DNA of 63,651 nt, filler included, from Sphacelaria rigidula (lineage: Eukaryota), in NCBI GenBank assembly GCA_964200075.2. It is 7 parts of 7 records of this genome, joined end to end, with 100 filler letters (N's around TTAATTAATTAA, not from the genome) between each part and the next. Parts side by side here need not be neighbours in the genome. Positions count along the whole stretch, not along the records: positions 27,325 to 36,331 come from CAXNAA020009532.1; 6 more parts are not named here. One strand, written 5' to 3'. The notes under the pieces were generated by a model. That model was not told the DNA's origin. It did no database searches and saw only the letters and a program-made list of their open reading frames with translations. Made by a program: the position numbers and the translations under genes. This document shows positions 1 through 63,651 of this stretch, piece by piece; positions within the stretch are counted from its first letter, which is position 1; the number at the start of each line of letters is the position of its first letter.

Positions 1-399
1 GGCAGAGAAAACTCGGCAAAAGTGGTGAACATGTGAAATGATACATGTACATAATACACATGGGTTGAATGAAGGGAGAAAAAGCGCGCGAGTCATCGCT
101 TTGTCCGCTTCGATCGAGCAAGTATATGTTGCCCTCCGCGAGAAATAAACAGACGTGGACAAACAAAACACAAGTGATGAGGGAGCCTCCAATTACATAG
201 AACGATATTTTCGTGAGATTGAGAGGAGAGGATACTCGTACGGTTGACAAGGAAAAGCGGTCAATTAGTGATTAAATCGTTTCAGTTCCGCAATATCCCT
301 CCGCGAGGCCCTTACCGGAGCAGCGGGCTAACTCACAATTATTAGCCTGCGAAGCACCAGCACAGAGATGATCATGTGACGTCAGTGTTGCTCCAGAAG

Positions 400-780
400 C
401 AAAAAACTTTTTTTCAGAACAGAATCTTACCGTTCTGCCCTCTAGTGCGCACTGCTGCAGCACACCGCACCAGATATAGCGACTTGGAACTACTGATTAT
501 GGTTTGCACAGCCTATGAGCGATGTTTCAGCGCCTCGCAGCGGCTGCAGCACGCTTAGGGCCGTCCGCCATGAAGTGCGCAGCTCAACAGACTGTATGTC
601 GATCGTTGCACTACAGATGGTCATGATCCAGAAAGGACCGCAGTACAGACCGGTGCCAGTTTGCTACTGCGTCGGCCGTCCAGTCGCTCAACATGTCCAA
701 GTTTATTCATCTGCGCATGCATATATGCATTCGCCTGTAGTGCGACACTGGTAGACCTTAACCCTTCGACCGCGAGGGTA
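400..780. repeat. Dispersed ~380-bp repeat; inverted copy at ~5430-5800
   Basis: e.g. tcatgatccagaaagg (621-636) is the reverse complement of cctttctggatcatga (~5557-5572); similarity runs over the whole length. Confidence 0.7.
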
Positions 781-861
781 GTCTTCCTGGACCACGCATA
801 CTTTTTTGGAGTCAAACTGATGCCGATTCCACACATGACCTACTCTCGCTGTCTTGGGGTT

Positions 862-1146
862 AAGAAATGTACGTGAACAACGATCGGTACTCGATTTGAC
901 TTGGTTTCAGACTCAAGAAAGTTATGAAAAAAAAATCATGATTTGGGGCAGGTGAGCATTGGTGAGCAGTAGAAGCAGGTCGTCCAGAACGTGTTTTGGT
1001 CCAAAATCGGCTCAAGGGCGTCGATTTGAGCTCTCGAAAGGCGTCGGTTCGAGTTCTCGGCAAGCCTTGGGCGATTTTAGTGCTAGGGATAGGGCTAGGG
1101 TTGGTGGCATCTCCACAGCACCAATCATTGTTTACGTACATTTCTT
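862..1146. mobile_element. MITE (TIR AGAAATGTACGTRAACAA...) with internal telomere-like repeats, copy 1
   Basis: TIRs aagaaatgtacgtgaacaacgatcggt / accaatcattgtttacgtacatttctt; homologous to 4873-5176; ctagggatagggctagggttgg near the right TIR. Confidence 0.75.
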
Positions 1147-2911
1147 CAAGCCCCCTCGGTGAAGTACTTGTGCAGGGATGCATCCTTGTCATAATAACAT
1201 TCTTGCGCCGGTACTTCACACAGGTGCATTCTTTGAGGGAACTCTCTGTTACGGGTTGCATCACCACAGGGATTTGGTCACCCCCCTGCGCTTGTCGAGC
1301 ACAGCTGACCGGTAGTGAGGACGTTTGCCCACGTGTGTGCCTTGTCTAACTCGCCAACAGCTCAATGTATGGTCTTGGTTATGTTGGTGACTAAGGCCAA
1401 GGCAATGTTCAATTGTTTTCAACTCCTTTGCTTTCATGTTCGTGTGACATTCGCTACACAACCGCTGTCTTCGTACTCCCGAATCAACGAGAACGCAAAG
1501 AAATACCCCGCCATGCACAGGCTTTTGTGGTTCGGGATCGACACCCCGCAAAAAAGAGCCAGTGCGGGCGACTTTCGATGGCCAGAACACGCGCCACAGG
1601 TATCAGATGACACCCAAACCTGAAAGGTAATGCACCGCTGCACCTTCTTCGTGCACTGCAAAAGAAAGCGCGTGATAAGATGCCTTGCAGCCTGAGGAAA
1701 CTCGGCAAAAGTGGTGAAAAAAGTGAAATTATACATGTACATATATATGACATATATATATATATATATACCTGCGTCGGGTGATGTATAGGCCTATATC
1801 AGGTTATATATATATATATATATATATATGCCTATACAGGTGATATTGAACAGTTTTCTGTCCTTACCAGGTGATCTACAGCGGAATATATTACCGCATT
1901 ACGTGATGCATGCGAGAGATCGGCTTTATCGGTGCAATGAGTAAACAAATATAACTGAAAAAATATATTTTATGTAAGAAGTAATAGATAATCAAGAATG
2001 ATTTATTAATAATGTAAATATCAAGGTTGGGTTGGGGTTTGGATTATCGTTTTTGGAACAAAGGGAAGACATCATGATGATAATAATAACAACAACAACA
2101 GCAGCAGCAGCAGCAGCAACATATTATAACCAATGAATCAGTTATATAATAGAATATAAAATATTATATTTTGTAATCAACTAATTAATGTTTGAGGATG
2201 GAGTGGGAATGTTTGTTGAGATGGGAAGCGATTTTTATTTTTTGGACACGGGGAAAACAATATGCCATACAGTGCGCGATATCTTTGACGCCTGCGTTTT
2301 ACCTACACAACGGAAACACGAGGTCGGTCAGACTTTTTTCACTGAGGTGAAGTTTTGTCCCAACCAATGGCGGGTACTGATGTGACAGTGCGATGGGTAC
2401 ATGGAGGCGAGAGTATCACTGGAAAACGCGACATATTTTATATAAGCGGGGATATATGCAATACACCACATACTTATGTTCCAAATAGAATAAATATCAG
2501 GTTATTTCATCATGTAGGTCAGATGTTAGGTGATACACGTCACATCGGCCAGAAATCACGTGATATATAGTGTATATAGTATATATACACCACTATATAT
2601 CATATACCCTACATATATCACGTTCATGGCGATATATGGAGAAATGTGGGGTATATCAACTTGACTACAAATATCTAAACTTTCATGACATATCACCTTT
2701 TTTCGGAGGGGTATATATAGATACACTATATCTCAAAAAGTTGATATGATACCAGGCTCCACAGCAGATCATCACAATGGATGGTATTTAGACAGCATTC
2801 AAACAGATTTCTGATTCGGTACAAAATCTTGGAACACAAATCAGAACGTACGACGTTCGGGGTAACGTAGAACACCCCCGAACCCCCCAACAACTGGACA
2901 CAGCATGGCAC

Positions 2912-3047
2912 CTTGATCTCCAGGCCTCCATCTTCCGCCGCGCCGAACCGCTTCAGAAGCGGTAGAGTAACCGCCTTCAAAGCATCAACGGACAGATCCA
3001 CGTTGTCGTTGGTGATACCGGAAAGCACCAGGTTGAACGGTGCCTTG
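2912..3047 (-). CDS. RCL1: RCL1 exon 4 (later exons not found in this contig)
   Basis: CAG acceptor; (S)KAPFNLVLSGITNDNVDLSVDALKAVTLPLLKRFGAAEDGGLEIK containing the GITN motif; donor GTGCCA. Confidence 0.9.
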
Positions 3048-3423
3048 CTGTGAGGCGCCGAAAAAATCGCAGGAGAAACCGGGTATTGGTACATGAAACC
3101 GCAAGGATCCAAACGCAATTTCAACATTCCCACGCTGGTGCGCCATTCGACTCACCTACAGATCAGCCAAGCGCAATTTGGGGGCCAGGAGAGTATCACG
3201 TTAGCTACTACAGAAACTGGGTTGTCAGAAATAACACACGGCTGCAACCTTAGACGTCTGAACGGGGCCAAGCACCGCCAAGGGACACGATAATGTGCAC
3301 TCGAAAGCACCGTACGTTCCATACGAGTTGACCCGTATCGTTTTGTCAAGTCAACACGTGGATGTGCTGGACTCTGGTTAACTATCGTCACAATAGTCTA
3401 GATTGTTTTGCTACAAATCTCAC

Positions 3424-3560
3424 CTGAAGAGTGCAAGGGGCATGAGTGCTTCGATAAACCAGCCGAGAGAGCGAGTGGTCCCGCAGTCGTGTGTTACCCT
3501 TCCGCCCGTCACGTAGCCAGGCTTGAACCTGAGCGTCGTGCCGGTCTCATTGATTTCCAC
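3424..3560 (-). CDS. RCL1: RCL1 exon 3
   Basis: CAG acceptor; VEINETGTTLRFKPGYVTGGRVTHDCGTTRSLGWFIEALMPLALF; donor GTGAGA. Not in the ORF track. Confidence 0.92.
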
Positions 3561-4217
3561 CTGCATCACTTAGCGCGGATCACCAGTGGTACAGTCATGG
3601 TCCAGCGGGGCGAGACGAGACTGAGAGCGGGCTCGAGAAGTTGAGCGCGAGTTGGCTAGACATGTTGACATGACACCAATCCATGGGGATCCACAGCTTA
3701 CGTAGGTATGCGCAGTTCAGTACACCATGAGGGCAAGGCAGACCGTGGTATGTATATGGTACATGTGTCATCTAGCAGTGATGACCATAAATGACTTGAA
3801 GTGATAGTTGCGGTTACAACAGAGCAGAGGCGCCCAGCAGGATGGAAGCACGTCCACACCCTGCACGTACCGATCAGCCCTAACATTTCGGCTGCTCATG
3901 AATAAAAAGAAATATTGCCGTCGTTCTTTTGGCTGGTCATTCGAATCTTTCGGTTCTTTCAACCGCCGCTGGATGTTATAGCCGATGGGTCTGACAGCTG
4001 CTTTTTGTTTTCCCATCATTAAACTCGACGTCTAGCCCGCCGATATGGCAAGGGCATGATGCCATGAATAGACGAATACTCCTCATGCGGGAATAGCATT
4101 CATGGAGGGGGGGTGCATTCAACGTACCGGTGGTATACACCGTGAACCCTACACTACCTTACAACTCATCCTTTAGAGAGGTGTACTGTACGACGGTTAG
4201 GGAACGGTCTGACTTAC

Positions 4218-4374
4218 CTTAGTGCCGTTGGTGAGTTTGTCCACCAGCCGAAGAAACGCGGCCTCGTGTCCCATCAGGCCCATGTGAATATCTTGCTGGA
4301 GATCCATGGTTGTCGGAAACGGTCGTATGTTGTCGATGCGGATCGCTCGTCCACTTAGCACGGAGCACACCACC
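4218..4374 (-). CDS. RCL1: RCL1 exon 2
   Basis: CAG acceptor; (R)VVCSVLSGRAIRIDNIR...GLMGHEAAFLRLVDKLTNGTK; donor GTAAGT. Confidence 0.92.
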
Positions 4375-4872
4375 CTGATGTACACGGGCATGGGAAACGA
4401 AACGATCCACAGTATTGCGCCAAAACAAGAAAGTCAAACGTATGCGGATTTCCGCGTACAGGAGCCATCGTGCAAAATATAAGCGTAGAGCATCTCCAAA
4501 GTAGGTATAATCCAAACAGGCGAGGAGCCCCTTGGGAAGGACCCAGGGCCCAACACGCAGCATACCTGAAAAGCTATGTTCGAGGGTAGATCGTCGGCGC
4601 AAGTCGCAGGCTAAAAACGTGACCATGTCTCGTGTTCGGTGGTGTGCATGGTGTTGCTCGGTAAGGGTGCCTTGCGGGTCCCATAGCACGCCGATAGTTG
4701 GCGGCCATGGTTCGCGTTCCCGCCCGTCACCACGCCTAGGGTGTAATATATGGAGTGTGCAGTCCGCCTGAAAAAGAAGCATCTTAATTGCTTTCAGCAC
4801 AAATGAGAACGACATGATCGTTTGCATGCATGCCTGGCGGGGCAGCTGGTGGCTTTTAACTCAGTAGAGCTG

Positions 4873-5176
4873 AGAATTTGTACGTAAACAATGGTTGGTA
4901 CTTGATTTTACTTGATTTTAGGCTGAACAAAGTTCTGAGAAAATTCATGGTCTGGGGCAGGTGAGCAGTGGACCCAGCTCGTCCAGAACGTGTTTTGGTC
5001 CAAAATCGGCTGAAAGGCGTCGATTTGAGCTCTGGCAACGCACACTTTGCCTAAGGAACAATCTGCACCCCCTTGCCCGAGGGTTCTTGGTATATCTTGG
5101 TCGGGGCTAGGGTTAGGGTTAGCGTTAGGGTTGGCGGCATCTCCATAGTTCCAACCATTGTCTACGTACAAATCCC
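4873..5176. mobile_element. Same MITE family, copy 2, in RCL1 intron 1
   Basis: TIRs atttgtacgtaaacaatggttgg / ccaaccattgtctacgtacaaat; contains ctagggttagggttagcgttagggttgg. Confidence 0.75.
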
Positions 5177-6024
5177 TAGGCGTAACCAGGGCGTAACCGC
5201 ATCTCGTCTTTATTTGGATACTTTCCTACGGTAAACTCTCAATTATCAGAGCAACTTTCATTGCCGATTTCTCGCCTGCGACTCGGCGTCCCCTCATGAA
5301 ACTTTGCGCACGAGTCGGACACAACACAGGCAACATATGCGTCAAGCTCCCGCACGCTTGGGCTCCGCACAAATTACTAACATGACCATAAGCAATTTCG
5401 GGGAATGCCATCGATGCGCCCTAAAAGCGGCTACCCCGCAGTCCAGGCTTCGCGCACTAAAGGTGAATGCATACATGCACGCGCAGGTCTACTAACTTCG
5501 ACATCTTGAGCGGCTGGGCGGCCGATGTGGTATTATCGCAAACTGAAAGGGGTGACCCTTTCTGGATCATGACTATTGGTAGTGTACCAACCGGCGTGTA
5601 GTCTGTAGAGGTTCGCAGTTCATGACGCACGGCCCTACTCGCGCTGTAGCCGCTGCAAGGCGCTGAAACTCCGATTATATTTTATGCGAAGCACAGTCAA
5701 CAGTTCCCTGTCGCTATGTCTGGTGCTGCGCACTGCAGCAAGGCGGACTAGAGGGAAAAGTGGTCAGATTTTGTTCCCCAAAAATGTTTTTTTCTTTTTC
5801 TTTTGGCGCAACACTGCCAGTATCAACGCATGTACTGTACGTTCGGACGTCACTAAGAAGCGCAGTCCTTGGATTACAGCAGTGCTTCAGCTTACAGTAG
5901 TAATACCACACAAAATTCTCGTGATCAGCGAGACCAGGGGATCGCAAAGGCGTAGACAACAGACAGCGCCAGGCGGAATGCTGCTCCGTGCAATCCATCT
6001 AGAAGAATTGTAGATTGGCCGCAC

Positions 6025-6173
6025 CTTTGGCGAAAGTGCTTGCTGCCTGTGAAGCGCAGCACCGCCGAGCTCGGTTCATTGGGCTTGTTCGCTGATTTCG
6101 TCCTTGATTTGGGCCTTTCCTTGCCCATTTTTCGGGCCTTAGTCCTTGGCTTATCCGCTGATGCTTTCGCCAT
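6025..6173 (-). CDS. RCL1: RNA 3'-terminal phosphate cyclase-like protein, exon 1
   Basis: ATG at 6173; MAKASADKPR...VLRFTGSKHFRQ(R), the RCL1 N-terminal motif; donor AG|GTGCGG, phase 2 matches exon 2. Confidence 0.85.
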
Positions 6174-6564
6174 CTCTCGCTGAAGCACTGCACACTGATT
6201 TTGATCACAGCATCACGACCTGGTGTGAGTGGAGCGGACAGTCCCGCGAAATGATGACGGGGTATAACACCCGGTAGCGATAACTGTTCGCTATTCGATC
6301 TCGATTTACCGATATAGAAGGCCTTTGATCCCCAGTACATGTACCTACAATGGAATTTATCAAAAATTCACTTGTAGTAATGGCCTTGAAAGTTGTGATT
6401 ACCGTGTAACTAGATGAGGCGCTTTAAATAACAGATGTGTTGATTTGGGGTATGGGGGTGCTATCCGAAGAATGGAAAATGACTAAACATGTACGAATGA
6501 ACCGTACATGTTTGAAAGTTTGGAACATGCGACGCACAGGAAGTTGAAGCACAAATTGATCTCG

Positions 6565-6661
6565 ATGCGGCGCTTCCAGGGCTTGCTACTGGCATTGCTG
6601 CAGCCGCAGGCTGTGTATGCATTTGTGGGAGGGTGCGTGATTTGTTCGTCGATGTCCCGAG
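6565..6661 (+). CDS. Possible first exon of a divergent gene with a signal-peptide-like N-terminus
   Basis: MRRFQGLLLALLQPQAVYAFVGGCVICSSMSR then donor G|GTACAG; ATG lies ~390 bp from the RCL1 ATG. No convincing in-phase downstream exon found. Confidence 0.3.
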
Positions 6662-8854
6662 GTACAGTGCGTCGAAGCTACCTCAGTCTGCACAACTGTA
6701 TGTTATGTCAGGCGACATACACATAGAGTGCTCACGTCGTTGTGTCTGGCATGCCAACATCCTTGCTGCACTCTGGTCTTAGCTCGCACAAATCATCATC
6801 AAGCTCCAGTGCTTTCTTTCGGTATCCGAGCTGTATGCTGTATATGGTGGCATATGCTGTTCTATGTGGATAGTGCTGTCCGATTTATGATATATTTCGC
6901 CTTGCTCCACGCACTAATGACACCTTCCAAATGAAGCTGCACACAAAAATACACGCGAGTCATATTTCAGTGTCTCGCCAGATTTGGTGTCAAGACCTCT
7001 CGGAGTCATCAGACTCGATGAAGCACGTAGCCACGAGCATACCATCATGAGCCTCTGGAATACGTCTATAGCTACCTCCTCCAAGAACTCCGGCTCAATT
7101 CCACACACCACAGCGCGGAAACTGACGGTTGATATTCCCCAAGTGCTAGCACAATACAGTACGAGTACGAGGAGATGAATTTCCTTTTTTTCACCAAATA
7201 ATGGCCATATTCCATTGTCGTTGGTGGAACGCGATCGAACAGGATTCACGCTGTACCGCCCAACAAATTCCCTCGCAACAAGTTAGGACTTCGTGCACTA
7301 GTAGATGTGTCTTGGCTATTAATGACAACTGGTTTGTGTTTTGATGGGTTGTGCGTGAATGGAGATATTGTCAATTCTGTACGGGGTGTTTGAGCATGGA
7401 AGATGCGATCGAAACGATAACTAAAAGTAAGCAAAGAAGCGATTTTGCCCCACATGGCGCTTGCTGGCGAATCCGAACTTTTTTGGTTTGGTACTGCACT
7501 AGGGCGGATGCGAAAAGAAACACTGCGAACGGACGGACTGACGCATAAGTGCCGTTGCACAGGAGGCAAACCCGTCGGTGTGCGATAATGAACCCAAAAT
7601 GGGTCGCGCAAACGGAGCCATGGGTGTTTTTCAACATGAGCTTTCACAGGATGCGGGTTGCATACTCGTACGAGAGAACTGAAACAGACCGGAGGTCAAA
7701 TAACAGTCTCGTAGAAGAGTGGTTTGTCAAGTTATGGTAGGTTTTGTGCGATAGTATGACGTCTGTGTGTAGGGATGACAAACAGTTGTGCACTGAACTG
7801 TTTCTCTCTGTTACCGTGTAAAAAAAAGTCCCTCCGCAACATGGGTGGCAGCTTTTATCTCGAGGTCTGCAGTCATTATTGTATCGGTTACATGGAAGAC
7901 AGCGGTACTGAAAACAAGAACGGGCCTACCAAATAACTTAAAAATGGACACAAGTTACCGACGAATGATCCCGTAGTGGTGTATACGGTAAACAACGTGT
8001 TCCAGCCGCATGAGCATGAGAAAACCATACATGTCTCAATCATCCCCGGAGGAAATTATTTGGGCGTGCTTGGGCGGTGAACCTATGAATCAGCAAACCT
8101 CGGGGGTGTTATTCCCTAGTCTACTGCATGTACCTACCCTACGATGCAGCGTTCTGTTCGCCGCAGACGCTCAAGAAACTCGGAAGGCTCTCCTTCCTTC
8201 GCGAGGCAACCCTCTTCAGAACTAAAATGCCTTTTCGATCACCATCAAGTTCCAACGTGCCGATGCATGAACATACTGATGTCTGTACCGTACCGTCTTG
8301 TACTACATGTATTGACTATCGTGTAGTTTTATGTCTGAAAAATGCTAAAGTTGTCTTTTTTTCTTGTGTGTAGTTACCAATCCATTTAGAAGTCAAACGG
8401 AGAAAAAGCGCGGCGAGCGGACCGCTTGTCGTCCCTGGATTCGGCATTTACTTCCAAATGGACACACGCAAATGTGGACCGTGAAGCTGCGCTACTATCA
8501 GAGAGAGGCTTGCGCTCTATCTACCCACGTGTCAGCAACTCTTGACACATCATGACGGTGAGGGCTGTCAAATAGTCACACTGTGAGCGCTGCCTGAGAC
8601 CATTTTCCATCATGCTCATAATGATGAGCTACAGCACGGCGACCTCGCTGCAGCGCAAAGGTTTCTGAACTTCGACTGTGCAACAACCGTTGGCGCGTTG
8701 ATGGAACGGAGTTTCGCCAGTCGGCCTGCGCTGTGCTTGCCCCCATGACCACTGCTGCTGCTGCTCTGTCTTGCGCAAAAGATAGTGGAATCGTGGCTTG
8801 ACTACTGCACAGTCAGCTGTATGAAGGCGCCAAGTATTGTCCCCCCGACCCCCG

Positions 8855-9008
8855 ATGGGGTTGGCGACGGTTGGCGATGACGCTGTAAAACACGCCACTC
8901 ACTGCGTAAGCTAGGCAACCAGGTTACCAGTTTTTGTTTTGGCGCGCTTGCGTTTTTTTTTTCCGGTAACCATGATGGTGGTCGAGCTAGGTCATGTTGT
9001 GCGGCGTG
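8855..9008. repeat. Dispersed repeat (TAGGCAACCRGGTTACC family); longer copies at ~27470-27890 (+) and ~55445-55845 (-)
   Basis: Shared cactcactgcg...taggcaaccaggttacc...catgat...gtcgagctag block found in three separate contigs. Confidence 0.7.
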
Positions 9009-9108
9009 NNNNNNNNNNNNNNNNNNNNNNNNNNNNNNNNNNNNNNNNNNNNTTAATTAATTAANNNNNNNNNNNNNNNNNNNNNNNNNNNNNNNNNNNN
9101 NNNNNNNN
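9009..9108. other. Artificial contig linker
   Basis: N44-TTAATTAATTAA-N44 (stops in all six frames). Confidence 0.98.
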
Positions 9109-9153
<45 letters not shown>

Positions 9154-10465
9154 TTACCATCGCGCACGTCTGCCCAAACGCGGCATCATCAGGTGTGGAC
9201 ACTGTAGTGAGGAACGATGTCGTAGAGGGGTAAGGGGTAGCACAGGGGAGTACAACAGAACGCGTGCGCAGGCGCTTTGTCGGCAACAGTGAAAGCCTCG
9301 TCAAGTCCAAACCCCGCAAGCGCGACAGCGCGTTACGCCCGAAAATAACGCGTTCCGTGCGTGGAATTTAATTCAGAGCGCTCAGTTGAAATCAGTGCAG
9401 AGGTTACGTTATGGTGGCCACATACACAGCACTGGCAGAACACTTTCTGGAGTCTCTGCATACATACTCCGCGATATGAATCCCTGGTGTTTGGTTGATA
9501 CCACCCTTGGACGGAAGAAAACTGCGTCGTTCGGGGATGCACTACGTGACGCAAGCGGTCTAAGGTGCGAGGCAATCGATGGGGAGCCGACATGTGGCGT
9601 CGGCGTTGACATTTTTCTGTTCATCTTGAGCGGTGTACATCCAGAGCTGTATTTTGCTGGAGCGAAACATACTCATGGTGGGCTCGGGTGTGTAAGAACT
9701 GTGGTACTATACTGCACTTCTGTGCAACTCGGTGATACACGTATTGCTGTCGTTGGTGAAACGCTTTGTGAAGGGAGCACGTATGTAGTCGTTGCTATAA
9801 CGTGGGCAGAAGGGGCCATTTGTTTGCGCTCGTGACTTTTTCAGGCACATGCCTGATGGATTCAATCATGCGTGACCGGTACGCTCGTGGGGTTTTGATC
9901 CATTGACCTGATGCCTGATTTTTGTATTGACTGATTGACTGATTGTCGCACTTTAACTGACCCCCCAGGGGTCCGGCCGTGGTCTATTCAAATGTCCGAA
10001 GCGGGAAAATGATGCCGTGAGCCACATAGTTTTCTCAAACGTTCTTCCGCTGAGGGGTATAGTGCAGATATTTCAAAATTTCGTTCAGTGTAGCAGTGCT
10101 TGAAAAAAAAAAAGCAGTGCCCCGTGTTGTGCAATCCAACATAACGATTTTCCGTTCTGTGGCTGTATACCGTGCTCCCGCGAGCCACAGATCTTTCTTA
10201 AAAGTTCTTCCGGTGAGAGGTATATGTGCAGAATTCCGGTAAATGGCTCGATCTTTCCGTTCGGATATATCTCAGCTGCGAATCGGCGTAGCAGCACCGT
10301 TACTATTCTGTGGTTTTAGAACATGCAACAGTGAGCATGAACACTCTGCATAATTTTGAGTAACGGGTACATGGCGTTTGCTTGCATGGCAAGGGATTGC
10401 CTTCCCCCGAAGAGAAATATCTTTTCTTATTTCTGCTGTTCCCCTTGGTGCCCCCCTCTCTTTTA

Positions 10466-10623
10466 AAGGTACAACACCTACGCCCACGATTCTCTTCGGG
10501 GGAGGGGTGGGCGTACTCATTTGTTGCTTGCCTTAATGGTCACACGACTAAGGCAAGCAACAAATGAGTACGCCCCCCCCCCCCCTCCCCTAGAGAGAAT
10601 CGTGGGCGTGGGTGTTGTACCTT
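10466..10623. mobile_element. Palindrome formed by two C-tailed LINE 3' ends plus inverted flank
   Basis: ~70-bp arms aaggtacaacac..gcgtactcatttgttgcttgcctta / taaggcaagcaacaaatgagtacgc..gtgttgtacctt around a 13-nt loop (10536-10548). Confidence 0.8.
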
Positions 10624-11309
10624 GTTGGGCGCCCAAAAGACCATCTTTCTTGCGTGGATCATGAATATTCTGCGGTGTCGCAATCGTGTGCGTATGCAGT
10701 GCAGCTATGTGTTTGGTTTGCAAGTCCTACAACATGCATGCCTGCATGCAACAGTAAACATAAAAAAAACACCCTGCGTACAACAGTTCGTAGATCAGGG
10801 TGGTTCGCATGGCACGGGCTTGTCTTTCTCCCAAGGGGAAGAGGGGCCTGTTCTTGTTGGGCTCCACAAAAGACCGTGTTTCTTTCGCAGGCCATGAGTG
10901 ACCTACGGTCTCGCATGTGCAGTGTAGCAGTGCGTTTATTTCGGAAGACCTGAAACATAAAGACCTTGTGTACGACAGTAACGAATGTGCCCTTTTTTGC
11001 GTGGTGCGGGTTTGTTTTTTCTGCTCTCCCCTCCCCCCGTTGCCCCCCTCCCCAAAAGAGAGTCCCTCAAAAGAGTCGTGGGCGTGGGTGTTTTTCCGTG
11101 TGGCGATGAAAAGGTGGTGTTGTTTTGGTATATGAAACGATGTAAAACGATGTAAAAAAGAGAGCACAGACAGGAAAGAGGGCGCCGGACACAGGAGCGT
11201 CTAGTGTAAAATACTGTTTCGAAAAGGATCACTGATGGTTTGGATAAAGTATGGAAACAAAGTGGACAAAAATGTACTGATTTATGTATGAAGCGGCGAG
11301 ACATCCACG

Positions 11310-11560
11310 CCAATAATATAATTGATAATAATAAAAAAACGATGTCGATGAGGATAATAATGGTAGTTATAATGGTAATAATGGTAATTATGACAAGGAT
11401 GGGAATAGTAATCATGATGATAATAATAATTATTATATAGGAATACTAATGTTGATGATACTAATAATGATAATTATAGTAAAAACAATAATGATCATGA
11501 CAGTGATGGTAGTAATATTGATAATGACAATGATAATAGTGGTAAAAATATCATATTATT
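11310..11560. repeat. Degenerate (AAT/GAT/GGT)n microsatellite
   Basis: Trinucleotide low-complexity tract. Confidence 0.85.
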
Positions 11561-11629
11561 TTGTTTTTGTCGCACGTTGAATTCCTCCCCTTCCTCGGGA
11601 CAAATAATAATGATTTTTATTACTTTTTT

Positions 11630-11845
11630 TGTCGCACTTGTAACCCATCCCCTACCTCAGGGCGAGTCCGTAGTCTCAAGGAATCAGTCCATTTCTCCGC
11701 GGTACACGCCTTGCATTTTGGCCTCGCGAATTGGTTCAGCACTCCCGCACCGCGTGGACTCTCGTCAAACAGATTCAGTCTAGCTACTTCTTATCTACTC
11801 ACGTACTGACGCTTTCGACTGTGAAAATCAGACGATTCGAAGAAA
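11630..11845 (-). mobile_element. tRNA-derived SINE family B, copy lacking the head
   Basis: Body aligns by eye with 23856-24148 and 61040-61352 (cagcactcccgcaccgcgt...tactcacgt). Confidence 0.65.
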
Positions 11846-11847
11846 AC

Positions 11848-12661
11848 CAGGGCTATACACGTTACACGTGCCACAGCGCTACACGTTACGTTCACGTCAC
11901 GTTTTGACCGAAACGTAACGTGAACGTTGAATTTTTTAACGTGATGAACGTAATGTAACATAACCGTTGAATTTTCAGGTGGAACGTTAACGCAACGTTA
12001 TTTATTTTCACGTGCCAAACAAAACGTAACGCGAACGTTAAATTGTCCAAACGTTTAAAGCACGTGATATGAAACGTTTCATGAAACGTGTAACGTCTAT
12101 CATACTTTACACGTGTTTTAGACGTTACGTTTTACATGAAACGTCGTAAACACGTTATATGAAGCGGTGCTCACCTCAAGTTTGCAATGAAATTCGAAAT
12201 CCTAGCAGATTGTGCTTCAATAAACACGTGTGAGTTTGAATGACCACATTATAGGACATTCTATTTCAGCAAGTTCGCGCGCTCCGCGCCACAGCACACA
12301 CTACAGGTTATCGTTGCAACACAACACATAACATAACATCATGACCATCTTGACCACATTCATATCAATAAAAAACCCGGGTGTAACGTACCCGTTCACG
12401 TCACGTTAACGTAAGACGAGTACATGGGATGGATACAGGGAGGAGTGGGGGAATCGGCCGGCGGCTCGACAGCTAGGGGGTGACGCAGCTGTGGCGCGGA
12501 GCGCGCGAGCTTGCTGAAATAGTATGTCCGATACCATGGTGATTCAAAGTCACTCGTGTTTATTGAAGCACAATCTTCTTGCATTTCAAATTTCATTGCA
12601 GACTTGAGGTGTGCACCGCTTTATGTAACGTGTTTATGACATTTTTTGTAACGTGTAACGT
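11848..12661. repeat. ACGT-rich foldback region; ~170-bp inverted repeat 12133-12295 / 12488-12661
   Basis: tatttcagcaagttcgcgcgctccgcgccacagc vs gctgtggcgcggagcgcgcgagcttgctgaaata; dense AACGT/ACGTT subrepeats; starts CAGGGCT (hAT-like end). Confidence 0.75.
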
Positions 12662-12744
12662 AGTATTTAGACCAGTGCGTTGGGTTTTTCCAGGGTGAGC
12701 AGGGTTTAGACCAAACCGTAGTTGGATAGTTGGATAGACCATGT

Positions 12745-12992
12745 GACACTTTCTACGATAGCCCCCCCCAAAAAGTGCATGGTTTTGGGAGGCAAAATCT
12801 TCACGTAAATCGAAATGGGAAAAGCCGAGCACAACGAGCAGCTGGGGAATTCTCACGACTGGGTTCGTTCTAGCCAGTATTGCCAATATGAGGCGCTTCA
12901 TGCAGCCTGAACCCAAGCATCAGCCGCTGTATGCTCATTTTTTTCGTGACACTTTTGGCTGTTTTGGGGGGGGGGCTATCGTAGAAAGTGTC
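12745..12992. mobile_element. MITE with GATAGCCCCCCC TIRs; relatives at 23607-23858 and ~40960-41170
   Basis: TIR gacactttctacgatagcccccccc / ggggggggctatcgtagaaagtgtc. Confidence 0.8.
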
Positions 12993-13961
12993 GCGGTCTA
13001 ACCCAGCAGAACGGTTATCAAGACCGACGGCTACACCAAGACGCCGAGTACTCGGGAAGAGGGACATGGTAATGCGGCGATCCATCGTGTGAACCACGCT
13101 CAGTCCTAGGGTTTCTCAATCCTAGGACGGAGGGGGGGTCTTACGGATCGCGGCGTGGCGTGGTGGATAAGGACAGTACGATGATGGGCCGTCGGTTTCA
13201 AAACGACATTGCGCCCGGAGGGCTGATTGCGGGAACTGGCTGGCACCGCAATCAGGGGTGAAGGGGGTAATCCGCCAAGAGACGGAATACATAAACATGC
13301 CTCTTTACATCTGGTTGGATCCGGTTCTTTCCGAGGATCGATTCAATCAGCGCCCTGGTGTTCACTTCTTGGAAGTGCCAAGTTAACACCACCAAGAGAA
13401 GAAGAGAAATCGAATCGGCCTGAAGCTGCGATCGAGACATCGAGACGTTCGTCGTGGATCGCTCTGCGTTGGACTTTCCCACGTGCTGTGAGCTTACGAT
13501 TGTTTCAAGGAATAACGGTGAGACTGTAAGATGTTTGATTCAAGCAGTGAGCAGATGTAAGGAGGTCGACAGAGTAGTTAGGAACGAACTTGTACACAAT
13601 CAGGATGGTGTATTTGCAACGTGTTCCTGCGTATTCAACACGGTATATATTAATCATCACGCATTTGTCTGCGCATGATTTGACTTAACTAGATGTTTTT
13701 TCGCTCTAGTACATATGGCCAACACTATTCTGTTTGTAAGAGGAAAGCGTGCTTTCTGGCCCGCATCGAAGTTCAAACCACCCCGGGAGTGACGTTTCTC
13801 ATGCCCACTAGGCCCAGTCCCCGCATGGACCGCGCCCCTGACCCTAACACTAACACTAACACTAACACTAACCATAACCCTAGGAATTTTTGAACTCCGA
13901 TTCGGTCCAAAAGCGGTCCTTCCACGCATTACAATATCCCCCCTCCTATCGCAGGACGACT

Positions 13962-14031
13962 ATGCTCCGTCTCGAACGGGATGCTTTGTCAATGGCGAAA
14001 CGACCATACAAGCAACAAATGAGTACGCCTC
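13962..14031 (+). mobile_element. 70-nt retroposed 3' end of C-tailed LINE with 17-bp TSD
   Basis: TSD cctatcgcaggacgact at 13945-13961 and 14032-14048; insert matches the LINE 3' end at ~36222-36289. Confidence 0.85.
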
Positions 14032-14114
14032 CCTATCGCAGGACGACTCATGGATACGGAAGCATTATCTTTCACACTTACATGTATGTGATGCCGCGGA
14101 ATCATTTGTATCAA

Positions 14115-14760
14115 CCCTTAGACGACGAACCCCCCTCAGATGGAATCAGATGGTCTAATCCACATTTGGGGTTATACAGAAAAGCTGTTCTCTCGCTACA
14201 CAAAACATTTTGTTTTCATGAACATGTGGATGTTGGGCACCTATTTAGGAAACAGTCCCTGAGAAATCATGACCGACTTTCACCCTGAAGTCAGGTGCAT
14301 GCAGCGTCAGTATGTGTGCTACATGTCTTGACTGGATACAACGGCAAAACAGTCCGCGTACCATCGTTCGCCCCTGAACACAGTCTACTATACGCTCCAC
14401 AACAATACTGCGGATAGTGTGAGGCTAGCTTCGCAACGCAAGAGGGATCAGGTAGGTGGCAAAGACCACGAGCAGAGTAAAGCACGTTGTTTGTGCTCAT
14501 GCAATCCATGGCTGAATTGTAATGACCAAAATGGACATACAACTAGACTATCCTGCGAAGTAGTCCACCTGTAGTCCATCTGTAGGGGAACAGGTGATCA
14601 TTCTGACCAATCACAGCTCTCATAGTGGTCACTCTGCTCCTCTCGGGCCTCGTTCTTGTGTAATGCGTGTTCGGACCGCATGTATTTAGGACCGCATTTG
14701 AGTTTGAACACCCCGGGACAGACATGTCGGGAGGATCGCGCAGAGCGGATGAGACCAGGG
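14115..14760 (+). mobile_element. piggyBac-like non-autonomous element (CCCTTAGAC end); copies at 43014-~44300, ~49540-50133 and ~58800-59483 (inverted)
   Basis: Collinear body (ccacatttgggg...cacgagcagagta...gtggtcact) in four contigs; termini ttaa|cccttagac and gtctaagga|ttaa. Right boundary approximate. Confidence 0.65.
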
Positions 14761-15069
14761 ACTGTGCCCCGGGCACACCGGAGCCGCGCTATTTTTCGAG
14801 CCAGGGGTAGCGAAGCCAGGCGAGGCGACTAGAGCGACACGACGACGGTGCAGTGGGCCCGGGAAAGGAGGACAGCAAGGATTTCAAAGTTTTTTATAAT
14901 AAAATTCAGGCATCATTAATTTGTCCAGGAGTAGTAGTTTTCGCATATGTGTTGTGGTGCTAAAAAAAAGGCACCGGTGTATTTTAGGGGGGTGTCGGCG
15001 TCTACCACGATGTCATGACTGCATCGACAAACTGATGCTCGGTAGCTGCAGATTATATATTGCTTCATG

Positions 15070-16770
15070 AGTCAAGGACGTTTTAGTATAGTAAAGACCA
15101 CTTTTTCACGATAACGCCCTTAGGTCTCTCTCAAAACAAGATGTAGTTTTATACCTTCATTTCGAGTTTGTCTTTGCGATTCTCCATGCTAAGTTTTAAA
15201 TCACAATTCTGATAATTGATCTGAAAAACTGAGAAAAGGCTACTTCTAATGTATCAAAAAATAAAACTTGTTGAAGAGTGTATTTTTGGCTTTTCTTCGT
15301 CATTTTCCCCCCGAAAAGAGAGCTGGGCGGATGTTGACACCTTGGGATGACTTGCCCTACTCGCTGAGACTGTTCCAGAGCACCTTCACGTTTTTCGTAG
15401 GTCACAGTTTCGTTTTTTGTCTAACCTGCATTTTCAATAATAACGGTCAAGTTATCGAAAAGTAGGGAGAAGACTGCCATTTATTTTTACAACGTGATCA
15501 TTTGTTACTGAAAATGCAAGTTTGGCCAAAAACGAAACTGTGACCTACGGAAAACGCACAAGGTGCTCTGGAACGGTCTCAGCGAACAGTGTACCACATA
15601 TTCTGAAATTGTCCATTTAGGCCTATTTGACCCTAAAAGTGGTTTCGCGATAGTATCGCGATAGAAAGAAAGACAATTTTCGCTATCGCGATGCTATCGC
15701 GATGGACAGAAATGATCAGGATTGGCATCGCGATAGCATCGTTTACGGCCAGAGAAAATCAAATTAAGGTAAATTGTCTGGTCCTACATATAACAACGTT
15801 TTCGTGAGATTGAGAGTAGAATGCTGATTGAGAGTGGCTTTGATCATTCGCTTTAACTTGGCCAATTTTTCATTCCGTGTGAGCTTTTCTTTGTTTCTAT
15901 CACTAGCGTGTGCTTACAGCTACACGTCGATATCCTACTCAGGGATATCAAGGGCCTCAGTGGCGAGCTACTAAATGAAGCATATCGGGCCTCATGGAGG
16001 TGCATTCCGAAACTGAAACTATTCAGTCACTAATTAAGTGCTTTTCACTCTCAATCGTATCCTCTACTCTCAATCTCACGAAAACATTGTTATATTTCCT
16101 CGTGAAAATGTTCAATGTCGCCAGTGGTCGTTGCAAGAAACTGTGTGATCCTGTGGCAGATAGTATCGCGATAAAAAATGCAACTTCTCTCTATCGCGAT
16201 AGGGAAATTTAGCCTAAAGGGGCCTGTGACGGTTTAAGAGACAACCAACTAGACTACTGACCAGTCAGTGCTGACTCATCAGTAGTCTAGTTGGTTATCT
16301 CTTAAACCGTCACAAAAGTTAGTCGCTGGCCGTTCCAGAATATGTAGGGGTCCCTCAGCCAGTGGAGCGAAACACTCACCTGGCCCCCTCTTTTCGGGGG
16401 AAAAACGAGAGAGAAGGGCGAAAAATACACTTTTCAACAAGTTTTCTTCTTGAATATATAAGAAGTAGCCAAAAGGTCCAAGAACAGCGTCCATTTTTCC
16501 TTAAAACTCCCCTAAAAAATCGAAAAAACGAAAAAGCGAAAAAAATCACAGTTCAAAGTTCAAGTTCAAAGTTCAAAGTTCAAAGTTCGAAATTCGAAAT
16601 TCAATGTTCAAAGTTCGAAATTCGAAATTCAAAATTCAAAATTCAAAATTCAAAATTCAAAGTTAAAGAATGAAGAAAGCTGGAGCTCTTTATTGTTATC
16701 ATGTACGAGCGATTCTCCACACGAAATTTCGACGTACAACCCTAAAAAACTGACATGCTAAATCCAGATT
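15070..16770. mobile_element. Nested MITE/foldback cluster
   Basis: Inverted repeats ~15265-15345/16370-16445; hairpin 15361-15585; MITE ~15787-16097 (TIR ttttcgtgagattgagagtag, also seen at ~200); hairpin 16225-16314; (TTCRAAA/G)n at 16551-16665. The outer element is homologous to ~25710-26375. Confidence 0.7.
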
Positions 16771-16773
16771 CAA

Positions 16774-18032
16774 TAGGGCTGTGAACTGGACCAGTTTATA
16801 TTGTCGATTATACTAGAACTGGAGTTAAACTGGAGCTGGCGACGAGGTCGCCAGTTTATTCAGTTTATTGAGGTTTGCCTTCACCGGCTGTTTAGATACC
16901 AATTTTTAGTTTAGTGACTTTATGTAAAAGATGCTTACATTATTATGTATAATTTCATTTCACACTTGAGGCTTACACTTTACAGTTGCAGAGGAATATG
17001 GGGGATCAATTGAGACGAAGAGCGCGGCGAAGGCGTCGCCGGAAATTGTTTGCATCAACGACGCGTGAAGCAGCGGTGCACAGCTCCATGCTTCGTCTTC
17101 CGTGTTTCGGACGACTTGTAAAGCATAGGTCTGGCGTTCTGTGGTAGCACCATAGCACATGAAGAACGGGTTTGCCCTGGGCCAGTCACTGGCTGACTAC
17201 TTCAGGTGTTTTTCTGCATTTTTATGTCCCATCTACTTCGTTGATACCTTGTGGTTCTGCAGTTTTGCGTTTTTTCGGCCGTAGCGTGTAGGTCGACGGC
17301 TGGCCCGTCGAATGAGGAGAATGAAGGAAGAAAAAAAGGGAGTTGTGGCTTAGATATTGCGGGGGACGCTTGATGCGGAACTGCGGAACGCCAAACCCCA
17401 GTTACCAATTGCTAATCGCATGATCGAAGAGCATTTTGCACATGATGTGGCACATGTTCTCTACACCTCAAAGTGATGTAATAGAGGACATACATTCGCT
17501 AAGGTTTGCCGTTTCATTGCACGACATCCGTAAACAAAAATGACAAACGGCAACCCGCGACCACAGAATACTAAACACATACCGTGGCTTGCTGTTCAAC
17601 TACATACGTCTTTGTCGGCCCGGACGTGAATAAGTGTGCGCTCTTATCCCCACGTGCTGCCAACCTTGCCTTCCTTGTTCCCATCCTTCGCTCCTCACGG
17701 GGTCTCTTCTGCTGCATGCTACAGAGTAATGGTTTCGATCGCTCACCGCGTTTAACGAGATTTCAATATCTAGGCCTCTTACTATACCTCCTCAATGTAA
17801 GGGGTCACATCTTTTACATTCTTGAAGGGAACACAAGCCAAATACCCCAATTTTTCTTGTCCTCGGTGGCGCTCCTGCAAGGTCCCCTCATCAGCCGGGG
17901 GGGGGGCGTTGAGGCCCGTAACTTCGCCGGTCGCCGCCGACGTTTTTCCAGTTAATCGGCGACATCGATGTACTGGCCGCGCCAGCGGCCAGTTTAAACT
18001 TAACTGACCTGAGCTGCCGGTTCACAGCTCTA
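16774..18032. mobile_element. Non-autonomous hAT DNA transposon (1259 bp)
   Basis: TIRs TAGGGCTGTGAAC / GTTCACAGCTCTA and a perfect 8-bp TSD AGATTCAA (16766-16773, 18033-18040); no intact transposase ORF. Confidence 0.88.
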
Positions 18033-18116
18033 AGATTCAAATGCATTTACACACGTGGACAGATAGCACCCTGTGGAGGGGGTCTACAGGGTTTACGTAC
18101 CCTGCGCAGTGTTTCT

Positions 18117-18216
18117 NNNNNNNNNNNNNNNNNNNNNNNNNNNNNNNNNNNNNNNNNNNNTTAATTAATTAANNNNNNNNNNNNNNNNNNNNNNNNNNNN
18201 NNNNNNNNNNNNNNNN
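18117..18216. other. Artificial contig linker
   Basis: N44-TTAATTAATTAA-N44. Confidence 0.98.
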
Positions 18217-18289
18217 TATCATATTCTACATCTTACATCAGCTATTCGTAAACGTCCTTGGCTCCAGTCTCTCTTTGGTTCCTCCGTTC

Positions 18290-18400
18290 CAGCTTGGGAC
18301 GCTCGAGTTCCCGGCGAGATAGCTCTTTCCAGTCTGCATCTTCGTATCGTACCCGCCGAAAGAAATTCCCATGATCATACACGTGGTGCTTCAGCTCGGC
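18290..18400 (-). pseudogene. Degenerate Tudor-like domain fragment (possibly retroelement-derived)
   Basis: VYDHGNFFRRVRYEDADWKELSRREL resembles the Tudor-like pattern (Y/F)xVxYEDGDxE(E/D)L; isolated, with no gene context. Confidence 0.35.
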
Positions 18401-19469
18401 ACTGCTATAGCCTTTCCAGGAGGTAGCACCTCTGGGCAAAAGCGTCATGAGAACACCGTTTAGTGTTTTTTGCGTGTCCTCCCCAAAGCAATCTCGTTCA
18501 GCGCCGGTTCACACATCGGGATGCGACACACCCAAGGCAAGAGTGTAGGTGAAACAAGGGAGGAAGTAATAGAGGGTACGGTTAGTATGTGTTGAAAGTC
18601 TTGGACTCCGTGAAAATATGGCTCGGTTTTATACCACGTGACGCAGGTCGAAATGTCGTGTACCGGGCGGTAAATTCGGCGTTTCGGCCTCGCGAACTAG
18701 ATAAATGAAACGCCTGTTCAAGCATGATGAGTACAGGCAGCGCAACCGACCAGACCCTCCGGATATCCTACACCCGCACGGTCAAAGAAAACCATCACGA
18801 GCGCCAAACACAATAAAAAACTACCAGAACATGAAACGAAAAATAGTGCAGCTCTACAAAGTAAGACGACGGCGACGCAAATAATAAGACAATCAAAATA
18901 AAATACAAAATTTCCAGAACATGAAATGAAAAATAGTGCAGCTCTACAGAGCAAGACGACGGCGGCGCAAAATTACCAAGTACTCATAATACAATCGAGG
19001 GGCTCAAAAGACAGTTATGGTAGACACGGCACCCGGAGATGCAGACAATATGAGTATGTAAGATGAAAGAAAAGCAAACAAGATCGAAATATAATGGAAG
19101 CTTTACTGCATGTGCATTCCAATAATCCCCATGGCCACAATAAAAGTGCAACCCCGGAAGCAAAGTACATACTGACCATGGCAGGTTGATTGTCCCAATT
19201 CTTTTTGCAACAAACCTACCGGAATAATGTAGAGAATGTCTAGAACACGATCATTGTTGGTAAGGTACAGCGATGATATTATATGGCTGACCAGGTGTAG
19301 GTCAGGCGAAGGTGATACAATGCAGGCGACAATGACAAAACAAAAACTGTGCGATCAGATTGAAGCAAGGTTCATAAAGAACATGAGGACGGAAAATACG
19401 CGCGTGCACATGACAACATGCGATACGATGGCGAGCGAGAAAAGTACAGCCGACAGTAGGCGGTAGAGG

Positions 19470-19663
19470 CAAAAACAACACAACAAGCGGGACAACAACA
19501 GCAAACCAGGGTAGCAGAAAGCACGGTGGAAACAGCAGCAGCAGCAGCAGCAGCAACAACAACATAGAACCACAACAACAACAACAGCAGCAGCAGTAGT
19601 AATAGACAACAGCGACAACAGACAACAGACAACAGACAACAGACAACAGACAACAGACAACAG

Positions 19664-19727
<64 letters not shown>

Positions 19728-20100
19728 GACAGAGCAGCAACAACCAACGACACACAGCAGCTGCGCGGCAGCGACGAACAACAGCACGGAAAAACAGCAC
19801 AGCCGTGCGGCGAGCAGCAGCAACACACAGCGGCGGCACGGCAGAGACGAACAACAGCACAGAAAATCAGCACAGCCGTGCGGCGAGCAGCAGCGACACA
19901 CAGCGGCGGCGCGGCAGCGACGAACAACAGCACGGAAAAACAGCACAGCCATGCGGCGAGCAGCAACACACAGCGGCGGCACGGCAGCGACGAACAGCAG
20001 CACGGAAAAACAGCACAGCCGTGCGGCGAGCAGCAGCAACACACAGCGGCGGCACGGCAGCGACGAAAACCACAACAACAGACAACAACGACGCGGCTGC
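19470..20100. repeat. (CAA)n/(CAG)n/(CAACAGA)n microsatellites followed by a ~72-bp minisatellite (~4 units)
   Basis: Unit cagcgacgaacaacagcacggaaaaacagcacagccgtgcggcgagcagcagcaacacacagcggcggcacgg repeated over 19769-20066. Confidence 0.9.
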
Positions 20101-20849
20101 ACAGCTTCCGCAGCTGTCTGGAGCCTGATGTCCCGAAACGCCCCGACGTAATTGCAGGCCCTCTGGTTCGTTGAACTCGTTCAATGCTCGTTCGACCGTA
20201 TTACCTTCCATTAGACTATATTGGCTAGGTCATTTCGCTTTGAACGTCTGGTTACCTCCGGCATATCGTAGGGCGCGACACTGTTGAGAAACTGGTCCAG
20301 ATCACCCCATGATCTATTTGTGCATGAGTACGGTATAATTATGCAGCGGTCGGAAAGACGAAGCACAGGGCACCCGCGGGGCAAAACCAGGGAGGAACAA
20401 AGGGTACCACTGGACAAGAACAAACTACATAGCCCATGTTCAACTTCTTATGCTCAACGTACGAATGGTAAGTAGACGGCAGAGCGAAAGAGTGCGAAGA
20501 GCCGAGGCAGCGGACCGTCATAGTACGCTCACTGTACATGCGATTCAAACATCCCAGTGACACTGAGTCGTGAACTTCAAAAGCACTCTCTACTACATGC
20601 TAAATGATGTTGCAGGTAAGATACGCTGTTGAAACTACAATTTGTGAACAGGCACACTATTTACTTTATATAAAAGAAGTAACATTTTACCTCATCCGAC
20701 CCACACGCCAGAAAACCCTCCCCTCCGAAAGTTTGTGGTCGGAGCATGCCAGTGTTGACTCTACACAAGCAAGGATTGGACACCATGTCATGGTACGATA
20801 CTCACCACCTAGGTAGGAAGGTGCCAGTTCAGTGGGCACCTGGGCTAGC

Positions 20850-21900
20850 GGGATCAAACACAATCATGAGTATCGAAGCCATCGAGCTCGACTTTACCGA
20901 GTGCAGAGCCAGTCATGTTCGCAGCGTCGGGCTGCAGACCCGATGAGCCGCTCGGACGCCAGAACAACAAATCTTGCATGGAGGTCAGGCTTACATCGTA
21001 AAAAGACCAGAGATCCCTCTGAGATAGCAGTCCGTGATGGCGTAGATGCTCTTGTATTATTGGCGTACAGGCTAACTTGTGCGTTGCTCGTCCAGATGCA
21101 TAGTCCAAAACGCTGTGACACGTGAGGGCAGCCGGCTCGATCCAACCACAATGGAGTATGATCCATCAGATACTAAGCATGACAAAGTATGACACATGGG
21201 AACGTAATTGACTGGGCAATGACCAATAAATCTGTAACATAGCTGCAAGGTCGGGGCCATTTCCATCGCGCACGGCTGCTCCAGCTGCAGTCGTCGTATC
21301 AACACAGCTGGTGCCTGTGCCTGGTGTGTGGTCTGCCGGGACGGTAAGACTGGCTCCCCATTGAGATGCATCACCCCGACAACGGAGCAGAAGTGCGTCG
21401 GCGGCAGACGGTGGAGACTCGTCTGGGCGACCGCCTGCAGGAGGCGCTCCAGTAGGAGTTGGGTCGGCGCGGTTGGCAGGTGGTGTACATTCATTCGGGC
21501 CAGGGCTGGCGGGACGCGACCGAGGTGTGGTTGGGCAGGCGCCGGTGGTGAGTAGCAAAGACTCGTTCGGTCGAGCGTCGGTGGGAGACGGTCGGGCGCC
21601 GGCGGGAGGTGACCGAGAAGGAAGTGGGCGGACATCGATGGCAGTTGGGAGGGGCTCGTTTGGCCGAGCGTCCGCGGGGGTGGCCGAGCGTAGGCAGGAG
21701 CTGGTCGACGTTGATTTGGGTAGACCTCGCTGGCAGGTCGAGATGTGAGTAGGCAGGCGCCGCTGGCAGTTGGGAGAGACTCGTTCGGCCGAGCGCCGGC
21801 CGGAGGAGCCAAAAAAGGATTGAGCGGGCGCCGCCTGCAGGTGGTGGAGACTCATTTGGACGAGCCCCGACGGGAGATGGTCGAGCGACTGCTACACGGC
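20850..21900 (-). pseudogene. Degraded Pro/Ala-rich repetitive ORF, probably transposon-derived
   Basis: Recurring PPAGARPNES / DARPNEP / PTDARPNES motifs across frameshifted frames; stops present; no splice signals evident. Confidence 0.35.
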
Positions 21901-23330
21901 GTATCCCAGGTAGATGCTGTCAAGGCAGGCGCAGCGAAGCTGCAGGTTTAGATATACATTGCTCTACATGCCACCGGGAGGACAGCCCCGTAGTATCCGT
22001 GATGGAAACGCGCAGGAAATTATGCCTTGGCAAGGACAAGTGCGGGCGATGGACTTGCAGCGGTTGCTACAAAACGTATAAGCGTGATCTTAAGGTCAAG
22101 TGCTGCCGACGCGACGAGAGCACCTGCCAGTTTCGCGGATGCCAAAGGTGAGTCAGTGATTAGTGAAGTGCAATTTCTTCCCTTATCGCGGATCCCCGTG
22201 TTTCGGCGTCGAAGTGTTTCCGTGTGAGTACATACGTGCGATATGCCGGTGATAGGTTTAGCTCGATTTCCAAGTGGAATACACGGCCGAAGGAGAGGAC
22301 GGTGGATACAAAGCACATGAACCGAAAACTCTGAAAACGACCGTGGTGATGAACATTTCAGAATCAAAGCCAACTTTTATGTACCGTACTCGTAGATGTG
22401 GAACCTCTCAATTGGTACCGCAAAAATATACAGGAAATAGGTGTTGAAACATTTTAGCGGAATAGTGATGTGAGGTGGTGAAGTCTATACGTTCTCCTAC
22501 GCCATACTCTCCAAGCCCCCCCGCCCACCCGCCCCCATCAATATACTGCTAGTTGTCCTTGATATTGCACTTGTTCTATTTCTGGATATGACCGACGCCC
22601 CCACGGAGTAGGGAAGATGGTACAGTATTACAATGTGCCCCGCCTCATATGATCATCACACTAGCGCCTGCTGCAATGTACAACACGTTGGTTGGACGTG
22701 GAAACATATGTAAGCGACGGAGGGCAAGGCACGCCGCAGTCGATGAGGGCAGCAGCAATAAGCGACCAGCTGTGCGTGTGCAGCGCTCGGATGGCAATAG
22801 ACAAGCGCGGTCAACCGCCTTCAAGCTTCCTGCTGGGAAGCACAATGGTGCAACCAGCACTGTAGTGTCCGTTTGCACTCCTTCCTCCCAGAACAGGGTG
22901 GTGACATTAGTGAATACAGACTCAGGACGGAGCAGGTTCTCAAGAGAAGAGTGTCGCACGTGAGTCCTCCCGTTGTCACGTCTATTACTCAATTTGCATT
23001 TCGGAGTCGAACACAAGGTAGCAACATGAGAAGGTGGCGAAGGGGGGAATAATATCCAAGCCGAGGCTCACAGTGCAGTTACCGTCAGCTCCTTAGAACG
23101 TGTTTCGGACAGCCAAACCAGGATTGTCATGGCCGCTTATGTGCTGTCGTCGGTCACGCTCACATACCTAGTTCTGGAGTGAAAGCTTGCTGATCAACGA
23201 CTTGTGTAAGACGGACCACGCTAAGAACTATCGAATGCGATGGGTTAGGGCTCCACTGTTTGACCCATGCTTCTGGTGGGCAGGTGTTGAGTTTCAGCGA
23301 CGTATTCTCCTCTGCACCCTTTTCCTGTAG

Positions 23331-23529
23331 GTGTATTGCACGCAGGTAGCGGACGGCGACAGGTCGGAACCAGCGGCGGCCCAGTGGAGAGTGTAGCTGA
23401 CGACGTGTGCGGTCACGCTCGCGCAGCCTTCAATGCCCTGAAGGGGAAGACCATGCAAGTTGCCCAGAGGATGGCAATCTGCGACACCAAAATCTTCACA
23501 AAAATATGTCTGCGTAGCGACGGGGACGG
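23331..23529 (+). CDS. Orphan exon candidate (possibly joins 24507-24617)
   Basis: Strong pyrimidine tract plus TAG acceptor, open frame (VLHAGSGRRQ...KICLRSDGD), donor GG|GTATGT; no family recognised. Confidence 0.3.
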
Positions 23530-23855
23530 GTATGTTGTCGCAGGAGGACGGGAAGACGTTGGTTGAAATGGTGAAAAATGCAGATATTTTTATTTTATTT
23601 GTAGCACGACTAATGCCGAGATAGCCCCCCCACAAAAGTGCACGGGAGACCGTCCGACAAAACGGTTGCAATCCCACTATTGGGCTCATTTGCAGCAATG
23701 CCGCCCACATGAAAGGCTTGTAGCAGTCCGAAATCAGCTATAACGCCCAAATAGGTCGCGTCGTGAAACACGAAACCAGCTCTAACGGCATTAATGATCA
23801 TTGCCTCCGTGCACATTTTTGGCCGGTTTGGGGGGGGGGGCTATCTCGGCAGCAG

Positions 23856-24148
23856 TCGCACTTTGAATGAACCTCTCCCCTTCCCCGGGACGATTCCGTG
23901 GTCTCAAGCGATCAACCAATCTCTCCCCGATATCCGCTTGGCATTTTGGTCTCGCGGATTGGGTCAGCACGCCCGCACCGCGTCAACTCGTGTAAAACAA
24001 ACTCAGTCAACTACTTCGTTTACTCACGTTCTCACGCTTTCCACGGTGGAAATAAGATACTACGAAGAAAAAACCCAACGTATCGGGAATCGAACCGTCG
24101 TTCTCTTCACCCTAATGGCGACGGTCGGACCATTACACCACTGGGGCG
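23856..24148 (-). mobile_element. tRNA-derived SINE family B, full-length copy
   Basis: Minus-strand head cgccccagTGGTGTAATGG (A box)...GGTTCGATTCC (B box), followed by a body shared with three other copies. Confidence 0.75.
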
Positions 24149-25831
24149 TGGCGACAACAGAGCATAGGTACAACGGGGTTTCTTGCCCGTGCGAGAGAGC
24201 GTGGGTTGTACGGTTGAGCACCGGTGGGCGCACGTCAAGAAAAATGACAACCAAGAGACGCGATTGTTGTGCAAGGCAATGTGCTCATACATATCATATA
24301 CATAGCATAGCAAGGCTGAAATATTTGACGTCGGTACGCGTGTGTTGGAACTCTGTCTGATACGCCCGCTATCGGTACTTTCGCTTAGTATCTCGATATC
24401 GCGAAACGATATGTTTGTACTTGACATGAACGGGGGAGGCTGCCGAGGCCTGTGGCAAGCTCACTTTCCATATGCCGATGTTCATACCAACATGATGTGC
24501 ACTCAGGAGTATGAGGTCGCCCAAATATCGTGAACCGCACAGGCTGATAGATGAAAACGGTGCACGGCAAGCATACTGCGATGAACCGGGAAGCGCAAAC
24601 ACACGAAGATGGCAGCGGTGGGTTTGTGCGTACATGGAGATAAATGGGGGGCTCTGGTGTGGAGGTGGATGGCGTCTGCGGATCTCTCCGATTCCCAGAG
24701 GCCGCGTGAAGAGGCGGGGAGGTGATCAGCCTCAAATGTTCTGCAGGAGCGGCCGGAAGCGTTCCGGAAACAAATTCGGGACTCCCTCAACCTCATGGCG
24801 GTAGTCCAGTTTCCACCACGAAAACCAGCTAGGCTGTTTATGTACAACAGAGAGATAGAGCAATCGAAGTTTACGGCATCGCCGAAGCAATGCAGTATGT
24901 GCAAGGGATCATTCACGCCGGCAGGTTTGGTCACCGCCAAATCGCCGACCTGGATAAAGCAACGGCGGGAAGAATTGGTCGGCAGTGTGACATTCAGTGT
25001 TTTCAGCACGGAAGGTAGCATTTGGCAGGCCAGGCGTTTGTTGACATAGATCTTTTTGGAGCCATGAACGTTCCCATGCTACCGCGCGAGGTAGGGCTCT
25101 TCCAATCGTCCTCGTGTAGTCGTCTTCTAATGTTGGTAATCTCACCAAAAGCAGTACTCGCTTTGTGGATAGTACGCCCCGATTCTAATCGCTTAAAAAA
25201 AGGAATGGTCGATTCATGCTAGGTTGGTGGATGTGATGCTCGATACGAGCTGGGCCAGCCTAGGAGCGGATGTGTAGTTTGCAGGCCCATTTTCAGCTCA
25301 ATTTTTAGAGTTGGATCTTAAACTTTGGTGCGGACAATGAAACGATTCTAATAGAAAAACGTATGCATTGATCCAAAGCCTTCTGTTCTTCATGAGTTGA
25401 TGACATTTTACTGCAGCCTGAAAACTGATTATTGCCTCTCATTTATGAAAAAAAAAAAACAGCTTCGGGTCCATGTAAACTTTGTTTTGTTATCACCTAC
25501 TTGTTGTTCATACCACAGTTTAAGGTCCAACTCCAAAAATTGAGCGGAGAATGGGCCGTTTGAAAACCGGGCCAGCCTAAGTTTGGAACAGTATCTTGCA
25601 GGCCGCTTACCGCCCCAGGTTTGGTACTTGCTTATCGGGTTTTTGTGTGGGACCTCGCTAGGGCATAATAAAATAAAAAACGTTGGCCGGGTTGATTTTT
25701 CTTTTACTGGTCGAGGACGTTTGAGTATGGTAAGGACCGTTTTTTCACGAGAACGCCCTAATCTCTCTCTCAAAAAGAAAGTGAAGGCCATTGTTTTTTC
25801 TTCAGCGAGTCATCCTACGATAGGGTGGGGG

Positions 25832-25904
25832 GGGGGGGCGTACTCTTTTGTTGCTTGCCTTAGTCGTTTGACCATTGACCACGCACCCCTTTCGAGACGG
25901 AGCA
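25832..25904 (-). mobile_element. ~70-nt retroposed 3' end of C-tailed LINE with 17-bp TSD
   Basis: TSD ctacgatagggtggggg at 25815-25831 and 25905-25921. Confidence 0.85.
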
Positions 25905-27224
25905 CTACGATAGGGTGGGGGTGGGGGATATTTGATTGCACGAATAAAAAGGCTCACAAGTGTGTCAGACACTGCCGCACTCGCGGGGCGCTTGTGTTTG
26001 GTTCAAAACGGTGTCTATCGGTATGAATGAGCGTTATTTATTTATAACAAGCTCTTGGAATTTCGTGCAAAAAGTGGCCCAAAATACCCCCCACGTATCG
26101 TACGATGACTCCAGCATGTCTTTGCGGTTCTCCATGCTCAGTTTTACATCACGATTCGAGAAATTGAGCTGAAAAACTGAGGTAAGGTCCAAGAGCGAGG
26201 TTCGTTTTCCCTCAAAACTTTACTGAACAAACGAAAAAAATGAAAAATGAGGAGTGAAAAATTAAAAATTAAGAAAACACTGTTTTTTTTCAAATATGTT
26301 TTGCACTAGCGGTTCTCCACACGAAATTTCAACGCACGACTCTCAAAAATTGGGACCCGATATTCAGATCTAATATATTTCGTGCCTCTGCTCGTAATCT
26401 ATTAACTTTCGAATGAAAGCTTATGCGCGCCATATCTCGAGGTAGAAAACAACGTAAATGAAGATGAGGATATCTATCGTTTCCCCGTGCTCCAGGGAAT
26501 GTCCACACCAAAAATGGCCATCCTCTGTATACATCGTCCGGGGTTTCATGTAGACTTTAGTATAAACGCCACATCCGCACGGTATAGGAATTACTAGACA
26601 TGGGGTTCAATCAACGAGAAAAAAATGGCCACGACTTTTGGGCCGATGAGCACCTCCCCCTTGGTTAGACGGTTACAACATACGGGTCACGGCCCAACTC
26701 GTCTGTATCGATGAGATATTTCTTTGAGAGCTTGAAGCCGTTTCTAGGCTGGACCAACCTGTTGTTGTCTCTTTTTGTTTTTACATAATGATCGAATACT
26801 ATTTATTGTTATTATTATTTGTCTGACATCATTTTTTATTACTAATATTCTTCATATATAATTGCTTTAGTTTTAGGCTCAAAAAAACTCCAGCCACACG
26901 TGTCTGCAAGGTTGCGCTGAATCTGGCTTGCACAACTGGCAATAATACGGCAGCACGGTAGCATTTGGAACGGCGGGTGTGCTATTTTTTTTCTTCTGGC
27001 CCTACTCCTTGTGATATCGGGATCTCGGGAAGGCATCCCACCCTCTCTACCGTCGCTTGGAGGAATTACCAACTGGGTGGTGGACCGGGCAACTTGTCGA
27101 CCGTACGTCAGGGTAATAGGCGGGTTGCATTCGCACGAGAGGTGAGGGAGCTGTGGCCAGAAACGATCTGTGACGCTAGCCAGCGCTAGAATGACAGCGT
27201 CAATATGCTTGTTCGAGGGACTCC

Positions 27225-27324
27225 NNNNNNNNNNNNNNNNNNNNNNNNNNNNNNNNNNNNNNNNNNNNTTAATTAATTAANNNNNNNNNNNNNNNNNNNN
27301 NNNNNNNNNNNNNNNNNNNNNNNN
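27225..27324. other. Artificial contig linker
   Basis: N44-TTAATTAATTAA-N44. Confidence 0.98.
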
Positions 27325-27463
27325 GTGGTCAATGGTCAAACGACTAAGGCAAGCAACGAATAAGTACGCCCCCCCCCGACGTCCCCATTTCGGTGGGGGT
27401 TACTCACTTGTTTCTTGCCTTAGTCGTTCGACCCTTGACCACGCGTCCCTTCCGAGACAGAGG
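27325..27463. mobile_element. Tail-to-tail pair of C-tailed LINE 3' ends
   Basis: 27325-27377 (+) ends ...gcaacgaataagtacgccccccccc; 27395-27463 is a minus-strand copy. Confidence 0.8.
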
Positions 27464-27975
27464 AGGTTCGCGTCGGATGGCAACGACACTATAAAGCATG
27501 TCATTCACTGCGCATGCTAGGCAACCGGGTTACCGTTTCCCCCCCCCCGATTGCGCTTTTTGCGGTTACCATGATAGTCGAGCTAGATCATTTTGTGTGG
27601 GGTGGAGAATTTTATTTCCGCGCAGAGGGGGATGATCGTACCACGTAGGGTTCTAATGGTGAGACACCCATGAGGCAGTAGAATACGTGGCTGTCTATGG
27701 AAGATGCGATGCCAAAGAATGAAGCAACTCATTGTAGGCTGTCATGCAAATGCAAGATAATCAGTAGGCTTTGGGCCAAATAATCTTGGCAGGATGCAGC
27801 TCACCCTTCATGCGACTCGTCGAACACATCACGGCGTTTTGCGCTTGACGATTGATTGCGAGCCTGGTTCGGTAAAAATAGCCGTAAGGCTACAGCATGC
27901 AAGATCATGCGTACCCCGTCCCCCCCCCTCCCCCCCTCCTCGGTCGCCGACCTTCCTTCATAATACCTCGCGTAG

Positions 27976-28215
27976 GTATTGTTCTCTGGAAGCGCCGCAT
28001 TGGGGGCTGCGTTTTCGTGGCCTTTGCTGAAGATCATACCGGCGTCGTTCGTCAGCATGGCCTCTAGGCCCGACAAGGGCTTCGTTTTCATGAACGTCCC
28101 CGCTGCCTACGCCTTGCTGGTGGTATATCTATGGGTGTCTTACTACTTGGTGTGGTTTGTGCCCTACAGGATACTCTACAGAGAGTTCCAGACTCACGAC
28201 AGACGACGAGATCAG
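27976..28215 (+). CDS. Internal exon of an unidentified membrane protein
   Basis: TAG acceptor, 240 nt open (VLFSGSAALGAAFSWPLL...YALLVVYLWVSYYLVWFVPYRILYREFQTHDRRRDQ), CAG|GTACAG donor; two hydrophobic segments. Confidence 0.6.
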
Positions 28216-31200
28216 GTACAGTTGTCGCTCACACACAACATGAAAAATGACTTGGGACATCATGTCGAGGACGTCGATTGATCAATAGCTTGATCGAGAT
28301 TCATTCGTTCATGGATGGGTGGGAGATCTGGTATCGAGTCACCCGCACAAAATACAATGCCAGTCCGTTTGGAAGATGGAGGTCGGAGGATAGGCGTATC
28401 CGAGGTACAGTTGACAGGAGACGCTGGCTAGACGAAACAACTCGAGTTGGAAGATGAAAAAAAAAAGTATACAGATATGAGGGAAAAGGCGCACACATGA
28501 ATACGGGAGCACTTAATGTGTACTGGTCAAAGGATTCTGTTCAAGGATCAAAGCATTCTGTTCAATGACACTGAACTGAAATCACTCTCCGATGGATGAT
28601 GGCCCCTCCCGTGGTACATTTTACAGGAAAAGTGAGATGGTGTCCCAGAAGCAGGGAGATTTCGCTCGTAGACCTTTCGTGAGTCCGTGTTCAGCACTTC
28701 TGGATCCATGCCAAAAAAACGACTTTAGCGAGGAAAAATAGTGCGAATAGGACGAACGATAGAAGTGCAGGTAGTTGTTGCTTTAAATAATCAAATATCT
28801 AGCCACGAGCACGTAGGCGTCAACCATTTTTCGATGCCTGAGTACCTGACAGCATAACGCAACGTGTGTGAACCTAACCGTAACCCTGAACCTAACCCCC
28901 CTGCACGGTATGACTCAACATTGTATACTATCTTTCTGGGAGGCGGACATTTCAGAGGAATTGTTGGATTGTGTTTTTTCTTTTTGCAAAGCTGATGTAG
29001 CTCTTCACCAGAATAGATCTGTTTTTGTCAGAACACGCTTACCCAATCTTGTTGTGCTGTTTTTCATTTGTATCTTTTCTTTGCGTCATATCCCATGTCG
29101 GGTAAATATCTAGAGGAATGGGTGCTTTTGATAACCCCACACTTTTTCCTTCTCTTTTCAAGCGTTGAGGTCACTTCGCTTGTAAGGACGGCACCTCACA
29201 AGGCGGAGTTAGAAATATGGGCGGTGTTCATGGTGTAGCTGCTCACAACGTCGCGTTTCATGTGGCCTCTTGTCTTTGCTGTTGGCATTACCCACGAGAC
29301 GCCCGGTGTAGGAATGATCCGGGTGGGTGATTTGAGGTTGTAAGATCATGTCGCCTCTTGTCGCGGGTCTGTCACGATGTCAATTCCGTGACCACGGCTG
29401 AGGTCGTGGCGGACCGCTTGATGTGCGACCATGAACCCATCGATAATCATTCAATCGCCGGGAGCAGGACGGCACGTGTTTTGCAGTCAGAATTTGATGT
29501 CGCACTGCACCTCGTATGTAGTGTAGAGTAGCCCTTGCATGAGAGGGAACACCTGTCGCGATCTAACTATATGGGCCCAAAACACACGACGTAAAGTGGG
29601 ATGCCTAATACTTGCAGTCTACGCGGGAGATGCTGTTGCTCGACTTTCAAGCGACACGTGAGCGGTGCGCGCTCTGTTCTCGAGTGTCGAACGGTGTCAG
29701 CGCTAGGGGATCATGAGCCATACCTATATGTGGTACTATTGGTACTGTTGTATACTGTACCGTTGGTGTTGTGCGGCCGTGGTTCTTCCGGCTTTTGCTA
29801 CATGATACACATGAGACATATGTACAGTACGTCGAAAGTGATCCATCCAGCGATGAAACATGCGGGTAGTAGCTGCTGATACCTGCTAGGAGAGGACATT
29901 TACCGAGTGATTGGTTGATGGGTTGTCGCACATTGACGTCAACGGATCCGTTCTGTTACTAACCCAGTCATGGTCATTAGATACAAGCTAGACGCACCCA
30001 GCCAAGGCAAGTAGGAGACGAAACGCATCGGCTAAAGGAGAGAAGGGACAAACTCAAAGCGAAGGAAGAGAGAAAACTGACAATAGTGCCCTGACGTGGC
30101 CGCCAGTCTATTGATGGGGTAATTAAACGTACACATGTACTAGAAAATACAAATGATCATTTTTATTTCTGCACATTGGTCCGATCTTTCGAACCCATGG
30201 TCACAGACGCGAGTTGGTCTTTCCAATGCCGTCCCTGCTATTCCTTACAAGGCACACGGAAATATACCCCAAAACGTTAGCGCTAACGCCCTGCCCGTAC
30301 TGCATTGCGAGTAACTCAAGTTTCGAGTATCATCATGTATCGTCATTATCCATAATCCTGTCGGCCGCGCGCTCACGCCTCGAATGTTTACCTGTGCAAG
30401 TGTATGCAGTGTTCCTTGCTTCCGGCAGCTTGGGGTATGGTGGAAAAATACGTCATCAGTAGAGTTCATGTGAATTCTGCGGGTTCATGATATTCACAAT
30501 CAGTCGTTCGATTGTGTGGCCAACTGTATATTCAGTTATAGCAGTAACGTTACAAGCGTGTACCGCATGACTCGGCTGGGATTGGGAGTTGTATTGTAGT
30601 TCTGTCCTTCGACCTATCTAAAGCGATACGTTGAGGGAATGGTGCTGAGAAGACAAGGTTTGGTGATCGCCGGATATGCGCAGGTGGCATAACCCTGTGC
30701 TTTATTTCGCCGGCGAAGGGAAGCAAACGACGAGATCAGCATCATCTGTAATGCGATATTTGACAGCAGCAGTAGATCTAGATAATAACGAGCCTGTTCA
30801 CAGAAACGCTCCATCTAGGACATACTGTTATGGTCTACCCGACATCACGTGACAGCCGGCGGCGCCTCCTCGTGCGTCATGTGCACTCTTGCTTGCGGTA
30901 CCTCTATCGGCAACATTGATCCCTTCAAGCGATGCGTGTAGGAAGTAAGCACGCACGCAACTTTGCGTGGTGGATTCGCACTACCACAATCAACGCCCAT
31001 GTGTTCGCCTTGACCCCAGTCACGCAACGACCTAAGCGAGGTGCATATTCTTGATGTCTTTTGTCACTCGGACACGTGCTTTGGCCCCTGTGTTGCCGCT
31101 TCAGTTCTACGCCGACATGAGGAGTGGGTTCGAGCAAAATGTTGAGTATGCACCGAGGTCGATCGGAGTGGATTTCCCCAAGACCCTGAGGGCGAGGTAT

Positions 31201-33382
31201 GTATAGTTTTCTCAAGTTTCTCTCGCGCTTTTTTGTTCCCTATCTCTCCCGTTGTTGATGAAGGAGCGGACTAGCACAGCAACAATAATAGACTCTTGTC
31301 AAGTAAGGCCGGGATAGCCCCCTTCCCCCCCAAACCAGTCCCAAACCTGCCGCGGAGAAGATTACCACACAGCGCATGATAGCTGGTTTATGACTTTATG
31401 AAGCCCCTCATACGGGCGACATTGGCGAGAACGGTCCCGAACATCGAAGTTCCCAGCTACTCGGTGTGCTCGGCTTTTGTCAGTTTGATTTACATGTAGA
31501 TTATGCCTTGTCAAGCCAGCGACTTATGTGGGGGAGGCTATCGCGGTATGAATCAGGCTTCCTTAATTTTTTGGTCATCCTTCTAACCCCTCTTCTCCCT
31601 TCCCTCAGGACGACTCGAGACGTGGTTCTTCATTGGTGTCCACGGTACGGGAAGAGTTTACACCAAGTCGGCGGCGAAAATCTCATGGATGAAAACTCTT
31701 CGCTTTTTGGTGTAGGCCGTCATACCCTAGCACTACCTTTATCGGATATTCCAGGGAGCTCAGAGTCCCAATGCCTCTCCTAGCGTGTGCAGCGCTTTAC
31801 GTTGCTCAAGTCGGCGCCGTAGAAGCTACTTCGAGTCTACAAAAAAGTACATGTTGCCTAGTGCACTTCACGCATTCCCCTTGCCCGAGGGTACTCGGTC
31901 TGCCTGGTGTTGTGTTGGGGTTAGGGTTAGCTTTGGGGTTATGATTAGCGTTTTGGTTTGACGAAAAATATGTGTTCAACCATTGAGTTTTGTTGCTGGG
32001 TTCACATGAAACGGCCTCTCATGATATCTGCTTTGCCGAAGATCGCGGGTCCCCAAGCTGAAGGGCAAGCCTAGGTATACTATGTTCGAGTCAAGCAATC
32101 TCGGGATATGTACGTGTGAGAAGGCCCGACGACGGACCCGCCGTCTTACACTACGTTGACCCACAGAATCAGAAAAACCTCATGCTACCTCCTCGGCTTT
32201 GCCGTTCGTAATCAGATCTCCGGAACTACCCACGCCAAAGCGAGGCACCCCGCTGTACCGTACTGTACCAACTCACGCCGTGCTGTATGACATGAATGAT
32301 GTTGATGTGCCGGCGCTCCAATTTATGATTGGCGTATTTGCAAGTCTAAGTTTGGGACTAAGGATGAAAAAATCTCGAAAGACCGGTGTTTCAGCTATGG
32401 ATCGCCCCTATCGCTGATGCCGTCTCGGACACGATTTGTTCGGACACGATGTTTGTCCGGACAGTACGTAGTGGGCATACGGCGGGAGAAAACTGCCGGG
32501 AACACCATGGATTGTGAACGACTGTTCATTCCCATCCTCGTTCCTAGGATTGTGGGAGGATTCGATAGAGTCAAGGGATCAAGTCATCTCTCGCCTGACA
32601 CCAACGTGTCGATTGCTTTTGATGGGGAGCTGGATCAGCACTCCAGCTTCCCGTCGACTCTCGTCGTCCATATTTCTGTGCCTCACGCGCCCAAAATCGC
32701 TAGAAACGGCGGGAATGAGTCTATTTTCAAAACGAGCGTATCCATCGAGATCCGAATCCGCGACCTTTCGTTCCAGCTCAAAATTGCTGTATCATCTAGT
32801 TTTACACCATTGTGGCGCGGCGGAGGTTTGAACGCCCTTTTCACACCTCAATATTTTTTATCAGCAGTAGTGCCTCTGTATTACTCCTTTAGGGCTTGTG
32901 GTTGAGAGTCCATGCCCAAATAGTGTGCTTCCCGAATAGCTTCCACGGCTTTCCCCCCTTCTTTCTTCTGCACTGCGTTTTTACCTGAAGCCTACCGGTC
33001 ATTTCTCGTTGATTTCTTGCTTGTTACCATGATGCTTGTTTCGAGCGGGATCGGTTGTTTGTCGTGTTTTCCCTCCCCCCTACCCTTCTCCTTTTCCCCC
33101 TGTTCTTTCTCTTCCTTTTCTGTTTGGTCTCGTCCTCTTTTTGTACGTTTTACTCTGTCCGTTCTATCCTTTCTTGGTCTTTCCCTTCTCTCGTGTTTAC
33201 GTTGCCAACTCTTTCCGTTTTGTTGACCGTGGATACTGTATGTATATCGTGTGACCATGGCCGGGTCCCTGGAGGACACGTTAACGCGCGACCAACCATT
33301 AACCTCATCAATCAATGACATCGATCAGTCGAATATACGTTCGTCATCTTGTTTGTTTCTCGCCTCATGCGTCGTGATCCAG

Positions 33383-33473
33383 AATGGCGTTGATGGAACC
33401 TGGGCAGGAGCGCAAGTTCCTGGAGGTCACCGGTATCGTGAGGCAGAAGACCTCTAGCAAAAAAATCATCAAG
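33383..33473 (+). CDS. Probable exon, possibly the same gene as 27976-28215
   Basis: CAG acceptor; MALMEPGQERKFLEVTGIVRQKTSSKKIIK; AAG|GTGTGT donor; an intervening exon is needed for phase. Confidence 0.4.
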
Positions 33474-34479
33474 GTGTGTGTTTATGTGTGGTGAGCCTGT
33501 GGCGTGGTCGCAGTATCAACAGCGAAGATGGTGAAAAATGTAGTGCGGTCGTTCACTGATCCCGCCGTGAAAGCAGTCGAGAGGGGTGTATGTGTGTGCC
33601 GTAAAGGTTTCGAGTATTCTTCGTGAGTTGCAGTGTGCACCACCCTCAGCTTATCCCTAGCTGAAGGGGTTGATATCCAGCGTACGTCAATGCAATACTC
33701 TAGGTGCCGGTCAAGTGCAGAACATACCCGGCATCTCATGAACTGCAGGTGTCGTTCAGGAAATGATCCTGTATGTAAAGTACTGTCGTGTACACACTGA
33801 ACCGTGCGTTAACACCTGTACCAGGTGTTATCTCGAGCCCCATACATGCGATCATGTCCCCGAGTACATGCTCATCCTCATCCGTGGGTCATTGAACTCA
33901 CGCTCCTTAATCGCCAGTCACCCGAGAACATTTATGCTGATACGGTACAGTACATCACGACCCCTCCTCGGGGCAGTTGGAAGTGTACACGGTAGCCTTC
34001 TCTGGGTTCAATCCTTCACCCGTTACCTTACTCGTTACCCGTGTTATTTCATAACAATGGTACGGTGAACACCGTCCCGGGGGGCGGGGGACGACGGGGT
34101 TTCCGGCATACGTGCAGGGACGAGCGGCCAACAAGAATACTTCGAACACGTTTCGAGTATCATTGCGGTACGGGTATGCCCTATTGTCGAACATTCTTCA
34201 ATTCGTTCCTGGGTGGCTGACGACAGCACCAAGAAATGTACCCGTATATTCCCCTTCAACGATATTCCACACCTTTAGGCACCGGAACTTGAGTGGATCG
34301 AGAAAATATTTCGAGGCTTCGAGATCTTGAGCTTTTGGATGGATCTTGATCGACGAGTTTCTCCGAACGGAAAATGCTCAAAGCCGGTTTACACTAATAA
34401 CCCCAAATAGTTTCATTCAGCGAATTTCTTGCGCATTACCTATCCAATAGTCACAGACATGGTGTCATAGTGATCGTCA

Positions 34480-34995
34480 TGAATAAGTCAAGAGGGTGAC
34501 ATAGCCGAAGCTTGTTTGAGGTCGTACCGGTTGCGCTGAGGGCGCAAAGGTGCGTCGACCAATAGTCGGCCTTGAAGCGGTTCTGAAATCAAAAGAAGGC
34601 GAATTCCCGATACAATTTCTACTCGATTTCCGTATGCTTCAAATCTTGGAAACCGCCGTCGGCTCGTGCAATCTGATGGAAAAAAAACAGGTTTGAAAAC
34701 AGTTTACTATGGGACCGAATTTTGCCCAAAACCGTAGTATTCTAGTGATGTGGGGTTTTGACGTCTTCGGATTTCCAGAGGTGATGATATGCACCAAAGC
34801 CTCAGAATCCTCCTGACGGTTTCCCTTATATTCGTCGTAGAGAAGCTCAGACAGCCCTCAAACTTGATACTTCGATAGGTATGATGCCCCAAATAGCGAA
34901 GTGCCTTTAAAATGTTTTCGAAGTTTCTTGCTCTTTACCGGCTTGCGGGGTGTCTTCGGTCGGGGACCCCCGGAAGCTGGTACAGAATGCATGAA
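34480..34995. repeat. Dispersed repeat; inverted homolog at ~58350-58800 plus ~59490-59520
   Basis: e.g. ggtttcccttatattcgtcgtagagaagctc vs gagctttcttacgacagatattaagggaaacc. Confidence 0.65.
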
Positions 34996-35876
34996 AACCA
35001 ATAAGATATACGTACGTGTCTTAAGGTGATCCAAGAAATATTCTTAGAACGTGAAATGATGCAACGGAATCGTTTTTGACGTCGAACGTACCGGAAAAAG
35101 TCGTTTCTACCATATACTAAAGTCAAGTGGTCGTGAGTTTGTACCTTGCAAGCTCACTTCATCGCACAGAAGCGCAAATGTTCACGCCGAGTTTTCGGGC
35201 TAGACTCAGAAACGTTGCAGACGTATACCATGGGCCATCACGAAACTTGCGATGGACGGCGTTTCTCCACGAGGTATCCGCGGTCCCGGAAGGGCATGTG
35301 AGAGGCATGTGACTCCCCAGGATACTGGGACCCTCGATAACCGGTGATTTGAAAAATTTCGGTGAGATCACGATTCGCTACGTAGCAGGTCTTGGTATAC
35401 GACAAGGTCGCCATGGTCGTTTCCAGGAGTTTTGTTGGATAATCCAGCGCTGCCGATACACAACCCTGTCGTTTTCGGTCCCTTGAGCTGAACGATGTGT
35501 TCACGTGTTTCCCCGTCGTGTTTTCATCTTACTTCGCTTGTGTTCGTCGTCACTTTTACTTGTCCCGCCTCGTGTCTCATGTCGTACAAGTGCTGTAGTG
35601 GGGAAGCCGAGCAACATGTCTCACCATGTTCCCTCGGGGCTTCCACGCTTATTCTGCTGTGTAGAAACGGCACACTCCCATGCCAAACAAACCACATATC
35701 ATATATCAACATGTTGTGCTGTATCAATCAATGTAAACATCAATGCAGCCTCATGAAGGATTGGTGTCTAAAGTGTGCAGCCATGGCCAAGGTTACGCCT
35801 CGATATCACTGTTTCAGCCGATCCTTCAATTTTTTCACGCGTGGAAACCTCCCGACAGCCCTCTCCCCCCGCCACA

Positions 35877-36313
35877 GACCTGTACCTGCCAGGAAGAAGG
35901 AGATATACAGTAGTACTGTAGTCGTGTGGAGGAGGAAGTAGATGCACAAAACTGCCTCTGTGGCAAAGCAATAGAAAGGAGAAGCCATGTAGTGGCAGAA
36001 TGTGAACTATACAAGGAGGAACGGGACGTGAACGAAGGTGGCATCAAATCGTTTGATGCATTAGACAGTAGCAAGAAAACGATGGTTATACTAGGAGATA
36101 GATGGCCGCAGACGGCGAAACAGGACGGGGATAAGATATAGTAAAATGTTTTTGCGCGATGTATGGAAGAAGCGTAATGAGCGCCGGAATGTTGAAGGTG
36201 TCTTTATTAGGAGTAGGAACGGTGCTTCGTCTGGAAAGGGATGCGTTGTCAATGGTCAAACGACTAAGGCAAGCAACGAATGAGTACGCACACCCCACCC
36301 CCCCCCCCCCCCC
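35877..36313 (+). mobile_element. 5'-truncated non-LTR retrotransposon (LINE): ORF C-terminus with CCHC knuckle, ends in C-run
   Basis: EEEVDAQNCLCGKAIERRSHVVAECELYKEERDV (C-x-C-x8-H-x4-C), then after a frameshift VWKKRNE...GCVVNGQTTKASNE*; TGA is followed directly by GTACGC and a C tract. Confidence 0.8.
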
Positions 36314-36331
36314 GGGAAGGACGCCCTCTCC

Positions 36332-36431
36332 NNNNNNNNNNNNNNNNNNNNNNNNNNNNNNNNNNNNNNNNNNNNTTAATTAATTAANNNNNNNNNNNNN
36401 NNNNNNNNNNNNNNNNNNNNNNNNNNNNNNN
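36332..36431. other. Artificial contig linker
   Basis: N44-TTAATTAATTAA-N44. Confidence 0.98.
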
Positions 36432-36903
36432 GTCCCGGCATTGTAGGGATGCGAGGTCAATGGTCTGATGACTATGGCATGCATGATCATGAGTACACCC
36501 AACTGGGTACCGGTGTGCCAGTTACGGGAACAGGGGCGCGGTGCGGTATTCGGCTCGCAAAAAATCATGATCAAAAATAAAAGGCACAACAACTACTGAT
36601 GTGTGCCACGTCCAGTGTATTCGACTCCCATGGACCATGACGACTACAACCAGAATCTAGTTTTTTCAATTCAACGTCCGGCAAACAAACCACATTATTA
36701 ACATGCTACAATACAACAAACACAAGGAAACACTGTCACCGTGAAGGAGGATACCCACATACCCCACATCCCCACCCATCCCCTTGTGTTTTAGTTGCAT
36801 GCATCGGATGCATTGGTACACACGATTCCCCTTGCAGAGTTGTGCGCAAGGTACTCAGAAAAAAAGGGACTGAAAACACCCACATCCTCTCTTTCTCTCT
36901 CAC

Positions 36904-36975
36904 CTCAATCACCACTTCGCCGTCGACGCTTTGAAGACATTGAGTCAAAGCCAGCTGCGCGCACGGTCCACCACC
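36904..36975 (-). CDS. NPL-domain protein, exon 3 (gene truncated by the contig end)
   Basis: CAG acceptor; GGGPCAQLALTQCLQSVDGEVVIE; donor GTGAGA; phase 0/0. Confidence 0.75.
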
Positions 36976-38853
36976 CTGCACGTACAAGACATCCAACACG
37001 ACACCTCTTCAAGACAAGGACAAAAAAACGAGTACATCCAAGTTTCTCCCGGACGACTCTCCATTCAGCATCATAACAACAAACATAGGCAGGCGGCAAA
37101 CATCCAACCCATGCCCGGCTCAACGCACCGTAGTCACCGTCACGAAGAATATCACCCCTGGGGGAGGGGGTGCTGCGTTTCGGCTAATTTCGGGAACACA
37201 CAGCAGCGATACCTCCAGTGTGCCTTAACGCTGTATGCTGCATACCACTGCCTAATGACGCCCCTGGAGGATGACTTTTCGGGCCCCTCAAACTCATCGC
37301 GGGTGCTTGCTAATACACTAGGCCACATGCGGTGGGGTATAATAATATTAGCATGAAGAATGAATCTACTATGGGTTTACTGAAATTGGTGTGGTATGTT
37401 GATTCCACGATAGGGGGTTCCATTAAATGAAACGCTAAAAATTCTCCCCTCCCCCAGTCCTTTAACCCCTCTTTCGCATCACATGAAGACCGTGTCAAAA
37501 GGCATTTTTTTCTTCAAATAGTCTTCCTTCTTCTCTTCGACGCGCATCGTAAATCCCAAATTCGTGAGAACCGAAGGAAAAAATCCACCTCTACTCTTGT
37601 CTTACCTACACCCATATGTCGAATTTTGAGTCTACGGAGCCCCCCGGACGACGTATTGTGCTACGCGGTTCTCGTTTTGAATAAATTTTTGGAATAGTTA
37701 CGAGGGATGGGGATCGCTCCGCAACAGCATGTATATATATATATATATATATGATCGAAACCTACGCTTGGGAGGAAAATCCAAGACGGCGAAATTTCGC
37801 GACAAACTTTTTTGCATATTTTCCACAAGTCCACTGACGGTACCTACATTGGTGTGTGTGCCGGTGTGGGATAATACGAGGTGGGTTGACCGGAGTAAGG
37901 AAACATTCTATCGATGCTCAACACATTTACAACAATCGCTAACCCTAGACCCAACTTAAGGCATACCGAGGAACCCTCGAGCACGGGAGGTGCAAACGTA
38001 GGGTTGTTCTCTATTATAGGTAAAGTATGGCGCCGATTCGGACGAAAACGCGCTCTGCGCACGTTAAAAGCATACGGGACTATTAAGCCCCGATAGAGAT
38101 CCGAGTCTCGTTGTTTACACTTGAATCAAGCACACGTCGGGCATGTCATAATCTGTCTATAACAACTAATCGAAGAAGACTCTCGAGCCCGTTGGTCCAA
38201 AAATACAAAATTTGTGACCGTGGAGTCAGGAAAGCCAAAGCGCAACCTTTGCACTACTCGGCGTGCTCAGTGTCGGGCGCTGCTGGTAGAAGCAAACATG
38301 GAATATGGCTGCCAAATGGTCCGGATGATGATCCGGATCAGTACACTGAGAAGAAGTAACTTTTAGATGGAACATGAACATTATCTATCCGCCGTGTGAA
38401 ATCAACCAACTTTGTAGTCCAACTCCGGTCAACTCTTGTGGATAATGCCGTCAACTGTGCAGCTGCTAGCAAGCAAAGCTTCTGCTTGTTGAAAATTTTC
38501 GACAAAAAACGTTCTGATTGTCATTGCGTTCAACAGGAATCCTCCTCAATCTTTTTGAGCCTGATGACGACATTATCCATCATCGATCAGGTTTTCTTCC
38601 GACAGACGCTCGACTTACTTAAGGGGGAAAAAAAAAATTTGGGAACAAAATAGAACTCGTCTACACTACCACGACCAGCTTGACCTCAACTGCATACACC
38701 ATGTAGAACAGTGAACTGTTGGATTACTGTCTACTATCTCCCTCTTTTTCGTAAATAGATCATGATCAAACTATTATACTGAGATTCCGACCCAGAGGGG
38801 ATACTCTAGCTCATAATCCCGTACTTCAGGAAACGGGAGGTGGTAAAACTTAC

Positions 38854-38934
38854 TTGAAGCGTGCCAAGTAAGTAGGCGTTACCGCCGATCTCGCCCTCCA
38901 CCTGGACCCACAGCGTGGCCATAGAATTCTCCGC
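38854..38934 (-). CDS. NPL-domain protein, exon 2
   Basis: ttttttgtttgtag acceptor; AENSMATLWVQVEGEIGGNAYLLGTLQ; donor GTAAGT; phase 0/0. Confidence 0.8.
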
Positions 38935-39183
38935 CTACAAACAAAAAAGGCCGCATTTAGGCGAAATCGAAGGGGTCAACGATGGGCAACGGTGAAGTTG
39001 ACCTTCCGATCATTCCATTTTTGACATAATTCCAAACACATATGGCTTGCTTCAAATTTAAATGGCTAACTTCACGTATTCTACTTCATAAATGAGCAAA
39101 AATATTTATATGATTCAATATTAATAATTATGCCCGAGTTTGGTAAATTAGCCCCCTGATTTTGACATGTAACTGCTGGTGCT

Positions 39184-39550
39184 GGTCGCCCCGGTGGCTC
39201 AGTCGGTAACCTCGAAATCTTCTGAAGGTTGGATCGTGGGTTCGAACCTCGGTGCAGTCACACATCTGGGATTTTTTCTCACGCCATGCCCAACAGTGGA
39301 GAGCGAGTATGTTGTGGGTACACAGGATTCGACTTGAAGGTCGACGAGGGAAAGGGATCGCTAAACCCCTCTCGCGATAAAAAATAAAGGCAAGCACCGC
39401 ACAAGGAAGGTGAAAAAATAAAGCAAAAACCAAAACAAAAGACTCCTGTGTTATCCCTCCTCCTGTGTGGCCCCGGCTGATGCGCCCACATATACCGAAA
39501 GGTGTAGACTGGCGTCCAGAGTAGATGGAATGTCAACGCAACACACACAC
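39184..39550 (+). mobile_element. tRNA-derived SINE family A, copy 1
   Basis: A box TGGCTCAGTCGG, B box GGTTCGAACC, (CA)n tail; collinear with 42263-42619. Confidence 0.85.
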
Positions 39551-39964
39551 GCAATTACTGTGATCACTCGAACGCTTACAGTATTTGATCTTGGAAAAAA
39601 TGATGAAAAAAAACAGGAGTGTTACGTGTTCAGAATGTCTTACGCCGCCGAAACCATAGTTTGCGTAGATTTGTAGGCGTATTATTAGGCCTGATAATGT
39701 GGCGCCGTGGTCTGTTTCATCACAGTAATTTATGGGATGGGTTGGGCGATTGATGAATTGATCGGTCGTCGACAATCGAAGTGATCCGCGACGAATTCAG
39801 CCACATGAATAAGTCGCAGGACAAACAGACAGAGAGACAGACAAGTAGGCATATGATCTCGAGGGAAATATGATGCGGGAACATTGTTTTGATTTTGACT
39901 GATTGATTTCTGCACTTTGACTGATCCTCCATCGATCCAGCCGTGGTTACATGATAGACGTGAG

Positions 39965-40046
39965 AGGAACAACACCAGGGATTCCCACGTGGTCTCCCGC
40001 CGTAGTACTATAGTAGCTTGTCCCGACGCCGCTTAACTCTTGCGGA
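39965..40046 (-). pseudogene. 5'-truncated 5S rRNA pseudogene
   Basis: Minus strand AGTTAAGCGGCGTCGGGACAAGCTA(ctata)GTACTACGGCGGGAGACCACGTGGGAATCCCTGGTGTTGTTCCT is the 3' two-thirds of eukaryotic 5S rRNA with a small insertion. Confidence 0.8.
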
Positions 40047-42262
40047 ACCGTTGATGGAAAAATGACGATTTACATTTGACGTTTTCTTGGACAAGATATG
40101 GCTGATTTTCTGCAACTGTTCACACCCTGGACAAAAGAACACACAGCCAAAAAGTGTACTGCGTACAGTATCGACTATTGCGCCTATTGCAATAGATAAT
40201 AGATTATATACTGTACGCAGTACATTTTTTTACAATAGAATAAATATGTCGGATGACAACACACACAGCCTGTTTGGCAGCATTGATGGAAATGGAACGT
40301 GTTGTCATCAGTTCCGTACAGGATCAACACCACAGTGTTCGAAACGAACGAAAATTCGAAAAATGGAGGGCAAGCGGACACGTTCGAGAGCAGTAAGGGG
40401 GGAGGTGCGACTGTTGATGATGCAGCCGACCAAAACAGTGCACCCGTTCCAGTTCAAGTGTACTAATGTGACAGATTCGTGCACCGAAGTCGAAGTGATC
40501 TTTTTCCCGGTGACGAACGCTCGCGTAAGAAACTTTGTACTGTTTTTCGCGAGTTACAAAAGGCTCAACACATGCACAGAGCGGACGAGATGTGGTGCTA
40601 CCGGCGTGGTATAGCCGTTCCGGAGGTGCTTTCGGTAAACTCCAGAAAAAGAGGGGGAAGCAAAAACGAAGACGGATGAACATAGTAACCTGTAGAGAAG
40701 TAAAACAATAAAAATGAAGACGCCGAGCTAACAACTGGTATCAATTTCGAGAAATCAGCGCGGAAGGCCCCGTGCGGCTTTAGACAAGGAGATTGTACAT
40801 CACTATTCCTTTTTCTTTCGTCTATTTGCTTATTTTTCTTCCTCATCTACTACTCCCTCGTAAATTATATTCTGTTTCCCCCTCCTTCCCTTCCTCCCTC
40901 CCTCCCTCCCTTCCATTTATTTGTCGAGCGTGTCATATTATTAATCGTTAGTTTCTCGAAAGGAGGCAAAATCTACTCGTGGAGTGAAATGACAAAAGCC
41001 GAGCATACCGAGCAGCTGGCAACTCCCACGCTTGGGATCGTTTTCGTCAATGTTGCCCATATGAGGCGCTCCATGCAGTATGAAACCCGTTATCATGCGC
41101 TGTATGGTCATTTTTTTCGTGACAATTTTGGGGTTGGCCTAGGGGACGCGGGGGCTATCGCGGCATGATCCTACAGTACAGTAGCCGTGGTTGCATCGAC
41201 AGCAGCACATGTATGTGGTCCACAGATACATAGCTGCTGCTGGACAGCTGAAGGGCGTGGCGAATTTGGTGGGCTTGTGTACGCCCTGTAGAGTGCATAT
41301 TGGGTGTAGCTATGATTTCGTCGCATCCATGAATCATTAAAAATATCTCATCTGCTTCGCTGTCGGATGGGGTCAGTATCTTATGTGATGTAGAAGAATT
41401 TGATAGCGTGCCCTTTCTGTTTAATTATCCCTATTGCTTGTGTACGCGAGCAGGATTGTGGAAGAACTGTGAGGAATTTGAACCTCGGGGGTGCTATCTT
41501 CAGTAGTTTCACTTACGTTGTGGGTTTCTTGTATACGACCGGTCTAAAAGCCGTATGATGAAGAACTGACGGTTGTGTTTCGTTCCTTTTCTCGTTCGGC
41601 CTAAAAATCTCAACGACATATGATGAGAAAAGATGGTCGTGTGGGCATTTTATTCTCCAATGCACGAACACATCAAACAATTATCGGAAGCCCGCTGCGT
41701 CTCCGCCAACACTGTAATGTAGTTCGCCTACCAACTGAAGCAAGCACGCATCATCTGATGATGTTGGCGAGCCGATTCTCGCGGAGGGGGTCTAGGGTGG
41801 CTTTCAAACCTGTGGCAGCAGCGCACAATAACCCCGTGTCGGGATCAAGTTCTCGCATGATTGCTTGTCCCGGGCAATCCGATCTCAAAAACCTACAGAC
41901 CGGCACTGCACTGTACGGTGCAGTACATTGCAGTGCCGTAGTTGGAGTTCAGTTGTAGCATCAGACACGTTGGCTAACTCTTCTAACCGTAGGCTGCTTG
42001 CAAACTCCACGATAGCAATTGAGGCAACTCCAGCCAACGTGTTCTGTAGGATCTGGTGGTTGATTATGATACTGCTGGATTAGAAGCATCGAGTGTCTAC
42101 CATCAGACAAGCGTGCTGTGTTCGACTCATCAAAATGTGGCTCCGATGAAAAAAATGCGGGCACAGCACGAAGATGTGCCCGGTGATCTCAGCTTTTTCA
42201 CTTTCACCCCTCAGTATTTTCAACGTTTTCGCCACATGGTAATAATAACATCCATCTCGCCC

Positions 42263-42619
42263 GGTCGCCCCGGTGGCTCAGTTGGTAACCTCGAAACCTT
42301 TTGACGGTTGGGTCGTGGGTTCGAGTCTCGGAGCGATCTGGGATTATTCATCACATCATGCCCAACAGTGGAGAGCGACTATGTCGTGAGTACACAAAAT
42401 TCGACGTAAAGGTCGACGAGGGAAAGGGACTGCTGAACCCCTCCCGCAAAAAAAAATAAAGGCAAGCACCGCAGAAGGAAAGTGGAGTACTAAAAGTAAG
42501 TGAAACAAAAATCTCCTGTGTTGACCTTCCTCCCGTGTGACCCCGGCTGATGCGCCCACATATACAGAAAGGTGTAGACCGGCGTCCAGAATAGATGGGA
42601 CGACAACACACACACAACA
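42263..42619 (+). mobile_element. tRNA-derived SINE family A, copy 2, with 10-bp TSD
   Basis: A/B boxes, CA-rich tail, TSD catctcgccc at 42253-42262 and 42620-42629. Confidence 0.88.
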
Positions 42620-42909
42620 CATCTCGCCCACAGGTCGTGGGAGGGTGTTCATGCGTCAGACAACGGCTTTGCCACACTGCATTATTTGTGATTATCACTT
42701 CAGCTTGTGAAAGGAGGTCAGATGTTCAAACCCTATGAGAGAAATGTTGGGCTGTTGCAATCATGTTGATCAGAACTAAAAACTCGGGAATTTCGTTTTC
42801 ATGCCCACCCGACCTACAAGCGATTACCTACACCTGAATTTCTGCCATCCTGCAAAATATGGTGGGCCAAATTATCGGAACGGTCGGCTGCAGGTGCTAA
42901 CCAGGTTAA

Positions 42910-43009
42910 CCCTTCGATCGCCCGAGATGTCCATTGCGGAATCGGCATGGTTTTTACTTGAGAAAGGACTGAAAATTATGTCGATTCAACACCTCCGGCG
43001 GTCAAAGAG
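42910..43009. mobile_element. 100-bp piggyBac-type MITE
   Basis: TTAA on both sides (42906-42909, 43010-43013); imperfect TIR CCCTTCGATCGCC / GGCGGTCAAAGAG. Confidence 0.65.
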
Positions 43010-44811
43010 TTAACCCTTAGACTGCAACCCGCCTTCAGATGGACTATGCCACATTTGGGGTTCAGAACAGTTCTTTTCTCGCTACACAAAAGGCCTTTTT
43101 GATGAATATGATGGGCATCCATGTAGAAAATAGTCTTCGAGAAAGCCTGACCAGTTTTGACCCTGCAGAGTCAGTATGTGCGCTGGATATATTCGCTGGA
43201 TACGACGGCAAGAAACAGTGGCAAACTGCATTTGGAGCGGGACAGATCGCTCGGTAACTCACCAATCAGATCGCTCCATTTCGCTTAGGAGTCGCCAGGG
43301 GAGTACTCTAGAACCACATGTTTTGTGGGGTCTAACTCGTAGCACGTTTCAGCCAAATACAGTATCATAGATAATACAGTATTGTGCACTGAACACAATA
43401 TAGAAGTACGGTACAGTACAGGCGCCCAACGCACGACACCAGCTGGAGTGTCGCAGCAACGGACAGCGCGCTGTTCGTCTTACCGAAGACGAAATAGTCA
43501 ACACACCCATGAAGCTTTCAACAGTGTGCAGCCAGCACTGCGTGCCGACCAACATTGTTTTCTGCAGAGACGAACACAACGACAATATCGCAGCCCATGC
43601 AATCCAAACCGTGTTCGCAACACGTGAAAACACCACAACAGAACAGACAGTCGAAGCTCCGACGCATGCGAGACGGATCGAGTGTTCCTGCTGCGGTACA
43701 GTAGTGAAACAGGGCATGTCCCATGTTTTAGTCCTCCGTCTGATCATCGAGAGGTCTTCAATTTTGGGCCAGTGCCGAGTTTGAACACTTGGCCATAGTC
43801 GCACTTCTTTCAATTCACTTTGGGTTATCGTAATCTGTGTGCCGGAGGCTTGGCTTAAGATGCGGGCTTCGCCCGCTAATCTAATTGAGCAGATTTTGTC
43901 CCGGTAAATCTTGGATTTGCCGACACAGTCAGCATGCCATCGCTCTCCACTGGACACAGTCTACTGCATGCTACCGATGTATCTGCCCAGTGTTCCTCAA
44001 CAAGACTAAGACAGTGTGAAGCTATGCTGGCAATAAGTGAGGAGTCAAGCAGGCAGCATAGATCACGAGCAGAGTATAAATCACGTTATTTGTGGCCATG
44101 TTGCCTATGGTTGAATTTTCATGACCAAAATGAGAAATACGGCTGGAAGCGAAGTACGATCTATGGGGGAGCAAAGTGACCATTGTGATAAACATGATTG
44201 GTCAGAGTGGTCACTCTAATCACACATGGTTGACTCGGTGAGTTCTTTGAGTGTTTTACGAACAGCCCACCATCCCTGCCAAAAATTACCCCCGCTTCGC
44301 CCTTTTTTCTTCAGCAGAAACGCTCGCCCCCAGCTTCTGCCGCCGCCTGTTGCTGTTACTTCCGCCCGCAGGTTCTTACCGCAGTAAGTGATAAATTACG
44401 ATATATAACCTCCCCCCCCCGCAACATAGTCCGCGAACCCCTTTCGACGTCAATCTCCTAGAGGACAACAGTGCTTGAGATACCGCAGATTGCGACGCTG
44501 GAACGATTTCGCCGATAGATTTGTGTGAGACACGGCTTATCTTGGCAGCGTGGCATGTTATTTCTCGGAAAAATCGACGCTGAACACTCGATCACCCGAG
44601 GGTGTTAAACTCCGTGATCTACCAAATCTGGGTGGAGCGGTTATACTGTTTTGTAGTACAACAGTATGTGAATGGCTGAAAACTAGACATGTTCTCACAA
44701 CAGACACCACGAAAACAAACCCCTTCTTGGAACAATCAGGTTTCATTCATCGCGGAGATCACCAGTAGTACAACTCAAACACTGCACGGTTATCTCTCTG
44801 TTGTCTCCAAC

Positions 44812-44943
44812 CTTAGCGTTGTTCTTCGGCTTCTTCGTAGATGGGGGTTCAAGCGCAGCCGAGCACAGCTGCAATATCCATCCCTCAGGTACCTCCACGG
44901 CCTCCTTCTGCCCCGGCTTTAGTACCAAGCCAAAGAAGCCCAT
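44812..44943 (-). CDS. Nucleoplasmin-like (NPL) domain protein (FKBP39/FKBP53/HD2-type N-terminus), exon 1
   Basis: MGFFGLVLKPGQKEAVEVPEGWILQLCSAALE...NNAK matches the MxFxGxxxKPG start of NPL domains; donor GTTGGA. Confidence 0.85.
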
Positions 44944-45438
44944 TGTGCGACGACTAGCCTAAAATATGGACTATAACGTATGTCGTTCACCGAAGAGATA
45001 CCGAGATTCGTGCCTTCGTGGTATGTCAAGGTATGCGTGTTTGTTCAGGCGTTGGGCTGCGGGGGATACTCATCGATTACCGCGAGTCTGAACTTTGCCT
45101 AATGTTTTTGTTCTGAATTCATGTAAGGTCTACTGCAACAACTCCCCCTCATCATCTTTCCTGTATCACCTGGGCAATGAGTATTGATGCATGGGATTCA
45201 AATGTAGAGCTCAAGGGAAGGAGAAACGTGCGGTGCACAGGGAGGGGTATATTCTTATCTAAACTAGCTCTCACTGTCAAATAACTCTTGGGGGCAGACC
45301 AGGCGAAAACATGCTACGTGTAGGAGTACGAGTAAAGAAATCTGAGATGCCCCGCACTCCCTGTATCTTTCTTGCTTGATTTTCTCATGAATTTAGACCC
45401 ACTTTTATGGCAAACGAATCCCGATTTTTTTGGACCCT

Positions 45439-45538
45439 NNNNNNNNNNNNNNNNNNNNNNNNNNNNNNNNNNNNNNNNNNNNTTAATTAATTAANNNNNN
45501 NNNNNNNNNNNNNNNNNNNNNNNNNNNNNNNNNNNNNN
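45439..45538. other. Artificial contig linker
   Basis: N44-TTAATTAATTAA-N44. Confidence 0.98.
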
Positions 45539-45584
45539 ACTCAAAGTCCGCGCGATAGAACCGGGGGCGAAGGGGTGGTGCTTA

Positions 45585-46016
45585 GCCTACTCATTTGTTG
45601 CTTGCCTTAGTCGTTCGACCATTGACCACGCATCCCTTTCGAGACGGAGCAAGGTGAGCAAATCGGAAACACTCCTGGAAGGAAACTCGAGAATGGTGGC
45701 ATAAGACGAATAAGGGATAGAACAGACGGAGCAAACTAAATAACAAGAAACATGACAAGGAAGGAGACGGGAGGGGGGGGGGGGGCGGGAGGAGGAGTAT
45801 TCATTTGTGCTTGCCTTGGTCGTTTGGCCATTGACCACGCATTCCTGTCGAGAAGGACCACCGCTCCTACTCCTTATAGAGACATCTCCAACATTTGGAT
45901 GCTCATTACGTTTTTTCATACGTTACACAATAATATTTTACATATCTCATCCCCTCTCTGTTTCACCGTCGGTGGCTACCACTCATCTCCTAGGGGGGGG
46001 GGGGGGGGGGGAGGAG
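45585..46016 (-). mobile_element. Two further C-tailed LINE 3' fragments (45585-45651; 45797-45992 flanked by G-runs on both sides)
   Basis: Minus-strand translation KKRNEHPNVGDVSIRSRSGGPSRQECVVNGQTTKAS matches the 35877-36313 copy. Confidence 0.8.
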
Positions 46017-46579
46017 TTCAAAGGAAAGGGAAGGAGATGCAGCGCAAGAGAAGAGTGTGCGCAGTTTCAGTATGTCATTCAACGTGCTGGCATTTCAAAG
46101 AAACTGGGATCATGCCACAGCTTTCTCTTGCACGAGGGTTGAATATGCCGTGGCTTGGTTCCAAAAACAAACTAAATATATCAGTACCCCTCCCCCCGTT
46201 GATTTCTTTTATTCTAGCGGGACACAGAGATGAAGCCATCCCGTCAAAAATCTAGTGCGTCAAACGCAGGTGTATCGGTCACATCCCTGCATTTTGCCAG
46301 AGCAGGATGCGCTTGAATGACAACACACTCAAAACATTCATGGTGGGCAATAAAACACGTACACACAACGTATATCTGTATGTCATGCCGCAGAGTTAAC
46401 AAGCACACAGCGAGGGAGCCCAGGATTGCGGAGGAACTGACGGCCGGCCTTTCGGCCAGAGACGCTCGCGGATACCTTTACGTTTGTGTAACGCTGACGC
46501 AAATTAGCGGCGAAAAACACGTACGGAAAAAAAAAAATGCAATGTTTTTACATGGAATTTAAGCACATTGCGAACAAAC

Positions 46580-46747
46580 CTCAACAGCAGAGAAGTAGTT
46601 GGCCTTGCAGTGCATGCTGAACGTGAACACCGCAGGATTGTCGGCAAACAACCGAGCGTTCCCGTTGCCCTGGTGCACATCACAATCTACGATCAAAATT
46701 TTCCGGACAGAATCCGGGTAGTCTCGCAGGGCCACGTTCGCAGCGAC
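46580..46747 (-). CDS. Deacetylase exon 5 (C-terminal exons not found in this contig)
   Basis: [10 protein letters not shown]...[13 protein letters not shown]...[17 protein letters not shown]; Zn-binding DxH motif. Confidence 0.92.
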
Positions 46748-47609
46748 CTGTGAAGCCATGTCAAGAGACAAGGGCAACATTCATAGAGCGCTGCGCAAAT
46801 CAGACGTGCTAGTTCACACATTTGGGGCTATTCTAGGAGAATACAACATTCAGAGTCATTCTACGTTAGGGGGGGGGGGAGGGGGGGCATTTCTTGCACG
46901 AAATTCCACTTCAGACCGTTGGTGAAAGCAGCAACGGTTGTACCAACGCGCTTGTTGCCGACAACTAACGCTCATGAATACTGCTCGACACTATCTTCAC
47001 CCAACCACAAGCGCACCGCGAGTGTGTTAGACTGTCTGTTCACACTTATGAGCCTTTTTTATCGTGGAATCAGCCCCCCACCCACCCTCCCCCCTATCGT
47101 AGCATGACCCCAGAGAAAATCCCGATGAAGCCTAAGGACACAATTTCTCCTGCAGACATTGTGCTCTCCTACTATAGACGGTTTACGGCTAAATATAAGC
47201 TTGTAAATAATTCGCCGTATCTGAAATCTGCGGGAAGAACGTTCCAGCTGTAGTTTGACGTTCGCCGTTAGACGAGTAGCGGACTGCTACATGGGGGGAG
47301 GCCGGACGTGGGAAACAACCGGTACCAGGAACCATCTGTCCACTGCAGCGTGTGGTGATATCATCAGGGATGACGCGAGACGACTCGAGGCGATAGATGA
47401 TGCTGACCCGACAAATTCACAAAAACAATAGATTGGACACCTTCTAGGTTTTGTGGGGAACGATGCGAACATGAAAACAAATATTTCACACAACGTCAAA
47501 TTTCAGCAAACTCGCGTCACGTAACCGCACCGAAAGCATTGCCGTTAATGGAGCAATATGAATTTCCTGCACTGGGCCAACGGCATGAAAAGGACCCACC
47601 TATACTCAC

Positions 47610-47803
47610 GGCAATGTCGCTGAAGACACAGAATCCTTCCCCCCTATCTCGGAAAGCGTGATGCGTTCCGCCGGCGATATGCCCGGCGAAAATTGGTCGA
47701 TTTGGGCGGGTGCTATCTTCCGCCTTGACCGTCGCCGCTCCGCTCTCCGGCGCGACCCCGCCATTCTGCCGCTGTCCGCACCCGCAAACGGCATGCATTG
47801 CAC
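47610..47803 (-). CDS. Deacetylase exon 4
   Basis: ...[32 protein letters not shown] with the catalytic HH pair and GFC motif; acceptor is AAG (less certain). Confidence 0.88.
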
Positions 47804-48277
47804 CTTGTCGTTCGACACCATGTGTGCCACAGTAAGCGAACGACGCACGTGCCAAGAGAACGTATGTACAGCAACCATTGTCGTCATGTGCTGTAGTAAA
47901 GTCCTCCGCTGCCTCAGATCATACAGTACAAAGGAGTGTGGCAGGCGCTCGCGTTCCGGGTCACCCCCCATGCATGTTTGAGAAACGCGAATCAAGGATA
48001 CGGCTACCGAAACGATATCCATGCGGTTGATTTCCCCCCCGAACAAACCTCATGTCCCCCCCTTTCGGCAATAGCTGGCAAGTGGTTCAGCAATGGATCG
48101 GCCTCACTTTCCGGGGAATTCGCAGAAGCGCGGGGAAAGTACGTATTGTACAACTTGTGGATTTGAAGCACACTGCCGGCGCGACGAGCATGCAGACATG
48201 TAAACAATCTTCCTACACTATCAATAATACAACCAGAGTATAGTAGACCTACCACAAGAGAATGAAAATAACCTCAC

Positions 48278-48356
48278 CTATCGTGCCCCCGACGGAACTG
48301 GTGCTGCGCTTCACGCTCTCCTTGCTCCAAGGGAACCCTACAACTCTGTTTTCTCG
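48278..48356 (-). CDS. Deacetylase exon 3
   Basis: RENRVVGFPWSKESVKRSTSSVGGTI; CAG acceptor, GTGAGG donor. Confidence 0.9.
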
Positions 48357-48764
48357 CTGTCGGTCGGACAGCCGGGGGGGGGAGGGGAAAGGGACACGGC
48401 GAAGACGGTCACACAAACACACATGACATACTCGTAGTGGACATGCTCGCAGCACTTGCGGATCATATTGCAACTCTGATGGTATCGTCGATCAGCTGAC
48501 AAGAGAGAAAGCGCTGAGACGGCTTCGCTGTAGGGGATGACAGGATGCGTCCATCCATAGTATACTGACAGTACTTATGGCGCCAGCCCGGTGAACTGTA
48601 CAAGCAAAAACACGATCATCACATCTTGTAGTCCGGTAGACTGAGAGTACTCTCTGGCGACCATTCAATTATTTCATCGCGATTTCCAAAGAAATGATAA
48701 TTTTGTTGACGCGTGGAGGGGAAATGACAAGTAGGCGAGAACGTGTAACAAAACATAGTCTCAC

Positions 48765-48908
48765 GTCTGTGAAACGACCCTCGAAATAGCGCGCCACGTA
48801 GTTCCGATCGTGCGTGGTGCATAGATCCTCCAGGCTAGCCAAGGGCGAGACGGTGAACGTCGCCCTCGGTCCGATCCCGTCTTCACTTGCCAGCTCACGC
48901 TGAAGCCT
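48765..48908 (-). CDS. Deacetylase exon 2
   Basis: RLQRELASEDG...SPLASLEDLCTTHDRNYVARYFEGRFTD; CAG acceptor, GTGAGA donor. Confidence 0.88.
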
Positions 48909-51065
48909 CTGCGCAAAATTCAACGTGTTGGCATCATTAGCCGCGCGACCGGATGGGATGGTTTGGGCTGCACCACCCATGGTCAAACACTACTTCGTTT
49001 GATGGCGACCCTTCGACCGTGGGCAAGTGGGCGGCAATTGCAGGCGGCTCAACTAGCAAGCGGACGCTATGATGTCGATCTCACAACTGGACCACATTCG
49101 TGCGAAAGCGATTGACACATGAAAGTGTTGTGCATTCTTTGCTACGGTAAATGTCTAGAAATGCAAGCGCGGAAATGGTGGGAAAATGACTCTGCTACTC
49201 GCGACTGAAGGCCACTCCTTTCAGCAGTCTTCTGCGGCGGAAATCTGGGAATATGGAAATTATTGGAAATTAATAGCCAAAACCTCCGCAAAACTTTCTT
49301 GTTCCAGCGAGTAAACTTCGTTTATCCAAACTATGGCAAAACGTTTATATTGACGATGCCGCAGCCCTAAAGCGACGGCAACGTGCGTTGCCTTGGTACT
49401 TACTCATCATATAAGCACAAGTAAACAACCCTGCAGCTCAAAACTTCTCATAAGTGCTATGAGTACTCAAGCAGGTGGTGGCAGAGGCTGACGCCTTCCG
49501 ACATTAGTCGGGTGTGTTGGATCGGAGAGCTTGTAGCAGGAAAAGTACAGGGGCACGTGAGTGCAGAAACGATAGTTGGATATTGTAAACACGGCGCTTG
49601 CGGCCAACATGCACTGACACACAACCATTAGACTGGTGATAGTCCAAGCAGGTCGATGATAGTACCCAGGAGATTATAAGGATAGCTGCTGTAGTACCTA
49701 GTTACAGCCAGCACGAGGCTATGCTGGGCACGCATGATGGGTCAGGCAGGCGGCATCGACCACGAGCAGAGTAACAAGCATGTTATTTGTGCCTATGCTA
49801 TTTAAGGTTGGTTGTCATCACCAAAATGATAAATACGCCTGGACAGCGAAAGGCCGTCGGAAGTCTAAATGTAGGGGAACACAATGACCGTTTTGATAGC
49901 TGCGATTGGTCAGAAAGGTCGCTCCGCTCCTCTCGGGCCTCGGTCCTGACCTATACTTATCCGTGGGAAATTTTCAAACACACATGGTTAACTTGGTGAG
50001 CTCTTCGGCTGTCCTGCGAACAGGCCCAAACGCCCCTGTCAACAATCATCCCCCCAGCCTCCTGGAAACCCCTTAATGGCCCTAGACGGTCAGCCTTTGA
50101 CACCGTTCTGAGGCGACGCTCGCCGTCTAAGGATTCACGGAGCCAGAAAGCGAGGCGAAGGGAAATTCAAGAGTCCAAAAGCAGCATGTTGATTGGTCGC
50201 CACGACATGAAGCGGCGGGGCAATATCGCGGCGATCAATCAACATGCTGCTTTTGGACGCTTGTCTTACTCTTTGCTTCGTTTATTGATCCCGTTAAAAT
50301 CGGCTTCAAGGCCGTGTCTTACCTGTAGCACATCAGTTTTCGATCGAAAAAGTGCGGTGGAAAACAAAAATCCCTTGCTGATCGGTCGTGATTTCAACCA
50401 TCTTCAAAATAAACGATAATGGTTGAAATTATGACATATCAGATCGGGATTTTTGTTTGCCACCGCACAATTCCGATCGAAAACGTTAGTGCGAAGACAC
50501 GCCCTAAAAAGCGACCTCACGTGGACAATTCAAAAATGATTTCGTGTTTTCACGCGCTGAGAAAACGTCAGGACGTGCGTTTTTTCTTCCGGTATTTCCT
50601 GTCGGTGGACGCACACCACACTGGCGTATATGCCCCTGCTACGGTCTTTAATTGAAGGCTCGGAAAAACGCGAAGTAGGGCAAGCACAGGAATCGTGAAA
50701 ATGGGCATCCTAAAATCGTGCGCACAAACAAGAATGGTCGGCCCGCTTGCTTTCCGTTTTCGTATCAACGACGATTTGTCATCGGGTATCCACCTCTATG
50801 CGCGCAGCTCAAATCGGTCCAAGCAAGTGCCTGAGTACGTAACACATGATTGTATACTCAGCCAGCTGCAAGAAAACGTTGCAGCTGTTTCAAGAAATCG
50901 CCCCGCGGCAGATGTTCAACTCAGTACCCTAAAATCATTAGCAAACCGCCAGCATGGTTCGATAGATGACCATCACGCAGATAATGGGCGACTTTCGTTA
51001 CAAGGCATCATGTTTCATAGACGGAGGTCTGACACATATTTACGGCACGAGTACATGTAACTTAC

Positions 51066-51482
51066 CTTGCGCACCAGACGATACTTCTCCATGGGGAAGC
51101 GATGCCCTTCCGGAAGGTCGACCTTGTACACGTCGTTGTAAAACAGAGGCATCACGCCACCGGCAGCTTCAGCGTCTCCAGCGGCTCCCGCAGCAGAAGT
51201 AGGAGGAGAAGAAGTTGAAAATGATATTGTTAACACACGGTCGATCGTTCTGGTCGCGCAATATCTCGTTCGACCCTTTGCTATACGAGACTTGGAACTG
51301 GTAAGAGCTGTCGCTAGCGACTGGGTGAGCCGTAACGGTTGTTTGGCGTCGAATCGGCAGTTTGACATTATCTTGAGTGTGCGGGTACTATAGACCAATC
51401 CCGACTCTCCGAACGCGAGCGATATTTTAGGAGCCCACATCAGCAGTATCGAAGTACCTCGTAGCGGCGTAGAACCACGCAT
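51066..51482 (-). CDS. Zn-dependent histone/protein deacetylase (class IV-like/AcuC type), exon 1
   Basis: ...MPLFYNDVYKVDLPEGHRFPMEKYRLVRK|GTAAGT (HRFPMEKY motif). The start at ATG 51482 is inferred; the 5' boundary is uncertain. Confidence 0.8.
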
Positions 51483-52004
51483 ATACGCCCGCTGTCTCGT
51501 AGATTCCTCGACTTGCCTGCAAGAATCTTGGCGCAATATTTACCTCTGAGCGTGATGATCCAACCCGTTCATCGATATGAAGTCTGACACAGAATGATAT
51601 CTCTGGCGGTACCAGTCCTTCCGGGCGGACATTACGCATTTTTTCGATGACTGAAAATCATTACGTCGAAATTCAGTTTTGATATTTCTTGGAGATTGTA
51701 TCATGGTAACGGCATATCTCACACATCAAACCCTAGTTGTTACTATATATTTATATTGTATTTCAACTTCGGTTGCAACTAGATCCGCATCGGAACATCA
51801 AAATGAGTTATTATCCAACACTTGGATCATAACCTTGAGCAAGCGCGATATGTGGCCTGGGCACAAGGCACGTGTCCTCGTATCTCGATATCTGTGTTTG
51901 ATTGCATGATACCTGCACGCGTGAGCTACAGACACGAAGCTCAAGTGTAGCCCAGGAGAGATACGGACGGGAGTTCAAGGCTGGGATAGCCTAAACTGTA
52001 GGTC

Positions 52005-52134
52005 ATGCGGTCGGTTGCAATCGCCGTGGCAATTGGCACGGCGGGGTGGGCTGGACATACATGCTCTGGTTTAGCATTTAGCGCTCCGCCTGCTTCTAAT
52101 GGCGCCTTTACTCAGGAGACCTCGACGGGCACAG
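52005..52134 (+). CDS. Possible first exon of a divergent gene with a signal-peptide-like N-terminus (possible exon 2 at 52433-52557)
   Basis: MRSVAIAVAIGTAGWAGHTCSGLAFSAPP...; CAG|GTGGGG donor; the candidate next exon is in phase and ends at GTGAGT. Confidence 0.35.
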
Positions 52135-53549
52135 GTGGGGCGCTGCGGCTGTACTGACTGTATTGTGTGCTGGGGATGAAGAATATCGTGTGCAGGCAGG
52201 CATACACTATGCTTCATGTTGTCTGATACGCCCATCTTGTTGGTGGGAACCGTGGATTCTGTATCATCTGACAGCGTCCATACGGCGGGCACCCAAGGGT
52301 CGTGCGCAGAATAACCTACTGTGTCATGGGCGTCTTGATGGGCTCGCAGTATAACATCACGACATAACCTGTAGAGGCAGACACATGTGGTGACATTATT
52401 GCGCTGTTCTCGCACGATACTGGCCGCGCTAGATTTTCGGTTTTCCGCGCGAGTGTGGACTTACCTGTGCTCTCGGGATGCACACAAGGATAATCTTGGT
52501 AACGGCGGTTCAGGAGTACTGATATCCTGTCTGTGTCACATGAGCAACACAAAATACGTGAGTTTCGGCCTCTCACACATTTGGTCTAGTCGGGCCAAAC
52601 ATCCATTCTTCGTGCCCATTCTTCGTGCCTGAACAGCTTGCTTGCACATACACAGATTGGCAAATAAGTACGTTTGGCGTCGCAAACTGTGTCGCGCACA
52701 TGTAGTTGGGCGTTCTGCGCCATATCGCAACATATTTAGCACGACAACCCATGGCCCATAAAGCGGTAGACTTGCACACGTTCGGTCTTTAAAAATAGTC
52801 GGGGCGGCAAGAGTTTCATTTAATCAAAAGTGTTATATCTTGAAGTTCAATTGAAGCTGCAGCTTGGACGGTACGGTACGATACGAACGGGCACGAAGGT
52901 GCTGGTGTGGTATTGTTCGTAGAGTGCGTGTTACGTGTGTTGTCGTCCCATTTATTCTGGACACCAGTCTACATCCTTCGGTACATGTGGGCGCTGTACA
53001 TGCTATCCACCAGCACCCCACTCTATCTTGATTTGAGTATCGATCCTTATTTTCTAGGATGTCAGGCACTCATGGAGTGAAGAATTTAGTCGTTTACCCT
53101 GTCCACCATTTCAGGAAAGGGGGCAGACAACCTCCAAACATGGGTGCTCCTGGGGTTCCGGTTTCTGGCTACACGTTGCTTTTGACTTGTCGACTGTTTG
53201 AGAAATGCAGTCGAAAAAACCCTCTCGTGGTGGGCAGCTTGATACACTGGCTGCGACGCTTTGAGGATATTTGCAGCTCGGGCATTCGTACATTATGCTG
53301 ATCGTCATGATCCGAAGAAAGACGGGGAAAACCTGGGACACCGACGTTTTCTAGTGTGATTGATTGATCGACTATCTCACATTAGTTGATTGCAACAATC
53401 CAGCCCGTGGTCAGGAGCAGCAAAAAAATATAATAAGAAAGGAGCAGAAAAAGACAGAAGCAACATCCACAGGAAGGAAAGAAGAAATGAAGCAGCGACA
53501 ACAACAACAGCAATAACAACACAGACACAGACACAAACACACCAAGGGT

Positions 53550-54545
53550 AGGTCGAGTAGAGTATACTCAATACTCAGTATTTTTTAAGAGTCATACAAT
53601 TAGTACTCAAAATTTGAGAAGAGTATTGAGGTCATACTCAAGTGATACTCTATACTCAAGTATTATTGAGAGTGCTTCCTCAATATTTGAGTAGAGTATT
53701 GGAGGCCGTACTCGGTCTACTCAAAATTTGAGTAGAGTATTGGAGGCCGTACTCGGTCTATCCAAAATTTGAGTAGAGTATTGGAGGCCGTACTCGGTCT
53801 CTTCATAATTCGGGTAGAGTATCGGAGGCCGTAGACGACCTACTCAAAATTTGAGTGGATTATCTGAGGCCGGATCCGATGTGCCGAAAGCCTATAACTT
53901 CAACTTTGATGTTCAAGTTCGTACGCAAGATACTGAAACTGGGGTACAGGAAGTACCGAGGTATTCCTAGAGCTACCCACCCATGATGAGAGTTGATTCA
54001 AAGTCAAACTGTCTTGTCAAACCGTGACCAGTAGAGTCGCTCAATCTGATAATACCTACTCGACTACTCGATTACTCGATGATGATGAGTAGCGCTCTGT
54101 ACTGAAAGTGATATCGAAGCCGTGAGTGGGGGCTGGTGAGATGGGGCGCTGGAGCAAGTAGGTTCGTTCACCTGCACGCTTCTTGATTTCTTTATGGTCA
54201 TCATTCACTCGTACTCCTTGTTGGCTGTGATGTATTGCCGCCCATCTATTTTATGGCCATCGTTCGCCCATGCATTCAAGATAGTCTGTGAATTGACGTT
54301 ACGAAGTCGCCGACTGTCAGGGGTACTCTATACTCGCGTATTACTGAGAGTGCTTACTCAATATTTGAGTAGAGTACTTGAGGTCGTACTCAACCTACTC
54401 AAAATTTGAGTACTGTAGAGTATTTGAGGCCGAACTCGACCTACTCAAAATTTGAGTAGAGTATTGAGGTCATACTCAAGTGATACTCTATACTCAAGTA
54501 TTACTGAGAGTGCTTACTCAATATTTGAGTAGAGTGTTTGAAGCC
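53550..54545. repeat. 41-bp palindromic tandem repeat arrays (53555-53875 and 54320-54545)
   Basis: Unit ctcaaaatttgagtagagtattggaggccgtactcggtcta, ~4-5 tandem copies plus variants. Confidence 0.85.
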
Positions 54546-54645
54546 NNNNNNNNNNNNNNNNNNNNNNNNNNNNNNNNNNNNNNNNNNNNTTAATTAATTA
54601 ANNNNNNNNNNNNNNNNNNNNNNNNNNNNNNNNNNNNNNNNNNNN
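54546..54645. other. Artificial contig linker
   Basis: N44-TTAATTAATTAA-N44. Confidence 0.98.
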
Positions 54646-55956
54646 AAAATTGGGTTGCTTTATTCGGTCGAACCCCCACTTCCAGAGACAGCCACAGCTT
54701 TTACACTGCCTCATGGGTGTCGGGGGGGGGGGGGGGGGGGGGGGGTTACCAGGGGGCGATATACAACATACGCCACTACAGTACTGTAGATACCACGTTA
54801 TACCAAAAATAGACGAAACTCCATCAACCGGGGGGTAAAAACCTAGCACCACAGGGAACACGCATCAATAGGTGAAAAACAAATTGACAAGAAGGGTGAA
54901 GTCAGATTCTCCGATTTGCACGTGAGCAACAGTCTCTCAAAAAACCATAAAGTGAATACTTCGCTCGAGGACAGCAACAGGTTGCGTCATTTCCTGAAAT
55001 CACCACCACACCCTTGACGTTCGATTTGATTGACAAGTAGAGACTGACCAAGCCTTCCATTCAAGCAAGCGAGCTGCTCGATACCGTTAGACTTCAAAAT
55101 CCATGTCAACTCGCAAGCGATGAACACAGCCTTGGGAACCTGCACACTGCTTCGAGCGATGTACAAGAAAAGTCGGACGCAGGTGAGAGAAATCCTGCTG
55201 ACGTGATGACCAGCAAAAAAAAACAAGAAATGGCTCGAGTCGCGGCATCACCTGGACATCACCTCAACCCCCACGGAAAAAAAGGTTTAGGACAATATCA
55301 AGTCACTCAACGAGTACTCGAGGGCATCACGTTACTCCTGCAGGTGCAGCAGTTACCGTTATCCCGTTACTCCTCATCTTGAGCGCCGTAGTCACCAAGA
55401 CTATTTGCCTCGCATCCCTACAAAGCTGTGACGGAGCACGCTGGATTTTCGCCGAACAAGGCTCGCACTCAATCACCAGGCGCGAAGCACCGTATATGTA
55501 TTCGGCGTGTTGCATGAAGGGTGGGCAGCATCCTGGTAAGATTGTTCTGCCCGAAGCCTACTGATTATCTTGCATATGGATGACAGCCTCCGATGAGTTG
55601 CTTTATTTTCTGGCATCGCCACTTCCAGAGAGAGACCCATGGGTGTCCCACTTAACACCACGTAGTACGATCATACCCTTTGCGCGGAGTTCTGGTTCTC
55701 CAACCCGCACAGTAGTATTTACCTCGACCAATATCATGGTTACCGCAAGAAAAAAAAAGGCGAAAAAACCCGCGGTAACCTGGTTGCCTAGATCACGCAG
55801 TGAGTGGCGTGTTCTACAGCGCCCGTGCCAACCGACGCCAACTCTCCAAAATAGGGGGAGGGGGGAGGTCAGAGATATGTGAATTCAGAGAGGGAGAGAC
55901 AGGGATATTTATGTCTTGTTTCGAGACACTGCAGTTTTTTCCCACTGTTGACTCAC

Positions 55957-56051
55957 CCAGGCCTGCCGCAATGTCCCGCGTGTGGGTTGTCGAGATCTTC
56001 CAGATCAACGCCAGAGTCATATCGCTCCTTCTTTTGAGGGTCCGACAACAC
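55957..56051 (-). CDS. DNAJC7: DNAJC7-like exon (end of J-domain)
   Basis: VLSDPQKKERYDSGVDLEDLDNPHAGHCGRP; CAG acceptor, GTGAGT donor. Not in the ORF track. Confidence 0.88.
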
Positions 56052-56947
56052 CTGAAACCTCATTCCAAGTGCGACACACGGGACAAGAAAAAAAATGGAA
56101 AGCACATCCATTCATAGGTGTACGCGGCTGAGTGGAATGCGATGAACCGTGTCGCGCTGCTACAATTAATACCCCCATTCAGATATTTTCGTCCCACGCG
56201 AAGCTGTATTATTATTCAGAGGCCACTCTCGAAACCTCAGAGCCAAGCGAATTAGGAAAGTAGGTGCCTCTAGACGCCTCCCGGTGGGGTGGTGCTCCGC
56301 GTCCAAGGCATGTGATGGCGATATTGCATACGTCGGACGAGCGCGAGTGTGACTCGTGGCACTCGCACTCGTTGGGCTGCTCCTTGGCCGTAAAAATTAA
56401 TGGAGCGAGCACTCGAGTCATTGCTCGTTGTGGAAAAAAATTAATAGGGCAAGCACTCAAGTCATTGCTCGTTGTAAAACAAATCAACCCCTTTGGGACC
56501 GGGCCCCCAGAACGACCAATGAGGCTGGTTAGGAATTACGTGTCTGACGTCTGCACGAAACAGTGGCATGTCGCTGAAAATCCGCATATGTAACCGCAGG
56601 GTTATGAGGAAGACCGAAGGTTTCATCCAATCTGTTGTCAGGTGCAGGGTGCGCATTAGGTGATGCATATCTGATGTAGCAAGCAGTATGGGTCGCGGTA
56701 GAGAGCTTTCAACAGGGTGCGGCGACCGGCGGGCCGCCCGCCACTTGTGGCAATAATGTTCCCATCACCTTGCCACACAGCCCTTTGTGGTCGGGGTGGG
56801 TCGCCATTTCCCTCTTTGTTGCATGCGACATATTCTCGTCAAAGGATATTGGCGTTGCGGCGCGCATACATACAGTACAGTACACCTCTCCGACTGCAGC
56901 AGCAACAGCCGCTGCATACTCCCTTGCACGTTCTTGGCAGTTCTCAC

Positions 56948-57122
56948 GCCAACTCTTATATGGGAGCGTTTGAAATGTTACTTTGCAACAATTTCAGAGA
57001 TTTTTCCCTCTTTGTCATCATGGTGAACGGGCACAAAATACACAATTACGGCGAAGAAAAAAAAGAAGTCGTTTAAAATTATTGCAAAATAAAATTCTCA
57101 ACGCTCCCATAAGAGTTGGCCT
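56948..57122. mobile_element. ~175-bp MITE-like inverted repeat
   Basis: gccaactcttatatgggagcgtttgaaat... / ...attctcaacgctcccataagagttggc. Confidence 0.65.
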
Positions 57123-57980
57123 CAGCGACGGAGATCAGCTGCCTATGCACAGCTTGTTCATCCCCGCCCACTACATACATGGTCACAGTGTTCTGCAAGT
57201 TATCGGCAGAGGGATCAGCAGAATTCATGACGGTGGCTCCTCTTCTCTTTCCCTGGCCCACGTGGGTTTAGTGCCTCGTGAAAATGACCACATTGTGACA
57301 TGTACACTCATTCCCGCTTTTCCAACTCCACCCTGTGTTGGCGTAATTACTACGTTTTAGTATAGGCTGGCAACCCAAAAAAATCCTGGGAAACCCCGGG
57401 AACGGTTTACTGAATGCAAGTAAAACAATAAGGCATGCTCCGAGCACCCTGGCTATAAAAACCTGGGAAGGCTTCTCTGGGCCAGGGATAGGGCCCCCAC
57501 ACTATCTTTGCAGTGTAGTCACACTCGGCAACAGTCCCCGCGTTGGTTGTTCGGGTCTGGTCGATAGATTTCGCCTCGCCGTGATTGGGCAGGTCGCTCC
57601 CTGACTTATTTTTTACTATTTCACGAAGACATGGTCAACCTCTTACTTGTGGGGGATCGGTCCCATGCAAAAGAGTTAATAGGGGGAGCACCCGAGTCAT
57701 TGCTCGTTGTGGAGACAAACTAATAGGGTGAATACTCGAGTCATTGCTCGTTGCGGAGAAAGTTAGTAGGGCGAGCACTCGAATCATTGCTCGTGGTAAA
57801 AAAAAGTAATGACTCGAACACATGAGTCATGCTCGTTATGTTTTCAAAAAACATCTACGAGTGCGATATTGCCTGTTAGGCGGCCAAAACCCGTGCCAAA
57901 TGCCCCCGAAGTGGAAAATTCATCCTCAAAGATACCTACCATTAGAAACGGTCTAACTCGATGAATCGGCATGAACATTT

Positions 57981-58150
57981 CACACCCTGGACAGTATATG
58001 GTCAATAGATGCAATAGACGAGAAGCGTACTGCTCAAGGTATAGGCTTATTGCAACTATTGCCGTCCGACAAAAGTCGCAATAGGCCCATACTATATGCA
58101 GTACGTTTCTTGACTATTGCAACCTATGACCATATATTGTCCAAGGTGTG
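57981..58150. mobile_element. ~170-bp foldback MITE (TIR CACACCCTGGACA); copies at 61478-61649, ~61855-62021, 63376-63542 and partial at 40121-40240
   Basis: Whole element is self-complementary; TIR and the internal gtactg...tattgc...gcaatag...cagtac pattern are shared. Confidence 0.78.
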
Positions 58151-60474
58151 GAACATTTGGGCTCTTGTTGTGCGACAAAGTGGGCTTGAACGGTACAAAC
58201 CTTTGACTACTTCATTTTATTATAAAAACGACTTTCCGGGAACGTTTGATGTTGAAACGACCCCATTGCATCAGCTTTTTCAGTCATGTCCCGATATTTC
58301 GTACCAATTCCTTGGACTGGCTACCCCAGGACGAATAATGTGTTAACCTTCAGACATTTTGTACCGGCTTCCGAGGGTCCCCGCGTGAACACCCCCAGAA
58401 GCCGGTGAAGAGCGGAGAAACTTTGTAATACTTTCAACGATCCGTTTTTTTTCCTTTGGAGCATCAACGCCCACCGAGTTGTCAAATTCAAGGTCATCGG
58501 AGCTTTCTTACGACAGATATTAAGGGAAACCCTCGTGAGCCGTTCTGGGTCTTTGGTACGTACCATCACAGGGAATCCTGCGACGTCAGAACCCCGCATC
58601 CCCGAAATACCATGTTTTACGGTATTAATTCGAGCCCATGGCAAGTGTTTTCGGAGTTGATGGTAGATGTAACATTGTGAAACATGTTGAGATTAGGAAG
58701 AAATTGGCTCAAGGATTTGCACTCTCAATTTCAGAAAAAGTTCGACGCCGCTGATTTGTCGAGGAACCTTTTCGCCCTTACTTTTGCTCTTAGCGCCAGG
58801 GATACTCACGTTTTCCACGAGGGGCGGGTGACAGAGGAGTGGGCATCTGTTCCTGTTCCCAGAGAAGCCGAAAAGCTCACCAAATCGACCATGTGTGTTT
58901 GGAAGTTTCCCGCGGAAAATTGTGATCTAGACTCGAGGCCCGAGAGGAACTGAGTGACCATTTGAGAGCTGTGATTTGTCAGAGTGGTCACTTGTTCCCC
59001 TGTAGACGGACTATAGATGGACTACCTGGCGGGTCAGCCGTTTTCTCACCTTGGTCATGATAATTCAATCATATAGAACATGGGCATAAACGACGTGCTC
59101 TGTACTCTGGTCGTGGTCTTTGCCGTCTGCCTCATCCTTCGTGTGATGCCGGCATAGCTTCACACTCTCTGCAGTTTCGTTGTGAAACACTCAACAGAGA
59201 TATCAGCAGCGTGCAGTAGATTGTGTTCAGTGAAAAACGGTGGCACGCTGACCGCTTCTTGTTGTATCCAGCGAAGATATACAGCATATCAGATGTACTG
59301 ACTCTGCAAGCACTTGACTGCAGGGTAAAAGCCGATCAGGGGTTCTGCGGCACTATTTATTCCACGTTTATAAACCCAACATCCACATGCTCATGGAAAA
59401 CAGCGTTTTGTGAGGGGGAAAACAGTTGCTCTAAAGCCCCAAATGTGGCATGGTCTATCTGGTGAGGGTTCGCAGTCTAAGGATTAAAACAAAAATTCGG
59501 CCGAGTCACCCTTTTCAGTTGTTCATGGCGGTCAGTTTGATACCATGCTTGCGACATTTGGGTAGGTATCGCGGAAGGTATTTGCTCATCAGTGAATTTT
59601 GGGCTGAGAGTGTGAACCAACACGTTTCATGTCAGATGGTAGTTTTTTTCAAAGAAACTGAGTCAAGTCAAGCTAAGCATATCGTTGTAATCGACTACTT
59701 TACGCGGTCATGCCAAAGCCATCCAGCGGAGAAATCTGCTGGGTTGGTGTCGTGGAACTCGCGTCTCCATCTGTGTACTCTTCTGTCGTCGGATTCTTGT
59801 ATTGGCTTCCCCGAAAAATTTCCACAGAAATCATTCATCCCAATCTGTCGGGACTTTTTGAGTTTGTAAATCTCGATCCGAGAAAAATTGACACATGAGT
59901 TGCTCTGTGAGTTACTATTGATATAAAGTTACAGCCTAGACAATATAGGGAATATTTTGCATGTAAGGTTGCTTTTATGCGGAGCATTTTTTCGAACACC
60001 TCCTGGAAATATCGTGACGCACCGCTGAATTTTTCGAGCTGGGTCCCGAAATTTTGACATGTGATTTGCAATGGACTCGTTGACATATTTGTGAATGGTT
60101 CACCGTTTAATTCGTATTATTATGTCGATGAAACGCCACCGATCAACTTTTCGCAACGGAAGGTCAACGGAAGGAAATCAGAAAAAATCAATCGGTAGAC
60201 AAAAATAAAAAATCCAACTGTGAATGGGTCGGCGAGTCCCTTGCAAAAATCAAGTGTCAAAATTTTGGCCCCTCGACTCGAAATTTGAGCACGCCTTGAT
60301 CGCCAGCACAGCTAACACAGCTTGTAGTGCTCTTGCAGGCACAAAGGCGAACGCCTCGAAATGCTTCCATCGCCATTGATCTGAGTAAGACAGAGAAAAA
60401 GAAGGTCCCTACTCACGCGTGCTGCTTGCCGGCAGTACATGTAGAACACATGTTCTATATGGCACCCTACGTAC

Positions 60475-60630
60475 CTCGTACGCTTCACCAATGTCTCGGA
60501 AAGTTTTCCCCGCCTTCTCCTTCTCCGCCTCGCTTTTGCTGCTCTGGCGGTCGGGGTGGTACAAGAGGGCGGCCTTCCGGTAGGCCTTTTTGATTTCGGC
60601 TTCGTCCGCGCTACGGGATACGCCAAGCAA
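60475..60630 (-). CDS. DNAJC7: DNAJC7-like J-domain exon
   Basis: [28 protein letters not shown]...FRDIGEAYE with the HPD motif; donor GTACGT. Confidence 0.92.
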
Positions 60631-61039
60631 CTGTGCCCCCCCCACCCACCCCATCCCGGCCCAGCCAACAACATGAACAGGAAGAACAACAAACAGCAAT
60701 AGCAGCGGCAAGATCCAGGGTTGTCCAATCAATCACGTGTGAGCATTTACATTCAGAATTACGCTTCAATTCCAACAGCAGCAGCAGCAGTAGCAGCAGC
60801 GGCGGCGACAGCAGCAAACAGCAAGCAGTCACTTCCAGCAGGCAACAGATGCCAGGTTGTCGCACGAAATGCTTCGCGTATCAGTAAGATGTCAAACATA
60901 CGAAGGTCGAGCTACGATTTTACTCACCACCACATGGCGCAATCACCACAGAGACGGAAAATGTCGAGATTATCAACACACCATTTTATTCATGATATGT
61001 CGTATGAACTTTCGTGTGTGCGTGTATGTGTGTTTTACT

Positions 61040-61352
61040 CTCCAACTCCTCCCCTCCCTCGGGACGAGTCCGTCATCTCAAGGTATCAACCCATATCTCT
61101 CCCTGCACACACCGTACATATTCGTATCGCGGATTGGACCAGCACTCCTCCCGTACCGCATCGACCAGCTCAACCAATCACCCGATTAGACTGTTTTTGC
61201 CTACTCACGTCCTGACGATTTCAACGACGGAATAACGAAACTTTTCAGAAAAAAGTCTAACTGTGAAAAGGACGGATCTGGCGAGAATCCAACCTGTATT
61301 TTCCACCCGCCCTCATGGTGCCACGTCTACCATTACACCTTCGGGGAGCGGC
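61040..61352 (-). mobile_element. SINE family B copy; oppositely oriented copy at 62287-62566 (+)
   Basis: Homologous to 23856-24148, including the ccattacacc..gggg head. Confidence 0.68.
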
Positions 61353-61662
61353 AACAAGTGTGCCCAAAATGATTGATTCCACCCGTAGACATAATATAGT
61401 ACCGGTCCCCCCCCCACCCCCCACCCCCCACCCAAGCCCCCCGCCCACTCTACTCTTGGCGTTCTTGCGTTCATTTCCACACCCTACACAAAATACATGG
61501 TCAATAATTGCATCACACAAAAAATGTACTGCGTAAAGTATGGACCCATTACAACCAATGTCGGCCCGACAACAGTTGCAATGGGCCTATACTTTACGCA
61601 GTACATTTTTGGTCTGTTGCAACTTTTGACGACAAATTGTCCAGGGTGTCCGAATTTCCCAC

Positions 61663-61732
61663 CTTGTAGTAGTCTTTCCTTTTGGCCTGTTTCAAGGCCG
61701 CCTGTGTCCTCCGGAGCTTTTCCTGAATCTCC
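61663..61732 (-). CDS. DNAJC7: DNAJC7-like exon (TPR-to-J linker)
   Basis: EIQEKLRRTQAALKQAKRKDYYK, typical of DNAJC7 (LKxxKRKDYYK). Confidence 0.88.
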
Positions 61733-63008
61733 CTGACGGGGGGGGTGGCGCACACATGAAACACAGACACATACCGAGATATTGCATACACTCAACAAAA
61801 AAAAAAGTTTCATCAATCCTGTCGGGCGCGATGCGGCCTTTCGGAGCAACATTCTACGCTCCTGGACAATACGCGGGCCAATATTTGGCAACAGAAGAGA
61901 AGTGTACTACGTCAAGTTTGCCCTATTGCGCCTATTCGTTATAATAGGAGTAATAGCCGATACTCCACACAGTACGCAGTTTCTTTCAGCTGCAACTGTT
62001 GACCACCCGTTGTCCGAGTGCGCAATATTTCTGGCGGCGCTTCAGTGCCGATAACCCCGACGCTGTTTCATTGCACGCCTTCCTTCTGTTCACCAGCACT
62101 ACTCCCACTACTCCACGTGGGCCACAGAAAAATCGGAGCAAAATAATCCATTATAATCACTGCAAAAACAACCAATCAAAATCCTTGCCAGTTGAGGAAG
62201 TACATCAAGGACGCTCGACAAATTTTGGACATCACGAGTCAACACCCCGGGACTCTCACAAGAGATTTACAGGAAGCGAGCGCACTGCCGCGCCCCGGGG
62301 GTCCAACGGTCCGACTGTCACCATTAGGGTGGGTAGAACGCGGGCTACCTGTCAGATACTTCGGAAGTAACTGATCCCCACCGTCGATAGTGGATGTACG
62401 TACGTGAGTGGACAGTTGTGGACTGAGTTTGTCTGACGACACTTGACGCTGTGCGGGAGTGCCGCCAATTCGATCTGCGATACCAAAAATGCACTGCGTG
62501 TACCGCGGAGAATGGGTTGATCCCTCGAGGCCATGGACTCGTTCCGACGAGAAGGGGAAGGGTTTGGCGTGTGGCAAAGCTAGAAAGAAAAAAAAAAAAC
62601 TGAACCCCGAAAAAACACCACGGTCACGAAAGAGGTTCGCCCGCAAGACACACATGGCCTTTGGCCGACACGGACACCCTCGCAGGCCAAAGGTTCAACA
62701 CCTACAGTATGATAGCCTCTTTCGCGGATTATATATAGCGTAAAAGTGAGAGTATTGTGAATTCAGATCAACCCACGTTTTGCAGAGACCCTTTCGAGAT
62801 CAGCGCACGAGATTGGGAATGCGGCGCCGCTTGGCCCAGCGCTCCGACGTCGTGATGACGGAAATAGCCAATACCACACGGCATTTTTCTCTGGGCAGCG
62901 AGACGAAAAAGCAACAACAAAAATCCCTGCCGTATCGAAGAAAAGATCTATATCTACACACAGTATACATAAATATATGCCATCTGTAAATCATTCATTT
63001 ATTCTGAC

Positions 63009-63084
63009 CTTTTCCGGTCATCGGGCACCATTTCGGATAAGCGTTCGTAGTCTCGACTCGCTGCTTCCAGGTTTTCCACCCCAC
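63009..63084 (-). CDS. DNAJC7: DNAJC7/TPR2-like co-chaperone, last TPR-region exon
   Basis: GVENLEAASRDYERLSEMVPDDRK(R); CAG acceptor, GTCAGA donor; phase 2 joins the next exon. Confidence 0.75.
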
Positions 63085-63651
63085 CTGCGCACCAGTCGAA
63101 AACCAAAGGAGCGGTCTACATACGCATGTTCATGTATGGGGACGCAGCAAACCGTGTTGCTGTACGACACAGCCGGCGGTTGGTTGCGGTGGGTGGAGTA
63201 GCGCACTTTCAGGGTATGCTACATTTCCATCTAGTTGCAGTATCGAGTATTGCAGCCTTCGTGGGGCATCGACGCCGAATAAATAATACTGGAATATGTC
63301 AATTGAAGTATACCCGAAATACTGGGCCATCTTCATGGCCTACCCTAAACTTGTTTGGCCACCCATAAATCGTCACACATCCTGAACAAAATATGGTCAA
63401 CAGATGCAATAGGCAAATATGTACTGGATATGGTATGGACCTATTGCAACTATCGATGGCCGACAACAGTTGCAATACGTCTATACTTCACCCAGCACAC
63501 TCCGTCTATTGCATCTATTGACCATCTATTGTTCAGGGTGTGAATCGTTAGAACGGTACAGCAAAAAAAAAAAAAAAACGAAAAGAGAGGCACCGAACAC
63601 ACACAAAAACACCCAAAGAAAGAAAACGTTAAGACAAAGCCCCTACTTTTT

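Follow-up and report, generated by a model that had tools for sequence, protein, structure and literature searches.

The window analysed here is a 63,651-nucleotide stretch of DNA from Sphacelaria rigidula and consists of seven unrelated pieces of about 9 kb each, with N spacers between them and a GC content of 0.46–0.50. Long open reading frames (ORFs) are few, and old dispersed repeats are abundant, with 83 repeat pairs between or within pieces. Among the few likely host coding pieces is an ORF fragment at 60412–60732 (minus strand), which we take to resemble a DnaJ J-domain. Searches of the whole window with Rfam at the gathering threshold and with ARAGORN for tRNAs gave no matches. The motif CCTATCGYAG occurs five times in the window against 0.11 expected, a count reached in none of 100 shuffles, and C or G runs of at least six number 61 against 18.8 in shuffles.

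At two places in the window, termed sites A and B, a short insert interrupts this motif and is bounded by direct repeats (table 1). The initial annotation had described both as insertions of a long interspersed nuclear element (LINE) with target-site duplications, the first on contig 2 and the second, on the minus strand, on contig 3. The duplications are identical at 17 of 17 positions at each site, the contig labels agree with the piece boundaries, and the downstream copy at site B continues into GATGACTC, as had been stated. The inserts, 70 nt long at site A and 73 nt at site B, are homologous (83.8% identity over 68 columns) and match the 3′ end of a LINE, of which both contain the last 68 nt. 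The duplicated 17-mer at site A extends from the CC before TATCG to GACGACT, and that at site B from the C run to ATCGTAG. Within the motif, both junctions are therefore offset by about 7 nt between the sites, with a stagger of 17 nt in each, and the 3′ junction of both falls at or inside the C run of the host's terminal inverted repeat.

With junctions about 7 nt apart in the motif and an identity of only about 84% between the LINE pieces, the insertions at A and B are independent, as had been claimed. A comparison of the 5′ junctions, proposed earlier as the means of distinguishing separate insertions from a single one, gave the differing result: the sequence just before the insert is …GACGACT at site A and …ATCGTAG at site B, and the sites also differ in their 3′ junctions. 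Identity between fragment A and the reference copy of the LINE (L001, described below) reaches only 84.7%, and the duplication around the fragment is nonetheless perfect; the fragment therefore probably derives from a diverged source subfamily with the same insertion habit, rather than owing its divergence to age. Just upstream of the host end at site A, at 13846–13885, lies a (CTAACA)n microsatellite with degenerate CCCTAA-like units, and one contig joint in the four-run data described below likewise has TTAGGG-like units beside the motif.

Table 1. Positions of the two insertions, their hosts and the remaining LINE copies in the window. TSD, target-site duplication; TIR, terminal inverted repeat.
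Feature	Position	Strand	Evidence
Site A, upstream 17-bp TSD copy	13945–13961	+	Identical to 14032–14048
LINE tail fragment A: 68-nt unit with …GAGTACGCC as its end, preceded by one extra A	13962–14031	+	84.7% to L001 over 72 columns; nhmmer E = 1.4e-20
Site A, downstream TSD copy; TIR-like host end extends to 14049	14032–14048	+	
Site B, upstream 17-bp TSD copy	25905–25921	-	Identical to 25815–25831
LINE tail fragment B: 68-nt unit and C tail	25832–25904	-	91.6% to L001 over 95 columns including flank; nhmmer E = 1.6e-25
Site B, downstream TSD copy	25815–25831	-	Identical to 25905–25921
MITE-like host, copy 1: about 216 bp, with insert and duplication adding 90 bp; imperfect TIRs begin GAGTCATC	25807–26111	-	TIR scan; alignment to copy 2; absent from paralogous flank 15071–15239
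Second TIR of MITE-like copy 1, unoccupied	26095–26111	+	Two mismatches to the 17-nt motif; C6 precedes
MITE-like host, copy 2, containing the empty site 47091–47110; both TIRs unoccupied (46853–46869, minus strand; 47094–47110, plus strand)	46853–47110	+	75.8% to copy 1 over 153 columns
LINE tail copy C, starting at the unit boundary; degenerate CTATCGC motif in 3′ flank	45584–45651	-	
LINE copy D, 5′-truncated, at least 374 bp; then a C-rich run including C16	35923–36296	+	80.8% to L001; tblastn to ORF residues 1295–1425
LINE tail copy E, cut by the piece start; C9 tail; tail to tail with F	27325–27377	+	
LINE tail copy F, starting at the unit boundary; another repeat begins at 27462–27465	27392–27464	-	
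LINE tail copies H (minus strand) and G (plus strand), head to head in a 158-bp palindrome; G with C13 tail	10505–10585		
LINE copy I, 207 bp; C19 directly upstream (45993–46011), C13 downstream (45773–45785)	45787–46011	-	
Diverged LINE tail copy J, at the piece start; no C run after it	36444–36501	+	nhmmer E = 5.6e-8

The LINE is represented by two full-length copies from outside the window. L001 is a metagenome contig found with a DNA pattern taken from the 68-nt unit, a pattern that had no match in genome contigs or viral contigs; L002 is one further copy, recovered by a protein scan of genome contigs, and the same kind of scan of viral contigs for the LINE gave no match. The L001 ORF of 1426 amino acids carries an N-terminal AP-like endonuclease domain (Exo_endo_phos, PF03372; residues 235–461, E = 6.7e-13) and a reverse transcriptase domain (RVT_1, PF00078; residues 807–1056, E = 1.1e-30). 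The ORF crosses the 68-nt unit and stops at a TGA that lies 8 nt ahead of a C10 run, so that the element ends in GAGTACGCC and then a C run; L002, 73% identical to L001 at the protein level, has the same ending with C13. Both domains, the 5′-truncated copies with a common 3′ end and the 17-bp duplications at A and B identify the element as a LINE with an AP-type endonuclease. Its best matches among solved structures are to human L1 ORF2p (8c8j, 8uw3 and 8sxt; E ~3e-22), and R2 also matches. Of 5926 candidate proteins, 269 were relatives at E ≤ 0.001; the closest of those with a name belong to the brown alga Ectocarpus (59% identity), and unnamed relatives reach 80% and 73%.

Since contigs bridge its 5′ region, L001 appears to begin inside the LINE, and its own 5′ junction is unreadable. 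Upstream of the LINE 5′ region in L002, positions 1–200 hold a tandem array whose units measure about 60 bp and finish in a T run. Stretches of the LINE 5′ region (L002 476–519, with an exact 12-mer, and L001 321–353 on the reverse strand) resemble the reverse complement of the 68-nt unit. This likeness was discounted: L002 scored 25 against 23 for the best shuffle, and L001 scored 18 against 24.

The host sequence belongs, as the initial annotation had proposed, to another repeat family, and the supposed target motif corresponds to the outermost part of the terminal inverted repeat (TIR) in an element resembling a miniature inverted-repeat transposable element (MITE). This family has two full TIR-bounded copies and one partial end in the window, is short and non-coding, and is missing from a paralogous flank. 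The TIRs are imperfect and about 25 bp long, and each of them has a C run directly internal to its 16-nt terminal sequence. The flanks of copy 1 recur at 15071–15239 with only 33 bp between them, so the boundaries of copy 1 are fixed; GCTG on both sides of it suggests a putative 4-bp target-site duplication, and no duplication is readable at copy 2. One end of copy 1 is filled (site B) and the other is empty, and both ends of copy 2 are empty. The uninterrupted motif at 47091–47110 is present as quoted and represents a paralogous site that holds no insert. At site A, the host has only its last ~45 bp in common with the family of site B. A second MITE-like family (12745–12992 and 23625–23840) has a related terminal sequence (CTATCGTAG…) with the homopolymer run on the opposite strand. 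The similarity of the sequence adjoining the LINE in L001 or L002 to the MITE body is no higher than in shuffles.

A search with the 68-nt unit (nhmmer) gave 13 matches in the window, ten with E ≤ 5.7e-8, which are the copies A to J, and three with E > 1. These copies range from 68 to at least 374 bp and have a common 3′ end sequence, and A, B, C and F start at the same LINE nucleotide. The motif follows the LINE tail clearly in A, B and L001, is degenerate in C, and is absent in D, E, F, G/H, I, J and L002. Strict specificity for one position is therefore not what is seen: among the ten window copies, L001 and L002, three motif flanks are clear and one is degenerate.

Two arrangements of these copies are worth recording. 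Copies G and H lie in a palindrome at 10466–10623 (158 bp, 83% self-complementary), in which the LINE tails are joined at the centre and the flanks are mirrored too; it looks like twin priming, or two insertions in a palindromic target. The tail-to-tail copies at 27325–27464 are separated by 17 nt between their C and G runs, which equals the duplication length at A and B. Elsewhere, one paralogue of another repeat (54722–54790, minus strand) has an extra block of about 48 nt ending in C24, and the other (27640–27660) is without it; the block may be a second kind of C-tailed retroposon.

Contigs from four public sequencing runs were placed on L001 at a likeness of at least 80%, their numbers being counts of contigs and not of genomic copies. 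Between 81,380 and 165,746 contigs per run were placed, and depth climbs towards the LINE 3′ end. At that end (place 104), the match to the LINE gives way in 816–1794 contigs per run to a homopolymer that is C on the LINE strand. Past this run the sequence varies: the consensus for each run reaches an agreement of only 0.37–0.43 and faintly echoes the TIR. The same homopolymer adjoins the 5′ end of the 68-nt unit (place 179) in 324–404 contigs per run. Joints leading from places 177–182 back to 104–108 (70–79 nt) represent tandem units with C runs between them, and the nine such unit-plus-C-run joints listed for one run (X2) sum to at least 88 contigs. Among the joints listed, one of high depth in another run (X1) has the TIR motif directly after the LINE tail.

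From these observations we consider that the LINE probably homes to C runs, of which the TIR happens to have one, and does not recognise the motif itself. The abundant LINE would integrate by target-primed reverse transcription at C runs. Its endonuclease would nick the bottom strand at or beside a G run, exposing a G-ending primer to which the C-rich 3′ terminus of the RNA could anneal; judged from the duplications, the bottom-strand primers would end in G next to a further G run. A cut in the top strand 17 nt downstream would produce the 17-bp duplication. Copying would very often halt at a fixed point 68 nt from the tail, giving the 68-nt unit plus a C run, and this fixed start might reflect either a discrete RNA or a strong stop. 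The ends of the MITE-like element would serve as ready-made targets, because their C run lies immediately inside the 16-nt terminal sequence. Each insertion would leave a new C run, and insertion into older tails could then build tandems.

The suggestion in the initial annotation that the LINE prefers C tracts fits the four-run contig data and copy I, with C19 upstream and C13 downstream. The same simple repeat stands on both sides of the insertion in copy I and in the 324–404 contigs per run at the unit boundary, and at A and B a C run lies upstream of the duplication. Several points count against homing to C runs. Copies C and F have no duplication and no upstream C run, and in D, E, G and J the 5′ junction is either lacking or not legible. 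The C run might be nothing more than a tail added by the element, with no counterpart in the target, and the tandem arrays could have arisen by array expansion rather than by insertion into older tails. Finally, the motif follows the tail in A, B, L001 and one contig joint, more often than the 8% share of TIRs among C runs predicts, in a test that is not significant.

This last point leads to the principal alternative, true element-in-element targeting, in which the endonuclease or the RNA of the LINE recognises the MITE TIR (CTATCGTAGGATGAC plus the C run) and the copies elsewhere are off-target or old. We regard it as unlikely, though it has evidence in its favour. The motif stands directly after the tail in the cases just named, with the degenerate CTATCGC of copy C in addition, and the consensus of the loose ends at place 104 carries its faint echo of the TIR. 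C runs in TIRs are filled in two of five cases, compared with five of the 58 others (odds ratio 7.1, one-sided Fisher p = 0.09, in a window chosen for these sites). With a TIR share of 5/61, the chance of at least two in eight is 0.135, and the selection of the window for these sites leans towards enrichment. Insertion at the motif above the rate at other C tracts, as initially proposed, thus holds as a direction in the counts and not as a significant difference.

Other evidence stands against recognition of the TIR. Strict site-specific LINEs insert at one position, and the junction position differs by about 7 nt between A and B. In copies D, E, F, G/H, I, J and L002 the flanks are different, and none of the four ends of the second MITE-like family, whose related TIRs have the run on the opposite side of the motif, contains the LINE. 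The MITE-like ends have been hit at least twice independently in the window, and this part of the proposed element-in-element targeting stands; a dedicated system is not established, as other copies adjoin C runs elsewhere. The window alone does not separate homing to C runs from recognition of the motif.

A further possibility, which we hold to be improbable, is that the 68-nt unit is a discrete small RNA, cut from the coding end of the LINE or started within it, that acts as a minimal retroposition module. Alone or as multimers it would seed C runs as new landing sites, with C-run MITE ends as safe harbours; if this were true, a 68-nt module would be building its own target landscape. A structured small RNA was considered for the unit and rejected, with every line of evidence unsupportive: L001 60–300 had no Rfam match at E ≤ 10, the window yielded no tRNA, the fold was no better than chance (z-scores −1.11 to 0.35), and a compensatory change was seen in only one of 21 predicted pairs.

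A scheme of template-switch chimeras has little to recommend it. Here the reverse transcriptase would copy a discrete 68-nt RNA and jump to the 3′ end of a MITE transcript, so that the repeats would be two RNA tails. The discrete 5′ end and the tandem unit arrays would fit such end-to-end template jumping. However, both copies of the repeat at site A have the same two variant bases, unlike the motif at site B, which is what local duplication predicts; the filled MITE occupies a position normal for a MITE, with a paralogous repeat as its flank; and no evidence speaks for transcription of the MITE. The last alternative, a single insertion into a MITE that was later amplified as a composite, so that the filled sites are copies of one event, can be set aside almost entirely: the two inserts start at the same LINE nucleotide, in the same orientation and in related host ends, but the differing junctions of A and B rule it out, the 5′ and 3′ junctions falling at different motif nucleotides and the duplicated 17-mers being different stretches, while the common start is a genome-wide hot spot also seen in C, F and the 324–404 contigs per run, and the two hosts have only ~45 bp in common.

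Homing of the LINE to C runs, the reading that we prefer, can be compared with several known systems. In domain order, an AP-type endonuclease followed by a reverse transcriptase, the element resembles human L1 ORF2p. In L1, a T-rich primer pairs with the poly-A tail, and inverted copies arranged head to head are the product of twin priming. The likeness to L1 extends to 5′ truncation, to duplications in the range of 7–20 bp and to head-to-head inverted copies such as G/H. Unlike L1, the tail is C and not A, the ORF ends 8 nt before the tail and leaves almost no 3′ untranslated region, and truncation is concentrated at one nucleotide. The fixed 68-nt stop gives a way of approaching the question of what terminates reverse transcription.

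The host has the features of a MITE in its imperfect TIRs of about 25 bp, its length of 216–258 bp, its lack of an ORF and its presence or absence between paralogous flanks; it departs from a typical MITE in its target-site duplication, just a putative 4 bp at one copy and unreadable at the other. A LINE inside a DNA transposon also has a precedent, since Tx1L sits inside the Tx1D DNA transposon of Xenopus. The likeness lies in a LINE of the endonuclease type found repeatedly inside a DNA transposon family, with target duplications. The present case differs from Tx1L and Tx1D in its shifting junction position, in the many copies found outside the MITE, and in having the C run as the common feature.

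A third comparison is with LINEs specific for microsatellites or telomere repeats, such as Kibi, Koshi, TRAS and SART. Repeat-homing LINEs stay clear of genes and illustrate how site choice is shared between endonuclease and RNA tail. Target-specific non-LTR elements use rRNA genes, tRNA genes, transposons, microsatellites and telomere repeats, and the Togen families are (TG)n-specific LINEs whose tail matches the target (PMC4640811). With repeat-specific LINEs such as Togen, the present element has in common that its 3′ end matches the target repeat, that insertion recreates the target, and that copies are tandem or nested. The two differ in the repeat, which here is a C homopolymer, and in the endonuclease, which is restriction-like in Togen and AP-type here. 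The literature searched, Repbase and subscription journals aside, held no description of a C-tailed or C-run-homing LINE and no account of LINE targets in brown algae.

For annotation, the LINE accounts for a very abundant short repeat and for the tandem arrays of that repeat in the genome. If homing to C runs is real, it would help to explain the excess of long C and G runs in this genome, and it would add the G/C homopolymer to a list of targets that includes poly-A/T, microsatellites, telomere repeats, RNA genes and transposons. On the best reading, the LINE acts like the repeat-homing LINEs, with a C-homopolymer target that we did not find described, and thus joins a familiar behaviour to an unusual target.

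Follow-up and report, generated by a model that had tools for sequence, protein, structure and literature searches.

A LINE fragment with almost no 3′ UTR

The question raised by positions 35877–36313 is how a LINE comes to end next to a run of C's instead of a poly(A) tail, and whether this run is a tail that came with the element or the target into which it was inserted. The locus lies in a stretch of 63,651 nucleotides from the brown alga Sphacelaria rigidula (hereafter the window), which consists of seven contig pieces of about 9 kb each with N spacers in between, has a GC content of 45–56% and is without long ORFs. The fragment in question (copy C, 35877–36288, plus strand) is the 5′-truncated and decayed C-terminus of a LINE ORF, with 72–74% amino acid identity to brown-algal proteins; stops and frameshifts are present in the ORF fragment (35877–36289 region), and a CX1CX8HX4C (CCHC) knuckle is found at about 35953–36003. 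As an earlier note on this DNA had claimed, the ORF ends in ...TKASNE, followed by TGA (36281–36283), then by GTACGC and by C-rich sequence: GTACG occupies 36284–36288, and the C-rich stretch behind it (36289–36319, plus strand) starts with CACACCCCA and includes C16 at 36298–36313. The claim of almost no 3′ UTR likewise holds, since only about 5 nt (GTACG) separate the stop codon from the element end.

A 75-residue fragment of copy C matches 14 database proteins, of which the sole organism-named one is from Sphacelaria rigidula (72% identity). Walking upstream with a 340-residue relative led to the full-length proteins P0015 (1360 residues) and P0017 (1328 residues), in which Pfam recognised Exo_endo_phos (residues 170–392 and 142–383, respectively) and RVT_1 (residues 740–989 and 710–959). 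The architecture of an N-terminal region, an APE-type endonuclease, a reverse transcriptase (RT) and a CCHC knuckle within a single ORF is thus read from these database relatives, the window itself holding 3′ fragments only. It agrees with the non-LTR assignment made in the earlier note, the RT and the APE-type endonuclease being linked in both full-length relatives. The relatives from brown algae have one ORF of about 1,350 residues; among them, Ectocarpus proteins are 48–64% identical to the C-terminal 340 residues of the family, and one of these ends in ...TTASNK. Since an ...ASN(K/N) C-terminus is found in 8 of the 24 relatives compared, the ORF extends to 5 nt from the element end, and the 3′ UTR is essentially GTACG.

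A PDB sequence search with P0015 matched its RT region distantly to L1 ORF2p (E about 1e-20) and, also distantly, to the R2 RT, matches which do not discriminate clades; it returned no endonuclease match, and the ESM Atlas gave generic EN/RT clusters only. The conserved region that precedes the endonuclease (about 140–170 residues; residues 1–165 in P0015) has no Pfam match and may fulfil an ORF1-like role in this element, which has a single ORF. Two further proteins, P0001 and P0003, share an unrelated C-terminal string, CLLYTSPSPRD..., which we take to be translated sequencing adaptor, their C-termini presumably not being biological.

In the window itself, a Pfam search of 64 of the 70 ORFs of at least 120 residues matched host exons only, namely those of an RNA 3′-phosphate cyclase (RTC) and a histone deacetylase, and found no RT. 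The RTC exon is 81–85% identical to Ectocarpus, Pylaiella, Laminaria, Ascophyllum and Choristocarpus proteins over the aligned part (33% of the query), which points to a brown-algal source. Rfam gave no match over the whole window. We have also observed tandem and low-complexity repeats at 18800–20200, with a strong AT skew (0.37 in 18001–20000) and overlapping ORFs in all frames, and many self-complementary (foldback) repeats of 80–280 bp (15361–15585, 16225–16314, 25284–25557, 40149–40230, 50148–50283, 50336–50484, 61500–61630 and 63376–63542).

C-rich sequence behind the 3′ ends

A BLASTN search of the window with 35877–36331 recovered all nine places at which the same 3′ end had been claimed to occur, in four of the seven contigs (contigs 2, 3, 4 and 6). 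The matches lie at 10498–10535 (minus strand), 10535–10590 (plus), 13963–14028 (plus), 25823–25905 (minus), 27325–27376 (plus), 27401–27458 (minus), 35877–36331, 45563–45651 (minus) and 45770–45993 (minus), and a weak tenth match was seen at 36445–36496. With a tail profile, 12 3′ ends were detected in the window, nine of them LINE-type and three from a non-autonomous family described below (the N family); no further tail with E<1 was found there, the next match (5150–5184) having an E value of 8.7.

The numbers of C's in the 20 nt after the GTAC end are 12, 17, 9, 16, 14, 7, 17, 11, 17, 6, 17 and 4 for the 12 tails. They average 12.25, the background being 4.85 (s.d. 2.18), and when 12 windows were drawn at random 200,000 times, no draw had a mean as high. 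At least nine C's per 20 nt are found after 9 of the 12 tails, and after 8 of the 9 LINE-type ones, as compared with 5.2% of background windows; a C run of at least 9 nt lies within 30 nt in 6/12 tails, and the flanks are not clearly C-rich at three (7, 6 and 4 C's of 20). The association of the 3′ ends with C tracts, which the earlier note had called nearly constant, is therefore real and far beyond chance. An A run behind the 3′ end, as in an L1-like poly(A) tail, was looked for at the 12 tails of the window and found at none, in line with the claimed lack of poly(A).

Target-site duplications

Whether the C's are tail or target can be read from the target-site duplications (TSDs). We have aligned 45–48 nt from each side of nine junction pairs (eight copies, copy D having two 5′ ends) and ranked the alignment scores against those of 3,000 random flank pairs (Pemp). 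Clear TSDs of 21–25 bp were found at three of the nine pairs, belonging to three of the eight copies (A, B and E). Copy A (13963–14027, plus strand; BLASTN and tail profile) is a tail-only unit of about 66 nt that starts with TGCTCCGTCTCG. Its TSD of 21–25 bp (upstream 13942–13961, plus strand; downstream 14028–14048; Pemp 0.0013) opens with the C-rich portion of the motif 'C-run + CTATCGCAGGACGACT', and the last base of the copy overlaps the downstream TSD by 1 nt, as the string match places it. Copy B (25838–25904, minus strand; BLASTN and tail profile), a tail-only unit of 67 nt that begins at its 5′ end as copy A does, has a TSD of 23 bp, C5AC5ACCCTATCGTAG (upstream 25905–25927, minus strand; downstream 25815–25837; Pemp 0.0007); one extra C (25838), part of a C12 run, stands before the downstream TSD. 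Copy E (45795–45992, minus strand; BLASTN), a 5′-truncated LINE 3′ part of 198 nt, has a TSD of 22 bp that reads CTCCT + C19 upstream (45993–46016, minus strand) and CTCCTCCCG + C13 downstream (45773–45794), with a Pemp of 0.0007 that is flattering because this TSD is of low complexity. The G runs that had been noticed on both sides of 45797–45992 are present, and are explained by the C tract that this TSD carries at each end of the copy.

All three clear TSDs begin 1–2 nt past GTAC, with the C-rich stretch first, and in copies A and B the duplication runs on past this stretch into unique sequence. Since the C tract lies inside the duplication in 3/3 cases, it is duplicated target sequence and not an added tail. 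Insertion at C tracts, which the earlier note had proposed, is thus supported by the TSDs of all three resolvable copies. No TSD was found in the 45–48-nt flanks of four copies, which account for five of the nine junction pairs: copy D (45585–45651, minus strand; a tail unit followed by moderately C-rich sequence) with either 5′ end, the tail at 27462, and two N copies (27463 and 55847). A fourth, partial TSD is likewise C-rich.

The copies are not all alike in this respect, as copy C deviates. Its probable upstream TSD (35854–35866, plus strand) matches 36320–36331, where the contig end truncates the downstream copy, at 12 of 13 positions (Pemp 0.019), and starts with GACAGCCC, not with a C run. 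Between GTACG and this TSD lie 31 C-rich nucleotides (CACACCCCA + C16 + GGGAAG), and, being outside the probable TSD, they indicate that some C tract can travel with the RNA or be added.

These 31 nucleotides also bear on the alternative of a genuine oligo(C) tail, a counterpart of poly(A) that the RNA carries or acquires, in which case the insertion sites would not be C-specific and the 'TSDs' would be older tails or products of slippage. A curated Ectocarpus table that lists '(C)n 3′' as an element feature (PMC12477816) would fit this as well. Against it, the upstream C tracts of the three clear copies all adjoin unique sequence (CTATCGCAGGACGACT, CTATCGTAG and CTCCT) and have no LINE tail upstream of them; in addition, the upstream and downstream C runs are of similar length (11 versus 12 in copy B, 19 versus 13 in copy E). 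We consider the tail explanation unlikely, and keep to the C tract as the target.

A and B both lie in one short motif (C run + CTATCGYAGGAYGACT), and a sequence preference wider than the C tract is therefore possible. That A and B are merely copies of one composite repeat was considered and rejected: their TSD extents differ (that of A includes GACGACT), and the flanks are otherwise without similarity.

Paired tails

Two places in the window carry tails in pairs. The first is a palindrome of 158 bp (10466–10623; self-comparison) with 83% arm identity, at the centre of which stand two head-to-head tail fragments of 30–40 nt (10511–10540, minus strand; 10533–10573, plus strand). The arms include the C-rich flanks and about 35 nt more of flanking sequence, the flanks being inverted copies of each other. 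Since the arms form one palindrome together with their flanks, they represent one event and not two independent ones, and the structure suggests that an insertion site was duplicated in inverted orientation, not that two insertions took place. An origin of the pair by double priming, at the two nicks, was rejected, given that the flanks are inverted, not direct, repeats.

In the second pair (27325–27462), two tails (27325–27369, plus strand; 27462–27399, minus strand) are arranged tail-to-tail, separated by C9-gacgtccccatttcggt-G5, so that they face each other and each has a C run next to it when read in its own sense direction. In a head-to-head junction, the tail at 27462 meets the 5′ end of an N copy (27463).

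A 3′ module shared with non-autonomous partners

The N family consists of non-coding elements of about 480 bp, the last 65–75 nt of which resemble the LINE tail. One copy (27463–27916, plus strand; tail profile) has a LINE-like 3′ tail followed by CCCGT-C9-T-C7. The second (55365–55847, minus strand; tail profile) has a LINE-like tail of about 75 nt, with C-rich sequence upstream of its 5′ end and no C run past its 3′ end. A third 3′ end (36432–36498, plus strand; BLASTN and tail profile) is cut by the contig start and has a flank that is not C-rich, and a 5′ part of the family is found at 8859–9008 (plus strand; self-comparison), preceded by CCCCCCGACCCCC.

The last 65–75 nt are thus common to the LINE and the N family, and in the LINE this stretch encodes the last 21 or so residues. 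Copies A, B and D start at the identical base (TGCTCCGTCTCG; 13963, 25904 and 45651), the tail at 27462 starts within about 3 nt of it, and the same base is where the similarity between the LINE and the N family begins. With the tail-only copies starting at the similarity boundary, the last 65–75 nt act as a module of their own, one that at the same time encodes protein. The tail-only units of about 66 nt are either a very small non-autonomous retroposon or the outcome of a 5′-truncation hot spot at the edge of the shared module.

The module contains a 5-bp hairpin, TGGTC-N4-GACTA, in all 11 aligned tails (92.7% of cells paired). Its single compensatory change is equalled by 80 of 500 shuffles and so does not go beyond sequence conservation, and a longer fold closing the 68-nt unit has no compensatory pairs. 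The eel elements UnaL2 and UnaSINE1 are a 'stringent' LINE–SINE pair with a common 3′ stem-loop. As in that pair, the autonomous and non-autonomous elements are alike at the 3′ end, here in the last 65–75 nt only; in contrast to it, the module is also coding here and the hairpin covariation is not significant.

C/G homopolymers in the window

The window contains 19 C/G homopolymers of at least 8 nt, as compared with 0.65 expected from a first-order Markov model of the whole window. Seven are at RTE-X-like ends or TSDs, four more lie in MITE-like inverted repeats, and eight are unexplained; a fifth MITE-associated homopolymer, at 25827, is counted among the seven. The unexplained ones include G24 at 54722–54745 and G10 at 17897–17906, and A runs are likewise above expectation in the window.

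Such an excess could also arise if the runs were sequencing or assembly artefacts, for example from poly-G reads, and their association with the 3′ ends spurious. Yet the runs are internal to contigs, have unique sequence around them and occur in matching TSD pairs, and it is the sense-strand flank past the 3′ end that is C-rich in 9 of the 12 tails. An independent, curated annotation of the long-read era gives the same feature in Ectocarpus (PMC12477816), and we regard an artefact as hardly credible.

MITE-like elements of about 250–300 bp with long terminal inverted repeats are found at 12737–13000, 23606–23862, 25815–26100, 31300–31560, 40962–41175 and 46850–47105. At their ends, a C/G homopolymer of 7–13 nt stands beside a common core, CTATCG(T/C)(A/G)G, and the flanks past the core are inverted repeats too. 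CTATCGTAG occurs five times in the window (0.5 expected), and the insertion points of LINE copies A and B coincide exactly with the homopolymer of MITE-like ends. No note matching these elements was found in the Ectocarpus TE table (PMC12477816).

The true target might then be the repeat motif 'homopolymer + CTATCG(T/C)(A/G)G' of these local MITE-like ends, with C richness as a by-product. Insertion of A and B at the identical position of the motif would be so explained, and a similar string follows copy D; copies E and C, the tails c2a/b and c4a, and the N copy ending at 27916, however, adjoin C-rich sequence without the motif, and the flanks of A and B show no other similarity by BLAST. This makes the motif a very improbable target, less so than an artefact but more so than a carried oligo(C) tail, and the C tract itself remains the preferred one.

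Relation to known elements

Mammalian L1 elements have a poly(A) tail, nick at TTTT/AA and prime on a T tract. The present family resembles L1 in its APE endonuclease, in the target-primed reverse transcription that we propose for it, and in a TSD that starts with the homopolymer ending the element, so that the junction is ambiguous. It is unlike L1 in having C/G for A/T, no long added tail, a 3′ UTR of about 5 nt and one ORF.

Insertion at simple repeats is a feature shared with the APE-type LINEs Waldo, Mino, Kibi, Koshi and Dong, the clades of which presumably differ from that of our family. In the section of a 2013 review on simple-repeat-targeting LINEs (PMC3812793), their targets are given as ACAY, AC, TC, TTC and TAA, respectively, and the list there has no homopolymer C/G target. 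In the Sphacelaria family, a C tract opens all three clear TSDs, but GACAGCCC opens the probable one of copy C, and 3/12 flanks are not C-rich.

The closest description is found in another brown alga. According to the RTE-X passages of a 2025 Genome Biology paper (PMC12477816), RTE-X is the most abundant LINE group in Ectocarpus, with elements of the RTEX-1/-2_Ec32 type being very abundant. Its curated table (supplementary file 1) describes RTEX-1_Ec32 as 'single EN-RT ORF; (C)n 3′' with a 'C-rich' TSD, and RTEX-2_Ec32 by '(C)n termini/TSD'. Two non-autonomous elements, RTEX-N1_Ec32 (607 bp) and RTEX-N2_Ec32 (188 bp), share 60–100 bp of 3′ sequence with these LINEs and also have C-rich TSDs, and the supplementary table gives RTEX-N1 as '60 bp 3′ end 83%' similar to RTEX-1/-2_Ec32 (PMC12477816). 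In the main text of that paper, the term 'C-rich' is absent, and its four RTE-X/TSD passages are silent on the tail; a literature search for a poly-C LINE tail gave nothing beyond this record. The C-type end and the C-rich sites are therefore already on record for the Ectocarpus relatives, even if the record is no more than a supplementary table entry.

The Sphacelaria LINE agrees with RTEX-1/-2_Ec32 in its single EN-RT ORF, its (C)n 3′ end without poly(A), its C-rich TSDs and its brown-algal host, and the N family, like RTEX-N1/-N2_Ec32, shares about 60 bp of the LINE 3′ end. The host is a different one, Sphacelaria, and identity with RTEX-1/-2, compared by table description, is inferred. Membership in RTE-X is likewise inferred from architecture, tail, TSD type, partners, Ectocarpus homologues and the published note on relatives. 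As for the interpretation in the earlier note as a whole, a non-LTR element with APE and RT, a 3′ UTR of about 5 nt, no poly(A) and insertion into C tracts has stood up, whereas the novelty that it implied has not, given the '(C)n 3′' end and 'C-rich' TSDs on record for the Ectocarpus RTE-X LINEs and their partners (PMC12477816).

Proposed mechanism and implications

Taken together, we read these copies, with a probability of roughly 0.7, as 5′-truncated copies of a brown-algal RTE-X-type non-LTR retrotransposon for which the C tract is the target, priming occurs on the G strand and partners are mobilised via the 3′ module. The first nick, made by the endonuclease, would fall on the bottom strand, where the C tract has its 5′ edge. 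Two sites (A and B) have AATAT^CCCCC as their top strand, which makes the presumed nicked strand GGGGG^ATATT; when the element's sense strand is drawn on top, the first nick would lie immediately left of the C tract, and the priming strand would end in G's. The freed G-rich 3′ end would then prime reverse transcription at the RNA 3′ terminus, perhaps aided by a few C's that the RNA has acquired by read-through into the C-rich flank of the parent copy, and a second nick would follow some 22 bp further downstream. As its recognition signal the reverse transcriptase would use the conserved 3′ module, by which partner elements could also be mobilised, and each insertion would duplicate the C tract and so make a new target.

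Priming by the G strand through pairing with an oligo(C) RNA end would fit the geometry of the junctions, although the specificity of the endonuclease would by itself produce this pattern; in the papers searched, we found no discussion of endonuclease choice versus G:C annealing as the setter of the target. A bolder version, which we hold as doubtful but less so than any of the rival explanations above, is that brown-algal RTE-X is the first LINE lineage to depend on pairing between G and C homopolymers for its target-primed reverse transcription: the primer, a G tract, would anneal to a few C's at the end of an RNA that otherwise stops 5 nt past its stop codon. With each insertion duplicating a C-rich target of roughly 22 bp, the family would make its own landing sites, and these would largely explain the roughly 30-fold excess of C/G homopolymers in these genomes.

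For LINE biology, the family shows that an APE-type element can dispense with both poly(A) and a 3′ UTR: it lands at C tracts, and the final 21 or so codons provide its cis-acting end. For the annotation of brown-algal genomes, it accounts for many C-flanked fragments of about 66 nt and for some of the G/C homopolymers.
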